This document shows, piece by piece, positions 1 to 64,000 of a DNA stretch of 64,000 bases. Source of the DNA: a virus. The stretch is from the IMG/VR virus record IMGVR_UViG_3300013126_000014, positions 32,001 through 96,000 of that record, one strand, 5' to 3'. The notes under the pieces were generated by a model, which did no database searches, was not told the origin of the DNA, and saw only the letters and a program-made list of their open reading frames with translations. Made by a program: the position numbers and the translations under genes. Positions within the stretch are counted from its first letter, which is position 1, and each line of letters begins with the position of its first letter.

Positions 1-449
1 CCGCCACTCATCCAAGCATTTGAAAGATGTTCCCCTAGAGCACCACCACCGCCACCGCCGGCGATGTAGCTATTATTGGTTATACTAACTGGGTAACTAA
101 GACTTACAGCTGGACCCCCAGCTTCACCGCCTATACCTGTGCCGTCACCGCGATTGCCGCCACCTTTGCCACCCATACCTATAATATATCCATTATTGAT
201 AATACTAACTGTATCTCCGCTAGCAAAACTAGTTACTGTAAGAGCTGGTGTAGCAGTTGATGTTGAGTAGACATATACTCCGCTGTTAATTACCAAGGTA
301 ACGTCAGTGCTACCGGTGATGTATCCAGGTATTTGATTTGGGGTAAAAGAATAATTTGTGGTATTTGCGCTTAAGGTAACTGTGATACCACCAATTTTAC
401 GTCTACTGCTATGAGCACCAGCAGCCATCATTGCGGTAACGCCGGTCAT
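1..449 (-). CDS. Glycine-rich tail-fibre tip adhesin, gp38-like (runs off the window; not in the ORF track)
   Basis: ATG at 449-447 overlaps the TAA of the fibre gene (TAATG). Translation MTGVTAMMAAG...TLVINSGVYVYSTSTATPALTV...IINNGYIIGMGGKGGG...YIAGGGGGGG has polyglycine blocks like T2/T6 gp38 adhesins. Confidence 0.65.
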   Translation of the reverse strand, partial: MTGVTAMMAAGAHSSRRKIGGITVTLSANTTNYSFTPNQIPGYITGSTDVTLVINSGVYVYSTSTATPALTVTSFASGDTVSIINNGYIIGMGGKGGGNRGDGTGIGGEAGGPAVSLSYPVSITNNSYIAGGGGGGALGEHLSNAWMSG

Positions 450-3400
450 TATACTACCCCTGTACCGTTAATGAACCACTCGTTTGTAGCTGTTTTAATT
501 AAGGTGGCCATCCCGTAGGCTGTGATAGTTCTATTGCTGGCGGTAACATTACCTGCTAGGTACATAGACACTTCTGCTTGAGTATTTGCTGTGATATTTC
601 CTGTAGTTTTGTTTACAATAACAATAGTAGTTCCTACTGGAAACGCTACGTTAGCATTACTTGGTACTTGATACCAATATGTACCTGCTGAGCTAAGATA
701 AAAATGTTTACCGCTGTCTGTTAATGCTAGGGTAACATTAGAAGTTGTTAACTGTGGTAATTCTTTAAAGCCAATACTTACACCATCTATACTTGGTGTA
801 CCAGTAAATACCGGACTAGCCAGGGGTGCTTTGTTGTTTTCTAAATTCTCTATCGCTGACTGAACTGTTAATCCTACAGCGTTAACATTACCTACGTTAC
901 TTGCGTAGGTTAAATTGGCATAGTTATTGAATGAACTAAATGCATCGATTTCTGTGAACACTGTGTCGCCTGTGGTTACATTAGCACTCAATGTGTAACT
1001 TACATTACTTGTTTCTGTGTAGGCACTCGGAAACTGTCTAACACCGTTGACAAAAACACGTAGTTGTCCTGTACCAGGTGTATATTCAATACCGTCTAAG
1101 GTAATAACTGTAGTATTACCAGATATAACATTTGCCTGGCGCAAAGTAGTTAACTCTTGGCCTACTGTTGCTCCACCGCCACCGCTTTCGCTAGCCCAGT
1201 AATATGTTCCAGGGCCTGACGTTTTTAATACATAACCACTCTGTTCACCGCTAGGTAATAGGTTATTAAGTGCATCTGCATTTGTAGTGGCTCCAGTACC
1301 ACCTTCTGTAATTTCAAGAGGGTTTTGTATTTTAACATAACCAGAAAATACTGGACTAGCTAGAGGTGCTTTAGTTGTTTCTAATGTATCGATCGCCGAC
1401 TGAACTGTTAAGCCGCTAGCTGAAATATTACCAATATTACTTGCATAGGTCAAGTTGGCATAATTGTTAAAAGAACTAAATGCGTCAATTTCAGCAAATA
1501 CTGCTGTACCTTCATTGACGCCTTGACTCAACGTATAACTTGTGCTATCGGTTTCTGTGTAAGCATCCGGATGTTGGCGCACACCATTTATATAAACTCT
1601 TAATTGTCCGGTTCCCGGTGTGTAACTAATATCTGCTAACCCAAATACTGTTTGTCCTGCAGTAGCAGTGTTAGATTGACGTAAAGTAGTTAGCTGTTGC
1701 CCAACAGTGGCTCCACCGCCGCCACTACCTGCTGCCCAATAATACGTACCTGCGCCACCTGTAGTTAGTACATAGCCGGTTTGCTCACCGCTAGGTAATA
1801 GGTTATTAAGTGCATCTGCATTTGTAGTGGCTCCAGTACCGCCTTGGTTTATTTCCAATGTTCCAGTTAAATTAGTTACGGCAAGATTTCCGTTTAATAT
1901 TCCAGTGGTTGTAATGTTACCATCGATGACTAATCCAGTTGCGCTAAATGATGCTACATTGGTTCCTGCGATAGCAACATTTATATGGTTACTTGATACC
2001 TTAACATTGTTCCCATTGTCAAATAATATTGACGGGTCTACGTCACTGCTTAAACTTATCGGACTGCCGCCACTAGGGGTAAAATTTAGCTCTCCGTTGA
2101 TTGCGCTAATAGTTGCGCCACCAAGATTAATAGTGTTACCACTTAGATACAGATCTCTCCACCTTAACGAATCACTACCGATGTCATATATGACGTTTGC
2201 GCTCGGCAGTAGATTTCCTGTTATGTTAACATTGGCTAGATCTAATCCAACATAAGTTGCACCGTAGGCTAAAGATGCTACGGTAACTGTACTTGATCCT
2301 ATGTGGCGAACTTCAATTACATCTGTCGCAGACGGAATTTCTGTAAATGCGATTTGGTTGCCAACAACACTATATGCTGTCAACGGTTGTTGCATAGTAC
2401 CATTGATACTTACCAACACACCATCAGTCGTTGCATTAGATGTTAGTGTAAAGACGTTACTTGATCCGTCTGGAGAAATGATCTCAGATGTTACTGTAGC
2501 TGCACCTGGGACTACCCAGGTATTTCCATCATATACTTCAATTACATTACTGTCTGTGTTAAATCGGAAGTATCCGGGTTCTGCTATAGTTGGGCGAGAT
2601 GCTACATTACCTGCCGGGATGCCTAGTGCATCCGATCCTGCAATTTGAACTATTCCTGCATTCTGAGCATCTATTACAATATTGCCATCTGAGGATATAG
2701 TTCTATCAGCGATAGTTAAATTTCCAATGACAACTGACGTATTAAAACTTGTTGTTGAACCAGTGATGTTAGCAACAATATTACCGTCAACGGTTATGTC
2801 AATTTGCCCCAAAGATCCAGTATCTACTATCTCAATCTTGCTGTCGCCTGCTGTCAAAACATTAGCTGCTGATGTTAACTGTGTAGTTAGGTAGCTAAGA
2901 GTTACAACGTCTTGATTACTTACAGGGTCTGCAACATCAGAGATAACACTATTATTAGCAAGTATATACCCCGAATCAGGTGCTATTGTTATGTTACCTA
3001 CCGTTGAAATTGTAGTATCCATTACGCTAACATTGCCAATTTGGGTTAAGGCTACGTTGCTAATATTAATAATACGCCCTTTACTGTCTACAGTAATTTT
3101 TGGCACTCGATCAACATATTCGTCGTCGGCAGCACCATATATACCTGCAACCACCCCAGTATCTGCTAGCGTAATTGCTATATTAGCATATGTTCCACTA
3201 CCGGTGGCATCACCGGTTACTACTAAATTAGTGTTCGAAGTTAGTACTCGATACCCGCCATCGTAAATTTCATCGGCGTATATAACACCACCAGTGGTGT
3301 TACCGGTGATAGTTATATTTCCGCCAATGGTAATACTATCTACAGTGATATTACCAAGATTGCTGATATACGGTTGATCAGTAGTTTGAATGGTCCCGTA

Positions 3401-3979
3401 CACGTCAGTTGATTCGATTACATCGGTAACCACTGCACTAGCAGATACGTTACCTAAAGTTGTTAGACTATCTACTTGGATATTTGCCAAATTAGCAATA
3501 TAAGGCTGATCTGCAGTTACAATAGTTGCCGATACTGTATTTGCTATAATATCATCAACAGTTAAATTTCCTGTGATTCCTATCGTGCCGCTAGTGGTAA
3601 TGTTTCCTGCTACAATATTACCAAGAACAGTTAAAGAAGTTAAATCACCAACCGAGGTGATATTTGGCTGTGCTGTAGTTTGTAAAGTACCGTATAAGTA
3701 AGAACTCTGCAGAGTGTTTGCATATACTGTTCTATACCAATTAGTAGTATCACCTATATCAGAACTAACATTTGCCCAGGAAAGTACGCTGCCATTGGCA
3801 ACTAATACATTGCCGTTTACTTCTAATGATTGATTTGGAGTATTTGTGTTGATACCAAACCGGAAATTAGCAAAGTCCATATAGACCAATGCATTTCCCA
3901 AAGTGGTGAATTGGAGATCTACGCCTTCACGATCAAGGTTTGAAACTAACGATGCTCCAAGGATACGACTAATTGCCAT
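449..3979 (-). CDS. Long tail fibre / virion fibre protein (1176 aa)
   Basis: T/S/G/N/V-rich with fibre motifs (RFNTD..IEVYDG, LPSANVIYDIGSDSLRWRDLYLSG, GGTGATT) and an internal 180-aa duplication; AGGAG SD and TAAATA upstream. Confidence 0.8.
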   Translation of the reverse strand: MAISRILGASLVSNLDREGVDLQFTTLGNALVYMDFANFRFGINTNTPNQSLEVNGNVLVANGSVLSWANVSSDIGDTTNWYRTVYANTLQSSYLYGTLQTTAQPNITSVGDLTSLTVLGNIVAGNITTSGTIGITGNLTVDDIIANTVSATIVTADQPYIANLANIQVDSLTTLGNVSASAVVTDVIESTDVYGTIQTTDQPYISNLGNITVDSITIGGNITITGNTTGGVIYADEIYDGGYRVLTSNTNLVVTGDATGSGTYANIAITLADTGVVAGIYGAADDEYVDRVPKITVDSKGRIINISNVALTQIGNVSVMDTTISTVGNITIAPDSGYILANNSVISDVADPVSNQDVVTLSYLTTQLTSAANVLTAGDSKIEIVDTGSLGQIDITVDGNIVANITGSTTSFNTSVVIGNLTIADRTISSDGNIVIDAQNAGIVQIAGSDALGIPAGNVASRPTIAEPGYFRFNTDSNVIEVYDGNTWVVPGAATVTSEIISPDGSSNVFTLTSNATTDGVLVSINGTMQQPLTAYSVVGNQIAFTEIPSATDVIEVRHIGSSTVTVASLAYGATYVGLDLANVNITGNLLPSANVIYDIGSDSLRWRDLYLSGNTINLGGATISAINGELNFTPSGGSPISLSSDVDPSILFDNGNNVKVSSNHINVAIAGTNVASFSATGLVIDGNITTTGILNGNLAVTNLTGTLEINQGGTGATTNADALNNLLPSGEQTGYVLTTGGAGTYYWAAGSGGGGATVGQQLTTLRQSNTATAGQTVFGLADISYTPGTGQLRVYINGVRQHPDAYTETDSTSYTLSQGVNEGTAVFAEIDAFSSFNNYANLTYASNIGNISASGLTVQSAIDTLETTKAPLASPVFSGYVKIQNPLEITEGGTGATTNADALNNLLPSGEQSGYVLKTSGPGTYYWASESGGGGATVGQELTTLRQANVISGNTTVITLDGIEYTPGTGQLRVFVNGVRQFPSAYTETSNVSYTLSANVTTGDTVFTEIDAFSSFNNYANLTYASNVGNVNAVGLTVQSAIENLENNKAPLASPVFTGTPSIDGVSIGFKELPQLTTSNVTLALTDSGKHFYLSSAGTYWYQVPSNANVAFPVGTTIVIVNKTTGNITANTQAEVSMYLAGNVTASNRTITAYGMATLIKTATNEWFINGTGVV
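801..1860 (-). repeat. Tandem duplication with 540-nt (180-aa) period inside the fibre gene
   Basis: 801-1320 aligns with 1341-1860; 1245-1300 and 1785-1840 are identical over 56 nt. Confidence 0.9.
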
Positions 3980-4015
3980 CTAAAAACTCCTATTGTAGTA
4001 TTTAGCTGGATTAAA

Positions 4016-4438
4016 TTAAGCTGCCGAAGTGCTTGGATAATTATGTAATATATAAATTGGCGCAGAAGATGTTGGCGTACTAGTAAATCTAATACTAGTA
4101 TTCCCAAAAAACTCAAAGCCAACACCTGGGTTTTGTATAACGTTGTTAACTACTGCAATGACCTGTGCTTCATCACCGGCGCCATAACTATACGTCATTG
4201 GACCAAACATTTGATTTGTGTTGTCGCCAGTAAAACTATCTTTAACAATAGTAACATTGCCTTTATGCGCTACTTGTTTCCAATTTGATCCGTTATAAAA
4301 TTCTAAGGCTGTTGTAGTGGTATTCCATCGAGTTTGTCCAACAACTGGACTATCAGGACCCACAGAGCTCGACCCCACCGGAACTCCTAATGCATAACTG
4401 CCTGTTTTAAATTCAGTATTCTTAAGCATTCGGCCCAT
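4016..4438 (-). CDS. Virion/fibre-associated protein
   Basis: 140-aa ORF with the fibre-type motif GQTRWNTTTTALEFYNGSNW, inside the late operon. Confidence 0.6.
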   Translation of the reverse strand: MGRMLKNTEFKTGSYALGVPVGSSSVGPDSPVVGQTRWNTTTTALEFYNGSNWKQVAHKGNVTIVKDSFTGDNTNQMFGPMTYSYGAGDEAQVIAVVNNVIQNPGVGFEFFGNTSIRFTSTPTSSAPIYILHNYPSTSAA

Positions 4439-4439
4439 G

Positions 4440-4742
4440 TTAAATTCCTACGTAGCTCACTGTTGCTGTGATGTTTCCTGTTGCGTTAGCCTGAAGAGTT
4501 TCTTCGTTAGCTAACACAATTTTTTCCATGTCAACTACAAAGGTATCACTACCTGCAATTTTAACATTTTTATATATTTGATTTGTTGCGCCCGCAGTTC
4601 CACCTGCTTGCACTGCCCATAAATTTAAATCAACCGCAGTACCATCTGTATTACAAAAATATATAACACTAACTACCGAATTACCAGAGCTAGCATATAC
4701 ATTAGAGATTGTAGATGTAAGAGAAGTGTTAAGTAATGCCAT
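4440..4742 (-). CDS. Small virion structural protein (hypothetical)
   Basis: 100-aa beta-rich ORF, AGGA SD, tightly packed in the operon. Confidence 0.6.
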   Translation of the reverse strand: MALLNTSLTSTISNVYASSGNSVVSVIYFCNTDGTAVDLNLWAVQAGGTAGATNQIYKNVKIAGSDTFVVDMEKIVLANEETLQANATGNITATVSYVGI

Positions 4743-4750
4743 ACTTATTC

Positions 4751-5359
4751 CTATAATATTAATGAAAACCCAAATGATCGAGTTTTTGTAACTAATTCTT
4801 GATTGGCTGCTAGGCCGTTTACAACATAAACTCCGCTAGTGCCAGCGGCTGGGCTGCTTGCATATACTACTGTAGCGTTTGCAACCGCAGTTGGAATCGC
4901 CGGAGTTTCATTCAATTGTATATTGCCATCAAATTTTACATTACCAACATTTGAATATATAGTATACTGATTGGTATTTAAATTTGCGCCTAATGTAGGG
5001 TTCGCATCGTCTATTAGAGCAATAGTACCAGTACTCGATGTTAGTAAATTTCCAAATGTTGTACCATCTGTGGTTACTTGCCACAAGTCTAATTCTTCAT
5101 TCCAAATAAATGAAACTGCTGCAAGATTTCCTCTATCTATTGCAATGCCTGCAAATCCTAAAGTAACACCCGAACCGGTTTCGCCCACATTTAATCTGAG
5201 TAGATTGTCTTCAATCTCAGTATTAGTAGTTGATATAGTTGTAGTTGCACCTTGTACTACAAGATTACCTGTGACAAAAACTTCGCTACTGTCAAGCGTA
5301 ATATCATTACTTGCAGCCTGTATAGTGTAATTAGAATTTAGTCGTTTAACTATTGCCAT
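4751..5359 (-). CDS. Virion structural protein (hypothetical)
   Basis: 202 aa with GNLVVQGATTTISTTNTEIEDN fibre-type motif; TAAATA at 5384-5379; ends in TAG. Confidence 0.6.
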   Translation of the reverse strand: MAIVKRLNSNYTIQAASNDITLDSSEVFVTGNLVVQGATTTISTTNTEIEDNLLRLNVGETGSGVTLGFAGIAIDRGNLAAVSFIWNEELDLWQVTTDGTTFGNLLTSSTGTIALIDDANPTLGANLNTNQYTIYSNVGNVKFDGNIQLNETPAIPTAVANATVVYASSPAAGTSGVYVVNGLAANQELVTKTRSFGFSLIL

Positions 5360-5403
5360 TATTTGATCCAGTTTACATTATTTATCATCAACGCTACAGA
5401 TAA

Positions 5404-5431
5404 AAAAATAGCACCCGCAGGTGCTATTTTT
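5404..5431 (-). terminator. Intrinsic terminator (symmetrical)
   Basis: AAAAATAGCACC-cgca-GGTGCTATTTTT just downstream of gene 5443..6099. Confidence 0.85.
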
Positions 5432-5442
5432 ATGAGAGTAAA

Positions 5443-6099
5443 TTAGTTGTTACTAATAACTACACTTACATCTTCTTCAGCAGTATCTAATGTCCAAACA
5501 ACGTGTTGGTCTTCAACGAATTGAGTACCCGTTGCAGGCAATAGGCATGCTGTACGGCTTTCTAGTTTCTTAACATAGTAAGTACCGCCATCACTATCTG
5601 TTGCTGTCATACGGCACTCACCTGCTGCGGGCGAACTAGTTACTAATTTAACTTTACCTGTGCCTTGTGCATTTTGAACTTTGTAACGACGTGCACCTAC
5701 TTGTTTAACAATATCACTAGCTACTGCACTTGAACCACCGTCATCAGCTGACAAGTATGCTGAAACTGTAATAGCGTCTTGTACGCTTGATGTTAGTGTA
5801 ATGTTTGCCACGATAGCCGGACTTGCGTTGGCACCAGTAACTGTCGCTGTAGGTGCAGACGTATAGCCAGAACCCGCAGATGTAATTACTACTGCTGTTA
5901 CATTACCACTACCATCTAATGTTAATGTACCCGTTGCTGTTGAACCACCTGTAATTTGTGGTGCAGTAAATGTAACAGCAGCATTAGCTGAATAGTACCC
6001 TTCACCCGCAACGTAAACGTTAGCAGTTGATACACCTTCACCGCCTACACCGTCGGTGTTACGATTACCAAAATAAACTGATTTAATTGGACGTCCCAT
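5443..6099 (-). CDS. Virion structural protein (monocistronic late gene)
   Basis: 218 aa with the AGSGYTSAPTATVTG motif common in myophage structural proteins; AAGGAG SD; own TAAATA promoter and terminator. Confidence 0.65.
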   Translation of the reverse strand: MGRPIKSVYFGNRNTDGVGGEGVSTANVYVAGEGYYSANAAVTFTAPQITGGSTATGTLTLDGSGNVTAVVITSAGSGYTSAPTATVTGANASPAIVANITLTSSVQDAITVSAYLSADDGGSSAVASDIVKQVGARRYKVQNAQGTGKVKLVTSSPAAGECRMTATDSDGGTYYVKKLESRTACLLPATGTQFVEDQHVVWTLDTAEEDVSVVISNN

Positions 6100-6124
6100 T
6101 TGTTTTCTCCTTATATAATTGTTC

Positions 6125-6170
6125 TACAATCTACGCGGTGGGTGCCGCATAAACCCTTGCGGGCATTGTA
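6125..6170 (-). promoter_or_regulatory. Structured 5' leader (three-way junction)
   Basis: Minus strand: UACAAU [GCCC-GCAA-GGGU] U [UAUGCGG-caccca-CCGCGUA] G AUUGUA, between the late promoter and the SD. Confidence 0.6.
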
Positions 6171-6183
6171 TATACATGTTTAT

Positions 6184-6675
6184 TTATCTTAATTTGTTAG
6201 GTTTACCTTTATGTGTTTCTGCATGTCTTTTGTACCACAAGGCTGATTTTGGTTTACACATACTGTCAAACGTTTTTCCTTTTAACTTTTTTCTAATTTT
6301 TTCTTTAGTTTCTTCGCTTGTGGTTCTACCTTTACGTGCTTGTGCAATTTTTTGTCTTGTTTCGGCAGAGCGTGTTATCCCTGCTACTCCTCCGCTATTA
6401 ATTCCATTTTCAATTACTAAATTTGTCCATTCTGCAGATTCTACTATATTGTATTCTTTTGAAAATTTAATAGCATATTCAGATAGTAGTTTCTCATCTT
6501 CAAATACTTGAAACCACTCAGTGGTAACATCATTACCGTGTTGTTTTAAATGGTTAAGCCAATATCGACCAGAACCTTTATATTTTAAAGGATCGCGTAT
6601 TGTTTTACCAAAGTATTTTAGCCCTGTTATATTATGTTTTTTAATGTACAGATATGTAGGTTTATAAATAGACAT
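6184..6675 (-). CDS. Free-standing GIY-YIG (Seg-like) homing endonuclease with NUMOD3-type repeats
   Basis: YLYIKKHNITGLKYFGKT...YKGSG N-terminus; SAETRQKIAQARKG and SEETKEKIRKKLKG repeats. Confidence 0.8.
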   Translation of the reverse strand: MSIYKPTYLYIKKHNITGLKYFGKTIRDPLKYKGSGRYWLNHLKQHGNDVTTEWFQVFEDEKLLSEYAIKFSKEYNIVESAEWTNLVIENGINSGGVAGITRSAETRQKIAQARKGRTTSEETKEKIRKKLKGKTFDSMCKPKSALWYKRHAETHKGKPNKLR

Positions 6676-6676
6676 G

Positions 6677-6741
6677 CTGACATAGTTCCTTTATGTTAGA
6701 GTAGTTGGATGTTGACGCATCGCGAACTACACTTATATTTA
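6677..6741 (-). promoter_or_regulatory. Late promoter plus two-hairpin leader enclosing the SD of the endonuclease
   Basis: TAAATA-taagt-GTAGTT.GATG-cgtcaa-CATC.AACTAC-t-CTAACATA-aaggaac-TATGTCAG-c-ATG. Confidence 0.65.
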
Positions 6742-6751
6742 TCAAAAATCA

Positions 6752-6780
6752 TTGACAATGTATATATAATGCTGTATATT
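6752..6780 (+). promoter_or_regulatory. Sigma70-type promoter for the tRNA pair
   Basis: TTGACA(6752)-17 nt-TATATT(6775), 8 nt before the tRNA 5' end. Confidence 0.75.
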
Positions 6781-6788
6781 ATAATCAT

Positions 6789-6862
6789 GCGCTTATAGTT
6801 TAATGGCAAAACAAGAGGCTCTAACCCTCTACTTCTGAGTTCAATCCTCAGTAAGCGCACCA
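6789..6862 (+). tRNA. Amber suppressor tRNA, anticodon CUA
   Basis: Perfect cloverleaf: acceptor GCGCTTA/TAAGCGC, D stem GTTT/AAAC, anticodon stem AGAGG/CCTCT with loop CT-CTA-AC (6821-6823), T arm CTGAG-TTCAATC-CTCAG, discriminator A, encoded CCA. Confidence 0.93.
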
Positions 6863-6865
6863 AGT

Positions 6866-6941
6866 GAGCGTGTAGCAGAGTGTCACATGCGTTAGGCCGC
6901 AAGCCTAAAGAGGAAGGGTTAAAATCCATCTGCGCTCTCCA
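6866..6941 (+). tRNA. Atypical tRNA-Cys(GCA)
   Basis: Acceptor GAGCGTG/TGCGCTC, U73, CCA; anticodon stem TTAGG/CCTAA with loop CC-GCA-AG; C33 instead of U33 and an imperfect T stem. Confidence 0.65.
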
Positions 6942-6958
6942 CTTACAAAGAGATTAAC

Positions 6959-7762
6959 ATGGCGGCTACCTTAGGCAGAAAACAGTTATCCTATAAAGAC
7001 AGAAAAGAAATTTATAGGACTACTCCTAATGTAATAGGATCATATAATCACGGAGTTGAGTCCAAATACAAAGATTTAATCAATTCGTTATCTAGAGCAG
7101 AGTATATAGAATACGAAGCATTACTACATACCTACGGTACACAGGGCCGTAAGAGACAAGTTATGTTAGACGTTTTTATAAAAAAAGGCATCACCGGATC
7201 CTTACTTGCACTAGCAAAAATCAGAGTGGACGACTTATACCTACATCAAAAATTAGTAGCTATGTTAAGACATCGATGGACTAGTATAGCTAAGATTAGA
7301 AAAGATAAAACTAATGCCAATCCTGACCAATTATGGATGAATATAGCTCGTGCTATTCAATCTCGCTGTTTATCCCACGGGCACGAATTATGGCATGAAT
7401 GGGTAGGTGCAGACGGAAGAATTCAATTAGTTAACTATTTAAAAACACTATATGATACTCAAAACGGGCTATGTGCTATATCTCGCGAAGAATTAAAATT
7501 ACAGTCTGGAAACAAAAAAACTAATCCCAATAAATGTTCACCTGACAGAAAAAATAGCAATAAAGGATATGTTCCTGGCAATATCTGGTTAGTTACTTGG
7601 TGGGTAAATTCAATGAAAATGGATGTACCGTTAATTACGTTCTGGAAAAGAATCGATCAGTTAGCTAATGTTAGAGAACTAAACAAGCAAGGAAAAAGGT
7701 ATAAGACTTATACACTACCACTAAATACTATTTTAAAGGACAAACAAAATGTTATAGATTGA
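6959..7762 (+). CDS. Putative HNH-like (His-Me finger) endonuclease
   Basis: C-terminal LYDTQNGLCAIS...CSPDRKNSNKGYVPGNIWLVTWWVNSMK resembles the phage DR.DS..GY..GN...VN..K nuclease motif; basic N-terminus. Confidence 0.6.
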   Translation: MAATLGRKQLSYKDRKEIYRTTPNVIGSYNHGVESKYKDLINSLSRAEYIEYEALLHTYGTQGRKRQVMLDVFIKKGITGSLLALAKIRVDDLYLHQKLVAMLRHRWTSIAKIRKDKTNANPDQLWMNIARAIQSRCLSHGHELWHEWVGADGRIQLVNYLKTLYDTQNGLCAISREELKLQSGNKKTNPNKCSPDRKNSNKGYVPGNIWLVTWWVNSMKMDVPLITFWKRIDQLANVRELNKQGKRYKTYTLPLNTILKDKQNVID

Positions 7763-8315
7763 ATATCGTTGTAAAGATGTAGTTTTTCATTTCAACAAAA
7801 AGCACTTAGAAGATTCCTCTGTACCTATGTGGGTACTCAAAAGCCATGGTGTTACATTTTACGTTAATCATGTAGACGCTAACATACCGTGGACAACAAA
7901 AGAAACTCCAGATAATCCAAGCACTAAAGGCAGTTTAAAGTTTAAAGACTGTAAGCTCGGTATTGACCGAGACAATAACGCTACACTTAGTAAGTTGGGC
8001 ATATTAGATAAACGTTTACCGCATCCGTTTATTGCTAATCGCGTCATTGCTAGTCGTAACAGTCAGTTCTACGTAGCACTTAAGACCGACGAATTCCAGC
8101 ACAGCGAAATCAAGTATGTTAGCGGCGGCTGTGGTAGCAGTTTCGTTATCTGTGATCTATTAGATAAGAATGAAGCCCTACTTGCGGCACTAAAGTACGC
8201 TGGACAGTTCAGGATGTTAACTCCAAATGAAAAGTATTACTTTGATTATGATACCGCTGAGATCATTTATGAGTATGATGACGAGGATCTAAACAATGAT
8301 GACGATTTGTATTAA
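7749..8315 (+). CDS. Hypothetical late protein with an in-frame amber at codon 3 (188 aa if read through; the ORF track starts it at 7827)
   Basis: TAAATA 7722-7727, AAAGGA 7735-7740, then ATG TTA TAG ATT GAA TAT CGT TGT..., open and in frame with ATG 7827, which has no clear SD. Confidence 0.7.
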
Positions 8316-8472
8316 GCATAACGAACTACGTGAGTTTCAGCATATAGTCAAGGAGCATAATATTAAGCATGGCCCGTTTCGTAAAGACTACAAGGGATAT
8401 ACTATAGACATATTAGAAGCGGGTCCGACTGAAACTTACTTTAGATTAAAATATGCTGAATTGACAAATTGA
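8296..8472 (+). CDS. Small hypothetical protein (58 aa, below the ORF-track cutoff)
   Basis: GAGGA SD at 8283-8287; MMTICIKHNELREFQ...RLKYAELTN*. Confidence 0.65.
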   Translation: MMTICIKHNELREFQHIVKEHNIKHGPFRKDYKGYTIDILEAGPTETYFRLKYAELTN

Positions 8473-8489
8473 TTATTTGATAGTATAAT
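8461..8489 (+). promoter_or_regulatory. Consensus sigma70 promoter
   Basis: TTGACA-17 nt-TATAAT, exact consensus. Confidence 0.9.
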
Positions 8490-8518
8490 TGCGTTTCATT
8501 ATCTATAAGGAGTTAACT

Positions 8519-8833
8519 ATGACTTGGTATGTTGCAAAATACAAAAGTGTTAAACCTGCTTTTAGAGGTGGAGAAACTAACTACAATAAAATTAACGCTA
8601 CAAAGAAATATGTAGAATACTTTTTAGACATACAAGAAATGAATGCACTGCTTGTTGTTACTAAAAGTTTTGACGTTAAAATGGATTTACTTTATTGTTT
8701 AGATCGGGCAGAAAGTAAGAAACAATGGCACTTTAGACATCCTAACTTTGACAGAGATGATGCTAATACAATTTTGCAGTTAGTTAGAAACATTCCGTTT
8801 AAAAGTACTGTGGATTATACTGAAAAATACTAG
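8519..8833 (+). CDS. Hypothetical early protein (104 aa)
   Basis: Start moved to ATG 8519, which follows AAGGAG and lies downstream of the sigma70 promoter; ends in TAG. Confidence 0.75.
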   Translation: MTWYVAKYKSVKPAFRGGETNYNKINATKKYVEYFLDIQEMNALLVVTKSFDVKMDLLYCLDRAESKKQWHFRHPNFDRDDANTILQLVRNIPFKSTVDYTEKY

Positions 8834-8836
8834 CCT

Positions 8837-8866
8837 ACAAAAAAGCCCCGCAAGGGGCTTTTTTGT
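8837..8866. terminator. Bidirectional intrinsic terminator
   Basis: ACAAAAAAGCCCC-gcaa-GGGGCTTTTTTGT between convergent genes, including the capsid gene. Confidence 0.92.
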
Positions 8867-8889
8867 TTTCATATCCTTTAAGATAAATC

Positions 8890-10062
8890 TTATTGGAATG
8901 ATAGGTTAGATACAGCGATTTCTTCTAAGTAGTCAGCTGCGTTACCTAGAGATGAAGCAGTGTTGCTTAACTCTACATAACCGTAACGTGTCATAAAGCC
9001 TACTACTGGTTCGAAAGTAGCTGGATCAAGAACAACACCACTGCTCATTAATGGTACGTATGGGCAGTAGAATGCTGCAGCGTCAGCTTCGCTAGAACCT
9101 TTGTAACCTACTAATACTGGTTTGTCGTCGGCAGCATAGCCGTCAACATAAACACGCATAGCACCGTTTAAAGTACCAACGAATTTAGTATTTGTAGGAG
9201 CTTCGAAAGTACCTTCTGTGCTACGAGCAAAAGCTGAAGTAGTTGCAGATTGAAGTACTGTTAAAGCAGCTGGACTTACAACTGCCCAGTTACCTGCGCC
9301 ACGACGTGTACGTTGAGCGATTAAGTTAGCTGCGCGGTTAATTAAAACAGCAAGAGCAGCGTGCTCGTCACCAACGAATGTAGCAGTACCAGATACTGTA
9401 GCTTGGTTGTATGTGTATGTTTGACCTGCTAAAGCACGTAATGATGAAAGGATCTCTTGATCGATTTCAACAGTAATTTCTTGTGCTAAAGCTGCCATGA
9501 TTTCAGCTTCAACATCTAAACCGTGCATAGATTGAGCATCTTGAGCTGCCTCAAATGTCCAACGTGCGCTTAGTTTACGTGTTTTAGCTTCAACAACTTG
9601 TTTCAAGATTTGAACGTTGATACGGTTGCCTGGAACACCTTCTAGTGTGCTAGTTGAACTAGCTTTACCAGCTGAAGTACCAGAGTAAGCAGTAGCAATC
9701 TTGAATGGGCTTAGTGCTTCATCACCAGCATATACTTGGTCGCCATCAGTAACAGCACCGCTGTTGTCTGCGTAACGTACACGTAATGTGTGGATTTGAG
9801 CCACTGGGCCAGTCATTGGTTGTACGCCAACGATTTCGTTAGCGATAACTGTTGGCATTACACGACGAATCACTGGAAGGATTACGCGGTTTAATGTTGC
9901 TACGTTACCTACTGCTGTAGCACCACTAGTTGCAGTTTCCATCAAATGCTTCTTAGTGTTTTCTAAAATTACAGCCATTGTTGTGCGTTTAGCACCTTGT
10001 AGACCTTCTAACAGGGCGTCTTTGGTCTCATTCCAACGGCCTTCTAATAGTTGGGTTGTCAT
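8890..10062 (-). CDS. gp23: Major capsid protein, T4 gp23-like
   Basis: IVGVQPMTGP, VEAKTRKLSARWTFEAAQD, AFYCPYVPL, GFMTRYG motifs; possible L-M-E maturation site near residue 42. Confidence 0.96.
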   Translation of the reverse strand: MTTQLLEGRWNETKDALLEGLQGAKRTTMAVILENTKKHLMETATSGATAVGNVATLNRVILPVIRRVMPTVIANEIVGVQPMTGPVAQIHTLRVRYADNSGAVTDGDQVYAGDEALSPFKIATAYSGTSAGKASSTSTLEGVPGNRINVQILKQVVEAKTRKLSARWTFEAAQDAQSMHGLDVEAEIMAALAQEITVEIDQEILSSLRALAGQTYTYNQATVSGTATFVGDEHAALAVLINRAANLIAQRTRRGAGNWAVVSPAALTVLQSATTSAFARSTEGTFEAPTNTKFVGTLNGAMRVYVDGYAADDKPVLVGYKGSSEADAAAFYCPYVPLMSSGVVLDPATFEPVVGFMTRYGYVELSNTASSLGNAADYLEEIAVSNLSFQ

Positions 10063-10096
10063 TTTATATTTCTTCCTTTTATAAAAGTTTTTACTA

Positions 10097-11191
10097 CTAT
10101 TTTAGCCCTGCTAAACGTCTTAGTTCGATAACGTTGCTATCGGATTCGACGTCAGTTTTAGCAGATTTATCACCAGTTACTTCTTTACGGCTTTCAGCAA
10201 TCATCACTTTTTCAGCTTTGGCTGCCGGAGCATTGTTTAGAACAGCTGGTAGATACTTGTCGTATGCAGTTTGTAGTCTTTCTGTCTGCACACCCTCGAG
10301 TAAGCTAGCCATTACAGTTGCTTTCTCTTTATTTAATGTACTTAGCAATCCATTAAGTGTCTCTTTACGAGTAGCACTTTCTGTAATTACTCGAACTTCA
10401 CGTTCTTTAGACTCAACAAGAGCCTCTTTTTCAGCAATTACTTTTTTACTTTCAGCCAATGCTTGGTCTTTATCAGCAATAGTAGCTTGAAGTTTAGCAA
10501 TTTCTTTGTTCTCATTTAAGTGAGTAACAGCAAATTCGCTAGCAAATGCTTCAAATAGGCGACGACCAAACATGTTCTCGCGAGCAGTTTGGATATCTTC
10601 TTTAAGTTGAGCTAGTTCTGTGCCTAGATTCGTTGCTACTGATTCTTTAACAAGTTTAGCACTGCGAGTAATAAAGTCTTGTTGTAATTGAGCTAATTTA
10701 TCTTTAGCTTCAGCTACAAGTTTAACTTTAGTTTCGACTACAGCACGTTTATCTTGTTCAAACTCTTTGATTTCCTCAGCTAGCGCATGGATAACAAATT
10801 TCTCAAGTTTAGCAGTTGCTTCTTGTTGAACTTTGCGATCTACACGTAGTTCTTGGATTTCTTCGGCAAGTTTTTTAACCATAAAGTTATTAAACTTACC
10901 AGCAGATTCGACCATGTGTTGTTTAAACTTCACACGATCTTCTGCTAGAGCTTGTTTCTCTTCGGCGAACTCTTTAAGTTCGGCGGTAAGACTTTCAGTA
11001 ACCATCTTGTCTAGAGCTTCAACCATATTTTGTTTGTCATATTCGTAGCGACGAGCAAACTCTTCACGCAATTCAGCGCGAACAGATTCACGTGCTTCAT
11101 TAACTTGAGTTTCCCATGCTTCTGTAATAGCAGCTTGAGTCTCTTCGTTAATAATGCCACTTTCTAACAATGGTTTGATAGCATCTAACAT
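10097..11191 (-). CDS. gp22: Prohead core/scaffold protein, gp22-like
   Basis: E/K/A-rich coiled coil between protease and capsid genes; ends TAG TAG TAA. Confidence 0.85.
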   Translation of the reverse strand: MLDAIKPLLESGIINEETQAAITEAWETQVNEARESVRAELREEFARRYEYDKQNMVEALDKMVTESLTAELKEFAEEKQALAEDRVKFKQHMVESAGKFNNFMVKKLAEEIQELRVDRKVQQEATAKLEKFVIHALAEEIKEFEQDKRAVVETKVKLVAEAKDKLAQLQQDFITRSAKLVKESVATNLGTELAQLKEDIQTARENMFGRRLFEAFASEFAVTHLNENKEIAKLQATIADKDQALAESKKVIAEKEALVESKEREVRVITESATRKETLNGLLSTLNKEKATVMASLLEGVQTERLQTAYDKYLPAVLNNAPAAKAEKVMIAESRKEVTGDKSAKTDVESDSNVIELRRLAGLK

Positions 11192-11200
11192 TGTGATCTC

Positions 11201-11839
11201 CTATTTAATTTTTAGATCTTTGATCAAGCGTGTTACTTGCTCTTTCAAATACTTCTGTACTCTTTGATCTGCGCCGGCCTCTTTGGCCATTTCGAATACC
11301 TTGGCACCGCCCTTCATATTCATCAGTCCTTCGTAAATCGCTGTTGGATACGCATTTGGTGCGCTAGGTTGCGCAACTACATCAACTGTGACAATTTCAA
11401 AATCGCTCACGCGACCATCACCTTCAACGTTACCACTGCCACGACTGCTAACGCCTAGTTTTACACCTGACTCTAACATAGTCTGTACTAATTGACCCAT
11501 CGGAGTAGGTAAAATCTTTAATTTACCAAAGCCATTAGGACCATCCATCCACATATCAGTAATCATGTGACTTACACGGTCTAGGTTAATTTTCAAATCA
11601 TCAGGGTGATCCACTTCGCCTAAAACGCTGTAGCCACCTTTAATTTGTTCATTAATTTGACTAACAGCTTTAGTGATCTCGTTTACCGGATACACACGTT
11701 CATTGTGATTTTTAACACCACCTTGAATGAATATACCTTTCATGTAACATGACTTGCTTTTGCCATCAGTTGAATCTTCTGTAAGAATCTCCATTCTGGC
11801 AGCATCGTATGTCAAGTTTTCTTTAAGATATAAAGCCAT
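11201..11839 (-). CDS. gp21: Prohead protease, gp21-like
   Basis: GIFIQ...NHNERVYP, LGEVDHP, GVSSRGSG, DVVAQPSAPNAY motifs. Confidence 0.95.
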   Translation of the reverse strand: MALYLKENLTYDAARMEILTEDSTDGKSKSCYMKGIFIQGGVKNHNERVYPVNEITKAVSQINEQIKGGYSVLGEVDHPDDLKINLDRVSHMITDMWMDGPNGFGKLKILPTPMGQLVQTMLESGVKLGVSSRGSGNVEGDGRVSDFEIVTVDVVAQPSAPNAYPTAIYEGLMNMKGGAKVFEMAKEAGADQRVQKYLKEQVTRLIKDLKIK

Positions 11840-11851
11840 TGCCTTTTCCTA

Positions 11852-12607
11852 TTATTCAGCTGTTTTAGCTTTTGGTGCAGCACTTAGTGATTTAGAACCA
11901 CCTGCTGTGTTTTGTACTTTACCAATTAGGTCGCCTTTTTTGCTAGCTGGAGCAACATCAGCACCTGCTTGACCTTGATTTAAGTTTTTCGCTGAGCCGC
12001 CCATGTCATTTTTACCAGCTACAGTTGATTTAGCATTAACGCTAGCATTTTTACCAGCACCTACTTCACCACCTTCACTTTTTTGGCCTTGGTCAGCAAC
12101 TTTTTCTACATATTCACGAACAATAGTTTCATCTAACTCTTCTTCGTCTTCTTCAGCTTCAAAAACTTCTTCTTCGGCGCCAACTTCTTCAGCACCTTCA
12201 TCGCCGTGGATACCTGGATAAACTTCTTCTTCGTGTTCTTCACCTGCCATTAAAGCATCAAATTCAGCTTTAAGTTCGTCAAGTGCATCTTCTAAAGAAT
12301 CTACACGTTCTTCAACATCACCGTGATGTTCTTCGTGCTCGTCTTCGTCACCACTATTATCAAAGTCCATATCAGAATCAGCTTCAACTTCCTCTGCTTC
12401 TTCCTCACTTAGACCTTCTTCGTCGCAGGTAACTTCGTCTACTAGTTCTTCAACTTCGTTGCCGCCAACTTCGTTTAAATCTTCTTCGTCGATAAGGCTT
12501 TCATAAATGTCGCGTGATTTTTCAACAACAATGTTGTGGAACAAGTCACGAGCCTTGTCTGTTTCATCATTAATGATGTGTTCAATTAACTGTTCGTATT
12601 TGTTCAT
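11852..12607 (-). CDS. Acidic prohead core/internal protein
   Basis: Very D/E-rich 251 aa between portal and protease (the gp67/68 position); AAGGAG SD; TAAATA at 12676-12671. Confidence 0.65.
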   Translation of the reverse strand: MNKYEQLIEHIINDETDKARDLFHNIVVEKSRDIYESLIDEEDLNEVGGNEVEELVDEVTCDEEGLSEEEAEEVEADSDMDFDNSGDEDEHEEHHGDVEERVDSLEDALDELKAEFDALMAGEEHEEEVYPGIHGDEGAEEVGAEEEVFEAEEDEEELDETIVREYVEKVADQGQKSEGGEVGAGKNASVNAKSTVAGKNDMGGSAKNLNQGQAGADVAPASKKGDLIGKVQNTAGGSKSLSAAPKAKTAE

Positions 12608-12734
12608 GTGAACTCCTTAATATTAAGTTGTATAATTGATATACAAGTTATAGATATATCTTTGTAATGTTATTTACAATTTAGTTATAAAAATTAGGTT
12701 AAATGCGCTGTTTTTGATTCAAAATGGGAGATAA

Positions 12735-12956
12735 TTACGGGCCTTCGGTAGGTTCTGTAGGGGGTGCATATTGTTTTTGTACTTGTTCAAGTTCTTGTTC
12801 GTATTCAAGTTTACGTACATCATTCATAATACGCAAACGATTTAATTGTGCTAATGTTAATTTTGTTTTGCGGACATCGCCAAGTTTCACAGTAGTATTA
12901 TCATCTGTTTCTGTACGGTACCCAGGCAAATCTTCAAAGAATTCTAATAGTTTCAT
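12735..12956 (-). CDS. Small head-module protein
   Basis: MKLLEFF...RKTKLTLAQLNRLRIMNDVR; ATG 5 nt after TAAATA. Confidence 0.7.
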   Translation of the reverse strand: MKLLEFFEDLPGYRTETDDNTTVKLGDVRKTKLTLAQLNRLRIMNDVRKLEYEQELEQVQKQYAPPTEPTEGP

Positions 12957-12976
12957 ACGAGTATTTACCAAAATGT

Positions 12977-14728
12977 TTAAATTTCGCCTGCGGGTGCAGT
13001 ACTACCAACCGGACTAGGTGTTGCTTTAGGGGCCGTACCTGCTGAGCCTGCAGCGCCTGCGGCAATTGACCCTAATTGTCCTTCACCTTCTCCGGCGCCA
13101 CCTTTTGGTGTCGTTGGTTCAGGTGTTGCTACATTTTCTAAATCTGATTCAATTGCACCCGGTGTTACTCCAACTGCACGTAACCCAGTGTCTGGCGATT
13201 TAGCACTAGACTGCTCTGCATGTTCTTGATTCCACAATTCTGTATTGCGTGCCATTTCCTCTTCGCTCAGATCTAAATATCGTTCCATCAAGAAACGTTT
13301 ACTAAAATAAGGTAACTGCTCAAGTGCGCCGAACGAATTGATTCTCGATGTGTCAATTTCTGCCTGACGATACTTGGCAAAGTTCTGCGGTTCGTTAAAT
13401 CGCAATTCAAACAAGTTACCATCAATATTAATACCTCTCCAACGCATAAACATTTTAAATTCAGAATCTAATTTTTCAACAATTAAGTTCTGTAACCGTT
13501 TACAATATTGGTTAAATCGCCATTCTTGAATTAACGCAGTTGTGGTACGCCCGTCATTGTAAGCATGACTCCCGTCTTCTTCTCCTGTGGGCAAATAACT
13601 AGTTGGTATTTGCAATCCGCGGAATAATTTGTTTGTGAAATAGCGAAGGTCGGTTATCTCGCCTAAATTAGTACCGCCGGGCAATGTATCAACTTTCGAA
13701 CCGCGCCCGTCTGCTGTAACTGGAAAGAAATAATCTTCGTTAGTCGAAAGTGGATTGTAAGTAGCGTCCATCATATTTTGGCCGCCGCCTGTTTGCGTAG
13801 GTATGCGTCGTTGGTGGATTTCGTTCTTAATACGTTCAACAAATGCCATAGCCATGTGTGTTGGCATATTACCCACATCGATAGTAAATACTCGGCGCTC
13901 CGGTGCACGCTGTATACGATAAATGATAATAGCATCTTCAAGTAATTCTTTCTGTTTAAAAACTTTAAATACACTTTCTAAGATACTGTTACCAAAAGGC
14001 CAATTGATATCCAACCCTTCTGTCAGGCTAATATGTACAATATGTTCCGCATTAATCACGGCTTCGTTTTGCGCATGGCTAAATCTTGATCCACCGTTAA
14101 ATGGTGCGTTAGGTTGTATATAGGCGCCGCTTGGACCCCCTACCTGAGGATGATTTGCATATGTATCTGTGGCGCTGACCGCTGTAGCGGTTAAATTTTG
14201 AAAGTTAATGTTAAGATCTTTAATTAAATATTGCTCGGGTTCTTTGCCTTTTGCTTCATTAACGATAACTTTAGTAACTTTGTGCATCTCAGTCCAGTAC
14301 ATTTCAAACGTTTCGGGGTCTCGTAAAAACACTTGATCGCCGTACTTCAATACGTTGCGCACCAACTTAAACAATCGTTTGTTAAATTTGTTCAATGTTA
14401 CCCATTGTAACAATTGATCTTTAAGTATTTTAATTTCGTTGTCTGTGGGGTCATCTCTAAAATAAAGATCAAATCCTGTACCGTTTTCTACATTTGATTG
14501 AGTCATAAACTCAGCAATAATGTCTAGTGCAGCGTTAATTTCACTATCCATATCCATTTGTTCGTATTGGTTGTATCGCTCAACACGATTTGGATGGCCA
14601 ATATACACTTCAGGTAACTGGCTAGCAAAATTGCGATAGCCCATGTCAGTAGAGCTGTTATTTGCGCCGCTAATAGGACTCATTTGTCCGCTAGTATTTG
14701 CTGTCTTAAAGTACTTTTTCCATGCCAT
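12977..14728 (-). CDS. gp20: Portal vertex protein, gp20-like
   Basis: LLEDAIIIYRIQRAPERRVFTIDVGNMP, EDYFFP, TLPGGTNLGEITDLRYF motifs. Confidence 0.96.
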   Translation of the reverse strand: MAWKKYFKTANTSGQMSPISGANNSSTDMGYRNFASQLPEVYIGHPNRVERYNQYEQMDMDSEINAALDIIAEFMTQSNVENGTGFDLYFRDDPTDNEIKILKDQLLQWVTLNKFNKRLFKLVRNVLKYGDQVFLRDPETFEMYWTEMHKVTKVIVNEAKGKEPEQYLIKDLNINFQNLTATAVSATDTYANHPQVGGPSGAYIQPNAPFNGGSRFSHAQNEAVINAEHIVHISLTEGLDINWPFGNSILESVFKVFKQKELLEDAIIIYRIQRAPERRVFTIDVGNMPTHMAMAFVERIKNEIHQRRIPTQTGGGQNMMDATYNPLSTNEDYFFPVTADGRGSKVDTLPGGTNLGEITDLRYFTNKLFRGLQIPTSYLPTGEEDGSHAYNDGRTTTALIQEWRFNQYCKRLQNLIVEKLDSEFKMFMRWRGINIDGNLFELRFNEPQNFAKYRQAEIDTSRINSFGALEQLPYFSKRFLMERYLDLSEEEMARNTELWNQEHAEQSSAKSPDTGLRAVGVTPGAIESDLENVATPEPTTPKGGAGEGEGQLGSIAAGAAGSAGTAPKATPSPVGSTAPAGEI

Positions 14729-14762
14729 ATTATGAGATCTCTTAGATAGTGTATTTAACCTT

Positions 14763-16868
14763 TTACATCGTGTGTTTTAATATTCCTGAGCTAATAGTAT
14801 TAGACTCTTTCATAGCCGATAGTATATTCTGTAACAGAGAATTATTTCTTTCTATTGAGTTTGTTAAAGCACTACTATCTAGCGAAACTGGTATTGTTCG
14901 ATTATCCGGTAGTGGCACTACTGCTTCGGTTCCGTGCAGTACTTCACCATACCCGCTGATAGGTCCGCTACTAATTCCGCCTTTTGCTTTACCTGTTGGT
15001 ATACCTACTGTAGGTGATGCAGCAGCTCCGAGCGTATTAAAATATTGTTCCCAAAATCCAACTTTGTTGCCTTCAACTGTCTTTCCGGTTAATGCTTTAG
15101 CATACATCTCCTTTGAAGGTCCTGTAAGCGATGAAACAATTTTTTGATCTTCGGATGTTTGCCCATTTATTAATCCCAATTCAATCAATTTGTCTCGAAA
15201 TCCAGCGAGTATTTCCGGTACATCGCTTGCAAATTTCTTCATTGGTCCAGTTAACATGTCTTGGATTCCAATTTTCATTTGTTGTAGAGCAACTACGCTT
15301 TCATTAATTGCACCAGTAAAATCATCATTGGTGTTAGTAGCATCTTCAGTATTTTTAATGCCTTTGCGCAGAGTATCAGAATTTAATTTCATTGTTTGCA
15401 TTAGCGTTTCGCTTGAAATACGTTGTATATCTGCAAATTCATCAGTTGCAGCGTTAGCTTGGCCAATAGCCATTAGTGATCTGTTCCCACCTCGTTGGAA
15501 CTCGTCTCCAAATCTAGCAAACGGTGTTACTATACCTTCTATGGTTTTTCCGCCCTGTTTGATTGCAGCAGCCGTAGCAATAGCAGGCTCTGCTAGCCCA
15601 GTGATATTAGCCGCAACATCCGGAACAACTCCATTAAGTACGTATGCTTGTTTGACAAATCTCTGCTGGTCGGCAGTCATTAATGACAGTGCAGCCTGTA
15701 CACGTTTAACAAGACCTGGATCATTTTGATCTTTAGCCTGTTGCATCAGCATACTCATAAAGTTATAGTCTTCAGTGGCGGCTTTAGCCTGTGCTATACG
15801 TTTACGTGCATCTTCACCGGTTATATTGCTAATCAATTTTAAGTTTTTTGCATATTCTGCTGTTGCTGATGCAATTTCTGCATTAGTTGCCCTAGCCCCA
15901 GTTCGTTTTAGATCAGAGATAATATCAATAGTCAATGCTGTTTGTTCTTCTATGCTATAACCCAACGAAAGCATTTCGTCTCTGAGAGTTTTTCCGCTAG
16001 TGCCCACTTGTTTAGTAAACAGCCCAGTGACACTACCCAACTTAGACGCTGCAGAAGTCATGGTTAACCCAGACTGGGCTAATATATCTGCATTGTCTGC
16101 AATAACCTTAGTGAATTGCTCTTGCGTTAATCCTGCCATACTCGATGTAGCTCGTAACTCTGTCAACCCATTGGCAAATAAAACTCCTGCACTAGTTGCC
16201 TGTTTAAAGCTATCGTAGGACTTTTCTACTTCTTTGCTTAATATTTCAGTTTTAAATTTTAAAAGCTCAGTACTTTTACTTGATACAAAATCAAGTATAC
16301 CCCCAGATAACATCAACAACGCACCCGCAACTTTGCTCGCAGGTGTAGGAATGGCCATTAGTGCTGCGCCAGTTGATTCCATACCACTGGCGGCTTTTTT
16401 ACTAGTCTGCGCTATACTATCATACATAGCGATTTGTAAATCTGCTGCAACTTTAAATGGACTATCACTGCCCAATGCGCTTTGTACACCTATTTTTAAT
16501 TGATTTATATAATAATTGGCAAATCCCTGCAATAAAGTAGTACCAAGTTTGCGTGCGCCGTCACTAATATTTGCCACGTATGCTTCTCTTGCCTGTGCTT
16601 CAATTCGATCAAGTGCGGCTTTCTTTTTAACTGAATCCTGTTGAAATTCTACAGAATCTTCTATCGCATCTTTGAGATTTTCTAACTCAGGTCCTATATC
16701 TTTGAGCTTTCGACTACCTCTATTGAGAGATTTATCAAGATTGGCAAATTGCTCAACTATACTTTTGATACTCCGACTAGCGAATTTGTCAAGTTGCAGG
16801 CCAGATTGCTTAAGCAGTTCGTTAAATTTGGCGAGTTCGTCGTTTGAATCATTAATAATATCAGACAT
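14763..16868 (-). CDS. Tail tape-measure-like protein (701 aa)
   Basis: Helical A/S/K-rich protein with C-terminal AKGGISSGP..GY...LHGTEAVVPL motif; perfect TATAAATA at 16912-16905. Confidence 0.7.
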   Translation of the reverse strand: MSDIINDSNDELAKFNELLKQSGLQLDKFASRSIKSIVEQFANLDKSLNRGSRKLKDIGPELENLKDAIEDSVEFQQDSVKKKAALDRIEAQAREAYVANISDGARKLGTTLLQGFANYYINQLKIGVQSALGSDSPFKVAADLQIAMYDSIAQTSKKAASGMESTGAALMAIPTPASKVAGALLMLSGGILDFVSSKSTELLKFKTEILSKEVEKSYDSFKQATSAGVLFANGLTELRATSSMAGLTQEQFTKVIADNADILAQSGLTMTSAASKLGSVTGLFTKQVGTSGKTLRDEMLSLGYSIEEQTALTIDIISDLKRTGARATNAEIASATAEYAKNLKLISNITGEDARKRIAQAKAATEDYNFMSMLMQQAKDQNDPGLVKRVQAALSLMTADQQRFVKQAYVLNGVVPDVAANITGLAEPAIATAAAIKQGGKTIEGIVTPFARFGDEFQRGGNRSLMAIGQANAATDEFADIQRISSETLMQTMKLNSDTLRKGIKNTEDATNTNDDFTGAINESVVALQQMKIGIQDMLTGPMKKFASDVPEILAGFRDKLIELGLINGQTSEDQKIVSSLTGPSKEMYAKALTGKTVEGNKVGFWEQYFNTLGAAASPTVGIPTGKAKGGISSGPISGYGEVLHGTEAVVPLPDNRTIPVSLDSSALTNSIERNNSLLQNILSAMKESNTISSGILKHTM

Positions 16869-16881
16869 GGTTTTAGCTCAA

Positions 16882-16912
16882 TAAATAATAAGGTATATCA
16901 ATTATATTTATA
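16882..16912. promoter_or_regulatory. Face-to-face late promoters for the divergent tape measure and gp26-like genes
   Basis: TAAATA (+) at 16882-16887 and TATAAATA (-) at 16912-16905. Confidence 0.7.
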
Positions 16913-16924
16913 GGATTCAAATCC

Positions 16925-17773
16925 ATGTCTGTAAACAATATTAACCCATTGGTTAAACATTTCCGCCAACCAGCAATTTATTTTAGCTTACCTAGCCAGG
17001 GAAATTTTTGGCCCGAAGGATCGCTGGAACTTCCAGTCACCGGTGAAATTCCAATTTATCCAATGACTGCCAAAGATGAAATTATATTACGCACCCCAGA
17101 TGCACTATTAAATGGGCAAGGGGTAGTTGATGTTATACATAGCTGTTGTCCAAACATTAAAGATGCATGGTCTATGCCTAGCATCGATGTTGACCCTGTG
17201 TTAATAGCGATTCGTATTGCCAGTTATGGTCCCGATATGGATTTTGATATAGAATGTCCTCATTGTAATCATACCCATAGTGTTTCAGTTACATTAAGTT
17301 CAGTGTTGGAGAAATTTGTACCTGGTGATTATACTAAAAAGATTAACACACACGAAATTACTATTAAATTAAAACCACATGCATATTTTAGCGTTAACAA
17401 AAGAAATCAAATATCGTTTGAAGAGCAGCGTATCCTTGATGCTATTGCAAACAGCGACTTAACTGACGAGCAAAAAACCGATGAATACAATAAACACTTG
17501 GCTAGAATCGTAGACCTTAATGTTGACATGTTAGTAAACAGTACTGACTACATCGAAACTACAGATGGTGCTGTGGTTAATCGGGCAGATTTTATTAAGG
17601 AATTTTATATCAATTGCACTAGCGAAATTGTTCATACTGTGCAAAAATCTATTGACAATATTTTAGAATCTTCGGGCCTAGCATCACAAGTAGGGGTTTG
17701 TCCTGGTTGCAAAAAAGAATACACTGTCCCAATTACTTTTGACTACGCAAATTTTTTCGGCAAAGGCTCTTGA
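16925..17773 (+). CDS. Baseplate hub assembly / tail assembly chaperone, gp26-like
   Basis: LPSQG...PMTAKDE, LIAIRIASYG, two CxxC pairs, C-terminal NFFG; divergent from the tape measure gene. Confidence 0.7.
   Translation: MSVNNINPLVKHFRQPAIYFSLPSQGNFWPEGSLELPVTGEIPIYPMTAKDEIILRTPDALLNGQGVVDVIHSCCPNIKDAWSMPSIDVDPVLIAIRIASYGPDMDFDIECPHCNHTHSVSVTLSSVLEKFVPGDYTKKINTHEITIKLKPHAYFSVNKRNQISFEEQRILDAIANSDLTDEQKTDEYNKHLARIVDLNVDMLVNSTDYIETTDGAVVNRADFIKEFYINCTSEIVHTVQKSIDNILESSGLASQVGVCPGCKKEYTVPITFDYANFFGKGS
17752..17758 (+). promoter_or_regulatory. Candidate -1 frameshift slippery heptamer T TTT TTC
   Basis: XXXYYYZ heptamer in the correct phase; the -1 frame is open from 17743 into ORF 17770..17988. 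Confidence 0.65.
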
Positions 17774-17988
17774 AGCTTAGTGCAGCAGAGATCGAAAAAG
17801 TTTTAAACGATCTCGAAAAAGACACAAGGGCCTTAAAAGAAGAAGCACTGCATATTTCATGGTATATGAGGGGTGGTATCAGCTACGACGATGCTATGTT
17901 ACTGTGTGTTGCAGAAAGAGAAATTATTAATAAAATTATCAAAGAGAATCTAGAAACAACTAAAAAATCTGGATTACCATTCTTCTAA
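17770..17988 (+). CDS. gp51-like chaperone segment, probably the C-terminal part of a frameshift fusion
   Basis: ISWYMRGGISYDDAMLL...ERE motif; only a TTG start with no convincing SD; -1 frame relative to the upstream gene. Confidence 0.65.
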   Translation: MKLSAAEIEKVLNDLEKDTRALKEEALHISWYMRGGISYDDAMLLCVAEREIINKIIKENLETTKKSGLPFF

Positions 17989-18076
17989 TTATCGTGTGTT
18001 ATTAATCAGATCCCTTAGACTCTAAATAACTAACCCACTGTAGCAATACAGCGTTGGTAATATAGGAGTCCTATTA

Positions 18077-18310
18077 ATGGAAATCTTAACAAAAGTGAAA
18101 AGTTGGGCAAATGCCCTTGCAGATGCGTTAGTTAGCGTTTTGGCCCTAGCTATCGTTCTAGAAGTATTGTTCAAGGGAGCAGCTGTCCCATTTCTACCAG
18201 CAACAGATGTAATTGGTTCAGTTACAGCAATCATTAAAACACTAGGTGGTGAAGGTGTTGTTGGGTTAGTAGCTTTATGGGTACTATATTCAATTTGGAA
18301 GAACAAATAA
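18077..18310 (+). CDS. Small membrane protein (possible holin or lysis accessory)
   Basis: 77 aa with 2-3 hydrophobic segments and a basic C-terminus; TAAATA at 18023, AGGAG SD, own terminator. Confidence 0.6.
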   Translation: MEILTKVKSWANALADALVSVLALAIVLEVLFKGAAVPFLPATDVIGSVTAIIKTLGGEGVVGLVALWVLYSIWKNK

Positions 18311-18333
18311 TTTAATTGTTTTTTGATTTCAAG

Positions 18334-18364
18334 AAAGGGCATAGTTAACTCTATGCTCTTTTTT
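18334..18364 (+). terminator. Intrinsic terminator
   Basis: AAAGGGCATAG-ttaact-CTATGCTCTTTTTT. Confidence 0.8.
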
Positions 18365-18380
18365 ATTCTCTACTGCTTTA

Positions 18381-18831
18381 AGATGTCTACGACATCTGCG
18401 TTATCGCTATCGCTCAACGCTTTTTTTCTAATTTAAGATTACTCTAAATTATTTTGATTTATTGTAAGTCTTTAAGTGCTTCATCTAGATTTGGTCATAC
18501 TTCACCTATCCGCAGGCAAAGTATGAGACAGGACTTCATCTGAGTCGACAGTCATACTAACTAAAGGAGATTGTTTCACAACACGGAGGCGGTCATCCGG
18601 TACCCCCTACTCCAGCTTCAAAATGACGGGTGCTGTATAGCCGTAGTTAGCCAACTATACGAGTCACGTAGGTTGTATCTTTTTCACAGAGCCTACATCT
18701 TTCGGCTTTTATGCCTAATTGATTTTACGTCAATGCCATTCAGTGTGTAGTCTACTCTACACGTTCCATGTGCGGCCATTACGCGAGCACAATCACCTCT
18801 GAATACAGTTTAAACTGCGATTGCGGCTGTT
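18381..18831 (-). ncRNA. Candidate large structured non-coding RNA (alternatively a structured origin region)
   Basis: About 450 nt with no credible ORF and at least 9 helices; several need G-U pairs only on the minus strand; possible pseudoknot (see findings). Confidence 0.6.
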
Positions 18832-19269
18832 TTACTTCTTTATTACTAAATCTTTTACGGAATTTTTGCCTAGTTTGATTTGAATGATGCCATTATAGTT
18901 GTTTTCACGTAGTAGCACATCTTCTTTAAATTGATAATATGCTTCTAAATAATTTGTTTCACCACGTGAGCTACACAAATGTATGATTTCGCGAGTAAAC
19001 TTGTCTTTGCCATGAGTGTCGATATCAGCCTGTAGTCTTGGACTAGATCCCCAGTAGGTCTTCCAATCTGTTTCTACCGTTTCACGACGTTTGTTTTTCT
19101 TGCCTTTTAGAGGTGGTCTCTTTTTGATCGTGGTAAAATATTTGCGGCCAATATAGTCATGACCATTTAGTGTGTTTGTAATTCTATAGATGAAACCATA
19201 ATAAGTGCCGATATCCTCAGACTCAAATGCTACACCGTTATAAGTCCAAGGATGATCGTATGATGCCAT
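18832..19269 (-). CDS. Single-domain GIY-YIG nuclease (Seg-like)
   Basis: GFIYRITNTLNGHDYIGRK...YWGSS...FTREII...LE...YN. Confidence 0.85.
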   Translation of the reverse strand: MASYDHPWTYNGVAFESEDIGTYYGFIYRITNTLNGHDYIGRKYFTTIKKRPPLKGKKNKRRETVETDWKTYWGSSPRLQADIDTHGKDKFTREIIHLCSSRGETNYLEAYYQFKEDVLLRENNYNGIIQIKLGKNSVKDLVIKK

Positions 19270-19277
19270 AATGCTAT

Positions 19278-19469
19278 TTATTTTGCTGCCTTAGCTGCAT
19301 TCTTCTTTTCTTGAATTTCTGCACGTCTTGCTTTAGTTAGTTTACCTAAGTCACCTAGCGCACCGCGAGCACGTGTACCTGCTGCGCCTACACCTTTGCC
19401 TTCAAATTTTTCATTTTCTGCTAGGTATGCTTCATATGCTGCTACAATTTGTTCATGTGTTGTTGCCAT
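19278..19469 (-). CDS. Histone H1-like (Hc1-type) small DNA-binding protein
   Basis: EKFEGKGVGAAGTRARGALGDLGKLTKARRAEIQEKK resembles the Hc1 N-terminal motif; AAGGAG SD. Confidence 0.7.
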   Translation of the reverse strand: MATTHEQIVAAYEAYLAENEKFEGKGVGAAGTRARGALGDLGKLTKARRAEIQEKKNAAKAAK

Positions 19470-19480
19470 TTTACTTCTCC

Positions 19481-19648
19481 TTAGTGTTTAATCATTGCTT
19501 GTTTACGAGCAATCTCGTTACGAATCTTTGCTTTGTTCTTTTTTTGTGCTGTCTTTTCAAACAAAGTTTCTAATTGGTTAATGTTTAGCGGACCTAGTCT
19601 AGGTTTACCGGTACGAGTCTGCATGGGGTTTGCTTTTTTAATTGCCAT
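19481..19648 (-). CDS. Small basic protein (55 aa, below the ORF-track cutoff)
   Basis: AAGGAG SD; MAIKKANPMQTRTGKPRLGPLNINQL...KAKIRNEIARKQAMIKH*. Confidence 0.75.
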   Translation of the reverse strand: MAIKKANPMQTRTGKPRLGPLNINQLETLFEKTAQKKNKAKIRNEIARKQAMIKH

Positions 19649-19663
19649 AACTACTCCTTTGTG

Positions 19664-20245
19664 TTATTTACTGCTAAAGTTCACGTATAAAATAATTTCT
19701 TCTACACAGGTATTTGTTTGTATTGTGGTAGAATATCTGATAAAATTTGCTAGGTCTCCACAATCTACGCCGTTTCCAGTCCAGGTTGTTCGAGATCTAG
19801 ATAGTTCAGTATCTAATCTATCTGGCGTAATTAAGGTAGTTTTAAATTTTACCAAATCATTTTTAAATGCCATTGTACATTGTCGACTAGCATGTGCCAG
19901 CGCAGATTTTGCCACGCGATATGTTTCAAATCTTGGTTCAGGAGCCACAATGTGGTCAGCCCCAACGCTGCCTATGTTAAAAATCCAACCTTGTTTATTA
20001 TGTTCCTTCCAAAGATTATAAACTTCTAATAATACCTGTACTTGTCCAAAATTTGCCCATTCTTCTTGTGGCGGCCCATCAAAGGCATTATTTACAAATA
20101 CGTCATAATCTAAACTTTTCTCAGCAACGGCTTTGGGATTTATAGCAATATCATATCCGTCGTTACGGCTAATACTGTCTCCGTGAAACCTTGCGACTAG
20201 CTCTTGACCTAATCCTCTGTTACCGCCTGTTATTAAAAATCTCAT
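19664..20245 (-). CDS. Short-chain dehydrogenase/reductase
   Basis: TGGNRGLG Rossmann motif, NNA, YRVAK (YxxxK); ATG overlaps the upstream TGA. Confidence 0.88.
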   Translation of the reverse strand: MRFLITGGNRGLGQELVARFHGDSISRNDGYDIAINPKAVAEKSLDYDVFVNNAFDGPPQEEWANFGQVQVLLEVYNLWKEHNKQGWIFNIGSVGADHIVAPEPRFETYRVAKSALAHASRQCTMAFKNDLVKFKTTLITPDRLDTELSRSRTTWTGNGVDCGDLANFIRYSTTIQTNTCVEEIILYVNFSSK

Positions 20246-21342
20246 AAATTCTGATCCCACACTTTAGTTAATTTTGTGCCGCATGTCATAGCACACTCAA
20301 ATATACGTCCTTCTGCTAAACTCTTAGACCAACTATCTGTTACGTGTTGCCAAAATGGATTATTAAAAATTTCTTCTAAAGTTCTGTTATTGATGTTTAA
20401 ATTTTCTTTTCCGTAAAAGTCTACAATACTTTGTATTTGATTGCGACCATTAGATAAACTCAATCGATTGGCTCCAGGTAAACTACCGTCGTGGAATCTA
20501 GCATCATAAAGATTGTGTGTAAAGAAATTACAAGGCAATACTAACCCTTCTGCGCTGATAATTACTTTACGACCTAATAGAGCATCGCAACGTATTTTGG
20601 TAGCGTTAAAATACTCCTCTACGTCTGTGTATTCTTTCTTAAGCTCTACTAACTTTAACATACTACGGTTTCGAAATGCTAGATTTTTTGGAGGTCTTAG
20701 TTCGTATCCCGGCGCAGGCCAGCTGGGCATCTCTTCAACGGCAGTGTGATTAAAAAATCTACCTGTACTTCTTGGTAAGAAACTTTCAAAGCCCATGTCA
20801 ACACTTAGTTGTCGTGCTTCTTCAACTTGATGTTCATTATGCTCGAATACAATAAAATTCCACTGTGCTTTACCTCCGGCACGTATAAATGCCTGTGCAT
20901 TTTCTATCACACGATCAAAATTTACATTTCTGCGATACAGATGATTGGTGTCAGATAGACCATCGATGCCAAAATCTATCTTACCGTAACCATTTAAAAC
21001 TTGTGCTAATTCTGTCCACCATTCTGTGTTTCTGATTCCGCCATTGGTATGTATGTACAGCCAAACAGTGGGGGATTTTTTTCGAAAATCTTTGAGGATA
21101 TCTAAGAATTTGTGATGTGCAATTGGATCACCATAACTACCACAAAAGAATATCTGTCTTAGTCGACATACTAGCTCCTTAGGAAATGCGCGATCTATAA
21201 TACTTTGATCAATGCTAGTTAAGGGCATGTAAGGATTTACCCCCTTGCCAAGATTGTTACGGGGGCATTGAGGACAAGCAGCGTTACATAAACTTGTAAT
21301 CTCAATTTGATACTCGTCTATGATATTATAATCAAACAACAT
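20242..21342 (-). CDS. Radical SAM protein with C-terminal Twitch/SPASM-like domain
   Basis: CNAACPQC; C-terminal C...GLVLPC...CAMTC. Confidence 0.9.
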   Translation of the reverse strand: MLFDYNIIDEYQIEITSLCNAACPQCPRNNLGKGVNPYMPLTSIDQSIIDRAFPKELVCRLRQIFFCGSYGDPIAHHKFLDILKDFRKKSPTVWLYIHTNGGIRNTEWWTELAQVLNGYGKIDFGIDGLSDTNHLYRRNVNFDRVIENAQAFIRAGGKAQWNFIVFEHNEHQVEEARQLSVDMGFESFLPRSTGRFFNHTAVEEMPSWPAPGYELRPPKNLAFRNRSMLKLVELKKEYTDVEEYFNATKIRCDALLGRKVIISAEGLVLPCNFFTHNLYDARFHDGSLPGANRLSLSNGRNQIQSIVDFYGKENLNINNRTLEEIFNNPFWQHVTDSWSKSLAEGRIFECAMTCGTKLTKVWDQNL

Positions 21343-23107
21343 CTACGTCCGTGTTATAGGTAGTGAACCCGTTTTCTTTAACTACCGTAAGGATATTATT
21401 TACACGCCCTGCTAGTTCATCTTTGTGGCTAACTAACCATACACTCTTGTTGTTGTCACGGGTCATTTTCTTAAGAATAGCCAGTGCGTTTTCTACCCCG
21501 CTGCTATCCATGCCACTATCAACTAATTCGTCAATGAATAACAAATTAATAGGTTGATATAAACTTTCCCACACATCACGGAATGCCCACGACAGTGAAA
21601 GAATAAGTCGATTGCGCTCACCACGCGATAGATTATCAAAATCTAGTTCGCGTCCTAGTTCTTGTATTTCTACATTTAGGTCATTTAAGAATTTAACTTC
21701 ATGCGGTAATCCAATTTTTTCTAAGTAATAGCTTAGTCGAGCATTTAAGTAACTTAAATTTTGGTCAATGATACGTTTACGTATATAACTGTCTTTATTC
21801 GTAAGCAACTTGTATAAGAATTCTTGGTGTTCGCGTACACGCACTAACTCGTTCATAGTAGTGTAGTCAATTTCAGCAAGGGCTGTGTCTTTCATTTCTT
21901 CAATCTGTTCAGTATAAGGATCTGTTTCGATACGCTTTGCTTCTAGTTGTGTTTGCAAACTAGCTACAGTTGAGCGATGATGAATGGCGTCTTCTTCTTG
22001 GTCGTAAAACACCTTAGGTTGTTGGCCTAGCTCACCTAATTCTTTAAGAGCGTCGTTGTTCTGTATTAATTGAGTTTGTGTGCTCATGTACTGTAACGCG
22101 GCTTCTTTTAATGCTTCTTCTTTGGACTGTAAAACTTCTTCGTGTTTAGTGTCGTGCATAGTTTGACCACAGGCGTAACACTTGTGTTCTTTAAGATCGG
22201 CAAGTTCTGTCTCTAATTTAGTAATTGCTTTTTCTTCTTTAATCATATCCTGTTCGCAGCGCAAGATATATTTCTTTAACTCGTCAATGTCTTTGCGCTT
22301 TTGGTTATATGTAGTTAATGCTTTGTGCGCAGAAATTTCACTATCAATATCAATATGCGATAATTCGTTTATAGCTGTTTCTAGTCTAGCAACATCTTCG
22401 GTATGTTTATTGCGCCACATGGTCTGTCTACGTTCTAAACTAACAATTTGCTCTTTGATACGCTCGTTAGCTTCCTGAATTGCTTTAATTTTGTATTCTT
22501 CAGCGGTAATAGCATCACGACTTGCTTTTTGTTGTTCTTTTAATGCTTCTGCTTTTTCACTTAGTAATGTAATACCAAGTAACTGCTCAATGATAGCACG
22601 CTGGTCACCTGATTTTAAACTTAAGAACGGTTCAGTATAGGTGTTAAGTGCCACAATGTGTTTAAACATATCATGCGTCATGCCCAACAAACGTTCAATT
22701 TCGGCTTGTGTTTCGCGACTGTCGCCCTGACTATTGTCGTCTTTTGATTCTTGTTCGATATCGCCAATATAAAACTTCATTACATTTGACTTGCGACCGC
22801 GCTCAATTTTATAGTCAATACCATTAACTTCAAATTCAATAGTAACTAACATATTTTTGCCGTTAGTTTTATTAATCAAATTATCTTTGCGTATGTTGGT
22901 TAATGCATTACCGTACAAGGCATATGATAGTGCATTAATGATAGTAGTTTTGCCAGTACCATTGCGTGCACCGCTATCATCTCCACCTAGATCGATGTTC
23001 TCACCCAAAACTAATGTTAGATCTTTACGATCAAAGTTAACGGCCTGTGTAGCATTACCTACACTCATAAAATTGCGAACTGTAAGATGTTTTATTTTAA
23101 AACTCAT
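21332..23107 (-). CDS. gp46: Recombination nuclease ATPase subunit, gp46/Rad50-like
   Basis: Walker A NGTGKTT, CYAC zinc hook, LSRGE signature, FIDE Walker B, H-loop SH. Confidence 0.95.
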   Translation of the reverse strand: MSFKIKHLTVRNFMSVGNATQAVNFDRKDLTLVLGENIDLGGDDSGARNGTGKTTIINALSYALYGNALTNIRKDNLINKTNGKNMLVTIEFEVNGIDYKIERGRKSNVMKFYIGDIEQESKDDNSQGDSRETQAEIERLLGMTHDMFKHIVALNTYTEPFLSLKSGDQRAIIEQLLGITLLSEKAEALKEQQKASRDAITAEEYKIKAIQEANERIKEQIVSLERRQTMWRNKHTEDVARLETAINELSHIDIDSEISAHKALTTYNQKRKDIDELKKYILRCEQDMIKEEKAITKLETELADLKEHKCYACGQTMHDTKHEEVLQSKEEALKEAALQYMSTQTQLIQNNDALKELGELGQQPKVFYDQEEDAIHHRSTVASLQTQLEAKRIETDPYTEQIEEMKDTALAEIDYTTMNELVRVREHQEFLYKLLTNKDSYIRKRIIDQNLSYLNARLSYYLEKIGLPHEVKFLNDLNVEIQELGRELDFDNLSRGERNRLILSLSWAFRDVWESLYQPINLLFIDELVDSGMDSSGVENALAILKKMTRDNNKSVWLVSHKDELAGRVNNILTVVKENGFTTYNTDVDVV

Positions 23108-24120
23108 AGGTGTCTATAGATATCCAATAATAATTTAGGTTCGTAGTGATCTGAGTTAATATTTGTAAGATTATTAGTAACGATAGTGTCAATACTTTCA
23201 AATTGCACGTTACCTAAAACAATATCTTGACCAATATCTGTGTGTTTAACAGGAATCAATGTTAACTCCCGTAAGTTGTATGTACCAACAAAAGTTTCTT
23301 TAATAAATGTTGCTTCTTCGTAAGTAATATCAATGTCTATATTAACACGGGTGTGCATGTCTTTTAATAATAACGCTTCTGGAGTGCGCAGAACATCACT
23401 TAGATTGTATACACGATATTTGGGCTGATCGGGCCAACTATAGAATTCTGCTTCTTTGCCCCACTCTAAGACCATCATACCTCGCTCGTCGTCGCCTGCG
23501 TCGGCATAATTGTGCGGGAAACAATTACCAATGTAAGTAATATTTTTAGCTGTCTGACGTTTATGAAAGTGTCCGCTGAACACATGATCGATATGGCCAA
23601 AGTTTTCACTACGCAATTCACCATGCTCTGGCATCTGTACCATAGCATTCATGTAGAAATGCGGCAGTTCGAAGTGCCCAAACATATACTTGGCATTTAG
23701 TTTGCCAATGCGCTTATGATCATCACCCACAAGCCAAGGAGCGATGACAACATCGCTATCAACAAACCAATCATTAACAATTCTGACATTAGGTAAGTGC
23801 CTTGCCCATTCCACGCTTTGAATATCTCTTTTGTCGCGATAATAAAGATCGTGATTACCAGGAATGAAATAAACAACATCAAAAGCATCATTTAATAACT
23901 CCAGTGCTCGTAAGCTGTAGTTGAGTGTGACTATGTTAATTGCCGCACGGTTGTTGTGCCAGTCACCTAAGAAGAAACAGGTCTCGCAACCTTCTTCTTT
24001 TGCTTTCAAAATAAACCAACGAACAAAATTTAAACAGTCGTCGTTGTGTGTTTGACTGTTGGACTTTAACCCAAAATGGATATCGGTAAGAACCGCTGCT
24101 TTTTTAAATAAATTTGCCAT
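23104..24120 (-). CDS. gp47: Recombination nuclease subunit, gp47/Mre11-like
   Basis: DIHFG, GDWH, GNHD, GHFH metallophosphoesterase motifs; start placed at ATG 24120. Confidence 0.94.
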   Translation of the reverse strand: MANLFKKAAVLTDIHFGLKSNSQTHNDDCLNFVRWFILKAKEEGCETCFFLGDWHNNRAAINIVTLNYSLRALELLNDAFDVVYFIPGNHDLYYRDKRDIQSVEWARHLPNVRIVNDWFVDSDVVIAPWLVGDDHKRIGKLNAKYMFGHFELPHFYMNAMVQMPEHGELRSENFGHIDHVFSGHFHKRQTAKNITYIGNCFPHNYADAGDDERGMMVLEWGKEAEFYSWPDQPKYRVYNLSDVLRTPEALLLKDMHTRVNIDIDITYEEATFIKETFVGTYNLRELTLIPVKHTDIGQDIVLGNVQFESIDTIVTNNLTNINSDHYEPKLLLDIYRHL

Positions 24121-24142
24121 AACAATAGTATAACAGTTCCTA

Positions 24143-25693
24143 TTAATTAATTCCAATGATTTTGAGTAATCTTGCTCTGCAGGTTTCTGTTTTAATCCCG
24201 TTTTCCCAAAGCAATCCTCGATAGTGATCGCCGTGTTCGCATATATCTAAAATTTCCTCGTGGGTCATTCCTAGTGCCCTCATATCTGCGTATCTTGTAA
24301 AAAACACATTAACTTTACTAAGATTTGCTTTTTTTACAAAGTCGGCAGCCTCACTAAATGTTAATCCTACGTTAGACACCCATTCTTTTATGTTAATAAA
24401 TTTATAACCGTACTTGGCATTATTCGTACTGATAGCACTTGCCCGCTCTAATTTTTTAAGCATAGGAGCGTCGTCTTTAGCAACTTCGAGGTAGTGCCAA
24501 ATTACTGCGTGCATAAGGTCTGTGCTTTCTAACCAAGCATCGGTCTCTAGTAGACTTTCTAATGGTTCATGAGGTAATCCAGCAATAAAAAAACCGTGTA
24601 TGAGGATTTGATTATCCCATATTTTTTTAAGCATTTCTAACGTTTCAATGATACGTTTTTTACCTACTCCTTTGCCTACACTCTGACCTGCCTTGTCATG
24701 CAACGTCTCAACTCCAAAACTAGCTGCACGCCATCCGCTATCTAATAGCATCTGCGCCTGATCGGGTCTATTCCAAATTAAATCCAATCGTAAATAGCCA
24801 GCAAGTTGCGGTTTGAACGGTAGTCGATTCCAGCATTTCTCGTAGAGCTCTTTAACCTTTGTTCGATCGTCGTTGTACAAATCATCCATGATAACAAAAT
24901 TAGTAGTGCCATATTTGTTATACATTTTAGTAATTTCTTCTCGTAGGTAGCTGGGGTTAACATAATTATCAGTAACCCCTTTCATGTCGTAATTACAAAA
25001 CGCACATTTAAATGCGCATCCTCGACTGACTTCAATAGGTAGCCATTCGTGTGATTCAATATAGTCAGTGTCAGTGTATTCTATAAAACTAAATTTAAAA
25101 TCAGTTAAATCGTAATCGTCATTTGATGGCAAATCCGTTGTATTAAAATCCCCTCGATCTAATCTTCGAGTGTATTCTAACAGCGCCAGTTCAGCATTAT
25201 GTTTGATATATGTTGCTTCGGGTACTAAGTGTTTGGAAGTAAAAAACGGGTTTCTGCTAAGAATACTACCACCAAACACCAACTGGCACTGCGGGTTGTA
25301 TTCTTTAGCGATTGACCAAATATCTCTGAATGTCTCAGTGTCATATATACATCCTAGATATTTCTTTTTATCAATATGGTCAGTATAAAACCAACTCCAA
25401 ATTGGATCGTCAATTAGTAACTTATCCTCAGTCCATTGATCATAATATGGTTGATCTTTAATACCTGGAAGCCAGTTTGTACTGAACCCTACCCACAACA
25501 AATTTTCGCTAGCATACCTGCGCATGACCTGTTCGTAACCTTTGCGAGTCAATGCAGTACAGTTAGGAATTACCTGTACATTGTATCCGTGGTGCCTTAG
25601 GTACGATGCTAGTTTATAAGGCCCGCACGGTCTATTGTACCAATAGATATCATGCGACATTCCTACAAATAGGATAGCCTGCGGCTTAGTCAT
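24143..25693 (-). CDS. B12-binding-domain-type radical SAM protein
   Basis: N-terminal GPYKLASYLRHHGYNVQVI...VGFS...VFGG; SRGCAFKCAFC; FGVET; FIAGLPHE. Confidence 0.85.
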   Translation of the reverse strand: MTKPQAILFVGMSHDIYWYNRPCGPYKLASYLRHHGYNVQVIPNCTALTRKGYEQVMRRYASENLLWVGFSTNWLPGIKDQPYYDQWTEDKLLIDDPIWSWFYTDHIDKKKYLGCIYDTETFRDIWSIAKEYNPQCQLVFGGSILSRNPFFTSKHLVPEATYIKHNAELALLEYTRRLDRGDFNTTDLPSNDDYDLTDFKFSFIEYTDTDYIESHEWLPIEVSRGCAFKCAFCNYDMKGVTDNYVNPSYLREEITKMYNKYGTTNFVIMDDLYNDDRTKVKELYEKCWNRLPFKPQLAGYLRLDLIWNRPDQAQMLLDSGWRAASFGVETLHDKAGQSVGKGVGKKRIIETLEMLKKIWDNQILIHGFFIAGLPHEPLESLLETDAWLESTDLMHAVIWHYLEVAKDDAPMLKKLERASAISTNNAKYGYKFINIKEWVSNVGLTFSEAADFVKKANLSKVNVFFTRYADMRALGMTHEEILDICEHGDHYRGLLWENGIKTETCRARLLKIIGIN

Positions 25694-26570
25694 CAGCACC
25701 CCAGCCACCACCGCCCCATTCACCTTGGCGTGTATAACTTGGTGTGTAGTTATTCATTTCTAAAATATCATCACGAATGTTTTGATTACGCTTTTCAATA
25801 TTTAAAACACGGGTAAATGAATTGGTGATTGCCGCTGTGTAATAAGCAAACGGATTTTGTGATTTACTTTCATCAAACTGTAGACCAATTTGACTTAGCT
25901 GTAGTAATGCTTGACTACGCATTTCGTCGTTGTAAGTGTAACCTCGCCAGTTGCTTCGAGTGGCATATCTCTCACATAACTTGATGAACATGTGTGCTAG
26001 TTTTGGAGTCATTTGTCCATGGTCTTTACTAAATTGACCCGGATCTAACCCGTCTGTCCAATGACTTTTACCTACGCAGTATGCATTGCCGTCTTCATTG
26101 ACTTTAAAGTGTTGGAACGGAGGAAAATTAACTTTAATGTATTTGGCAGGTGCTTTGATACTTACAGACGGGTCATCGTATTCAGTTTCAAAAATGTCGT
26201 CATCTTCTAATTCTTCTTGAAGTTTTGCATTGGCCTTCTTTTGTTTAACTTCGTCGATTGGTATGTGATCCCATGTCATAACACGAAATACAACATCTGT
26301 TATGGGAATTTTGCTAGCAGGTAGTAAAAACTCATCAAGTTTGCGCTTGTTTCCTGCTAATAGCTCTGCTTCTTGTTGTTCTTTAGCTAACCGTTCTGCA
26401 CGCAGTTTGCGTGCTTCATCTAATTTAGATTTCTTTGTAATTTTTTCAATATTATCTACAATGATATCGTAACTAGTGACAGTTAGGTCACTAAAGGTGC
26501 AGTAAGTTAGTTTACTTTTGTGAATCTCTTTAAGAATATCTTTGTTATTTAAATAGTTAACCTTTCGCAT
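25686..26570 (-). CDS. gp55: Late-transcription sigma factor, gp55-like
   Basis: NYLNNKD, NWRGYTYNDEM, QFDESKSQNPFAYYT...F.R.LN.EK; syntenic with gp47/gp46. Confidence 0.9.
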   Translation of the reverse strand: MRKVNYLNNKDILKEIHKSKLTYCTFSDLTVTSYDIIVDNIEKITKKSKLDEARKLRAERLAKEQQEAELLAGNKRKLDEFLLPASKIPITDVVFRVMTWDHIPIDEVKQKKANAKLQEELEDDDIFETEYDDPSVSIKAPAKYIKVNFPPFQHFKVNEDGNAYCVGKSHWTDGLDPGQFSKDHGQMTPKLAHMFIKLCERYATRSNWRGYTYNDEMRSQALLQLSQIGLQFDESKSQNPFAYYTAAITNSFTRVLNIEKRNQNIRDDILEMNNYTPSYTRQGEWGGGGWGADD

Positions 26571-26642
26571 TCAGTTAGTTTCCTTTTATATACTACTATA
26601 TTACAGTCAATAAATACAATAAAGCAAGAGGTAAGGTTAAAA

Positions 26643-27599
26643 ATGGCATTATTTGATTCTATCAAAGGTGGAATTTCGGGCGGGGTTGGACGACTAGCAG
26701 GAAATGTAAAAGATCTATTAGATCCTGCAAATGCTCGACGTGCCATTTCTGGTCTGTTTCCGGGGGGTTCTGTTGGACAAGGGAAACAGTCTGCTAGAAT
26801 AGGATTCCAACAGGGTGGCGGCAGTCCAGTTGATCCATCGGATGATTGGCGAGTACGTATAAGCCTAAGTCCTTCAAATAAGATTTTTTATAACGACACT
26901 AATAATGATCTACTTACTCCGTTGAGCGTAACTGACGGGGTAGTTTTTCCTTATACTCCGAGTATTTCTGTGACACATCAGGCAATTTATAATCCTGCAC
27001 AGCTTACACATAGTAATTATGCAGCGCAGTTTTACCAAGGTAGCGAAGTGAGTGACATAACCATCAATGGTGATTTTACTGTACAGAATGTTGACGAGGG
27101 TAGATATTTACTAGCAGCAATATACTTTTTTAGAAGTGCTACTAAAATGTTTTTTGGTTACGATTCTGCAGGGCAACCTAGCGGTAATCCGCCACCGATA
27201 GTTTATTTAGACGGCTACGGTGAACACTATTTCCCCCATGTTCCTTGTGTGATTACTAATTTTACACATGTGTTACCAAACGAAGTCGACTATATTGAAA
27301 TACCGTTTACTACACAGAAAGTTGTAGATGTCGAATCTTCGCTGCCAACAGAAAGCAATCGAAGTGTGCAGTTGTCGGGCGAAGAGCAGCAATACGTTCC
27401 TAGTTTATTAAAATCAAACAATCCTTCTAGAAAACAACAGGGATTTCAGGTCACAACAAAATTAACAAGATTGCCTACGAATAGTTCGGTCAGCATCACC
27501 CTACGACCAGTATATAGCCGTAAGAGTCTGCATGAAAAATTTAATCTGCATGATTTCGCCTCAGGAAAACTAATTAAAGGCAGCGGAGGGTTCCTATAA
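26643..27599 (+). CDS. Baseplate/tail-tube initiator-like protein (gp48/gp54-type)
   Basis: VFPYTPSI...THSNY...GNPPPIVYL...VPCVITNF; first gene of the baseplate operon after TAAATA at 26611. Confidence 0.6.
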   Translation: MALFDSIKGGISGGVGRLAGNVKDLLDPANARRAISGLFPGGSVGQGKQSARIGFQQGGGSPVDPSDDWRVRISLSPSNKIFYNDTNNDLLTPLSVTDGVVFPYTPSISVTHQAIYNPAQLTHSNYAAQFYQGSEVSDITINGDFTVQNVDEGRYLLAAIYFFRSATKMFFGYDSAGQPSGNPPPIVYLDGYGEHYFPHVPCVITNFTHVLPNEVDYIEIPFTTQKVVDVESSLPTESNRSVQLSGEEQQYVPSLLKSNNPSRKQQGFQVTTKLTRLPTNSSVSITLRPVYSRKSLHEKFNLHDFASGKLIKGSGGFL

Positions 27600-27904
27600 T
27601 GGCACAGGTAGAATATAGCAAATTGAGTCCATATTATGGTACTACGGTATACGGCAACTTTTTAGATGTAGCAACTGATAGACAAATACCCAAAGATCCA
27701 AGTGATGTGTTGTATACTATAGATAAGCCATATGACAAGCGTCCCGATCTATTAGCAGACGACATATACGGCGACAGTCGATTGTGGTGGGTATTTGCCG
27801 TCAGAAACCCAAACACCTTACAAGATCCTCTGTTTGATTTTACTGCGGGTACAGTTATATACATTCCAAAAAAAGAAGCTATAGTGTCGGCGTTAGGGCT
27901 TTAA
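27599..27904 (+). CDS. gp53: LysM-like baseplate wedge protein, gp53-like
   Basis: RPDLLADDIYGDSRLWWVFAVRN...GTVIYIP. Confidence 0.8.
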   Translation: MAQVEYSKLSPYYGTTVYGNFLDVATDRQIPKDPSDVLYTIDKPYDKRPDLLADDIYGDSRLWWVFAVRNPNTLQDPLFDFTAGTVIYIPKKEAIVSALGL

Positions 27905-27907
27905 TTA

Positions 27908-30853
27908 ATGGCAATAATATATAAACAACAGACTGTTGCCGGCGGCGAGCTTGGTGGTGATTGGCAGGTACTCGGTGGGTATAATGATGCAACTAGAGTC
28001 ATTACCGTACAAGTAATCACATCATCTGGTAAGGTTTTATACCAAGGAACATCAGTGGGTGCGATCAATGCAGATATCGATGCTGCCATTGATTTTTCTC
28101 GAAACAATCCCATTGACGGTATTGATCCTTCGGTTGAACTTGCGTTCTTTAAATCCACACAAGCCGCAGTATCAACGATATACAATGATCTACAAACACA
28201 ATACAAAACAGAAACTGCGCCTGCCAACACCGCACAGGCGCCTGTACCTGCACAACCGCAGCAAGATGCAGGTGCTGTAACTAGCGCCGAACAGCAACGA
28301 TTGTCAGATGCAAATTCAACATCAGACAGCACGGTAGAAAATGCCGGAACAAACTCAGAAGCTAATAATAGTGAAAAATTAACATTTAAAGATGTTAGTG
28401 TTGAAGGTGCTAGATACAGAGAAAATCCTCTTCATGCGTATCCAAGTTATACCTACAGTTTGAGTCTACATTTATTATCTTCTGAAGAATTTAATAAAAT
28501 GGTCGAAACGCAGGAATATAGACCTAGTAATGTGCTGATATCAAGTGCTGGGAGATATAATAACGTAGAGGGAAAAGGATCATTTAAAAGAAATACATGG
28601 TTCAACGAAGATTTTTATTTTGAGGATCTTTCAATTACTACAGTAATCGGGTTAGGCGAAACTAACCGAAGTACTAACGCAGTGGATATAAAATTTACAA
28701 TAGTTGAACCCTACGGATTAACATTGTTAGATCGAATTGTAGACGCTAGTAATCAACTTGGGATAGAGAACTATCTACAAAATCCCTACATGCTACAAAT
28801 TGATTTTTATGGGTGTGACGACAACGGGAACATTATTAGTCCAATACCTGATATTACTAAAAACATTCCCATGCAAATACGTACCTGCTCTGCCAGTGTT
28901 ACTACAAAAGGTAGCGAGTATAGTATTACAGGTACACCATTCTCTCATCAGGCATTCGATCAGCGGGTACAAGAGTGTCCAATTAATGTTGAAGTAGCAT
29001 CACGCACAGTTGAAGGATTTTTTAAAAGTACAACAGACGGCGCTGAAGAACTATCTAGACGTATATCTAAGGATAGAGAAGAAAGGGAAGAATACAGAAA
29101 ATACCGCCAGGACGTAGAAGAACGTGCGGCAATGAACAATCAAGTATTGCCATTAACATCAGTCACCGAAAGACTGTCAAGAGATCCTGTGTATAGCACA
29201 AGTAGTTTAGCTGATGCAATTAACGCTTACTATATTAGTTTAGAAAATAACCTCAAATTGGTATCTGATCGAATAAATTTTGTGTTCCACCCTGATATAG
29301 CAAAAGCTACAATAGTTGATGCAATGCCTGCACCAAGTGATCGACCAATGAATGCCACAGACCTTATCAGAGCAATTAGGGGAAATGCAGGTATCAATGT
29401 TGGTGCATTCAATGAGAATGAAGTTAAAACACCAGTTAGCTATGGTTCTAGTATTGAAGCCGTAATAGCCAGAGTTATAAGAAACAGCTCATACATACGC
29501 GACCAACTTGCTATACTTGAAGGTGAAAAAGACGTTGAAAAGTATAATAACTTAAAAGAGAAAAATAAAACAGCAAACTTAGAATGGTTTAAAATAGTAC
29601 CAGTGCTAAAATTACGAGGTTACGATCCCTTTACTAATACATTTGGGAGAGAAATTACCTATTATGTGGTCCCCTACACTATAAAAAATATCAGATTAGA
29701 CGATGCACCAAAGGGCAAAGCCACACGAAATGATGCTGTAAAATTTTACAATTACATTTACACTGGCTCTAATATAGATATTTTAGATTTGAAAATAGAT
29801 TTTAATGCAGTGTATTATACCAGCATAACCGCTTTTCGATCAAACTACTTAAGTGCGTCTGGGATATCTGATTATTTTGACACAGGAAACAGTTGTGAAG
29901 TGGCAAAACTGCCGCCACCTGGGACAACTTTGCAACCAACCCAAAGATTTTACAAGCTACCCGATCAACGTGACATAACCTCAGTACGTAGTAAAACAGC
30001 AGCAGAAATAGCTGCTGCAGACCTAGAAAGATCAATCATGACAGAACCTATAGCAGACATGTTAAAAGTAGATCTTTCCATATTAGGTGATCCGGAGTTT
30101 ATTAAACAGGACGATTTGTTTTATCCTCCTACGCTTGACGAAAACGGTAATCCAGTTAGAGAATTTGAAACTCCTATTACTAAAAACGGAAGCATAAAAA
30201 CAGATCAAGGTGAAGTATACGTACTATTGATAATTAAAACCCCAACTGATATTAATGATGAAACAGGTATGATGAGTTTTGGAGAACGGGCATATACTAG
30301 CGGATTTTCTGGATTATACAGAGTGCATGTTGTTGAGAACGAATTCAATCGCGGAACATTTAAACAAAAACTAACATTAGTGCGACAACCCGAACAAGAT
30401 GGCGAACAAAGTGCGCAAAGCGCATTGGAAAGGGTTAAAGATTGGAAAGAATATCCTACAGGATCGGGAGATATTGCACCACCTGCAGGCAACAAACAAG
30501 AAGATGCTGTTGCAGTAGACGACACTACAAATCAACCAGCTGTTGACCCAGCGCCGGCGCTTGATCCCACCCCTGATGCGGCACAAAAAGATTTAGCTAA
30601 TATCAGAAATAGTGCGCCCGAAGTACCTATCAATCAACGTAATGAGCCGCAAGCTGTTCCGCCCGGTCCATTGACTGAAAGGGCGTCTCTTGAAGCACAA
30701 CATAAGGCTATTCAACAAGAAATATATAGCATTGTCACTAAAACCGGTGTTAGCTCTCAGCAACGTGCTGCCGATAACGCACGAATAACAGTTCTTAACC
30801 AACAAGCGGCTGAGGTTGTTAGTAAATTAACAGCAATCGGCGCATGGAAATAA
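27908..30853 (+). CDS. Baseplate hub protein (gp27-like) with N- and C-terminal extensions
   Basis: Position between gp53 and gp5; FTIVEPYG, LSILGDP, FSGLYRV..VENEF..G.FKQKLTLVR. Confidence 0.65.
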   Translation: MAIIYKQQTVAGGELGGDWQVLGGYNDATRVITVQVITSSGKVLYQGTSVGAINADIDAAIDFSRNNPIDGIDPSVELAFFKSTQAAVSTIYNDLQTQYKTETAPANTAQAPVPAQPQQDAGAVTSAEQQRLSDANSTSDSTVENAGTNSEANNSEKLTFKDVSVEGARYRENPLHAYPSYTYSLSLHLLSSEEFNKMVETQEYRPSNVLISSAGRYNNVEGKGSFKRNTWFNEDFYFEDLSITTVIGLGETNRSTNAVDIKFTIVEPYGLTLLDRIVDASNQLGIENYLQNPYMLQIDFYGCDDNGNIISPIPDITKNIPMQIRTCSASVTTKGSEYSITGTPFSHQAFDQRVQECPINVEVASRTVEGFFKSTTDGAEELSRRISKDREEREEYRKYRQDVEERAAMNNQVLPLTSVTERLSRDPVYSTSSLADAINAYYISLENNLKLVSDRINFVFHPDIAKATIVDAMPAPSDRPMNATDLIRAIRGNAGINVGAFNENEVKTPVSYGSSIEAVIARVIRNSSYIRDQLAILEGEKDVEKYNNLKEKNKTANLEWFKIVPVLKLRGYDPFTNTFGREITYYVVPYTIKNIRLDDAPKGKATRNDAVKFYNYIYTGSNIDILDLKIDFNAVYYTSITAFRSNYLSASGISDYFDTGNSCEVAKLPPPGTTLQPTQRFYKLPDQRDITSVRSKTAAEIAAADLERSIMTEPIADMLKVDLSILGDPEFIKQDDLFYPPTLDENGNPVREFETPITKNGSIKTDQGEVYVLLIIKTPTDINDETGMMSFGERAYTSGFSGLYRVHVVENEFNRGTFKQKLTLVRQPEQDGEQSAQSALERVKDWKEYPTGSGDIAPPAGNKQEDAVAVDDTTNQPAVDPAPALDPTPDAAQKDLANIRNSAPEVPINQRNEPQAVPPGPLTERASLEAQHKAIQQEIYSIVTKTGVSSQQRAADNARITVLNQQAAEVVSKLTAIGAWK

Positions 30854-30876
30854 TGCAACTATTGGAATAACAAAAA

Positions 30877-32970
30877 ATGGCAATTGATCATAGAATAGGT
30901 ACAAAAGTTAGTAAATCACTGCGCAGAGAAGACACTCCTGCGATTAGGGTAGATCCGTATCCGTATATAGGGGTAGTAAAGAACAACTATGATAGTATAC
31001 GCAGTGGTCGCCTGCAGGTGTTTATTCCTGATTTTGGCGGCGACGAGAACAATCCAAAAAATTGGCGTACAGTAAATTATGCTAGTCCGTTTATGGGCTA
31101 TACCAATGTCCCTAAGGATTCTGGAACTACTAATTCATTTCAAAACGCAGCACATACCTACGGTATGTGGATGGTACCTCCGGATATTGGTGTAGAAGTT
31201 ATTGTTATCTTTGTTGGCGGAGATCCTCTCAGAGGGTTTTGGATCGCTTGCGTAAACAGTAATCTCAGCCATTACATGGTACCCGGGCTAGCGGCAAGTC
31301 AAAATGTTCAAGCAGATACTGCAGATGCTGGGTTTAAAGCAGGCAAAGTTAAAGATGCTAGTTACCCAGTTGTAGAGTTTAACGAAAACGATCCCAAAGC
31401 TGTACACACTCCGGACTGGACATCAAACCCAAGACCTGTCCATGAGGTCCAAGCTGCTATATTAAGAAAACAAGGTTTAGATAGAGACACTGTACGAGGT
31501 ACTATTACTAGTAGTAGCCAACGCGAGAGCCCAAGTCATGTGTTTGGTATTAGTACTCCAGGTAGACCAATTAACGATCCTGCAGATGATCCAAATTTTG
31601 AAAATAAAGTTAAATCTGGCGATTTAACCGCAGACGATTATGCAGTTAGAGCTAGAGCGGGCGGGCACACACTAGTTATGGATGATGGGAGTATTGGTCG
31701 ACGAGATCAATTGTTTAGATTACGATCTGCTAGAGGTCATCAGATTATGATGCACGACACTAGCAACACCTTCTATATGGCCAACGCAGATGGGACTGTG
31801 TGGATAGAAATGACACAAGATGGCAGATTGGAGGTATATAGCTCTGGCAGTATTAGTTTAAGATCGCAAGGTTCGTTGAATTTACACGCCGATAGTAATA
31901 TCAATATTGATGCAGGCGGCAACTTCAACGTGAGATCCGGTGGCAAGGTTCAGTTTAATAGCCAAAGTTTAAATGTTATCACTGACGGGGCTATTACAGT
32001 TGCCGCCGGCGGCACTGTAGGTATTAACACTACAGGTGCTTTTAATGTGCAGTCGACGGGCATTAGCCTTGACGCCAATAGTGCAAAACTAATACTCAAT
32101 GGTCAAATCTTTGAAAACTCAACCGCTGGTGTTAATGTAAATCGCCCTACCCCAATAAAAGTAAATAATCTGTCAGATACGGTATTAGACAAAACAACAG
32201 GAACATACAAAATAGTACCTGGCGCATTGAATACTATTGTAACTGTAGCGCCAACACACGAGCCGTTTTCCTTGCATGCCACACGACCGGAACCAGCACC
32301 ACCTGCATCTAAAGTAGGAACGCAGCCTCAGGAATTTACAGGATCTAACGATGTTACTAATACCTTAGACGGTAAAGCAGTTAATAATGCAGTTCCAGAA
32401 AAATATATTCAGATGCAGCTCGATGCGTTACCACCGCAGGGCAGCATAGGACCATTAGACAAAGATGATTTAACGGCATATTTTGCACAGATGGGCTACA
32501 GCGAAAGCACATTTAGTTACAAGACGCAATTACCAGGTAGTCAATATCTAGGCAAGTATCAAATTGGTATCATTGCACTTAAAGATGCTAAATTGATTAA
32601 AGACAATGTAACCTCAGCTAGTCAACTTGACATAGCTAGCAACTGGATTGGCGGAGAAGGCAAACCTTCGAGTAAAGAAGAATTTTTAAATACCCCAGAT
32701 CACCAAGAGCGGGCCATGTGGACTATTACAAACAACAACTATGGATACCTAATAGCCAACGGCGGAATTACTAGTGAAATGTCTAAAGAAAAAGTTGCAG
32801 GCATGCTAAGTGCAGCACATTTAGTAGGCCAAGGGCCGGCTGCTACTTGGAGGAAAAGCGGAGCAGATGCAAATGATGCAAACGGTACAACTGCTAGCGA
32901 TTACTTTAGTCGAGGTAAGTGGGCGTTGACCACATACGGTCCTAAAATAGATAGTCTACGCAACGGATAA
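30877..32970 (+). CDS. gp5: Baseplate central spike, gp5-like, with C-terminal lysozyme-like domain
   Basis: OB-fold (GVVKNNYD...GRLQVFIP, YGMWMVPPDIG), beta-helix repeats, PTHEP, then ES...YLGKYQIG...AAHLVG. Confidence 0.82.
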   Translation: MAIDHRIGTKVSKSLRREDTPAIRVDPYPYIGVVKNNYDSIRSGRLQVFIPDFGGDENNPKNWRTVNYASPFMGYTNVPKDSGTTNSFQNAAHTYGMWMVPPDIGVEVIVIFVGGDPLRGFWIACVNSNLSHYMVPGLAASQNVQADTADAGFKAGKVKDASYPVVEFNENDPKAVHTPDWTSNPRPVHEVQAAILRKQGLDRDTVRGTITSSSQRESPSHVFGISTPGRPINDPADDPNFENKVKSGDLTADDYAVRARAGGHTLVMDDGSIGRRDQLFRLRSARGHQIMMHDTSNTFYMANADGTVWIEMTQDGRLEVYSSGSISLRSQGSLNLHADSNINIDAGGNFNVRSGGKVQFNSQSLNVITDGAITVAAGGTVGINTTGAFNVQSTGISLDANSAKLILNGQIFENSTAGVNVNRPTPIKVNNLSDTVLDKTTGTYKIVPGALNTIVTVAPTHEPFSLHATRPEPAPPASKVGTQPQEFTGSNDVTNTLDGKAVNNAVPEKYIQMQLDALPPQGSIGPLDKDDLTAYFAQMGYSESTFSYKTQLPGSQYLGKYQIGIIALKDAKLIKDNVTSASQLDIASNWIGGEGKPSSKEEFLNTPDHQERAMWTITNNNYGYLIANGGITSEMSKEKVAGMLSAAHLVGQGPAATWRKSGADANDANGTTASDYFSRGKWALTTYGPKIDSLRNG

Positions 32971-32986
32971 CAAGGTAAATATTATT

Positions 32987-33364
32987 ATGGCAAACTTTTA
33001 TCGCGGATTTAGTACAGTTGGTCGAAATAAAAAATTTCGCCTAACTGACCTTGAATTAATCAAACAGGATCTTATTAATCATTTTCACATTCGTAAAGGC
33101 GAAAAGTTAATGAATCCAAAATTTGGTACAGTGATATGGAATCTAATTCATGAGCCGCTGACTGAAGAGCTAAAAAGTGTAATCATTGAAGATGTTAATA
33201 ATGTAGTTAATTACGATCCTCGTATCAGTGTTGATAATGTAGTAATTACGGAATATGAGCAGGGCATTCAAATTGAAATAGAGCTTCGATATCTTCAAAC
33301 AAATCAAATCAATTCAATGTTACTACAGTTTGACAACCAAGCAAATACTCTAACTGTGCTGTAA
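32987..33364 (+). CDS. gp25: Baseplate wedge protein, gp25-like
   Basis: LIKQDL.N....RKGEKLMNPKFG......EP...YDPRI. Confidence 0.9.
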   Translation: MANFYRGFSTVGRNKKFRLTDLELIKQDLINHFHIRKGEKLMNPKFGTVIWNLIHEPLTEELKSVIIEDVNNVVNYDPRISVDNVVITEYEQGIQIEIELRYLQTNQINSMLLQFDNQANTLTVL

Positions 33365-33414
33365 TAATCTACGTACTTTTTCCTAAAATAAATACATTAT
33401 AATAGGAAATCAGT

Positions 33415-36400
33415 ATGGCTATTACCACAAGACAATCAAGTTTATTAGTTGCTGAAGATTGGACTAAGATCTATCAGACGTTCCGTAACGCAGACTTTCA
33501 GAGTTACGATTATGAAACTTTACGCAAGTCCATGATCGATTACTTACGAACATATTACCCGGAAGATTTTAACGACTTTATCGAATCAAGCGAATTTATC
33601 GCTCTTATTGACTTAGTTGCATTCTTAGGACAATCGTTGGCATTTCGCGGCGATCTTAATGCACGAGAAAATTTCATTGATACAGCACAACGTCGCGACA
33701 GTATTTTAAAACTTGCACGACTAATTTCCTATAATCCCAAACGTAATATTCCAGCTAGTGGATTCTTAAAGATTCAAAGCATTTCTACTACAGAAGATGT
33801 CTACGACAGCAACGGATTTAATTTAAACGGAGTAGTCATCGATTGGGCAGACGCTGCCAATGATAACTGGCAGGAACAATTTACTGCTATAATGAATTCG
33901 GCGTTGGTTTCTAATCAAGTTATTAGTAAACCTAGCAATAGTCAACTAATCAACGGAATCACTAACGACGAATATCAGATTAACCTAGCACCAAATTTGA
34001 CCGGTACTTTTGCTTTTCAAAGTTTAGTTGAGGGCAGTCAGATGAGCTTTCAGGCAATTAGTGCATCTAGCGCAGGTCAAACCTATGTATACGAAGTGGC
34101 ACCAAAACCAAACCGTGCATTTAATCTTTTGTACAAAAATGATAATCTAGGCAACTCAAGCAATAATACTGGTTTCTTTGTCTACTTTAAACAGGGCGAA
34201 CTTAAATCTCAAGATTTTATATTTGAAGAAAGTATTCCTAATCGTGTATTTGACATTAGTGTAAACAATATTAACCATTCGGATGTTTGGTTATATCAAC
34301 TTGACAGCAACGGCAATCCTAGCACACTGTGGAATCAGGTATCATCAGTTGGCGTGCGTAACGTAATCTATAACAAAGAAACAGATAAAAATATCTATCA
34401 AGTAAACACACGTGCCGGTGACCAAATTAGTCTTGTATTTGGTGATGGGAGTTTTGCTAATAACCCACAAGGCAGTTTTAGAATTTACTATCGTGTTAGC
34501 AATGGATTGGAATACAAAATAACACCTGACGAAATGCAGAATATTAGTCTATCATTAAACTATGTAAGTAGAGTTGGAAGGATTGAAACATTAACTATTA
34601 CTTCTAGTTTGCAGTACACTGTGGCAAATAGTTCAGGTAGAGAAACAGTAGAAGATATTAGACAAAAAGCACCGCAACAATATTACACACAAGATCGTAT
34701 GGTGACTGGTGAAGATTACAATGTTTTGCCATATACCTTGTTTAGTAATGTGTTAAAGGCCAAGGCAGTAAATCGCACAAGCTCGGGGGTGAGCCGTTAT
34801 CTAGACGTAGTAGACAGTACAGGAAAATATTCAAGTACTAATATTTTTGCACAAGACGGCCTGCTATATCGTAATGAAACTGAAAAAACTTTTAGTTTTG
34901 AGTATGTTAACAAAAACGACATCTATAGAGTTATATTAAATCGAATTAAACCTTTAGTGCAATCACAAGAAGCACTACAGTATTTTTATGCCTTTTACCC
35001 ATTGATCGATATAAACAACGCCTACTGGAATTTAAGTTCTACAGTTGCCAATGGTAGCACTGGATACTTGTACGATCCTGATGAGAATACCATTCAAATT
35101 GGTAACATTGTGGCTAGTAATTTTAAGTACATCAAGGCAGGCAGTATTGTTAAATTTTCAGCAGGTGTAGGTAATTACTTTGATGCGCAAAATACTATTA
35201 ACACAGGAACACCAAGCAAAAGCGGCGACAAGTACTATATCTATGCGGCCATTCAGCAGGTTATAGGTGATGGTACCAATGGCGGATTAGGAAATCTAGC
35301 CAATGGCAGTGGCCCAATAATTATCAATGAGGTTGTGCCGCAAGGAGCAATCGCAGATCAAATCTATGCAGTATTCAATAATGAATTTTCAATCTCATTG
35401 ATCGAAACTATGGTGGGGTATATTCAAGCATTTGAAGATTTTGGTCTACGTTATGATCATAACACCACTCAGTGGGAAGTAATACGTCCGCAGGATTTAA
35501 GTACAGGCAAATTTAGTTTTGATTATGTAGGGGACACCTCTAGTCAACAACTTGACTCAAGTTGGATGATACGTTTTAAGACCGTGGGGCAAACTTACAC
35601 TGTGGTATATCGCGGGTTGGAATACATTTTTGAAAGCGTAAAAGAAACTAACTTCTATTTTGATGATGCGGTTAAAGTTTATGACCCAAACACTGGGTCA
35701 ACGATTAACGATCAAGTAAAAGTACTAAAAGTCAATAGTCAGCCCGACAGCGCAAGTCCGTTGGCCCTTGATTATGTTTGGTACATCTACAAAAACATTA
35801 CTGAAATCGATGGATACGAAAATCCTAATAAGATTTTAGTAACATTCCCAGATAGTGATAATGACGGCATACCCGACAATCCCGAACTGTTTGAGTTGAT
35901 TGTTGCTCCTGAAATTAACGCTGAAGAGAAATATGTGTATTTCCAAAACACTTACGGATATGACAATTATGTTATACAAACTCCAGTGAACAATACAACT
36001 GTTAATAGTCAATACAGTACGTTGCGAGATGCTCAGATCGCAGCTACTCTATATCAAAATGGTCAGCTATTTTATATTGCACCAGAAAATGCGTTTTATC
36101 AATTGAATGTTAGCGGTGCAACGTATACATTAAATGTAACCACAGAGTATACTGCAAAAAAAGGTCGACAAGATATATATTTCCAATACAGACACAACAG
36201 TCCTAACTACAGACGTATTGATCCAAGTCCAAACAATATCATTGACCTGTATTTGTTAACTAAGCAATATTCAACTGATTATACCGCTTGGATTAGAGAT
36301 ACTAGCAGTACTATTACACAGCCAGTAGCACCAACAGGCGAGGAATTAAGTTTAGAGTTTAGTAACCTTGAAAAATATAAATCAGTTAGCGATACTCTAA

Positions 36401-36798
36401 TTTATAATCCTGCTAAATTTAAACCAATTTTTGGAGACAAAGCCGAGCCTGCACTGCAAGCCACATTCAAAGTTGTAAAAAACCCTAGTGTTGTTGTCAG
36501 CGATAACGATGTAAAAACTAGTGTAATTAGTGCTATCAATGCATACTTTGAAGTTTCAAATTGGGACTTTGGAGAGACCTTTTATTTTAGTGAATTGAGC
36601 GCATACTTACATCAAGTGTTAGCGCCAAATATTGCTAGTATTATCATTGTACCTGCTAGCGAAGCGGGCGCATTTGGGGGGTTATTGCAAGTTAATGCAG
36701 AATATAATGAAATTATTATTAGCGCAGCAACTGTAGACAACGTACAAATAATTTCAGCAATTACCGCGGCGCAGATCAACCAATCTGCAACGGCTTAA
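33415..36798 (+). CDS. gp6: Baseplate wedge protein, gp6-like
   Basis: ENFIDTAQRRDSILKLARLISYNPKR, VFGDGSF, ETVEDIRQKAP..YYTQDRMVTGEDY. Confidence 0.88.
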   Translation: MAITTRQSSLLVAEDWTKIYQTFRNADFQSYDYETLRKSMIDYLRTYYPEDFNDFIESSEFIALIDLVAFLGQSLAFRGDLNARENFIDTAQRRDSILKLARLISYNPKRNIPASGFLKIQSISTTEDVYDSNGFNLNGVVIDWADAANDNWQEQFTAIMNSALVSNQVISKPSNSQLINGITNDEYQINLAPNLTGTFAFQSLVEGSQMSFQAISASSAGQTYVYEVAPKPNRAFNLLYKNDNLGNSSNNTGFFVYFKQGELKSQDFIFEESIPNRVFDISVNNINHSDVWLYQLDSNGNPSTLWNQVSSVGVRNVIYNKETDKNIYQVNTRAGDQISLVFGDGSFANNPQGSFRIYYRVSNGLEYKITPDEMQNISLSLNYVSRVGRIETLTITSSLQYTVANSSGRETVEDIRQKAPQQYYTQDRMVTGEDYNVLPYTLFSNVLKAKAVNRTSSGVSRYLDVVDSTGKYSSTNIFAQDGLLYRNETEKTFSFEYVNKNDIYRVILNRIKPLVQSQEALQYFYAFYPLIDINNAYWNLSSTVANGSTGYLYDPDENTIQIGNIVASNFKYIKAGSIVKFSAGVGNYFDAQNTINTGTPSKSGDKYYIYAAIQQVIGDGTNGGLGNLANGSGPIIINEVVPQGAIADQIYAVFNNEFSISLIETMVGYIQAFEDFGLRYDHNTTQWEVIRPQDLSTGKFSFDYVGDTSSQQLDSSWMIRFKTVGQTYTVVYRGLEYIFESVKETNFYFDDAVKVYDPNTGSTINDQVKVLKVNSQPDSASPLALDYVWYIYKNITEIDGYENPNKILVTFPDSDNDGIPDNPELFELIVAPEINAEEKYVYFQNTYGYDNYVIQTPVNNTTVNSQYSTLRDAQIAATLYQNGQLFYIAPENAFYQLNVSGATYTLNVTTEYTAKKGRQDIYFQYRHNSPNYRRIDPSPNNIIDLYLLTKQYSTDYTAWIRDTSSTITQPVAPTGEELSLEFSNLEKYKSVSDTLIYNPAKFKPIFGDKAEPALQATFKVVKNPSVVVSDNDVKTSVISAINAYFEVSNWDFGETFYFSELSAYLHQVLAPNIASIIIVPASEAGAFGGLLQVNAEYNEIIISAATVDNVQIISAITAAQINQSATA

Positions 36799-36830
36799 AT
36801 ACTATATAACAGTTAGGATCAAGTAATAAC

Positions 36831-39800
36831 ATGGCACTAAGAAAAACCTTAAAGTTTTTACCTGAAATATTTCAAACCGATGCAAATGATAAATTCTTGT
36901 CGGCTACGTTGGATCAATTGATATCAGAACCAGAGTTAAAAACCGTCAATGGCTATATTGGTAGAAAATTTGCACCCACATATAAGTCTAAAGATAGTTA
37001 TGTCACTGAAAACACATCAGATCGACAAAATTATCAACTTGAGCCAAGTGTTGTTGTTCGAGATGAACAATCTAATATAACATTTTTTAGCAGTTATATT
37101 GATCTATTAAACAAGATCAAGTACTATGGCGGTATTACAAATAATCATAGTCGATTATTTAATAATGAATTTTATAGTTTTGATCCTGGTGTTAGTTATG
37201 ATAAGTTAATTAACTTTACACAATATTATTGGTTACCCAATGGTCCCGATTCTGTTGCTGTAAACACCTCTGGGGTAGCAACTGAAGAAACCTTTACAGT
37301 TACTCGAAACCCTACGACAGAAACATATACCTTTACAACTTCTACAGGTTTGGTGTCTGATACTCTTACATTAGCACGTGGTGGTACATATTATTTTGTA
37401 GTCAACCAACCGGGGGTTCCATTTTGGATACAAATTGAACCCGGAGTGGATGGAAAATTAAACGCTACACCTACTATTAGTAATCGAGAAGTGCTGGGTG
37501 TAACAAACAACGGAACTGATGAAGGGACTATTACTTTTATAGTGCCGCAGAGTGATGCACAAGATCGTTTCCTGACCATGGGAACGGTATTCAATGTTGA
37601 CTATGCTACTCCATTTTATTCATTACCCTATAATAATCTGCACAATAAATTGCGTAGCCAATTTCTTAACGCATATCCTCAGTATGCTGGTATTACCGGT
37701 AACCTGGATGGAAAACATTTAGTTTTTGTTGACCAAACTTTGGCTACCAACTTTGGCGAGGAAGCATGGACCGCAGAAGAAGTATTAGATTTAGATCTTA
37801 ACCCTATTTTAGGATGGGGCGAAGGTGACGTAGTTCCAGTCAACCAACGAAATGGTGTATGGAAGATAATATTAGTTGATGTTGGTGTTGATAATGATCC
37901 TTTAATTAGATTAGTGCCAGTACAGGATATTGAAGTAGACGAAAAAGTTTATGTTAAGTATGGATTGGGGAATGCTAATCGAGAATTTTACAAAGAATCG
38001 GACGGATTTTTATATAGAGTCCCAGTAATATCAACAGTACAAGATACTTTATACTTCCAAGATGCTGTTAAAACTAACATGTACGGTGATTTAAAAATCA
38101 TTGAATATGCAGGTTGGAATATTGATGTAGAACAAGATATTTTAGGTAAAAAAACATATACAAGTCCGAATGGCGTCAAATTTACCAGTGGCCTTAAAAT
38201 TGAATTTGGATCTGATGTAACCCCAACTAATTATCAAAATAAACAATACTATGTAGAAGGTGTGGGCGACGCAATTCGGTTGGTAGACGTCACATTATTA
38301 GTAACACCAGAGCTATATAACGATGAACTAGAGTTAAATTATCCAGATCAGTCATTTCCTGATTATGTTACAATCAATAGAAGTGCCTTAGATTTAAATG
38401 CTTGGTCACGCAATAATCGTTGGTTCCATCGAGATGTTATTACTGCTACCGCTAGGTACAATAATACTATCCCAGTATTTGACCAAACTTTGAGAGCACA
38501 ACGACCAATTGTTCAATTTGAGGGTGATTTTCAGCTATATAATTATGGTCGAATCGGTAAGCGTCACATTGATGTGCTTGACTTAACTACCACCGATGCA
38601 TTTAACCAACTTGAAGGTGAAATTTTTGACGTAGCTTTAGGAACTACATTGTTTGACGGTATGCGAATTTTATTTGCCGCTGATAATGATCCATTGGTTC
38701 GAAATAAAATTTACGTATTAAATTTAGTAGAATATGAAGAAGGAACCCCAGGCGACCCAGTTTTACGTATTAAACTCAACATAGCTGAGGATGGTGAAAA
38801 TTTAGAGTGGGATAGTGTAGTAGTACTACAAGGACAGTATAAAGGTAGCCATTGGTGGTTTGATGGTACCAATTGGAATGAAAGCCAACAAAAGACCGGG
38901 TTAAATCAAGATCCGTTATTTGAAGTACACACTCAAACTGGTGTAAGTTTGTCCACCTATCCTCGCAGTTCTTTTGCAGGAACTAAGATATTTGGATATA
39001 AGAGACCAACAACTGGCACTGAAGACAGTATACTAGGATTTGCACTAAGCTATCGAAATTTTGGAACTCAAGGAGACATAGAATTTCAAAACTATTTTGA
39101 TACTGATACCTTTAATTATGTGATAGATCAAGAAAGTTATACTCCGCATATTAATACAGGATTCTTAGTAAAGATTATTGATAGAAATACTGTAGCGCAC
39201 CGCAACATGTGGAAAACCGTAGTTGAAGAAAGCAAGCAGTATCAAATTCTTAATTACAGTTACACAAACTCAAATACGTTTATTTTAGATGTTATTCCTA
39301 ATCCAAATGAAGCATCTATACCGTACTTAAAAGTCTACGTTAATAATCAACGACTAAATCCATCTAACTGGGTCTTTGACAGCGCAAATAACTCTGTTAC
39401 AGTTAATGTGATCTTATCTACAGACGACCGTATAGACATTTTAGTATACAGTGAACAAGTTAGTACCCGTGGTAACTATGAAGTCCCACCTAATTTAGAT
39501 TTAAATGCACAAAACGTTGATATAGATTCGTTAACATTAGGCCAGCTTCGTAACCATTTAGTTTCATTAAGTCAAAATAGTAAAGATCTAATAGGCGAAG
39601 TTTTGGCCGCAAGTAATCTTCGAGATCTTGAAGTTAAGTCGCAAGGCGGTAATATCTTACAGCACAGCGCCGGCGTTCCGTATGCAAGTTTATTTTTATT
39701 AGATGATACAGCAAATTTCGTTGACGCGGTTCGATATACCCAACGCGAGTATGCTAAATTTAAAAATAAATTTTTAGAATTAAGTGCAAGTCTGACAGGA

Positions 39801-42800
39801 ATTGACCCTACCAATCCTGCTGCAAGCGTGGATTTGATCTTAACAGAAATGAACAAGATTAAAAACTCAACATTCCCATGGTTCTATAGCGACATGGTAC
39901 CGTACGGTCCTTTAAAAACAATAGTAGCAGACGGTTATACTGTGTTTGACCCCACTGTACGATCTTATGAAATAACCAACGTCTTTAATAGTCAACAATT
40001 GAGCAACAAGGCTGTATTAATATACTTAAATGACGTTCAGTTAGTAATAGGTAATGACTACACCTTTGATACAGATCGCCCGGCTATTACGTTCAACGAT
40101 AATCTTGAATTGGCTATAGATGATGTTATTAAAATTGTTGAGTATTCAAACACCGATGGTAATTATATCCCTGAGACCCCAACTAAGTTGGGGCTGTATC
40201 CTAAATTTGTTCCTGAGATATTTTTAGATGATACCTATAGAGATCCAATAAATGTAATCAGAGGGCACGATGGCAGTGTAACTCCGGCATTTGACGACTA
40301 CAGAGATAATTTTATACTTGAGCTAGAGAAACGAATTTACAATAACATTAAATTGCCCGAAACAGAGTTGCCAAGAGAAATCTATAATGTTATCCCTGGC
40401 AAATTTAGAGACAGCGATTATACAATATCTGAATTTAATAGTATTCTATCAGGTAGCTTCTTAAGCTGGATTGGTAATAATAGATTAGATTATTCAAGCA
40501 ACGAAACATTTGAAAGCAATGATCCGTTCACATGGAATTACAGTCGATTTGTTGATAGAATCGATGGCGAGCCTCTGCCAGGTAGCTGGAGAGCATGTTT
40601 CCAATATTTCTACGACACCGACAGTCCCCACTTAAGACCTTGGAAGATGTTGGGCTTTAGTAGTAAACCAGACTGGTGGGAAGGATATTACGGCCCTGCA
40701 CCGTACACCGGTGGGAACACTTTGCTGTGGGATGATCTAGAAGTTGGACGCATTGTAGACGGTGATCGTGCTGGTACAGACGCAAGATTTGCTCGTCCGG
40801 GTTTGAGTCAGATTATACCTGTAGACGAAAACGGCGGGTTGATTAGCCCCGCAGGGATCTTAACAAAAGCATTTAATAGTAGTAACGCCGCTACGGCCTG
40901 GGCGGTAGGCAATCAAGGACCAGTTGAAACTGCATGGCGCAGAAGCAGCGATTATCCTTATGCAATACAAATTGCAATGGCTTTGGCAAAACCTGCAAAA
41001 TATTTTGGGCTGTTTATTAATGCATTTAATTACAGTAAAAATAATGATTTAGACCAATACCTAACCGCAGAAAATCACCACTTAGTTCAATCTGCAATTA
41101 ATATCAATGGCGACCGCAGCGGTGGAGTTGTTGTTCGGTCTGCAGGTTATCTAAATTGGATCGCAAACTATCTAACCAATATGGGGGTTAATCCAGTTGA
41201 AAAGATTAGTTCGATGTTGACAAATTTCACAGTAAATCTGGCCTACAAAATGGCTGGGTTCACCGACCAAAGCTATGTTCAAGTATTGGCCGAACAAAGT
41301 AGTCCAAGCAGTACCAATGATAGTGTAGTTGTACCCGCAGAGAACTACAAGGTTCATTTATATAAATCAACCCCAGTGGATCGTATAAATTACAGTGCGG
41401 TGATTGTTGAAAAAACAACAAATGGATTCACTGTTCGCGGGTATAATTTATTAAATCCGTATTTTACAATTATACCAAGCACAGTTAACAGTAACGCAAC
41501 TAAGATCAAAGTACTTGACAGTGAAGGGGTAGTGTATTTTGACTATAAACCAATTAAGTTAACTGTTCCATACGGTTACGAATTTAAAAATCAACAACAG
41601 GTTGTTGACTTCTTAATAAGCTACGAAAGATTTTTAATTGCTCAAGGGTTTGTATTTGCAGAAATAGACGAAGCTCTTGCAGAAGTACGAAACTTTAAGT
41701 TGAGTGTTAAAGAATTCTTATTTTGGGCTCAACAAGGTTGGACTACCGGTAGTGTACTGGTGTTAAGTCCTGCAGGCGAAAATATACGATGCAACACTTC
41801 CGGTGCAATAGTTGATGGGATCCAAGATGATCAATATACAACAAAAGTATTAGATCAAAACTTTAAATTAGTTAAGAATAATAACTATAACGTAATGCGT
41901 AGCCCTACGGAATTTAAGCTATCGCTTACTAACGATCAAGTTGTTGGTTTTGTAGATTTAAATCTAGTACAATACGAACATGTATTGATATTTGACAATA
42001 CTACGGTATTCAATGATATTATATATAAACCAGAGCTTGGTAACAGACAATATCGATTGAAACTAATAGGACAAAAAACTGATAATTGGGATGGAAGTTT
42101 ATATGCACCAGGATTCTTATATAACTCAGGAGAAGTAGATGCATGGCAGTCTGGCAAAGATTACTTAAAAGGTGATCTGGTAGAGTTTAAAGATCAATTC
42201 TATGTGGCTTTAAATAATATTTCTGCAGCAGATGATTTTAAATTTTTAGATTGGAAGTTGGCTGATTACGGGCAGGTTCAAAAGGGATTACTAAGCAATT
42301 TCTCAAGCATAGCAGTGAAATCACAAAGTTATTACGATCCGTATGGATATTTCAATGATGCAGACCAAGTTAAGTATAGTCACGGGTTAATTGGATTTAA
42401 ACCTCGACAATATTTAGATGATCTTGGAGTCAACGAAACTAGCCAAATTGAATTTTATAAAGGGTATATTAGACAAAAGGGAACACCTAATGCATTTGAC
42501 GCATTAACTCAAGCGCAGTTTAATAATCTTGCCAGTGATATTAATTATTTTGAAGAATGGGCAGTGCGCATAGGTGAGTACGGTGCAGTTGACACAAATC
42601 CGTACATTGAAATCCCATTGGACGAAAAAGCGTTTTCAGTTAACCCAGCAACTGCTGAATTTGTATACGGCACACGTCGCAACGAAGGTGACGGCGTTAC
42701 GATCTTTAATAGCAGCCAACTTTATAGATTAACAGACCAGTACAATGGTAATATAGCATTAAATCGCGATAATAACAGCGACTATAGCAACGATATTCTA

Positions 42801-45800
42801 ACAGCAGGATATGTTAACATAGATGATGTCGACGCCACAATCTTTGATCTGTCAGAATTTTCAATGTTGAACGATAGATTAGACATAATTGGCAATGGAT
42901 ATAGTATATGGGTGGCTAAAGATTACACTCAAGATTGGAATGTATATCGTGTCACTGAAACGGATAATGATGTAATCTTCTTAACTAATGCATTAGATGG
43001 ATACATCACATTTACAACCAATTTACCTCATGGACTTTTGGTCAATAGCATATTTATGGTTAGAAATTTTAACGCTGCGTTCGACGGTTTCTATCAGGTA
43101 AATTCAGTGGACGATCTGACTAGAGTAACAGTGTCATACGCTGGGGATACTTCTGAGTTGTCAGAATTAAATGGTCGCGGGACACTGTTTGTACTGGATA
43201 GTTTGCGATTCCAATTTATGGAAGAGGCACGAAAATATGTTCCTCCACATGGTTGGAAAGAAGGAGAGAAGATCTGGATTGACTTAGATGCTCCGACTAG
43301 TTTTGTCCAAGGGCAACCATACGAAACAGGCAATAACCTGTGGAAAGTTTATGAAAAACGTATGCCATGGAATCTGAAACAGCAATTAACCAAAGGCGAA
43401 GAAGAATATGCTGCAAATGATGGGTTTGGCACTAGTGTAAAACTAAGCGCAGATGGGTTAATTGCTGTTACTGGTAATCCCCTTTCTGGTTCTACTGGTA
43501 CAGTTAGCACGTTTGCTAAAAATTCAACTAATGAATTTATACAGACATTTACTATTGTTCCGGATACTGGGAATGTATCAGAGTTTGGAACTAGTATTGA
43601 CCTATCTACTAATCGAATCGCAGTGGGCGCACCGGGCAGCAATAACGACAATGGTTACGTATATGTTTATAAAAAACTACAGGATGTAGCATCGTACGAT
43701 CGATCACAAGTGATCGTGGGTAACTTATCTGCATCTGGTGATCGATTTGGCTTTAGTGTAAGTTTAGACGAATTTGGCGAATGGTTATATGTTGGTGCTC
43801 CAGGAAATGACAAAGTATATATTTACGGATTGAATAAGAGTGTCACTGAGCGAGAACACGTAGAGTCTGTTAATAATTTAAATATCCTTTCGTTAAGCGC
43901 AAACATCACTGCAAATATTGGTGACCATATTACTCAACCTACTACAGGTGCTGATCTAATAGTTACGGCAAATGTGTCTAATGGAAGTAATGTAGAAGTA
44001 AGTGCATTAACTAATATTGTCACTGGGGTAAGTTCTGGCAACATCCAGATTGTAAATGTTAACATACACGGTGACCCTATAGCGATCACCAATGTAGCAA
44101 TTTATCCTACTGCTACATATACTTCGTCGACTCGAAATTCTATTAGTCTTTCATTCACCCCCGATGTTGCAGATGATGCAAATAGTCTACTAGTAACTAG
44201 CAGAGAGCGTACATACATACCAAATGTTGACTATACACTTAGTGGAACAACAGTAACATTTTCAGCTAATATAGAACAAAATGATATTAGTATCAAGCAA
44301 GCACCATATTACTCATTGGTATCAACAGTACAGGGCGCCGCGGGTAGCGAATTTGGATATGTAGTTGACAGCAGTTATGACGGAGCACAACTTGGGGTTG
44401 GTGCACCAAACGAAACAGTTAACGTAGGTATAAGAACTGATGGAATTAAAGTTGCTATACCAGTAGGCACGGCAACTGCGAATATTGTTAGTTATACTGA
44501 GTATGTTGGAGCAGGCGCAGTATTTATATACGATCGTGTAATTGAAGCATTTGAAAGCACAGGCAATCAAGATTATACTACAAACGGTACTATCGGAGCA
44601 GTGCATAAGGTTACAATTGATAACATTGAAATTCCATTTAGTGAGTACCAAACATCGTTCACTACCCCATCACTGGCAAATAACGTAGTTAGATTTATTA
44701 CTCCACCAGACGTTGGTAAAGTTGTTTATATAGAAACTAACGAAATTAACCTACTAGAGAAATTAATAGGTATCGACAGCCTTGAGGGCGGCCTAGAAGC
44801 TATTCAGAGCGGCGCAAGATTTGGTACTAGCTTGACAATCTGTTCAAACAACTGTGCATTTTACATTGGCGCTCCGTATTACAACAACGGCACAACATAC
44901 AACACTGGCGCAGTTTGGAAATTCCATAGTAGAGGTCGGTTATATGGTACTAACACAGGCTACGCAATTAACCCAACATTTGCTCCAAACGATACAATCC
45001 GATTAGATAACTTTGAAGTTCGAGTTAATCTTGGATTAAGCGGAAACATATCAGTGACCACTGGTGATTTTATTACACAACCTAGTTCAGGCGCAAACGT
45101 TGCTGTCACTGAGGATACCTCTGGAAATTATATTAAAATTTCAGATTACGCCGACGCTAATGTATTTGTTGTTGGTTCTGGAAACATCTACGTGAATGGT
45201 GCTGATGCTAATGTAACTGTACGATCAACAAGTTTAGATGAATTTGTTGAAGATATTAATTCAGCTGATTTACTAGGCATTACCGCAACAAATGAAGGCG
45301 GTAAATTAAGAATTGACTCAGACAAAACTGTGGCCAAAAACTTGTTACGTATTCTATCTGGTAGAAACATATCAGCGAACCCACAAGGCGTATCAAATGT
45401 TTACTCGTCGGCTGAACTAGCGGTATTTGCGTTCATGCAGATTATTATCAATCCGTACAACTCAACTAACGAGTATTTTGGTAATAAAGTTATTTTGGCA
45501 AGAAACGCTTATATGTTGGTAATTGGTAGCGAGCGTGGTACCACTAAAAAATATACAACATTTGACGATGCAACTACTACATTGGATAGCGATTCTACTG
45601 CGTTCTTTGACAGCATCAAAGGCAGCGGTAGTGTATACATTTATGAATTATACGATGATCCTCGAGACGAGGTTGAAAATCCAGGGCGATATGCTTTTGC
45701 ACAGCAACTCAACCCAGGTGATCTAAATCCGGGCGATCGATTTGGAGCCGCAGTTGATATCGTAGGAGACACAATTATTGTAAGTAGTCCAGGCGACGAT

Positions 45801-48800
45801 ACTACATTGACTGATGCAGGAAGTGTATACATATTTGAAAATCCTACTAGAACCAGAGGTTGGAACTTAATAAGATATCAACAACCTAAAGTTGATACAG
45901 ATAGTGTGAATCATATTTTCTTATACAATAAAAATGCTAATACCATTTTAACTAACTTAGAATTCATTGATCCAGCTAAAGGAAAAATACCAGGGTTAGC
46001 AGAACAAGAAATTGACTATAAAACAGCTTACGACCCTGCCAAATACAATCGAGGATCCAATCCTCGAACAGCGGTTAATTCTGATCTGTACTGGGGCGCT
46101 GAACAATTAGGGCAAGTTTGGTGGGATTTAGATCGTGTTCGATATATTGACTACGAACAAGATTCGTTAACATATCGTTCTATTAATTGGGGTAGATTGT
46201 TCCCAGATAGTACTATAGAAATTCTTGAGTGGGCCGAAAGTGATGTCTTACCTAGTCAATATGTTGATACATACCCAAATCGAGGCGTACCTAAATACCA
46301 AGACGATAGTGCATACGTTGAAGTGAGTTATGTTGATAGTTTAACTAATAACATTACAAGTAAGTATTATTTCTGGGTGGGCGGAAGAACTGATCTGGAC
46401 ACTGTGACTGCTCCAAATCGTCGATTACCGTTAACAGTAATTTCCTCATTGATAGAAAATCCTAAATCGGCTGGTGTTGCTTATGCTGCTATTGTGCAGA
46501 ATAATGCTGTGATTTTATATAACGTAGGCTCATACCTAAGTGCCAGCGATACTATTTTACATCTTGACTACGAAGTTGTTAAAAATAACAGTATAATTCA
46601 CAGTGAATATGAACTGATACAGAAAGGTAATGCTTTAAGTTTTGTTCCGGCTAAAATATTAAACAAATTGATTGATAGTTTAAGCGGCATTGATGCCGCA
46701 GGCGCAGTGGTTCCGGACCCTAAATTAAGTGTAGCAGATAGATTGGGGGTCGGATTCCGCCCACGACAAAGTATGTTTGTTGATCGGTTAGCTGCTATGA
46801 ACGATTTAGTTCAGTATGTTAACGGTATTTTAATTAAGAAACCAATTGCAAGACAATACGATTTAACAAAACTGAATTCTGCAGAGCCTATGCCCAACGC
46901 AAAACTTGGTGAATACGACCAACTAGTGGCCACAGAAGAGGCATTGGCTTATATTGATGTTACAAATCTACCTGTAGGCTACAAAATATTAATTGAGACG
47001 GATACTACTCAGGACAATTTATGGGTACTATACACCTTAAATCAAGATTTAGTGTGGGAAATTGCCCGAGTACAATCATATAAAACAAACCTGTATTGGG
47101 AATATGTCGACTGGTACGCAGAAGGATATGATAATACTATACAAGTGGACTATGCAGTTACTACTATTATTGATGCACTGAAATTGCAGGCAGAACCAGG
47201 CAGTGAAATTCTTGTTCGTGTTGAACTAGGCGAAACTGGCGGCTGGAATATCCTTGTTGTTAACGACCAAGGCGGATTTGATGTTGTGGGTATTCAAAAC
47301 GGTACCATACAACTTAAATCAAATCTTGGGGACTTTGCTAACAATGAATTAGGATTCAGTAATCAAGGGTTTGATGTTAACCGATGGGATCAAAACCCAA
47401 ACGTTGAGATTCGTTATATTATTCAAGCTCTTCACGAAGACATTTTTATTAATGAACTAGGCGCAGAAACTAATAAGCTGTTCTTTGTAATGGTTAACTA
47501 CCTATTCGGCGAACAAAAATATGTAGATTGGATCTTTAAAACTAGTTTTATTAGCGTAACGCACAGTCTGAGAGAATTAAATCAATTCCCTAATTACATT
47601 AAAGACAATCAAACCTACTACCAAGATTATATCAATGAAGTTAAACCTTACTCGACTAAAATTCGAGAATATTTAGTTGGCTACAACAGTTTAGACCTCT
47701 TTGAAGGTAGTGTAACTGATTTTGATCTGCCTCCATACTACGATACTGATACTAAAATATTTAGAAGTCCAAGCGGTGAGGAAGTAGTTAAAGATCAAGC
47801 ACTATGGCAAACTGATGTATACAGCCAATGGTACCAAAATAGAAATAATACTGTAGTAAGTATATTAGTTGAAGATGGCGGTAGTGGTTACACAGATGAG
47901 CCAATTATAACTATTATTGGCGGCGGTAGTGGTGTAACTTCAGCAACCGCAAGAGCTGTAATTGATTTTGACACTGGAGCAGTAACCAACATCATTGTTA
48001 CTAATCCGGGCAGCGGATACTTTGTAACTCCAACAGTGATAGTCAATGGATCAAGTACGGTTCCGGCACGTGCATATGCAGTGTTGCAAAATAACCAAGT
48101 TAGAAACATTAACACTACGTTAAAATTTGATCGTATTTCTTATACTAGCAGTGTAATAGATTGGTCTGCAAATACCTCCTTAACAGCAAACACTATAGTA
48201 AGCTATAATGGGGTAGGATATAGAGTTAATGCAAATATTACAACCGGTAGTAGCTTCAATCCTGACAATTACACAAGAGTAAATGCTAGCGAGTTTGACA
48301 ATGCTAATGACCGTATCATGGCATATTATGCACCAAGTGACACAATGCCTGCTCGAGATCTAGGGCAACTACTAAAAGGCATAGATTACCCTGGGGTACA
48401 GGTAACGGGATTAAATTTTGATCAACAACCTGGATATGATGGTGCTGGCGGCTTTGACAAAATATTATTTGACAATGTTCAATATGACGAAGATGGTAAC
48501 CCTATATTGGGCGACAGCACTGTAGATACATTAATCAGTAGTTTATATACTGATTCTACTCTAGGAACACGAGCAGAGGATATCAATTTAGATGGCGGAG
48601 AATACGTAGATGCTTATTCAAGTCATGCCCCGGAAGAACTTATCCCAGGGATTGTTTTTGATACCTTAGATATTCAAGTGTATACTAAAGTTGATTCTAA
48701 CGTGAATGTGTTAGGTTACAGAATATTCAATAATATGGTAAGAAATGAAAGCTTCTTGCGTATATCCAATGCGTTCTCAACATTGTTGGCGCAGGACTTA

Positions 48801-49799
48801 TTGATCACAGATACTGAGATTAAAGTCATTGATGCATCCAAATGTCCAGAACCGAGTCCAGGAACTGCTACACCTGGGGTGGTATTTGTTGGGGCAGAAC
48901 GCATTACATATTTTGTGAGAGATTTAACAACTAACACATTGAGCCAACTGCGACGTGGTACACAGGGTACTGGAACTCCGGCGGTGCATGCCGAGTTTAC
49001 TAAAGTGGTTGATGCTAGCCTAAATCAAGTAGTACCAAGTGTTACTAAAGGTAATGTTACATACACAACAACTACCTCAATTAATGCAACTAAATCTCCA
49101 AGTTTCAAACTGAAACTAACTGGCAATATTACGGCAAATGTTGGGGATGTGATTACTCAGGCAACTAGCGGTGCAAATGTTAGGGTAGTGGGTACTGATT
49201 GGGAAGATAGCGATACAATTTGGTATACTAGAAACTCAAACAACCCATTTGAATTTACAGATATTCAATTGCAGTTTAGCGCCAACTTGACAATATTTGC
49301 TGGAGACATCGTAACACAAGAATCTTCTTCTGCAAATTTAACTGTGATCACTACTGTATACGACACTGCTAATGTTATTCTGCGTTACAACTCACTCGAA
49401 ACACTTAATGTTAGTGGAGGCAATCTGTTAGTAAACGGTGTTGACTCTGGTTATACCGCTATTACAATATATGCCGATCCTGTAGCTACAAGTAATTTAG
49501 CAGTCAACGGCATATATACAACTGACATTTATCCAGTTAGCAGAACTATTCTTGGATCGGTGAATCAAAACGGCAATGTAACTGTGGGCGCAAACGCTAC
49601 TTTAGCGACAACAAGTATCTGGTACAATTTAGGTAATGGCACTACAACAAATACCGACGGAGCAGGATTTGATGGAGCAACCACTGAACAAGTTGACTTC
49701 CTGAGGGAATACCCAGCAACCTATACCATTGGTATAGTCTCTGAAGATGCGGTAAATATATTATCTACTGAAGATGATGAAATAATTATTGAGGAATAA
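36831..49799 (+). CDS. Giant baseplate/virion protein (4322 aa, gp7 position) with FG-GAP-like propeller repeats
   Basis: Single 12969-nt ORF after gp6; FG.S....VGAP repeats at about 43410-45840; GSGY..P.V repeats near 47860-48090. Confidence 0.8.
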   Translation: MALRKTLKFLPEIFQTDANDKFLSATLDQLISEPELKTVNGYIGRKFAPTYKSKDSYVTENTSDRQNYQLEPSVVVRDEQSNITFFSSYIDLLNKIKYYGGITNNHSRLFNNEFYSFDPGVSYDKLINFTQYYWLPNGPDSVAVNTSGVATEETFTVTRNPTTETYTFTTSTGLVSDTLTLARGGTYYFVVNQPGVPFWIQIEPGVDGKLNATPTISNREVLGVTNNGTDEGTITFIVPQSDAQDRFLTMGTVFNVDYATPFYSLPYNNLHNKLRSQFLNAYPQYAGITGNLDGKHLVFVDQTLATNFGEEAWTAEEVLDLDLNPILGWGEGDVVPVNQRNGVWKIILVDVGVDNDPLIRLVPVQDIEVDEKVYVKYGLGNANREFYKESDGFLYRVPVISTVQDTLYFQDAVKTNMYGDLKIIEYAGWNIDVEQDILGKKTYTSPNGVKFTSGLKIEFGSDVTPTNYQNKQYYVEGVGDAIRLVDVTLLVTPELYNDELELNYPDQSFPDYVTINRSALDLNAWSRNNRWFHRDVITATARYNNTIPVFDQTLRAQRPIVQFEGDFQLYNYGRIGKRHIDVLDLTTTDAFNQLEGEIFDVALGTTLFDGMRILFAADNDPLVRNKIYVLNLVEYEEGTPGDPVLRIKLNIAEDGENLEWDSVVVLQGQYKGSHWWFDGTNWNESQQKTGLNQDPLFEVHTQTGVSLSTYPRSSFAGTKIFGYKRPTTGTEDSILGFALSYRNFGTQGDIEFQNYFDTDTFNYVIDQESYTPHINTGFLVKIIDRNTVAHRNMWKTVVEESKQYQILNYSYTNSNTFILDVIPNPNEASIPYLKVYVNNQRLNPSNWVFDSANNSVTVNVILSTDDRIDILVYSEQVSTRGNYEVPPNLDLNAQNVDIDSLTLGQLRNHLVSLSQNSKDLIGEVLAASNLRDLEVKSQGGNILQHSAGVPYASLFLLDDTANFVDAVRYTQREYAKFKNKFLELSASLTGIDPTNPAASVDLILTEMNKIKNSTFPWFYSDMVPYGPLKTIVADGYTVFDPTVRSYEITNVFNSQQLSNKAVLIYLNDVQLVIGNDYTFDTDRPAITFNDNLELAIDDVIKIVEYSNTDGNYIPETPTKLGLYPKFVPEIFLDDTYRDPINVIRGHDGSVTPAFDDYRDNFILELEKRIYNNIKLPETELPREIYNVIPGKFRDSDYTISEFNSILSGSFLSWIGNNRLDYSSNETFESNDPFTWNYSRFVDRIDGEPLPGSWRACFQYFYDTDSPHLRPWKMLGFSSKPDWWEGYYGPAPYTGGNTLLWDDLEVGRIVDGDRAGTDARFARPGLSQIIPVDENGGLISPAGILTKAFNSSNAATAWAVGNQGPVETAWRRSSDYPYAIQIAMALAKPAKYFGLFINAFNYSKNNDLDQYLTAENHHLVQSAININGDRSGGVVVRSAGYLNWIANYLTNMGVNPVEKISSMLTNFTVNLAYKMAGFTDQSYVQVLAEQSSPSSTNDSVVVPAENYKVHLYKSTPVDRINYSAVIVEKTTNGFTVRGYNLLNPYFTIIPSTVNSNATKIKVLDSEGVVYFDYKPIKLTVPYGYEFKNQQQVVDFLISYERFLIAQGFVFAEIDEALAEVRNFKLSVKEFLFWAQQGWTTGSVLVLSPAGENIRCNTSGAIVDGIQDDQYTTKVLDQNFKLVKNNNYNVMRSPTEFKLSLTNDQVVGFVDLNLVQYEHVLIFDNTTVFNDIIYKPELGNRQYRLKLIGQKTDNWDGSLYAPGFLYNSGEVDAWQSGKDYLKGDLVEFKDQFYVALNNISAADDFKFLDWKLADYGQVQKGLLSNFSSIAVKSQSYYDPYGYFNDADQVKYSHGLIGFKPRQYLDDLGVNETSQIEFYKGYIRQKGTPNAFDALTQAQFNNLASDINYFEEWAVRIGEYGAVDTNPYIEIPLDEKAFSVNPATAEFVYGTRRNEGDGVTIFNSSQLYRLTDQYNGNIALNRDNNSDYSNDILTAGYVNIDDVDATIFDLSEFSMLNDRLDIIGNGYSIWVAKDYTQDWNVYRVTETDNDVIFLTNALDGYITFTTNLPHGLLVNSIFMVRNFNAAFDGFYQVNSVDDLTRVTVSYAGDTSELSELNGRGTLFVLDSLRFQFMEEARKYVPPHGWKEGEKIWIDLDAPTSFVQGQPYETGNNLWKVYEKRMPWNLKQQLTKGEEEYAANDGFGTSVKLSADGLIAVTGNPLSGSTGTVSTFAKNSTNEFIQTFTIVPDTGNVSEFGTSIDLSTNRIAVGAPGSNNDNGYVYVYKKLQDVASYDRSQVIVGNLSASGDRFGFSVSLDEFGEWLYVGAPGNDKVYIYGLNKSVTEREHVESVNNLNILSLSANITANIGDHITQPTTGADLIVTANVSNGSNVEVSALTNIVTGVSSGNIQIVNVNIHGDPIAITNVAIYPTATYTSSTRNSISLSFTPDVADDANSLLVTSRERTYIPNVDYTLSGTTVTFSANIEQNDISIKQAPYYSLVSTVQGAAGSEFGYVVDSSYDGAQLGVGAPNETVNVGIRTDGIKVAIPVGTATANIVSYTEYVGAGAVFIYDRVIEAFESTGNQDYTTNGTIGAVHKVTIDNIEIPFSEYQTSFTTPSLANNVVRFITPPDVGKVVYIETNEINLLEKLIGIDSLEGGLEAIQSGARFGTSLTICSNNCAFYIGAPYYNNGTTYNTGAVWKFHSRGRLYGTNTGYAINPTFAPNDTIRLDNFEVRVNLGLSGNISVTTGDFITQPSSGANVAVTEDTSGNYIKISDYADANVFVVGSGNIYVNGADANVTVRSTSLDEFVEDINSADLLGITATNEGGKLRIDSDKTVAKNLLRILSGRNISANPQGVSNVYSSAELAVFAFMQIIINPYNSTNEYFGNKVILARNAYMLVIGSERGTTKKYTTFDDATTTLDSDSTAFFDSIKGSGSVYIYELYDDPRDEVENPGRYAFAQQLNPGDLNPGDRFGAAVDIVGDTIIVSSPGDDTTLTDAGSVYIFENPTRTRGWNLIRYQQPKVDTDSVNHIFLYNKNANTILTNLEFIDPAKGKIPGLAEQEIDYKTAYDPAKYNRGSNPRTAVNSDLYWGAEQLGQVWWDLDRVRYIDYEQDSLTYRSINWGRLFPDSTIEILEWAESDVLPSQYVDTYPNRGVPKYQDDSAYVEVSYVDSLTNNITSKYYFWVGGRTDLDTVTAPNRRLPLTVISSLIENPKSAGVAYAAIVQNNAVILYNVGSYLSASDTILHLDYEVVKNNSIIHSEYELIQKGNALSFVPAKILNKLIDSLSGIDAAGAVVPDPKLSVADRLGVGFRPRQSMFVDRLAAMNDLVQYVNGILIKKPIARQYDLTKLNSAEPMPNAKLGEYDQLVATEEALAYIDVTNLPVGYKILIETDTTQDNLWVLYTLNQDLVWEIARVQSYKTNLYWEYVDWYAEGYDNTIQVDYAVTTIIDALKLQAEPGSEILVRVELGETGGWNILVVNDQGGFDVVGIQNGTIQLKSNLGDFANNELGFSNQGFDVNRWDQNPNVEIRYIIQALHEDIFINELGAETNKLFFVMVNYLFGEQKYVDWIFKTSFISVTHSLRELNQFPNYIKDNQTYYQDYINEVKPYSTKIREYLVGYNSLDLFEGSVTDFDLPPYYDTDTKIFRSPSGEEVVKDQALWQTDVYSQWYQNRNNTVVSILVEDGGSGYTDEPIITIIGGGSGVTSATARAVIDFDTGAVTNIIVTNPGSGYFVTPTVIVNGSSTVPARAYAVLQNNQVRNINTTLKFDRISYTSSVIDWSANTSLTANTIVSYNGVGYRVNANITTGSSFNPDNYTRVNASEFDNANDRIMAYYAPSDTMPARDLGQLLKGIDYPGVQVTGLNFDQQPGYDGAGGFDKILFDNVQYDEDGNPILGDSTVDTLISSLYTDSTLGTRAEDINLDGGEYVDAYSSHAPEELIPGIVFDTLDIQVYTKVDSNVNVLGYRIFNNMVRNESFLRISNAFSTLLAQDLLITDTEIKVIDASKCPEPSPGTATPGVVFVGAERITYFVRDLTTNTLSQLRRGTQGTGTPAVHAEFTKVVDASLNQVVPSVTKGNVTYTTTTSINATKSPSFKLKLTGNITANVGDVITQATSGANVRVVGTDWEDSDTIWYTRNSNNPFEFTDIQLQFSANLTIFAGDIVTQESSSANLTVITTVYDTANVILRYNSLETLNVSGGNLLVNGVDSGYTAITIYADPVATSNLAVNGIYTTDIYPVSRTILGSVNQNGNVTVGANATLATTSIWYNLGNGTTTNTDGAGFDGATTEQVDFLREYPATYTIGIVSEDAVNILSTEDDEIIIEE

Positions 49800-49801
49800 T
49801 A

Positions 49802-50878
49802 ATGACAATTAAAATTAGTCAACTGGGGAATGTTACAACGGTATTAGGCAATGTACTAATGCCTCTGGTAGCAAACGTTGCAGGAACCCTTACTACTGTC
49901 AAAGGCAATGTTGATCAAGTTAAAACATACATTTTAGGTACTATAGAATCTGATTTGGCAAATTTAACAGCAAATGCAGGGTCACAGGCGGATAGTATTT
50001 CATCATTGACAGCTAACGCCGCAGTGCAGGCAGGATTAATTGCTGATCTATCAGCTAATGCTGCAGTGCAAGCAGGGCTACTATCGGGATTAGAAGCCAA
50101 CGCAGCATCTCAATCAGGATTCATTGCTAATTTATCTAGCGGGACTGCAACATTTGGTAATTTAGTACCAAGCGCAAATGTAACATATAGTTTAGGTAGC
50201 CCATCAGCCCAATGGAAAGATTTATATCTAAGTGGCAGTACCATTTACATTGGTGGCGCTGAAATTAGTATTAGTGGTGGTACAATTCAAACTACCTTAC
50301 CAATATCTGCAGATATTACAGCAAACACGTTGACAGTAGCCGACACACAGCTTACATTCAGTCAAGGTAGTTACATAGATGAGACCGAAGTTGCAGGACA
50401 ACCGGGAGTATATGGCCTAGCACTAAACAGCCCAGATGACGGTATTGTGGGAATGAACGCATTAGATTCCAATGCCACAGTAACTTCAAGTGTTATTGTG
50501 AGTAATGTAAGTGTACAGGTTAATGTACAAAATACTAGCGACACTGCAAACGTACACGTGTGGGCTTATTTAGAAGACGGGTCGTTATTGTGGCCCGACC
50601 TTACAGTGCAGGCCACTGCATTTACAGCAGAGTATGTAACAGCTATTACTGATACAGAGGCAAATGTATCAGTATTGCAAGGAAATGTAGCAGCGCATGA
50701 TGTTCGGCTTGGTAACCTTGAGGTCAATGGTGCAAACATTCTGGTTGACATTTCTACTTTACAAAGTAATGTAGAATTTACTATGTCAAATCTTACTCAT
50801 TGGACTAGCAACGTAACTACTATCAATGATGCGTTAAACCAATTAGCTGAAAGAGTTTGGAATTTAGAAAATCCTTAA
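49802..50878 (+). CDS. Fibre/whisker-like virion protein
   Basis: IKISQL N-terminus, 14-aa repeats, LVPSANVTYSLGS...WKDLYLSG module, C-terminal coiled coil. Confidence 0.7.
   Translation: MTIKISQLGNVTTVLGNVLMPLVANVAGTLTTVKGNVDQVKTYILGTIESDLANLTANAGSQADSISSLTANAAVQAGLIADLSANAAVQAGLLSGLEANAASQSGFIANLSSGTATFGNLVPSANVTYSLGSPSAQWKDLYLSGSTIYIGGAEISISGGTIQTTLPISADITANTLTVADTQLTFSQGSYIDETEVAGQPGVYGLALNSPDDGIVGMNALDSNATVTSSVIVSNVSVQVNVQNTSDTANVHVWAYLEDGSLLWPDLTVQATAFTAEYVTAITDTEANVSVLQGNVAAHDVRLGNLEVNGANILVDISTLQSNVEFTMSNLTHWTSNVTTINDALNQLAERVWNLENP
49958..50134 (+). repeat. Four 42-nt (14-aa) coding repeats L.ANA..QA..I..
   Basis: LTANAGSQADSISS / LTANAAVQAGLIAD / LSANAAVQAGLLSG / LEANAASQSGFIAN. 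Confidence 0.85.
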
Positions 50879-50889
50879 AATAGCAGATT

Positions 50890-51042
50890 ATGAACGAAAT
50901 AAATAAGAATATAGATCAACAAACACAAACTCCAGAAGTACAGGAGAAACAGCCCGATGAGCGTGGCGGTATCTATGTGCAAGGGCATGTTAAAATATTT
51001 GACCCAGAATCTGATGAAGTTTACGTAAATGGACGAGCATAA
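50890..51042 (+). CDS. Small protein (50 aa, below the ORF-track cutoff)
   Basis: MNEINK...PDERGGIYVQGHVKIFDPESDEVYVNGRA* fills the intergenic gap. Confidence 0.7.
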   Translation: MNEINKNIDQQTQTPEVQEKQPDERGGIYVQGHVKIFDPESDEVYVNGRA

Positions 51043-51045
51043 CAA

Positions 51046-51654
51046 ATGAATTTAATGAATTTAGACATTATAGGTATGGTAAAAATATTTGATCCTGTTA
51101 GTGGTGAAATATTTGTTGATAAAAAGAATGCAATCCATTACGAAAATATGAGTGAGGCTATTGCATATAGTTTAGGAAATAAAGGAACTAACTTTATTAC
51201 AGAAATGCATTTTGGCAACGGCGGCACAACTGTTGACCCTACTGGTGTTATTACATACTTGCCTACCAATACTAATGTGCAAAATGCAGACTTGTATAGT
51301 CCGCAGTACTATAAAATAGTCGATGATACAAATGCTGCAAATAGCGATCCTCTCCGTAATAAGGTTGCTATTACCCATACTCCTGGTCAGATCTATTCAG
51401 ACATCATTGTTAGTTGTCTATTGGACTATGGCGAACCTAATGGCCAAGCAGTTTTTGATAACAGTCAAGATTTAAATGGACAATTTGTATTTGATGAGAT
51501 TGGGTTAAAAGGCTACAGTACAACAGGTGAGGGTCTAGGAAAATTATTAACTCATGTGATTTTTAGCCCTGTGCAAAAATCATTAAACAGATTGATACAG
51601 ATCGATTATACTGTGCGAATTCAAACATTAACTAATTTGAGTGCAATTACATAA
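51046..51654 (+). CDS. Baseplate/tail-collar-like structural protein
   Basis: KNAIH...FGNGG...FDEIGL...LLTHVIFSPVQKSLNRLIQIDYTVRI. Confidence 0.6.
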   Translation: MNLMNLDIIGMVKIFDPVSGEIFVDKKNAIHYENMSEAIAYSLGNKGTNFITEMHFGNGGTTVDPTGVITYLPTNTNVQNADLYSPQYYKIVDDTNAANSDPLRNKVAITHTPGQIYSDIIVSCLLDYGEPNGQAVFDNSQDLNGQFVFDEIGLKGYSTTGEGLGKLLTHVIFSPVQKSLNRLIQIDYTVRIQTLTNLSAIT

Positions 51655-51665
51655 TAGGATAAAAA

Positions 51666-53039
51666 ATGTCATACGTAATAAACAAAACAAACGGCACAGT
51701 ATTAGCGACAGTATTAGACGGAACTATTAATACTAGTGCTAGTAGCCTAACATTAGTCGGAAGAAACTACAGCAACTACGGCGAAGTAATTGGTGAAAAT
51801 TTTGTTAAGCTGTTGGAAAATTTTGCTTACAATATTGCGCCAAGTAATCCGCTAGCAGGGCAGTTGTGGTGGGATAGCGGAAACAGCCTACTAAAAGTTT
51901 ATACTGGCACATCATTTAAAATTGTAAGTAGTTGTACAGCACAAACAACAGCACCTACTACCACTGTAGCTGGCGATTTGTGGTGGGATACTGCCAACGA
52001 TCAATTGTATGTTTACAACGGTACAACGCCGTACAGTGCAGATGGATGGATTTTAGTTGGCCCTGGCTATAGTAAGGTTAACGGAAAGAGTGGTGCTATC
52101 TGGGAACAGATTACAGACACTACCAGCTCAACACACAGCGTTGTGGTGATGTATGTAGACGGTACACGCACAGGAATCATTAGCGAAGATAGTGAATTTA
52201 CGCCAAATGTTGCAATCTCGGGGTTCTCAACGATTCGACCTGGTTATAACATGAGTTCTATAGGTACATTCCACGGAACTGCTAACAATGCTAGTTATCT
52301 TGGTACACAGCCTGCTGCTAATTATTTCCGCAACAATATTGACAATAGTGGCACTGGTACATTAAGTGTTGTAAATGATTCTGGCATTAAAGTTGGTGCT
52401 GGATTGGATTTAGAACTTTCAGTTTCGGGTACTGATGCGCAGATTAAAAATATCACCAGTGGCGGCGATATTGGTGTGTACGCAAATGTTAGTGGAACTA
52501 GCACTAGAGTTTTGTACATTAATGGCGCCGACGGTACTATTGAAGTAGCAGATGACCCATCAACAGACCTAGGTGTTGCTACTAAACAATATGTAGATGA
52601 TAGTTTTGCTAATAGCCCTGTTCTCGGTGGTGTACCAACGGCCCCAACAATGCCAGTTGATACAGCAAACTTGTCTATTGCTACTACAGATTTTGTTATT
52701 AACAATTCTGGGTTCCTTAAAAATAAAATATACCAAGGGAATAGCTATATTGAAATCCTTGACAGCGGCACTGGCAGTGCCAATGTTGTAATTGATGGCA
52801 TAAGTGTAGCTACTGCTAGCGCATCAGGTATGAATTTACGCAATGGCGCTACAGCAATTACCCAAACACAAGTATACAACGGTTCAGGAAATACCACAGT
52901 GGCAACGACTCAATATGTTAAGACTGCTACAACCTGGTGGGGCGGCAGTGCTAAATTTGTGAGCACAGATGCACCAAATCCTGGAGTAAATGATGTGGGT
53001 TCCAATGATGGAGATTTTTGGTTCCAGCGTGATGCATAA
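51666..53039 (+). CDS. Short tail fibre-like protein
   Basis: LTLVGRNYSNYGE...LLENFA...GQLWWD; ATKQYVD; PTAPT. Confidence 0.7.
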   Translation: MSYVINKTNGTVLATVLDGTINTSASSLTLVGRNYSNYGEVIGENFVKLLENFAYNIAPSNPLAGQLWWDSGNSLLKVYTGTSFKIVSSCTAQTTAPTTTVAGDLWWDTANDQLYVYNGTTPYSADGWILVGPGYSKVNGKSGAIWEQITDTTSSTHSVVVMYVDGTRTGIISEDSEFTPNVAISGFSTIRPGYNMSSIGTFHGTANNASYLGTQPAANYFRNNIDNSGTGTLSVVNDSGIKVGAGLDLELSVSGTDAQIKNITSGGDIGVYANVSGTSTRVLYINGADGTIEVADDPSTDLGVATKQYVDDSFANSPVLGGVPTAPTMPVDTANLSIATTDFVINNSGFLKNKIYQGNSYIEILDSGTGSANVVIDGISVATASASGMNLRNGATAITQTQVYNGSGNTTVATTQYVKTATTWWGGSAKFVSTDAPNPGVNDVGSNDGDFWFQRDA

Positions 53040-53070
53040 CCAGATAAATAACTTATAATAGGTAAAAGAG

Positions 53071-54525
53071 ATGGCATATACAATTACTACAACTGCTGGT
53101 ACCACACTAGCAACAATCGCAGACGGTACAGTTAATACTAGTACCACAAGTTTAACCCTAATTGGTAAAAACTATGCAGGTTACGGTGTTTTCTTAAATG
53201 AAAACTATATCAAACTTTTAGAAAATTTTAGCAATACTACTGCACCAACAGCGGCACTACAAGGCCAGTTGTGGTACGATAGAGGGCAAAATGTATTAAA
53301 AGTATATGACGGAAGCCTATGGAAACCAATTTCAAGTTCTGCAGCAAGTAACACCGCTCCGACTTCAGCAGTTACAGGCGATTTGTGGTGGGATACAGCT
53401 AATGCACAACTAAAAGTATGGAGTGGCAGTGCTTGGGTTACTGTAGGACCTGCATATACCAGCACTTCGGGTACTTCAGGCGCAGTTGTAGAAACTATCT
53501 TAGATAGCAGTGCTGCTAGCCACGTAGTTGTTAAATTTTATATCTCAAACACCACTGTAGGTATCTTAAGTAAAGATGCTACCTTTACTCCACAAACTAG
53601 CATATCTGGGTTTATAACAATTAAACCTGGTTTTAATTTGATCAGTTCTAGTACCATTACAGGTAGCCAATTTACGGGTGATTCTAGTAACGCACTGTTA
53701 TTAAATGGTAACCCTGCAACATCTTTCTTGCGCAGCGATACTAATACTAGCACAGCATATAGTATTCAAGCAGCAAGTTTAGCAGTTGGTAGTGATTTAA
53801 CTATAGCTAGTGCTAACAGTGCAGTTAGTTTAACAAACGCAACGTTAAACAGTTCATTGGATTTCTACGTTAACAAAGGTGGCGTTAATACTAAAGCTAT
53901 CGGTATTACAGGATCTACAGGCGCAGTTACATTGTCTGGCGCATTGGTTGCAAGCTCAACCGCTAGTGTTACAGGAAACTTAACAGTTGCAGGTTACAGC
54001 AATCTTCAAGGTATAACAGTAATTAGCAATTCGCTATTACCAAGTGCGAACGCTACAATTAATATTGGTAGCACATCTTCAAGATTTGCAAATGTATATG
54101 CAACCAACTTAGTCGGAACGGCAATTACTGCTAACTATGCCGACTTGGCTGAACGTTTTGAAGCAGATGTACCGATGGTACCGGGCACTGTAGTTGAAAT
54201 TGGTGGGGTTAAAGAAATCACAGCCGCTGTTCAGGAATTAAGCGATAATGTGTTTGGGGTTATAAGTACATTACCCGGTTTCTTATTAAATGGCAGTGCA
54301 GGAACAAATGAAACGCACCCGGCAGTTGCAGTAAATGGGCGTGTACCTGTGCGAGTAGTAGGCCGTATTAACAAGGGCGACCGATTAGTGAGCGCAGGCA
54401 ATGGACTAGCTCGTGCAGCTTCTAAAGGTGAATACACTCCTTTTAACGTAATTGGGCGTGCTTTACAAACTAAAGTATCAACAGGTGAAGGCACCGTTGA
54501 AGCTATTGTCAAATTGAATAACTAA
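53071..54525 (+). CDS. Short tail fibre-like protein with C-terminal intramolecular-chaperone-like domain
   Basis: N-terminus paralogous to 51666..53039; C-terminal ANYADLAERFEAD...GRVPVRVVG.I.KGD.LVS resembles the peptidase G2/IMC autocleavage domain. Confidence 0.72.
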   Translation: MAYTITTTAGTTLATIADGTVNTSTTSLTLIGKNYAGYGVFLNENYIKLLENFSNTTAPTAALQGQLWYDRGQNVLKVYDGSLWKPISSSAASNTAPTSAVTGDLWWDTANAQLKVWSGSAWVTVGPAYTSTSGTSGAVVETILDSSAASHVVVKFYISNTTVGILSKDATFTPQTSISGFITIKPGFNLISSSTITGSQFTGDSSNALLLNGNPATSFLRSDTNTSTAYSIQAASLAVGSDLTIASANSAVSLTNATLNSSLDFYVNKGGVNTKAIGITGSTGAVTLSGALVASSTASVTGNLTVAGYSNLQGITVISNSLLPSANATINIGSTSSRFANVYATNLVGTAITANYADLAERFEADVPMVPGTVVEIGGVKEITAAVQELSDNVFGVISTLPGFLLNGSAGTNETHPAVAVNGRVPVRVVGRINKGDRLVSAGNGLARAASKGEYTPFNVIGRALQTKVSTGEGTVEAIVKLNN

Positions 54526-54536
54526 GGAAATCAAAT

Positions 54537-55499
54537 ATGTCATATGCATCGGGCGGATTAATTGAAGCCACGGACTACAACAACTTAGCATGGGGAGGCA
54601 CCCAAGGAACATACACCTCAAGCCCGACTAACATCGCTTATGTAATGGGTGTAGGTAATGGCGTATTTGGCTACGGACAAGATGTTAGTGCTATTAATAC
54701 AGTTTCGGCTGCAGGAACAGTTACGGCAACGCAATGGAGTGGGTTCTTAACTACTTTAAATAAAGCATTAGGACACCAAAGTGGCAGTGGCGCACAGATT
54801 TCAGTCGATCCTGCTATTACCGCAGGTAACACGATTACTTACTTTGGTAGTATAGCCACGGCAGTGGGCACAATTAACACCAACAAAGCATTATTTGATT
54901 CACAAGGATCTACAACAACTGGCTCAACTCAATCTTGGAATCCAACTGCGGCAGCCGCATCGGCTCTGTCAGCCTTTCAAGACATTAACGTAGCATTTAG
55001 TAGTGCAAATGCTGCACGATATTTCTTTAATGCAGGTGGCCAAATTAACTTTGTAGTTTCAGCAACAGACAATGCTGGAACAAGCCGAAGCCAAGCACTT
55101 CGTGATATGATTAACAGCGCAGGGGGCATCACTGCATTCCAAAACACAACCAATGGCGGTCGAAGCGGGTCCGGTGGCACCGCAGTTACTAACAATACAA
55201 GTTTTGGTTACAGAGATTTAGTGTTTAATACTCCACAAACTATTGTAAATATGGATGTTGCGGGTACATATAGTGCGCACGATGTTCAATTACAATTATT
55301 CGCTAACGATAGCAACACAACCAATGGTAGTATTACTAGCAGTGTTGCATTTAGATTATCTCTATATGCTGCAGCAGATGATGCATTTGGCGGCGATGTT
55401 AATCTAACAGTTAGCGTGCGTGCAGACATTGTATATCCAGAGACAACCTACTTGTCAGACGCATGGGGCACACCAACAGTAACTTTTGATAATACATAG
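54537..55499 (+). CDS. Virion structural protein
   Basis: T/S/A/G-rich, ARYFFNAGG motif, last gene of the structural run; ends in TAG. Confidence 0.65.
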   Translation: MSYASGGLIEATDYNNLAWGGTQGTYTSSPTNIAYVMGVGNGVFGYGQDVSAINTVSAAGTVTATQWSGFLTTLNKALGHQSGSGAQISVDPAITAGNTITYFGSIATAVGTINTNKALFDSQGSTTTGSTQSWNPTAAAASALSAFQDINVAFSSANAARYFFNAGGQINFVVSATDNAGTSRSQALRDMINSAGGITAFQNTTNGGRSGSGGTAVTNNTSFGYRDLVFNTPQTIVNMDVAGTYSAHDVQLQLFANDSNTTNGSITSSVAFRLSLYAAADDAFGGDVNLTVSVRADIVYPETTYLSDAWGTPTVTFDNT

Positions 55500-55528
55500 T
55501 TGACAGATTAACTAAAATCTTGTATAAT
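55500..55528 (+). promoter_or_regulatory. Consensus sigma70 promoter for the glycosyltransferase/radical SAM operon
   Basis: TTGACA(55500)-17 nt-TATAAT(55523), exact consensus. Confidence 0.88.
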
Positions 55529-55559
55529 ATAGGTAAGTTTTTCTAACTTACCTATTTTT
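55529..55559 (+). terminator. Terminator-like hairpin ending the structural operon
   Basis: ATAGGTAAGTT-tttct-AACTTACCTAT followed by TTTT. Confidence 0.7.
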
Positions 55560-55575
55560 ATGGCTATATAATTAT

Positions 55576-55884
55576 ATGATTGATCAATTAGTAGAACAGA
55601 TTAAACAGTCAACGAACTACCAAACTAACAAGCGTATTTTACGCGAAAAAATTCAGACTGACCTCCACGTTGCGTATAATGGTGGCTTATTTAAAGTTAC
55701 CCCTGAATTGATATCTTTTTTGTCAGTTTGGGAAGCCGATGACTTATTTTTAGAAGATACTTATCAAAATCCTATTAAAGTTAGTAGAATAGAATTTTTA
55801 TCATTGTGTAAGCAACATTACCAAACAGCTATGAATAGTTGGAACATACAATATGAAGAACTTAAACGCATTAGAAAAATCTAA
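55576..55884 (+). CDS. Hypothetical protein
   Basis: 102-aa ORF, first gene of the operon. Confidence 0.7.
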   Translation: MIDQLVEQIKQSTNYQTNKRILREKIQTDLHVAYNGGLFKVTPELISFLSVWEADDLFLEDTYQNPIKVSRIEFLSLCKQHYQTAMNSWNIQYEELKRIRKI

Positions 55885-56668
55885 AGGTGTTATATTATTT
55901 GCGTTTAACACTGAAACTATTGACTATGTTAAAATTGCAGATCGCGCAGCTCAATTAGTGCACCGCACCCTTGGTTTGCCTGTTACTTTGGTAACAGATC
56001 AAAATGTCGTTACTGGACATATTGATCAAATAGTTATAATTAAAAATACTCTACAAAACTTTCGAGTTGGGTATGCTGGCGGCACACAATGGCGTAATGG
56101 GAATAGATATCGGGCATATGATCTAAGCCCGTACGACGAAACTATACTGATCGATAGTGATTATCTAATGTTAGATCAAACACTATTAACCATGTTAGAC
56201 TCTACTTTAGATTATAGACTTATACATGAGAATCAAACACCCGACCATTATATGACTAATAGCATGGGCAATACTAGTTTAGATTATGTTTGGGCAACAG
56301 CGATTACATTTAAACGTACAGAACGTAGCCGCCTACTGTTTGAATTGGTCGGACGTATACAGCGAAACTATGAATACTATCGTTGTCTGTATAATATACA
56401 ACAAAGAAACTTTCGCAACGATTATGCGTTTGCTATTGCACACAATATTTTGAACGGATACACCTTGGCTAAAGATCAAAGCATGCCAATTACTATGCTA
56501 ACTATAGAAAATACCGTGCAGGCAATAGAACTAAGAACTAATAATTTAGTAGTACGGCAACCAGGTTATGCACATGTATTACCAAAACAAAATCTACATA
56601 TCATCGACAAGGACTATTTGCTTAGTGAAAACTACGGCAAATTTATAGACATTATATGTCAAAATTAG
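55853..56668 (+). CDS. GT-A-fold glycosyltransferase-like protein
   Basis: GVILFA...DY...A; LSPYDETILIDSD (DxD); RNDYAFAIA. Confidence 0.65.
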   Translation: MKNLNALEKSKGVILFAFNTETIDYVKIADRAAQLVHRTLGLPVTLVTDQNVVTGHIDQIVIIKNTLQNFRVGYAGGTQWRNGNRYRAYDLSPYDETILIDSDYLMLDQTLLTMLDSTLDYRLIHENQTPDHYMTNSMGNTSLDYVWATAITFKRTERSRLLFELVGRIQRNYEYYRCLYNIQQRNFRNDYAFAIAHNILNGYTLAKDQSMPITMLTIENTVQAIELRTNNLVVRQPGYAHVLPKQNLHIIDKDYLLSENYGKFIDIICQN

Positions 56669-57504
56669 AACAGCAAGGGTTTCTAACCATAGCACAGAAT
56701 AACGATACTACAGATTATCTGCGACTTGCTTACGCACAGGCGTTAAGCATTAAATTAACTATGCCTGGCAGTAAGTATGCTGTTCTAGTTGATGCCGTAA
56801 CTATGTCTCAAGTAACTAACAAACATCGCAAGATATTTGATTACGTAATTGAACTACCTATAGACGATGCTGTTGATCAGCAGTGGAAATTGGCCAATGA
56901 ATGGCAGGCCTGTGCTCTGACACCATTTAAAGAAACTATTAAACTTGAAAGTGATATACTGTTTACACGTAGCATCGAACATTGGTGGACTATATTCCGT
57001 TTAAGAAATATTGTAATTAGTTTAGGATGCAAAGATTTTCAAGGCAATCCTGCTGCTAGTAGAAATTATCGTAAGGTGTTTGACGATAATAATCTACCAG
57101 ATGTATACACAGGATTAATGTATTTTAGATACAGTAGTGAAGCATATGAATTTTTTGAAATAGTTAAAGCCTGTTTTCGACATTGGGATATAGTGTCAGC
57201 ACAGTTGAAGAACTATAGAGACACACAACCAACCACGGATCTAGTTTATGCTGTAGCTGCAAATCGCATGGGTTTGGAAACTTGTACGTTGCCCAGCTGT
57301 GATTTTATTAACTTTACGCATATGAAAAACTCAATCAACCTCTGGCCAGAATCTATTCCGTGGTCTGAAATAGTGTTAACAGAAATTGATAGCCCAATGT
57401 TGCGTGTGAATAATACTAATCAATATTACCCATTTCACTATCAGGATAAGGCTTGGATCACAGATGAATTAATAGAGAGATATGAAAATGAGCTCAGAAT
57501 CTGA
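56656..57504 (+). CDS. GT-A-fold glycosyltransferase-like protein (paralogue of the preceding gene)
   Basis: GFLTIA...DYLRLA; LTPFKETIKLESD (ExD); TDLVYAVA; FTHMK. Confidence 0.62.
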   Translation: MSKLEQQGFLTIAQNNDTTDYLRLAYAQALSIKLTMPGSKYAVLVDAVTMSQVTNKHRKIFDYVIELPIDDAVDQQWKLANEWQACALTPFKETIKLESDILFTRSIEHWWTIFRLRNIVISLGCKDFQGNPAASRNYRKVFDDNNLPDVYTGLMYFRYSSEAYEFFEIVKACFRHWDIVSAQLKNYRDTQPTTDLVYAVAANRMGLETCTLPSCDFINFTHMKNSINLWPESIPWSEIVLTEIDSPMLRVNNTNQYYPFHYQDKAWITDELIERYENELRI

Positions 57505-57841
57505 ATTTTTGGCAGCACTACTGGCATTGCAACCTATAGTCGAAGAACCTATAGAATATAGAATTTATTATAATGAAAATGGGCGGATAACTCAATGCAG
57601 CTTGCGAGGGCATCCTAAAGACGGTAACTATCTAGTCGTTACCGCTGAAGAGTATAACAACTATTTTCGCTATACTGTAGTAGAAGGTAGGCTGAAAAGA
57701 ATTGACGTCGAGCATAACTTTCATGTAAAATTAACAAAGGCAGATTGCGGATATAAAGTAGTTAAAAATCACGCCGGTATCTTAATTGAACCAAATGAAA
57801 CCTATAAGTATATAGAATATTATGACAACAGAAATAATTGA
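57482..57841 (+). CDS. Hypothetical protein
   Basis: 119-aa ORF overlapping both neighbours. Confidence 0.7.
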   Translation: MKMSSESEFLAALLALQPIVEEPIEYRIYYNENGRITQCSLRGHPKDGNYLVVTAEEYNNYFRYTVVEGRLKRIDVEHNFHVKLTKADCGYKVVKNHAGILIEPNETYKYIEYYDNRNN

Positions 57842-58718
57842 CGTAGCAGATTTAGATTGTATATATCTGAGTTACGATGAACCTAAAAAAGAAGAGTTCT
57901 GGGTGCAAATACAAAATATTGTACCTTGGGCAAAACGTATAGACGGAGTTAAAGGAAGTGATAGAGCACACAAAGCTGCTGCTTCGGCAAGCGACACTGA
58001 GCGGTTTATTCTTATTGATGGGGACAATATTCCTGATCCTAACTTTTTTAATTTGCAGCTTGGTCTTAATAGCACTAACCGTGACTGTGTGTTTCGTTGG
58101 CGTGCAAAGAACGCGATCAATGGTCTACAGTATGGCAATGGCGGGTTGAGCTGCTGGACCCGTGCATTTGTACAGACTATGCAGACACACGAAGCTAGTG
58201 ATGGATCAGCTGCAAATGATGTAGAGTTTTGTTTCTACCCAAACTATTGGGCCATGCATGACTGCTATTCAACAACCTATCCCGACCAAAGTCCATTTCA
58301 GGCATGGCGGGCAGGTTTCCGCGAAGGTGTTAAGATGTGTTTAGATCGTGGAACAAGACCTAATTTATCAGAGTTTGAACAACGTGTACACAGTCGCAAC
58401 TATGATCATTTATGTATTTGGCAGACCGTGGGTGCAGATGTTGAGAATGGCTTTTGGGCTATATATGGCGCACGTCTTGGGACGTATATGACAATGTTAG
58501 AAGATTGGGATTATCGTAAAGTGCAAGACTTTGATGCGCTTGCATCGCTGTGGAATGTGTACAATAATGCACAACCTGAGCACTGTACTAATATTGGCAA
58601 CGAACTGCGAAACAAATTGGGTTTGCCTATAGTAGATATGGACCCAGAAGAAAGTAAATTTTTTAAACACCATTACAAGAGTAATTTCCGTAATCGAGGA
58701 ATAATGACACGTGAGTAA
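57822..58718 (+). CDS. Glycosyltransferase-like (GT-A) protein
   Basis: LSYDEP...GVKG...AH..AA....ERFILIDGDN (DxD); QAWRAGFRE. Confidence 0.6.
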   Translation: MTTEIIDVADLDCIYLSYDEPKKEEFWVQIQNIVPWAKRIDGVKGSDRAHKAAASASDTERFILIDGDNIPDPNFFNLQLGLNSTNRDCVFRWRAKNAINGLQYGNGGLSCWTRAFVQTMQTHEASDGSAANDVEFCFYPNYWAMHDCYSTTYPDQSPFQAWRAGFREGVKMCLDRGTRPNLSEFEQRVHSRNYDHLCIWQTVGADVENGFWAIYGARLGTYMTMLEDWDYRKVQDFDALASLWNVYNNAQPEHCTNIGNELRNKLGLPIVDMDPEESKFFKHHYKSNFRNRGIMTRE

Positions 58719-60111
58719 AAGCGTGTTTATGTCGGCAGCAGAACAAATGAAGGACCAGTTAGGACCGGCACTCTGCCTGGCCAAGTGGCAACAAGTTAGT
58801 CTACATTTGGGCACCGGTATGACTAATAGTTGTTACCATCCACCGTTGCATGAAATTGATCCTACTCCTTTACTAGCCAATCCTAGTGCGTTACATAATA
58901 CATCTTACAAAAAATCTCAACGTATTATTATGTTAAAGCAAGAACGCCCGGGGGAATGCAGTTATTGCTGGAGTGCAGAAGACAACGGGCACTTGAGTGA
59001 TCGACACTATCGCAGCGGTGAGCCATGGGCCGCAGAACACTTTGACACGATTGTAAACAGCCAAGGCAACGAAGATGTTACACCAAGTTATGTTGAAGTA
59101 AACTTTAGTAATGTATGCAACCTTGCGTGTTCGTATTGTAGTCCGCAGTATTCTACAGAATGGGCAAAGGATGTAGAACGTTGGGGCGCATATCCTACGA
59201 GCAATAAACATAATGATCCGGTTTACTTCCAAGGTCGTCGCAAATCCATTCCGAATCGTGAACACAACCCATATTTAGAAGCATTTTGGCGTTGGTGGCC
59301 CGAATTATATCCTAAATTAAAACACTTCCGTATGACCGGCGGTGAACCTCTTATGGATAAAAACACACACCGCGTGTTTGATTACATTCTAAACAGTTTA
59401 CCAAACAAAGAGCTACATTTAGATGTTACTAGTAACTTTAGTGTAGTTCCTGAGCTGTTTAACCCTTACTTAGAAAAAGTCAAACAATTATGTGAAGGTG
59501 ATTATGTTGAACATTTTATGCAGTATGTAAGTTTAGACAGTGGCGACCCGATGCAGGCCAGTTATATTCGCAGAGGTATGGGCAATCATCGCGTAAACAC
59601 ATACGTCCATCGTTACTTAACACAGATACCTAACCGTAACAGTTTAACCTACATTATTACAATGAGCAACTTAAACATTTTAGGGTTAAAACGCTTACTT
59701 GAGCATATATTAGAATTACGCCAGCTACACAGTCACACCTATCAACGTGTTTGGTTTGATACACCGTTGTTACGTAGCCCAACATGGCAAAGTTTACAAA
59801 TACTCCCACAAAGTTATTGGGAGATATTGGAAGATAGTGTTGTTTTTATGAAACAAAATCAGATGTCCGAAGAAAGTTTTGTAGGATTTAAAGACTACGA
59901 AATACAGCGCATGGAACGTAACCTAGCATGGATGCGTCAAGGACGAGAGTTGGAACCCACATATATAGAACAACAACGGGCTGACTTTTACCGTTTCTTT
60001 AGTGAATATGATAAACGCAGCGAAACACAGGGAATAACAAGTTTCTTAGAAACTTTTCCTGAGATGAAAGATTTTTGGCAAGAGTGCAAATGGCATGCAG
60101 AAAATTCCTAA
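58711..60111 (+). CDS. N-terminal Twitch-domain radical SAM protein 1
   Basis: CLAKW...SCYH...CSYC, then CNLACSYC and GGEP. Confidence 0.9.
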   Translation: MSKSVFMSAAEQMKDQLGPALCLAKWQQVSLHLGTGMTNSCYHPPLHEIDPTPLLANPSALHNTSYKKSQRIIMLKQERPGECSYCWSAEDNGHLSDRHYRSGEPWAAEHFDTIVNSQGNEDVTPSYVEVNFSNVCNLACSYCSPQYSTEWAKDVERWGAYPTSNKHNDPVYFQGRRKSIPNREHNPYLEAFWRWWPELYPKLKHFRMTGGEPLMDKNTHRVFDYILNSLPNKELHLDVTSNFSVVPELFNPYLEKVKQLCEGDYVEHFMQYVSLDSGDPMQASYIRRGMGNHRVNTYVHRYLTQIPNRNSLTYIITMSNLNILGLKRLLEHILELRQLHSHTYQRVWFDTPLLRSPTWQSLQILPQSYWEILEDSVVFMKQNQMSEESFVGFKDYEIQRMERNLAWMRQGRELEPTYIEQQRADFYRFFSEYDKRSETQGITSFLETFPEMKDFWQECKWHAENS

Positions 60112-61228
60112 GACATTTTGTCCTGCCAAATGGGAAGAGATACATGTTAACTTTGGGTTTAATTATGTGTTTGCTTGCTGTAAAGCAACACCGATCCGAT
60201 TTGTTAACAACATCAATGAAGTACTTGGCCCACAACGGCAAAATTTACTAAATGATATACAGGATCCTAGTTGTAATTATTGCTGGTCGATGGAAAATCA
60301 AGGTCATGCGAGTCGCCGGCACGATTACCTGTCAAAGAACAACAACGATATTTCTATCTATAGGGAAAATAAATCTAAAACTAAGATGGTGGAAATTAGT
60401 TTAGGGAACGAGTGTAATTTTCAATGCGGATATTGCAATCCTAAATTTAGTAGCCAATGGGAAAGTGATGTTAATTCAAAAATATATCCAGTATTTACTG
60501 ATAGATTTTTTTATGCGTTAGATGAAAAAAATAAAAATACAATCGTTGATACAGTAAATTGGTTGTCTGAGGTTGAAGATCTAGATACGTTATCTATTGT
60601 TGGCGGCGAACCTTTATTGAATAAAAACTTTTTTAAGATAATTGAAAAAGTTAAATCAAATAAATTGGGATTTGCGACTAATTTATCTTGTAGCCAATTA
60701 AAAATAGATCAAGTATTAGAATTAGCAAATCATTACAGCGATATCAGCTTAAGTGTAAGCATAGATTCTACAGGCGAGCTAGCAGAATTTACTCGTTACG
60801 GCATGAACTGGGATACTATGCGGGATAATTTGTTATACCTTGTGACTAACAGCCCTAAGAATGTAAAAATTAATTTATTATCTCTTATGACAAGTTCTAC
60901 CATAAGAGGACTCAAAGAGATGACTCTCTTTGTTGAAAGACTGTATAATATTAATAACAATCTTGTTTGGCAATTATTTGATTGCAGAGATCCAAAGATA
61001 CATAGCATGTTAACGTTACCAACTGAGATGAAACCAGAAATACTTAAACAGTTGGATATAATAAACACAATGCCAAACACTGAATTTGCAGAATTGGTTC
61101 AAAATAGTATTATTAATAGCAAATTTAATAGAACTATGTATAAAGAATTACAGGAATTTACTAATGAATTTAGCCAACGTAAAAATATAGAGGTACCAGA
61201 ATGCCTAAAAGACCTCAAGAAACCTTAA
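60095..61228 (+). CDS. N-terminal Twitch-domain radical SAM protein 2
   Basis: CPAKW...ACC...CNYC, then CNFQCGYC and GGEP. Confidence 0.9.
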   Translation: MQKIPKTFCPAKWEEIHVNFGFNYVFACCKATPIRFVNNINEVLGPQRQNLLNDIQDPSCNYCWSMENQGHASRRHDYLSKNNNDISIYRENKSKTKMVEISLGNECNFQCGYCNPKFSSQWESDVNSKIYPVFTDRFFYALDEKNKNTIVDTVNWLSEVEDLDTLSIVGGEPLLNKNFFKIIEKVKSNKLGFATNLSCSQLKIDQVLELANHYSDISLSVSIDSTGELAEFTRYGMNWDTMRDNLLYLVTNSPKNVKINLLSLMTSSTIRGLKEMTLFVERLYNINNNLVWQLFDCRDPKIHSMLTLPTEMKPEILKQLDIINTMPNTEFAELVQNSIINSKFNRTMYKELQEFTNEFSQRKNIEVPECLKDLKKP

Positions 61229-62565
61229 TAGAGTATAAAGAACGAGTAATTGATAGTAAGAGTGCTAGCTTCTGTGGTGCTAAGTGGTACAATGCTACTA
61301 TCTGGTTGGGTAGCGGGCAGACTACTAGCTGTCACCATCCCTTGCCACATGCGATCAACGTACAAGAAATTACTTTTAATCCTAAGGCTATTCATAACAC
61401 CAAGGAAAAGAAAGAACAGCGTCGTCAAATGCAAGTAGGTGAGCGACCAGGTGGGTGCGAATACTGCTGGAAACTAGAAGATGCACGTGCATCAAGTGAT
61501 AGAATTTATAAAACAATTATCTACGATGATGTAGATTTAGACTTAGCATACAACACGGATCATAATGAAGACATCAATTTACAAACTTTGGAAATCGCAT
61601 TCGACAGAACTTGTCAGTTTGCTTGTAGCTACTGTAACCCTGCTTTTAGCACTGCCTGGGTTAGAGATATTAAGCGCAATGGAGCCTATGAACATCTCGT
61701 ATCTGACGGACGCAATCACTTTACTCACCCTCATGATAGTAGTCAACTTTTTTCACCTGATGAGATTAACCCTTATGCTGAGGCGTTCTTTGCGTGGTGG
61801 GAATCAGACTTACACAAAACCTTAAAAGAATTACGCATCACAGGCGGCGAACCTTTAATGAGTCCGTACCTGTGGCGATTGATTGATTGGTTTAAAGCAA
61901 ATAGAGGCAAAAGCACTACAAGATTGGCAATTAACAGTAACCTAGGATTTGAACGTGAAAAACTTGAAAGATTATTGGAAGCATGTGAAGGCATTGAGCT
62001 TGACATTTATACAAGCAACGAATCATGGGGTCGCCATGCGGCTTATATACGCGATGGGTTGGATTGGAGTCAATGGGTTAATAATGTACATTATCTCCTT
62101 GAGTCTAAACAGTTGCGTGGACTCCACGTTATGTGTACCATCAATGCCCTATGCTTATTCTCACTAACAGACTTGTTATGGGAAATTGTTGCACTAAAGA
62201 AAAAATACGGTAAAGATTCAATTAATTTTACCCTAAACATCTTACGCTTCCCAAGTTTTCAAAGCCCGCTGATCGTACCCATCGAGTTTAGACTAGAAGC
62301 TTGTCGCAAACTAAAACACTTGTTTGATAATACATATCAAATAGGCAATGCAGCATCTACAGATCAATTACATGAGTTTGAACGTGAACATATTGTTAGA
62401 TTAATAACATATCTCAAAGACGTAGATACGCCACATAGTGGAGCACTAAGTAAGGAAATCTTACAGCGCGACTTTAAAAACTTCTATCAACAATACGACC
62501 AGCGTCGCGGTAAAGACTTTAAATATACTTTTCCAGAACTAAAAGATTGGTACGACACACTTTGA
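61201..62565 (+). CDS. N-terminal Twitch-domain radical SAM protein 3
   Basis: CGAKW...SCHH...CEYC, then CQFACSYC and GGEP. Confidence 0.9.
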   Translation: MPKRPQETLIEYKERVIDSKSASFCGAKWYNATIWLGSGQTTSCHHPLPHAINVQEITFNPKAIHNTKEKKEQRRQMQVGERPGGCEYCWKLEDARASSDRIYKTIIYDDVDLDLAYNTDHNEDINLQTLEIAFDRTCQFACSYCNPAFSTAWVRDIKRNGAYEHLVSDGRNHFTHPHDSSQLFSPDEINPYAEAFFAWWESDLHKTLKELRITGGEPLMSPYLWRLIDWFKANRGKSTTRLAINSNLGFEREKLERLLEACEGIELDIYTSNESWGRHAAYIRDGLDWSQWVNNVHYLLESKQLRGLHVMCTINALCLFSLTDLLWEIVALKKKYGKDSINFTLNILRFPSFQSPLIVPIEFRLEACRKLKHLFDNTYQIGNAASTDQLHEFEREHIVRLITYLKDVDTPHSGALSKEILQRDFKNFYQQYDQRRGKDFKYTFPELKDWYDTL

Positions 62566-63872
62566 GCAAACAAGACGAGTATTACAAGAATCACAACTAT
62601 CACACACGTAAACCAGTTTACATCAGTGAGGATGAACTACGAGCAGACCAGTTAGATCGACTGACTAAAAGTGATACGTTCTGCATGATACCTTGGATTC
62701 ACATGCACGCCTTTCCTGATGGACGTGCTTACCCTTGCTGCCTGAGTGATGACAAATATCCAATTGGTAACTTTAAACAAGATACTATGGCTACTGTTTG
62801 GAATCAAACGGCATATAAACAGATGCGTGTCAACATGCTAAGTGAAAAGCACTGCAAAGAGTGTACTAAATGTTACGAGCAAGAAGCCGCAGGATTTATG
62901 AGTATGCGCAACAGTACCAATAAAAACTTTGGACATCATATTAACCTGGTTGATCAGACATTGGCAGACGGGTCACAGCCGGAGTTTAAATTGCGATACT
63001 ACGACATACGTTTTAGTAACTTGTGTAACTTTACATGCCGCACCTGCGGCGGATGGTTTAGTTCGAGTTGGTACACAGAAGAAGAGGCACTATATGGAAA
63101 ACGAAACTATCCTAAAGTGTTATTTGCCGGTCGCACTGAGTTAGACATGTGGGAGCAAATGGAGCCACATATTCCTTATTTAGAGCAAATTTACTTTGCC
63201 GGCGGCGAACCACTAATGATGGATGAACACTATCGTATTCTAAAAGAATTAGTCAAACGTGAAATGTTTGATGTTAAATTAATCTACAACACAAACTTTA
63301 GCCGCTTACATTTAAAAGATGACAATGTGCTTGACTACTGGAAGTTGTTTAAGAATGTTAGTGTTGGCGCTAGTTTAGATGGTATGGATGCAGTAGGTGA
63401 ATATATACGCAAAGGCACTAAGTGGGATCAGATTGTTCGCAATCGTGAACAAATGCTGTTAGTGACACCCAACACTGACTTTTATGTTAGTTCAACAGTT
63501 AGTTTGTATAATGCTCTTCATGTGCACCACTTTCATCGTTATTGGGCAGATCGAGGATTAGTAAAACCACAAGACTGGAATATTAATATCCTGCAGGGTC
63601 CCAACCGTGATCGTATTGATGTATTACCTGCGGTGTACAAAGAATTAGTAAACGAACAAGTTACTGAACATATTAATTGGCTACAGCCGCAGGATCATTT
63701 AAAACGTGCTACTAGTGGCTATGAAGGTATGTTAAATTTTATGAATGCTACTGATAATAGTCATTTATTAAATGAGTTTTTCCGTGTTAATGACATACAC
63801 GATAAGTATCGTAATGAATCATTTGAACAAGTATTTCTAGAATTAATAGATTTGAGATCCTATGCTACCTGA
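62562..63872 (+). CDS. N-terminal Twitch-domain radical SAM protein 4
   Basis: CMIPW...PCC...CTKC, then CNFTCRTC and GGEP; likely TTG start overlapping the previous TGA. Confidence 0.9.
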   Translation: MSKQDEYYKNHNYHTRKPVYISEDELRADQLDRLTKSDTFCMIPWIHMHAFPDGRAYPCCLSDDKYPIGNFKQDTMATVWNQTAYKQMRVNMLSEKHCKECTKCYEQEAAGFMSMRNSTNKNFGHHINLVDQTLADGSQPEFKLRYYDIRFSNLCNFTCRTCGGWFSSSWYTEEEALYGKRNYPKVLFAGRTELDMWEQMEPHIPYLEQIYFAGGEPLMMDEHYRILKELVKREMFDVKLIYNTNFSRLHLKDDNVLDYWKLFKNVSVGASLDGMDAVGEYIRKGTKWDQIVRNREQMLLVTPNTDFYVSSTVSLYNALHVHHFHRYWADRGLVKPQDWNINILQGPNRDRIDVLPAVYKELVNEQVTEHINWLQPQDHLKRATSGYEGMLNFMNATDNSHLLNEFFRVNDIHDKYRNESFEQVFLELIDLRSYAT

Positions 63873-64000
63873 AAAAATTTGTATGCTACCTTGGATTAGT
63901 ATTGAAACTAGTCCTATAGGCACAGCTCGACCTTGTTGTCTTGCAATTGACGAGATAACCAAACCTGATGGTACTAAGTATAATCTCAGAGAAAATACCT
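63862..64000 (+). CDS. N-terminal Twitch-domain radical SAM protein 5 (truncated by the window)
   Basis: MLPEKICMLPWISIETSPIGTARPCC has the same N-terminal motif as the preceding gene. Confidence 0.8.
   Translation, partial: MLPEKICMLPWISIETSPIGTARPCCLAIDEITKPDGTKYNLRENT

Follow-up and report, generated by a model that had tools for sequence, protein, structure and literature searches.

What does a phage with the standard genetic code do with a tRNA that reads UAG? Suppressor tRNAs of phages have so far been read as tools, or precursors, of genome-wide stop reassignment, and for standard-code phages that have one the target was not known before. Stenotrophomonas phage Summit is an example, with a standard code and a predicted suppressor tRNA, the possible targets of which are not identified in the accessible part of its description (PMC9022506). 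The large lake phage considered here (IMG/VR record IMGVR_UViG_3300013126_000014; 117,787 bp, of which positions 32,001 to 96,000, a stretch of 64,000 nt, are the window) differs from Summit in that a conserved adjacent target gene can be named. From comparison of many related loci we consider it likely that its tRNA(CUA) and a 185-aa gene are a conserved two-part cassette, the protein of which needs amber suppression by the phage's own tRNA. The target is precise and conserved, one UAG at the gene start with the tRNA beside it, and the arrangement is stable over deep divergence. The features concerned are these, in window coordinates:

6752..6780, plus strand: sigma70-like promoter consensus match, TTGACA-17-TATATT, before the tRNA pair (consensus scan, 11/12 matches)
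6789..6862, plus strand: elongator-type tRNA, anticodon CUA (reads UAG), CCA encoded, discriminator A73 (ARAGORN, Rfam)
6866..6938, plus strand: second, weaker tRNA, read as tRNA-Cys(GCA), with U73 and CCA (Rfam)
6959..7762, plus strand: ORF of an HNH/endonuclease VII-like homing endonuclease, inserted downstream of the tRNA pair and ahead of the gated gene (phrog_3322, 1.1e-12; phrog_1035, 1.1e-11)
7735..7740, plus strand: Shine-Dalgarno (SD)-like AAAGGA, 8 nt before ATG 7749
7749..7757, plus strand: leader ATG-TTA-TAG, with the amber codon at 7755-7757 and A at +4 (sequence read)
7758..8315, plus strand: body of the gated gene, 185 aa and stop; N-terminal beta domain 1-90, C-terminal alpha/beta domain about 91-170 (model and alignment)
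8296..8472, plus strand: 58-aa ORF that begins inside the last codons of the gated gene (ORF list)

Is the amber codon genuine, and is it where translation has to pass? The sequence bears out the first-pass annotation in that the SD and ATG-TTA-TAG lead in frame into an ORF listed as starting at 7827: after TAG the reading is ATT GAA TAT CGT TGT AAA..., open through ATG 7827 to TAA 8313-8315. There is no in-frame ATG, GTG or TTG between TAG and 7827, and no SD-like purine run precedes 7827 (gaagattcctctgtacctATG), in keeping with the original remark that the shorter ORF has no SD of its own. Given the ATG 5' of TAG, its SD and the lack of a start between TAG and Met-7827, translation must start upstream of TAG. 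That an in-frame stop arose by mistake in sequencing or assembly, or by a nonsense mutation that recently produced a pseudogene in this one genome, is a natural prior suspicion since such stops are often errors. However, contigs from four public lake-water runs have no difference listed at 7755-7757, with CAG or AAG, named beforehand as outcomes that would count against read-through, in none of them, and the same TAG is present in all related loci examined, which reduces this explanation to a negligible probability.

The first in-frame stop 5' of the conserved protein is TAG in 80/80 IMG/VR relatives and in 65/65 JGI metagenome loci with the N-terminus covered (the two sets overlap, some contigs being common to both) and in 4/6 loci from GTDB genomes, and in none of the three sets is it ever TAA or TGA. 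An ATG lies 1-9 codons 5' of the TAG in 85/86 sequences, and 78 of 85 relatives have an SD-like motif at most 14 nt from the leader ATG. All this is maintained while the leader itself drifts, with 21 different peptides and 12 different pre-TAG codons, and while the gated proteins are diverse, with 48 clusters when grouped at 90% identity, 31 when grouped at 80% and 10 when grouped at 70%, each of which has kept its one TAG. An arrangement so old and stable does not agree with the suggestion, made at first, of an early stage of TAG reassignment. Comparison of these loci indicates that the TAG is selected, not accidental. The nucleotide at +4 is A in 85/86, and Bossi, and Miller and Albertini in 1983, reportedly found in E. 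coli that A at this position favours amber suppression.

Could ribosomes dispense with suppression by terminating at the TAG and restarting beside it? In a mini-ORF of this type RF1 would stop translation, the ribosome would restart at the adjacent AUU, AUC or AUA (AUG in locus L114) and the leader would tune or couple translation, with no suppressor involved. AUU, AUC and AUA are weak bacterial start codons, and the codon after TAG is one of the three in 83/86 sequences (ATT 69, ATC 12, ATA 2); the ATG of L114 could serve for suppressor-independent restart. In addition, three ungated members of the family, L009, L112 and L113, start at about the same position as the gated protein, and the anatomy of SD, ATG, one codon and stop resembles that of the lambda 'bar' minigenes, stand-alone two-codon ORFs that act by peptidyl-tRNA drop-off, though in the lake leader the stop is always TAG and a conserved protein follows in frame. 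Yet a uORF may use any stop, and here TAG is invariant down to about 50% protein identity although the phage's own genome prefers TAA (71/119 genes in a crude gene set for the whole record). Restart gives no reason for the co-oriented tRNA(CUA) of most loci, and it is ill served by the cultured Rhizobium phage RHph_I1_18 and by L111, where TAG is followed by AAC and AAG respectively, neither of them start-like. The post-TAG Ile can be ascribed to protein constraint, because the ungated forms have Leu there. On balance termination and reinitiation is improbable.

Reading through the TAG, as we prefer, adds 23 residues ahead of Met-7827, and these turn out to be the most conserved part of the gated protein. 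Within them F10, H11, F12, N13, K14, H16, L17, D19 and P23 are invariant, and N13, P23 and the nearby W25 are invariant across 63 diverse members. The conservation is at the protein level, the codons being varied. In a structure model with a pLDDT of 95.9, strand beta1 (residues 2-12) and a helix (residues 15-18) are both encoded 5' of Met-7827, whereas the ESM Atlas form starting at Met-24 has a pLDDT of 0.34, a weak comparison as the method is different. Alignment and model together thus speak for the stretch after TAG being needed for the gated protein. These points weigh directly against TAG being an effective stop with the real product a 162-aa form from Met-7827 and the upstream conservation otherwise caused. 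That form has in its favour that gene callers give 159-165-aa proteins starting MWV... for this gene and many relatives, but it has no SD, it would leave nine invariant positions in the 23 upstream residues to be accounted for despite varied codons, and it would lack the first strand and helix of a confidently modelled domain. Homologues beginning at the 7827 Met, another outcome foreseen as contrary, did not occur, and we give a Met-7827 start very little chance. Gene callers systematically cut this family to an internal Met, or read the TAG as Q.

What, then, of the tRNA? ARAGORN calls one tRNA in the window, at 6789-6862 (+) with anticodon cta, and the Rfam tRNA model scores it 63.9 bits against a gathering score of 29, in good accord with the initial description of a sound CUA-anticodon tRNA. 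The family contains 43 distinct sequences with an invariant loop, U-CUA-A. Pairing holds in 97.8% of their stem cells, and compensatory changes are seen at 15 of the 19 pairs; pairing, compensation and the constant anticodon together imply selection as a tRNA. ARAGORN's label, 'tRNA-Pyl', does not hold. Pyrrolysine tRNAs are without G18-G19 or T-psi-C elements and have a very short variable loop and a long anticodon stem, while the lake tRNA has TGG in the D loop, GTTCAAT in the T loop and an anticodon stem of 5 bp, and the general tRNA model matches it over its full length. A UAG-reading initiator was likewise considered and rejected. In initiators 1-72 is unpaired and three consecutive G-C pairs stand at the foot of the anticodon stem; here position 1-72 is G1-C72 in 42/43 and G-U in the other, and in the window's anticodon stem, AGAGG/CCUCU, two G-C pairs adjoin the loop.

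As to the amino acid, an anticodon-masked HMM of the family scores phage tRNA-Thr at 34.6, tRNA-Lys at 30.1 and tRNA-Gln at 15.6. The acceptor features are G1-C72, C2-G71, G3-C70 and A73, and by the E. coli identity rules they point to Lys more than Gln without being decisive. Insertion of Gln might have been read from database proteins with 'MLQIEY', but the site is TAG in every readable DNA locus, and in a variant among Logan contigs as well, and the Q most likely stems from gene calling with code 15. Directly upstream of the tRNA lies the 6752-6780 match, a candidate sigma70 promoter as proposed earlier, on the strength of its consensus.

The case for a cassette is carried by linkage. A same-strand tRNA(CUA) is found in 71 of the 80 IMG/VR loci (59 by ARAGORN; a further 12, each with the U-CUA-A loop, by covariance model R1), which answers affirmatively the question of whether TAG and tRNA co-occur in relatives, and of the nine loci without it seven have less than 250 nt of upstream sequence. 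In the JGI loci it occurs at most 3 kb upstream in 41/65. The tRNA of 13 relatives shares the strand of the TAG and stops just 27-54 nt short of it, a spacing at which the tRNA and the gated gene are most likely co-transcribed. The cultured RHph_I1_18 (MN988519.1), a phage of Rhizobium phaseoli, is built alike, with an unannotated short form, M-S-E-F-M-TAG-..., that ends 15 nt before an annotated tRNA(cta). There are exceptions to the pairing: L009 and L113 start at an ordinary ATG and still have a tRNA(CUA) nearby, and in Phosso, which carries a tRNA(cta), the member of the family is a fused form without TAG. The tRNA and the protein co-diverge weakly (Spearman 0.18), with 0/500 permutations reaching that value. 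On the practical side, the 12 of 71 copies missed by ARAGORN and its 'Pyl' label may be borne in mind by others. The cassette is often set among tRNA and tmRNA genes, and large phages that differ greatly from one another have lock and key together.

Need the phage be standard in its code, or is this one visible gene of a partially recoded genome? A block-wise, 'code 15'-like phage might carry its other TAG-bearing genes out of sight: CheckV puts the completeness of the record at about 34%, the unseen two thirds or so of the genome may hold further TAG-bearing or code-change genes, and gut phages are known that recode block by block with suppressor tRNAs, according to the available portion of one report (10.1101/2021.08.26.457843). 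In what is seen, however, table-11 ORFs of at least 100 aa cover 93.9% of the record and TAG ends 18/119 genes, about 15%, of the crude whole-record set. The initial claim of a standard code is upheld by these figures, its count of six TAG-ending genes in the window comparing with about nine in ours. Treating TAG as sense in 37 relatives' loci gives an ORF coverage of 0.851, against 0.864 for a TGA control, and so no TAG-specific gain. The head, portal, protease and baseplate genes of the 117.8-kb record are intact and without internal TAG, head and baseplate being of the class most often recoded in that same report, so far as its accessible text goes, and all relatives have the single TAG at the same place. 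Partial recoding therefore has only a small probability, and the genome and its relatives appear, from stop usage and coverage, to be standard in code apart from the one gated gene.

Scanning the whole record for other early-TAG genes, as had been advised, brought up none with a convincing start-x-TAG extension; three further cases were rejected, as each has a normal ATG 1-4 codons later and a first start without SD. A read-through fusion of head protease and scaffold (11201-11839 (-) and 10097-11191 (-), in frame via TAG and three codons) was also dismissed as incidental: the junction is TAG and in frame in the closest relatives only, whereas in more distant ones the protease ends in TAA and the frames differ, and the TAG belongs to an SD, TAGGAG. 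Neither in the 117.8-kb record, about 34% complete, nor beside tRNA(CUA) was there a match to RF-1, tRNA-synt_1c or tRNA-synt_2, and PylS (TIGR02367) had no match in the same incomplete record while the Methanosarcina positive control was matched.

Local, tRNA-dependent read-through, not recoding, as first suggested, fits the conserved TAG, the conserved N-terminus, the tRNA linkage and the standard code. Ribosomes would initiate at the SD-ATG at 7749 and reach UAG at codon 3, where by default host RF1 would release a dipeptide; alternatively the phage's elongator tRNA(CUA), charged by a host synthetase, would insert an amino acid and the protein would be made. Expression and charging of the tRNA, its decoding of the leader UAG, and termination by default in its absence are what we infer. 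Output would then scale with how active amber suppression is in the infected cell: a single codon would lock translation, with the key encoded alongside. As the leader that contains the TAG is short and variable and the first conserved residue comes just after it, the identity of the inserted amino acid is probably irrelevant, and with so early a stop a failed attempt would be cheap. Since an efficient suppressor would extend the products of the 18 TAG-ending genes, suppression may be expected to be partial or costly. It is possible, too, that the gated gene is a dependency that maintains tRNA(CUA).

An early in-frame stop is also used by prfB, the gene for RF2, where the codon is UGA, escape is by +1 frameshifting, the product is a release factor and the feedback loop is proven. 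By analogy, both would have an early stop as a sensor of termination versus alternative decoding that sets output; they differ in that the lake cassette would escape by a dedicated suppressor tRNA and that any action of its product on termination is only hypothetical. Could the gated protein itself act on UAG decoding, through tRNA(CUA), host RF1, the ribosome or ribosome rescue, and its production be at once a gauge of the level of amber suppression and a means of setting it? This is a rather unlikely extension, and it is with similar reserve that we picture a self-referential read-through controller, a natural and portable counterpart of prfB made of a tRNA and a new-fold protein. Such a controller would explain the joint travel, the tRNA/tmRNA setting and the tolerance of a suppressor despite the proportion of TAG-ending genes.

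Among known phages the nearest are those with code 15 (crAss-like, Lak, Garnet and Topaz among others; TAG = Gln), where likewise a phage tRNA(CUA) is proposed to override UAG in a standard-code host, a regulation by stop codon at the level of translation under which TAG-bearing genes await the tRNA before they can be translated, and in which, in the part of the work available, in-frame stops are in 26-71% of genes, mostly late or lysis genes, and TAG is depleted as a stop (10.1101/2021.08.26.457843; related accounts, also available in part, are PMC9523058, PMC7886860 and PMC10607447). The lake phage has instead one TAG in one gene at a fixed early site with the tRNA physically coupled, its structural genes are unrecoded, TAG ends some 15% of its genes and its tRNA is not Gln-like by overall similarity. 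Jade's 'code change module' of suppressor tRNA, tRNA synthetase and release factor, upstream of the lysis cassette, is in the accessible portion of its description similarly compact and for neighbouring stop-containing genes; the lake cassette has no release factor or synthetase in the incomplete record, a single-gene target that is not a lysis cassette, and TAG, not TGA. Engineered amber gates and biocontainment designs, as far as their available text describes them, also make a gene conditional on UAG and a tRNA, but are synthetic (10.1101/2024.07.29.605542, PMC6412442), while the lake cassette is natural, is widely conserved and has its tRNA in cis. Should the mechanism prove correct, the cassette would be a natural single-gene translational lock of the type built synthetically for biocontainment and conditional expression, and a defined system for studying the extent of, and the reason for, the amber suppression to which a phage subjects its host. 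In the openly accessible literature our search turned up no account of one conserved amber-gated gene coupled to its own tRNA.

What the protein behind the lock does is approached here by comparison only. Pfam, PHROGs and NCBIfam have no family for it, PADLOC gives ThsB alone at E 0.023, a PDB profile search found nothing below E 0.45, and Foldseek against PDB had no match at E 0.001 or better. In VIA the top match of the N domain has a Z of 3.4 (rmsd 3.4, 63 aligned) and that of the C domain, an ACT-like fold, a Z of 5.4 (rmsd 3.1, 66 aligned); OB-like folds and ADP-ribosyltransferases (Z about 3) are among low-Z rows that we discount as evidence of function. Its BFVD matches are uncharacterised viral proteins only, and ESM Atlas offered no usable functional match. 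The N-terminal domain is nonetheless predicted with high confidence while matching no solved fold, and is thus a good structural target. It recurs at the C-terminus of fused proteins of about 175 aa, of which those of Atu_ph07 and Phosso are without TAG; a single-protein scan of IMG/VR found no fused forms. By blastn the region had no match to cultured phages.

The neighbourhood has several further features. The second tRNA, missed by ARAGORN, scores 32.4 bits in Rfam, also with a gathering score of 29, and has the anticodon loop CCGCAAG, in which C at position 33 is unusual. The HNH ORF, whose overlap with the leader was absent from the first-pass annotation, ends at TGA 7760-7762, overlapping codons 4-5 of the gated gene, and the leader is consequently inside its last codons in another frame. 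In a co-occurring variant seen in three runs everything 5' of 7743 is replaced by '...TTTTTAGGAGAT'; the gap of about 900 nt between tRNA and TAG in the window is due to insertion of the HNH gene, which that variant lacks. Locus L019 has an HNH homologue at the same site. The gated gene had been called late, with TAAATA at 7722 as its promoter, and an AND gate of early tRNA and late mRNA had been envisaged, but the frequency in the window of the late-promoter motifs CTAAATAC, ACTAAATA and TATAAATA is not above that in shuffles and the closely spaced, most likely co-transcribed pairs of the 13 relatives are at odds with such a gate, and neither proposal is retained. At the other end, the 58-aa ORF is directly 3' of the gated gene in 11/80 loci (tblastn) and probably belongs to the same operon.

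The leader of the gated gene reads AAAGGA, 8 nt, ATG (7749), TTA, TAG (7755-7757), ATT GAA TAT, and after the TAG the frame stays open, through the ATG at 7827 (Met-24 of the body), to the stop at 8313-8315, just as the first-pass annotation described it when proposing that a suppressor tRNA, tRNA(CUA), is linked to a gene with TAG at codon 3. The features considered here are, in window positions:

6184-6675 (-), homing-endonuclease-like ORF, phrog_314 with a NUMOD3 motif
6752-6780, sigma70-like consensus match, upstream of tRNA(CUA)
6789-6862, tRNA(CUA), 63.9 bits with the Rfam tRNA model; ARAGORN calls no other tRNA, either in the window or elsewhere in the record
6866-6938 (+), second, weaker tRNA, 32.4 bits with Rfam, 4 nt after tRNA(CUA), missed by ARAGORN
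6959-7762 (+), HNH/endonuclease VII-like ORF, between the tRNA pair and the gated gene
7749-8315 (+), gated gene, ATG-TTA-TAG and a 185-aa body (7758-8315)
36831-49799 (+), 4,322-aa ORF matching the PHROG 'virion structural protein' phrog_10938

The CUA tRNA is recovered, and so is a consensus match for the sigma70 promoter earlier placed before it. The tRNA pair is flanked by two homing-endonuclease-like ORFs. A TGA at 7760-7762 closes the HNH ORF, within whose last codons, in a different frame, the leader of the gated gene lies, and the 900-nt gap between tRNA and gene in the window is a homing-endonuclease insertion. Contigs from four public lake-water runs are identical at 7755-7757 and agree with TAG, and that the codon is a sequencing error is scarcely credible. 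Three of the four runs contain a second variant, differing upstream of 7743 ('...TTTTTAGGAGAT'), which is without the endonuclease gene, has a stronger SD and keeps ATG TTA TAG.

Conservation of this TAG in homologues, which the amber-gate proposal wanted checked, is extensive. From 269 IMG/VR relatives the best 80 loci were read (54-81% identity), and in every one of them the first stop met in frame, going upstream from the conserved region, is TAG. It abuts the first conserved residue in 74 loci and is 1 to 4 codons away from that residue in the remaining six. An ATG 1-9 codons upstream of the TAG, and an A after it, are present in 79/80, the single exception (L009) having a normal SD-ATG start. 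TAG is also found in 65/65 JGI metagenome loci with the N-terminus covered (contigs reached via the database protein P0007, some identical to IMG/VR contigs). Among GTDB genomes the family occurs only in six small MAG contigs of unrelated phyla, which we regard as phage DNA binned in error; M-x-TAG is seen in four of them and a normal start in two. When sequences were pooled, 85 of 86 had the ATG...TAG leader, with 21 different leader peptides, 12 different codons before TAG and an SD-like motif in 78 of the 85 leaders; clustering of the pooled proteins at 90%, 80% and 70% identity gives 48, 31 and 10 clusters. Had the stop been needed just to end a leader, it would have changed to TAA or TGA in places, and nowhere has it done so. 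P0007 ('MLEY...') only appeared ungated, its locus reading ATG TTA TAG ATG TTA GAA; this is the reading in one relative, L114 (about 2992-3006), where a canonical start straight after the amber codon could release the gene from the suppressor, with the leader retained.

Read from the codon after TAG, the 185-aa product matches 535 proteins, many of 184-191 aa and covering the query from residue 1, others of 159-165 aa and beginning at an internal Met. In 24 full-length members F10, H11, F12, N13, K14, H16, L17, D19 and P23 are invariant, all nine being upstream of Met-24, and N13, P23 and W25 are invariant across 63 diverse members. AlphaFold models (pLDDT 79.6 for the whole protein, 95.9 for residues 1-90) assign beta-strand 1 (residues 2-12) and one short helix (residues 15-18) to the extension, and a product begun at 7827 would be predicted to miss both. 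No SD was found before ATG 7827, as had been remarked earlier. The first-pass annotation had allowed for homologues beginning at the 7827 Met, as the shorter matches do; the conserved residues upstream of Met-24 tell against it, and a true start there is highly improbable. The public entries P0002-P0121 are either cut to 159-165 aa by starting at the internal Met, as is the 162-aa entry for the window, or carry Q at the TAG, and such truncated or Q-bearing gene calls are a systematic annotation artefact; from the TAG conservation across family loci, the 'MLQIEY...' database proteins are most likely code-15 calls (TAG read as Gln).

What of the tRNA? ARAGORN finds tRNA(CUA) in 59/80 IMG/VR loci, and in each it has the orientation of the gene. 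Of these copies 54 are upstream of the gene, ending 27-3,076 nt before the TAG (27-54 nt in 13), and 5 are just downstream. A covariance model made from 43 distinct copies adds 12, all with a U-CUA-A loop, so that 71/80 loci show the co-occurrence which the earlier proposal wanted tested. Seven of the nine others have <250 nt of upstream sequence; another, L019, has just 825 nt, with an HNH homologue at the same site as in the window. In 41/65 JGI loci tRNA(CUA) is within the 3 kb fetched. The genes that ARAGORN missed are in L001, L002, L004, L005, L007, L011, L013, L015, L051, L072, L078 and L080, and their T-loops are GTTTGA (eight), GTTAGA (one) and GTTCGA (three).

Across the tRNA(CUA) family the anticodon is invariant, 97.8% of stem cells are paired, compensatory changes occur in 15/19 pairs, and G1-C72, C2-G71, G3-C70, A73 and an encoded CCA are present in nearly all members. 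The shape is that of an ordinary elongator, and tRNA-Pyl or initiator identity was rejected. With the anticodon masked the family is closer to phage tRNA-Thr and tRNA-Lys than to tRNA-Gln; since the TAG sits in a variable leader, the identity of the inserted residue may not matter. The weaker neighbour we read as a Cys-like tRNA-Cys(GCA), with anticodon GCA, U73 and CCA; its C at position 33 is unusual. A tRNA-Cys(gca) is also beside the cassette in L006 and L113.

Translation of the gated gene, we think, quite likely depends on amber suppression. Ribosomes would initiate at the SD-ATG (7749), phage tRNA(CUA) would compete with RF1 at the UAG, and the protein would be made only through read-through. 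Being early, the UAG would keep failed attempts cheap, a di- to deca-peptide, and everything further along the message would presumably go untranslated too, a 58-aa ORF that overlaps the gated gene included. As tRNA and gene are adjacent and co-oriented in most relatives they are probably co-transcribed, an arrangement which argues against the earlier idea of an AND gate of early tRNA and late mRNA. A mini-ORF with re-initiation at the AUU after the TAG would accord with the ATT, ATC or ATA that follows TAG in 83/86; however, the stop is exclusively TAG, the tRNA is linked, and two members carry AAC or AAG instead, making this improbable.

The 117,787-bp viral record, from lake water, is ~34% complete by CheckV, a figure that suggests a jumbo phage. 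Of its length 93.9% lies in table-11 ORFs, and 18/119 genes stop at TAG; in that ~34% no other gene with a supported in-frame TAG was found, nor a gene for a release factor, for PylS or for a synthetase of class Ic or IIb. For the loci of 37 relatives, ORF coverage of 0.786 rises to 0.851 with TAG as sense versus 0.864 with TGA as sense, and with no TAG-specific gain the first-pass view of a standard code without genome recoding holds; that TAG is recoded more widely in the portion of the genome outside the record is very unlikely. Of known systems the closest are phages recoded at TAG that carry suppressor tRNAs, and the 'code change module' of Jade phages (10.1101/2021.08.26.457843). The principle is common to both, but unlike those the present cassette involves one fixed codon and one gene, with the tRNA coupled in cis, and TAG otherwise serves these phages as a stop. 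In the openly searchable literature no description of a single amber-gated gene linked to its own tRNA was found; one genome announcement (PMC9022506) gives the targets of a phage suppressor tRNA as not identified.

Among cultured phages, RHph_I1_18 of Rhizobium carries the N domain alone, as a short form that is not annotated (M-S-E-F-M-TAG-N-E-S...); it ends 15 nt before an annotated 'tRNA-Pyl(cta)'. In Agrobacterium phage Atu_ph07 and Sinorhizobium phage Phosso the N domain is the C-terminus of a ~175-aa protein with no TAG, and the Phosso genome encodes a tRNA(cta) at another place. The lock is thus a property of stand-alone forms, and presence of the tRNA does not require this target. The best match to the CUA model in Atu_ph07 (66.1 bits) is an unannotated tRNA at MF403008.1 430713-430787 (L106 2014-2088), to which ARAGORN assigns UCA ('SeC'); it is the non-CUA tRNA most like the family and a possible opal suppressor. 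Phosso tRNA-Pyl(cta) is followed by ~1.3 kb without an annotated gene (L107 2032-3403; PV764938.1 446731-448102), in which none of the forward frames has a long ORF, not even if TAG is translated; RNA genes may lie there.

No sequence family or solved fold was found for the gated protein (Pfam, PHROGs, NCBIfam, PADLOC, PDB, Foldseek, VIA, BFVD), and a profile search gave 166 clusters at 50% identity, all unnamed. Its genomic context offers hints, no more, of a link to translation: there are tRNA arrays near the cassette, an ARAGORN tmRNA gene lies within 10 kb in 32/80 IMG/VR loci (among L007-L067; none in the window's own 117.8-kb record), and N-domain neighbours in Atu_ph07 and Phosso include RNA ligase, phosphatases and peptidyl-tRNA hydrolase.

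Other genes in the record are those for a baseplate wedge and for a T4-like head module of portal, head maturation protease, a 364-aa gene and major head protein; the 364-aa gene, whose PHROG is without known function, we read as scaffold. TAG is the stop of the head protease gene, and the scaffold gene begins 3 codons on in the same reading frame (10097-11839, -), so that suppression would yield a protease-scaffold fusion; this candidate was rejected, the arrangement being confined to the closest relatives and the TAG belonging to the SD TAGGAG. A perfect sigma70 consensus, TTGACA-17-TATAAT (12/12; 8461-8489), ends exactly where ORF 8489-8833 starts. Past this ORF, and before the major head protein gene that converges on it, is a 13-bp hairpin flanked on each side by T runs (8837-8866).

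Follow-up and report, generated by a model that had tools for sequence, protein, structure and literature searches.

Why does one tripeptide recur so densely in the fiber proteins of a phage? The window considered here, meaning the whole 64,000-nucleotide stretch analyzed (positions 32,001 to 96,000 of IMG/VR record IMGVR_UViG_3300013126_000014), derives from an uncultured giant T4-like water phage. At 49802..50878 on the plus strand it encodes, as a single ORF, a 358-aa protein (p358) whose translation is fiber-like and in which Asn is flanked again and again by a small and an aliphatic residue, [AGS]-N-[VILA]. The preliminary description of this locus suggested that the motif is a sequon for dense post-translational modification, plausibly installed by a neighboring glycosyltransferase/radical SAM operon. 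We favor a different answer, to which we assign a probability of roughly 60%, namely that the trimeric fibers of this lineage are assembled from modules of which the motif is a structural hallmark, and not a demonstrated modification tag. This reading is grounded in the enrichment of the motif, its specificity for Asn, its locking to a heptad, its positional conservation, its register in a predicted trimer and its sequence parallels in T4, each of which we demonstrate below.

Enrichment of the Motif in p358

A recount by program returned the same number as the original manual count: 22 of the 32 Asn in p358 lie inside [AGS]-N-[VILA]. We compared each of 45 ORFs with 2000 shuffles of its own composition, and for p358 these gave an expectation of 3.63 (sd 1.76; z 10.4). 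The observed count was reached by none of the 2000 shuffles, which shows the enrichment to be real. It is also specific to Asn. When the central position of [AGS]-X-[VILA] was occupied by each residue in turn, Asn alone was enriched (6.1-fold in p358 and 4.4-fold in the 1176-aa tail fiber described below, p1176), the values for all other residues being at most 2.2-fold in both proteins. Similarly, (small, N, aliphatic) ranked first among all class-tripeptides in three fibers (704 classes in p358, 1024 and 1088 in the others), with z-values of 9.2, 10.7, and 6.4 against 3.1 to 4.2 for the runner-up classes.

The motif is unevenly spread along p358. It takes in all 12 Asn of residues 1–126 and 7 of the 12 in residues 276–358, as compared with 3 of 8 in the beta-rich middle of the protein (residues 127–275; z 2.6). 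The spacings between motif Asn are 7, 8, 11, 14, 14, and 14 residues at the N-terminal end and 7, 10, 7, 11, 7, and 7 at the C-terminal end. The earlier suggestion that the motif is found in coiled-coil and beta-type segments alike is borne out by the beta context of p1176, but not by its distribution within p358.

Distribution of the Motif Among Other Proteins

The highest z-value in the window belongs to p1176 (449..3979, minus strand), which had been singled out earlier as motif-dense and has 45 of its 107 Asn in the motif (10.3 expected; z 11.7). Two of the small virion proteins to which the same property had been ascribed are also enriched, the 202-aa virion-protein-like ORF at 4751..5359 (minus strand; 8 of 21 Asn, z 4.6) and the 218-aa ORF at 5443..6099 (minus strand; 5 of 10 Asn, z 3.8), which has weak PHROG matches to fiber and connector proteins. 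The third, at 4440-4742, is not significantly so (3 of 10 Asn, z 1.9). In the giant protein encoded at 36831-49799 (39 of 360 Asn, z 4.1) the motif is concentrated in two local clusters. The first spans residues about 2250–2860 (43578..45410, plus strand) and includes the three motif-rich inserts that had been noticed by eye, at residues 2355, 2379, and 2402. The second and densest spans residues about 4000–4260 (48828..49610, plus strand), where 10 of the 21 Asn within one span of 200 aa are in the motif. A 1594-aa fiber encoded upstream of the analyzed stretch is also enriched (z 7.2).

The remaining 39 ORFs, which include the capsid, portal, protease, baseplate, and all radical SAM proteins, had z-values of −1.2 to 1.7, in agreement with the impression that the motif is sparse in the enzymes and the portal. 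As there is no motif excess in either the capsid or the sheath, the idea of a shielded virion is unsupported.

Predicted Architecture of p358 and the Structural Role of the Motif

No Pfam family was found for p358, a phmmer search of the PDB with it returned no chain at E ≤ 1, and Foldseek with its model gave no fold match at E ≤ 0.001. Its AF2 monomer has a modest mean pLDDT of 63. Residues 37–112 (49910..50137, plus strand) are predicted to form a long helix, with block pLDDT up to 90, built of 14-residue repeats of the form L-x-A-N-A-A-V-Q-A-G-L-I-x-x; six motif Asn (54, 58, 72, 86, 100, and 110) fall within it and the number of repeats differs among the homologs of p358. The helix is followed by a conserved junction motif at residues 119–162 (50156..50287, plus strand; FGNLVPSANVTYSLGSPSAQWKDLYLSGSTIYIGG; phrog_36222), which has 538 relatives in IMG/VR and is also found in p1176 (residues about 583–620) and many other phage fibers. 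The match of p1176 to the Pfam family Phage_T7_tail spans the stretch equivalent to this junction. A beta-rich middle domain with a weak motif excess (residues 127–275; 50180..50626, plus strand) is predicted by AF2. The C-terminal residues 276–358 (50627..50875, plus strand) had been taken as beta-structured, but AF2 predicts helices at 276–329 and 341–356, which form a trimeric coiled coil in our trimer model.

The trimer model comprises residues 270–358 and was run as three copies only. Its ipSAE was 0.80, compared to 0.00 for the best of three controls, and that mark was attained by 20 of 30 proteins solved as one-chain pairs and 1 of 23 solved as single chains; since coiled coils resemble many solved structures, the result may partly reflect such likeness. 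The runs agreed in at least 97% of contacts, partner pLDDT was at least 91, and the core follows an unbroken 3-4 pattern (residues 289, 292, 296, and so on to 355). In this model motif Asn 288, 295, 323, 330, and 337 occupy heptad position g, where they precede an "a" residue and contact the adjacent chain (288, for instance, touches 289 and 293), while Asn 305 and 312 occupy position c, precede a "d" residue and are absent from the interface lists. Burial of the Asn in coiled-coil cores, which would have spoken against an exposed motif, is thus not what the model predicts: the helical Asn lie outside the a/d core.

In p1176 the motif is found mostly within beta-type repeats of the form G-N-[IVL]-[TS]-[IVL]. 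Aliphatic residues are enriched at positions −5, −3, +1, and +3 relative to the Asn, with Thr at +2, a pattern that, judged from residue preferences, is that of beta-strand alternation in which the small residue lies on the apolar side. In the AF2 monomer of residues 90–480, whose mean pLDDT is likewise modest (60), 7 of 20 motif Asn are at a strand start or one residue before it. Searches of the PDB with phmmer gave only chance antibody matches for p1176 and no solved relative for a 2404-aa fiber of record L075.

Based on these predictions, we propose that in the helical parts the motif would represent positions f-g-a (or b-c-d) of a fibritin-like coiled-coil heptad in which d is Leu or Ile, e is Gln, Glu, or Thr, f is Gly, Ala, or Ser, g is Asn (sometimes Asp), and a is Val or Ile. 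The Asn, situated just before a core residue, would flank the core and touch the neighboring helix, where it may serve, presumably through hydrogen bonding, as an uncharged stand-in for the usual g-e′ salt bridge. In the beta-rich shafts a Gly-Asn turn, whose geometry we infer, would open a short strand with an aliphatic as its first inward residue.

This proposal has its difficulties. The same tripeptide turns up in helical and in beta segments as well as in unassigned ones, so that a purely structural account has to explain it in two or three different ways, and this variety of contexts is what a modification signal might be expected to have. No solved structure matches either fiber by sequence. 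Moreover, the Asn form is not in excess in T4 gp34, gp36, gp37, gp12, or fibritin (z −1.3 to 1.2), so fibers do not in general have the density found in these proteins.

Conservation Among Homologs

There are 127 homologs of p358 at E ≤ 0.001. In the alignment columns of its motif Asn, 223 of 300 non-gap cells from 15 homologs have Asn, the substitutes being Ser in 16 cells, Asp in 16, and Thr in 8. For residues 90–480 of p1176 the figure is 327 of 412 cells from 21 homologs, several columns being invariant, and overall 74–79% of cells retain the Asn. The 306 unique heptad-run windows of 120 family proteins have the consensus L(−3) Q/E(−2) A/S/G(−1) N/D(0) V/I(+1), with hydrophobic peaks at −3, +1, and +4. 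Asn is present at position 0 in 252 of these windows and Asp in the other 54; per-genome counts of Asn and Asp in heptad-type motifs are too small to use. A tblastn search of 50,697 phage records with p358 and p1176 produced only partial matches (HTVC008M, a Limnohabitans phage, and three metagenomic records) and, therefore, no cultured phage with these fibers is at hand.

The Radical SAM/Sugar Island as a Candidate Modification System

The principal alternative is that [AGS]-N-[VILA] is an acceptor site whose Asn is modified, an unusual N-linked sugar being the most plausible group; a nearby gene island would install it and so decorate the fibers and not the whole virion. As proposed, this island would comprise a GT2-like protein and sugar-nucleotide enzymes alongside twitch radical SAM enzymes. 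At 58711..63872 (plus strand) there are four genes in tandem of the N-terminal-twitch radical SAM family NF033640, and the island extends past the window. All four, situated beside the fiber genes, score over the curated 170-bit cut-off, and the 117,787-bp record has six such genes in all. Downstream of the window are genes for a DegT aminotransferase, an NDP-sugar epimerase/dehydratase, and a carbamoyltransferase, and fibers and island form one block on the same strand. The sole GT2-like lead in the operon is the 298-aa ORF at 57822..58718 (plus strand), which matches Pfam Glyco_tranf_2_3 (PF13641) below the cut-off (E 0.028), whose nearest atlas cluster was automatically named GT2-like (score 0.99), and which has homologs in the related record G007 (69% identity) and in Ralstonia phage RsoM2USA (40%). 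No glycosyltransferase family was matched at E ≤ 0.001 by the 44 window ORFs scanned or by 33 further ORFs from elsewhere in the record. Beyond this one lead, nothing in the operon or beside it points to a glycosyltransferase domain, and none passes the Pfam thresholds.

Strong enrichment and the island tend to occur together. NF033640 genes over the cut-off were found in 22 of the 25 records holding relatives; both low-motif records, G012 and G017, lack them. The strongest densities (z 8–20) were seen only in records of the lineage with the large twitch radical SAM/sugar island, which is awkward for our structural reading. The same density was not seen where the island is missing: the HTVC008M fiber (z 4.9), whose phage lacks twitch radical SAM genes but has one other radical SAM match, and that of G012 (z 4.3), a complete record with no radical SAM match, have 2–3-fold excesses, with maximum z-values of 4.3–4.9 compared to 8–11. 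However, the strongly enriched records all appear to belong to a single lineage, so the co-occurrence is confounded by kinship, and the excesses in HTVC008M and G012 arose without twitch radical SAM genes. Conversely, the island core is present in RsoM2USA, a cultured phage (two NF033640 genes and homologs of the GT2-like and 282-aa proteins), but none of its 136 ORFs of at least 250 aa reaches z 4, and Vibrio phage K566, in which two NF033640 genes exceed the cut-off, attains a maximum z of only 4.7. Among 48 further IMG/VR records, a set from which six small loci were excluded, 8 had a match; these records are fragments 2–21% complete, too incomplete for absence to be judged.

That the motif is the top class-tripeptide outlier and specific to Asn is as expected of an acceptor site, and because the modelled Asn are not buried, being at positions g and c and at strand starts, they would be chemically reachable, which also counts against a purely structural role. 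The downstream sugar-nucleotide genes and the GT2-like lead would supply candidate machinery, and chloroviruses provide a precedent for virus-encoded N-glycosylation at atypical sites (PMC9614988). Nevertheless, Asp takes the same heptad position in T4 fibritin as well as in the 54 windows noted above, homologs substitute Asp, Ser, or Thr for the Asn, and the strict positional conservation is unlike that of glycan-shield sites, which drift. N-x-S/T is only mildly enriched in p358 (10 vs. 6.5 ± 2.1 expected); the counts are 35 vs. 23.3 ± 4.1 in p1176 and 64 vs. 53.3 ± 6.7 in the giant protein. While these data neither demonstrate nor refute the acceptor hypothesis, we regard it as unlikely. Its most extensive form, in which dozens of motif Asn per fiber chain would receive an unusual group from the island throughout a large clade of giant T4-like phages, aquatic and uncultured, we judge to be improbable.

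Asp/Asn beta-hydroxylation came into consideration because PMC7029224 gives aspartyl/asparaginyl beta-hydroxylase as a core gene of pelagimyophages. It was rejected as a candidate modification since neither this record (34% complete) nor G007 (92% complete) has a match to PF05118, and HTVC008M has a sub-threshold match only.

A third explanation, very unlikely in our estimation, is that the helical Asn form N@d layers, in which Asn at core position d of a trimeric coiled coil coordinates buried anions, as in trimeric autotransporter adhesins. It was first suggested by the spacing of the Asn and by the Leu found three residues before 10 of the 32 Asn in p358 (2.9-fold), and the 14-residue repeat can indeed be read as L(a)xxN(d)xxxQ(a)xxL(d). 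For residues 270–358, however, it is contradicted by the trimer model, which places the Asn at g (or c) and the following aliphatic at a (or d). In addition, the residue after the Asn is aliphatic in 81–83% of family heptads, whereas in the adhesins it is Thr in about half of cases (PMC13580157). Since the model spans only the C-terminal region, N@d layers could apply to the N-terminal repeats alone. Finally, although A, G, S, N, V, I, L, and T abound in the fibers, which also contain 14-, 18-, and 45-residue repeats, there is next to no chance that the excess is an artefact of composition, tandem repeats, or a DNA-level word, as it stands at z 10–12 against composition-preserving shuffles, a single class stands out of 704–1088, p358 keeps 18 of 28 (z 9.8) without its three 14-residue repeats (residues 72–113), and the codons are diverse (11 different before the motif Asn, both Asn codons, and at least 8 after).

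Significance

The giant aquatic phages of this lineage, which is abundant and uncultured, build their fibers from modules for which there is no solved relative. These are marked by one conserved tripeptide that is useful for recognizing fibers, setting heptad register, and guiding structure work. If the motif were an acceptor site after all, it would be the missing substrate of a widespread phage radical SAM/sugar island, the first dense Asn-linked decoration of a phage fiber, and a phage counterpart of the atypical N-glycosylation of chloroviruses. Our literature searches found no description of such a motif or modification in phage fibers.

Comparison with Known Systems

The closest parallel for the structural reading in the helical parts is T4 fibritin (wac), along which a heptad aliphatic-x-small-Asp/Asn-Val/Ile-x-x-Leu recurs (VSGDIEAL, IESDVGSL, VESDISAI, LRANVSWL, LQGDVQAL, and KGNISSL). 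With the fibritin a/d assignment that we take from the literature as given, both proteins would have the polar residue at g and Val or Ile at a, the register in p358 being a predicted one. Fibritin has 7 [AGS]-D-[VILA] motifs against 1.9 expected (z 3.9, p 0.0015), but it differs in using mostly Asp (7 Asp, 3 Asn) and in a far lower density. The regions of T4 that were read contain no such island. There is no detectable sequence homology between the two proteins, as judged from the Pfam and PDB searches above, and p358 has a beta-rich middle domain and no recognizable foldon.

For p1176 the parallel is the C-terminus of T4 gp5 (VEGNGTIL VKGNVTII VEGNADIT VKGDATTL VEGNQTNT VNGNLSWK), a stretch that we take to be a solved triple-stranded beta-helix. 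Both would have repeated short strands opened by Gly-Asn/Asp followed by x-Thr, and gp5 is the only T4 protein tested with some motif excess (6 of 34 Asn, z 3.1). The gp5 repeats are octads (V-x-G-N/D-x-T-x-x), unlike those of p1176, which are of 5–6 and about 45 residues, and the likeness is one of sequence, the fold of p1176 not being established at its AF2 confidence.

The N@d adhesin layers (Hartmann et al., 2009, as cited in PMC13580157 and PMC12933892) are alike in having Asn every heptad in a trimeric coiled-coil stalk and an aliphatic three positions earlier, but the modelled Asn of p358 are at g or c rather than d and the next residue is aliphatic rather than Thr. In chloroviruses, the glycosylated Asn outside N-X-S/T occur in NTXT, NIPG, NVAT, NLTA, and NVGY (PMC9614988, PMC5408694); these sites share with ours an Asn followed by Thr or an aliphatic, and a virus-encoded sugar machinery. 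They differ in belonging to a eukaryotic virus and in being few, on the capsid protein and chemically proven, whereas here the capsid protein has no excess and the modification is a hypothetical one. Phage-encoded glycosyltransferases also glycosylate mycobacteriophage virions (Freeman et al., 2023, as cited in PMC12619734), where, by the same account, the glycans are on the C-termini of capsid and tail-tube subunits and not on a fiber Asn motif.

Distribution of the motif

The window is part of a T4-like myophage, with genes for a gp23-type capsid protein, a T4 portal, prohead protease, gp25, gp53, gp6-like baseplate proteins and a late sigma factor. Inserted amid the structural genes are one for a SegE-type GIY-YIG homing endonuclease (18832-19269) and a second homing-endonuclease-like ORF (6184-6675). 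The record containing the window is 117,787 bp (34 % complete by CheckV) and, since records of relatives extend up to 320,767 bp (92 % complete), the phage is probably a giant of ~330 kb. The closest cultured matches to its fibres, e.g., in Pelagibacter phage HTVC008M, are only partial.

In the 358-aa fibre-like protein encoded at 49802-50878 (+ strand; p358), 22 of 32 Asn lie in [AGS]-N-[VILA], versus 3.6 ± 1.8 in shuffled sequence (z 10.4; 2000 composition shuffles per window ORF). Enrichment was also marked in the 1176-aa fibre on the minus strand (449-3979; p1176; 45/107 Asn, z 11.7) and in a 1594-aa fibre upstream of the window (41/154, z 7.2). The giant 4322-aa protein (36831-49799; 39/360, z 4.1) has its motifs gathered at residues ~2250-2860 and ~4000-4260. 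Its gene lies between a gp6-like baseplate gene and that of p358, and it has FG-GAP and CBM5/12 domains and a motif-rich, fibre-like final ~300 residues. These results bear out the preliminary description, which had counted the motif by hand in p358 and noted it in p1176 and in parts of the giant protein. Of the three small virion proteins it had included, those at 4751-5359 (202 aa; 8/21, z 4.6) and 5443-6099 (218 aa; 5/10, z 3.8) are enriched, but that at 4440-4742 (100 aa; 3/10, z 1.9) is not significantly so. The remaining 39 window ORFs, among them the capsid protein, the portal and all enzymes, had no excess (z -1.2 to 1.7), in keeping with the sparsity reported for enzymes and portal, and neither did a sheath-like protein outside the window (8/68, z 0.9). 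The proposal of a shielded virion fails because neither capsid nor sheath shows an excess.

The signal proved more specific than could be known by eye, as four controls indicate: no residue but Asn is enriched when preceded by a small and followed by an aliphatic one (6.1-fold in p358, 4.4-fold in p1176); small-Asn-aliphatic ranks first among 704-1088 class-tripeptides, the runner-up being far behind; the excess persists after the 14-residue repeats are taken out; and the codons encoding the motif are highly varied.

The motif as a probable structural element of fibres

The best-supported explanation, to which we assign a probability of roughly 0.6, is that the fibres use the tripeptide as a conserved building element. 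In fibritin-like trimeric coiled coils Asn would flank the core, and in beta shafts a Gly-Asn turn would open short strands.

The motif takes in all 12 Asn of p358 residues 1-126 and 7 of 12 in residues 276-358, but only 3 of the middle domain's 8. An AlphaFold2 model (16 sequences, mean pLDDT 63), for which Foldseek gave no fold match at E ≤ 0.001, has helices spanning 37-112, 276-329 and 341-356, separated by beta strands; because helices are placed there, the C-terminal stretch, originally described as beta-type, is predicted to be helical. The 127 homologues (E ≤ 0.001) differ in how many 14-residue repeats and C-terminal heptads they have. In 15 homologues aligned, motif positions hold Asn in 223 of 300 cells, with Ser, Asp and Thr as chief replacements. 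The heptad consensus from 306 heptad-run windows in 120 family proteins is Leu/Ile, Gln/Glu, Ala/Ser/Gly, Asn (252) or Asp (54), Val/Ile, x, x. With the best control (of three) at 0.00, residues 270-358 modelled in three copies scored 0.80, a level attained by 20 of the 30 paired and 1 of the 23 single-chain proteins of solved structure. Contact agreement between runs was at least 97 %, with pLDDT of at least 91. The modelled interface has an a/d core without break at 289, 292, 296 ... 355; Asn 288, 295, 323, 330 and 337 directly precede an 'a' position and contact the next chain, and Asn 305 and 312, each followed by a 'd' position, lie outside the interface.

Around the Asn of p1176 there is an excess of aliphatic residues at -5, -3, +1 and +3 and of Thr at +2, a pattern that reads as strand alternation, with the small residue predicted on the apolar face and Asn on the polar one. 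For residues 90-480, AlphaFold2 (22 sequences, mean pLDDT 60) put 7 of 20 motif Asn at a strand start or one residue earlier. Position is strongly conserved (Asn in 327 of 412 cells, 21 homologues). Related environmental fibres have still higher motif densities, in 9-, 14-, 18- and ~45-residue repeats; in one of 2404 aa the motif accounts for 147 of 292 Asn. Extreme repeat architectures occur at L027 2690-6433 and L075 9995-17209: one such fibre alternates 9-residue units such as A-N-I-G-A-Y-Q-T-Y-A-N-A-N with 14-residue units, and another has 18-residue units such as A-N-V-S-G-Q-V-N-F-A-A-T-A-N-A-V-A-G.

A junction motif, ...P-S-A-N-V-x-Y-x-L-G-S-x-x-x-x-W-[KR]-D-L-Y-L-S-G-x-T-I..., is common to p358 (50156-50287), p1176 (2120-2231, residues ~583-620; Pfam: Phage_T7_tail) and at least 538 IMG/VR fibre genes. 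It appears to be a shared joint linking shaft modules.

The adjacent island and possible Asn modification

Directly behind the fibre genes is an island (58711-63872, continuing to ~111,000 of the record; L083) with twitch radical SAM genes (NF033640), six in the record, of which four lie in the window. It also contains a dCMP-deaminase-like gene and, downstream, additional radical SAM genes, one of them encoding a B12-binding domain, and genes for a carbamoyltransferase, a DegT aminotransferase and an NDP-sugar epimerase/dehydratase. No glycosyltransferase reached the Pfam threshold in the window ORFs or the rest of the record; ORF 57822-58718 (+) has a faint GT2 match (E 0.028) and an atlas neighbour automatically named GT2-like. 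Distant from the island, two more radical SAM genes (20242-21342 and 24143-25723), one SPASM/twitch-related and the other related to B12-dependent methyltransferases, flank SbcCD-like (gp46/gp47-type) genes. A small 2OG-Fe(II) oxygenase-like ORF (record 29018-29518, L084 17018-17518; PF13640, E 1.4e-4, below cut-off) has the 1594-aa fibre gene on one side and the gene of a collar-domain fibre on the other.

NF033640 is over cut-off in 22 of 25 IMG/VR records with relatives; at related loci many fibres are strongly enriched, and z is at least 6 in 83 of the 586 ORFs that have 200 aa or more. Strong values accompany the island in the record holding the window (six matches, maximum z 11.1) and in G007, a related record (eleven, 8.3). 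A related record lacking NF033640 (G017) peaked at 1.6 over 20 kb; another (G016) has enriched fibres (z 8.4) but, as a 14 % fragment, is uninformative, and 48 further records were too fragmentary for judging whether the island is absent. Vibrio phage K566, with two NF033640 matches over cut-off, reached 4.7. RsoM2USA has two plus homologues of the GT2-like (40 %) and 282-aa (37 %) island proteins, yet a maximum of 2.8 and 0 of 136 ORFs at z 4. HTVC008M, whose single radical SAM match is not of the twitch type, reached 4.9; G012, a complete genome and the third related record lacking NF033640, has no radical SAM match at all and reached 4.3 genome-wide. Moderate enrichment is thus seen in phages that lack the island, and the core of the island in a phage that has no enrichment. 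A strong signal is a property of one lineage having both; kinship alone can explain this co-occurrence, and too few genomes were sampled for independent contrasts.

In RsoM2USA, a cultured Ralstonia phage (MG752970.1, 343,806 bp; L114-L132), the compact core is at ~216.7-221.1 kb, where GT2-like homologues flank the twitch radical SAM gene and the 282-aa-protein homologue is slightly further on. Its second twitch radical SAM gene (126.9-128.2 kb) has 50 % identity to 61201-62565 of the window.

That the tripeptide is instead a sequon for dense Asn modification by the island enzymes, as first suggested, we consider unlikely. The motif Asn are reachable and motif density is specific to the lineage, and chloroviruses provide a precedent of virus-encoded N-glycosylation at atypical sites (PMC9614988 and PMC5408694). 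However, the transferase lead is faint, and the idea is weakened by RsoM2USA, by HTVC008M and G012, and by the Asn/Asp exchange in the heptads.

Comparison with known systems

For pelagimyophages, PMC7029224 describes cassettes of radical SAM genes, together with glycosyltransferases, within the fibre region and assigns them to host-surface modification. No solved structure was matched by sequence for p358, p1176 and related fibres. In the N@d layers of adhesins, Asn lies in the coiled-coil core (PMC13580157, PMC12933892 and PMC4786415); such layers are unsupported for p358 residues 270-358, where the model puts Asn before the a/d core positions. The 9-residue period of the extreme environmental fibres recalls alpha/beta coiled coils, as described in PMC4786415. 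In the 60 kb of T4 covered, motif z peaked at 3.1, in gp5, and the fibre proteins gp34, gp36, gp37 and gp12 and fibritin had no excess of the Asn form. The gp5 C-terminus, a solved triple beta-helix, is made of octads V-x-G-N/D-x-T-x-x. Fibritin of T4, a solved trimeric coiled coil, has the heptad unit of the p358 type, mostly with Asp, and [AGS]-D-[VILA] occurs in it 7 times versus 1.9 expected (z 3.9).
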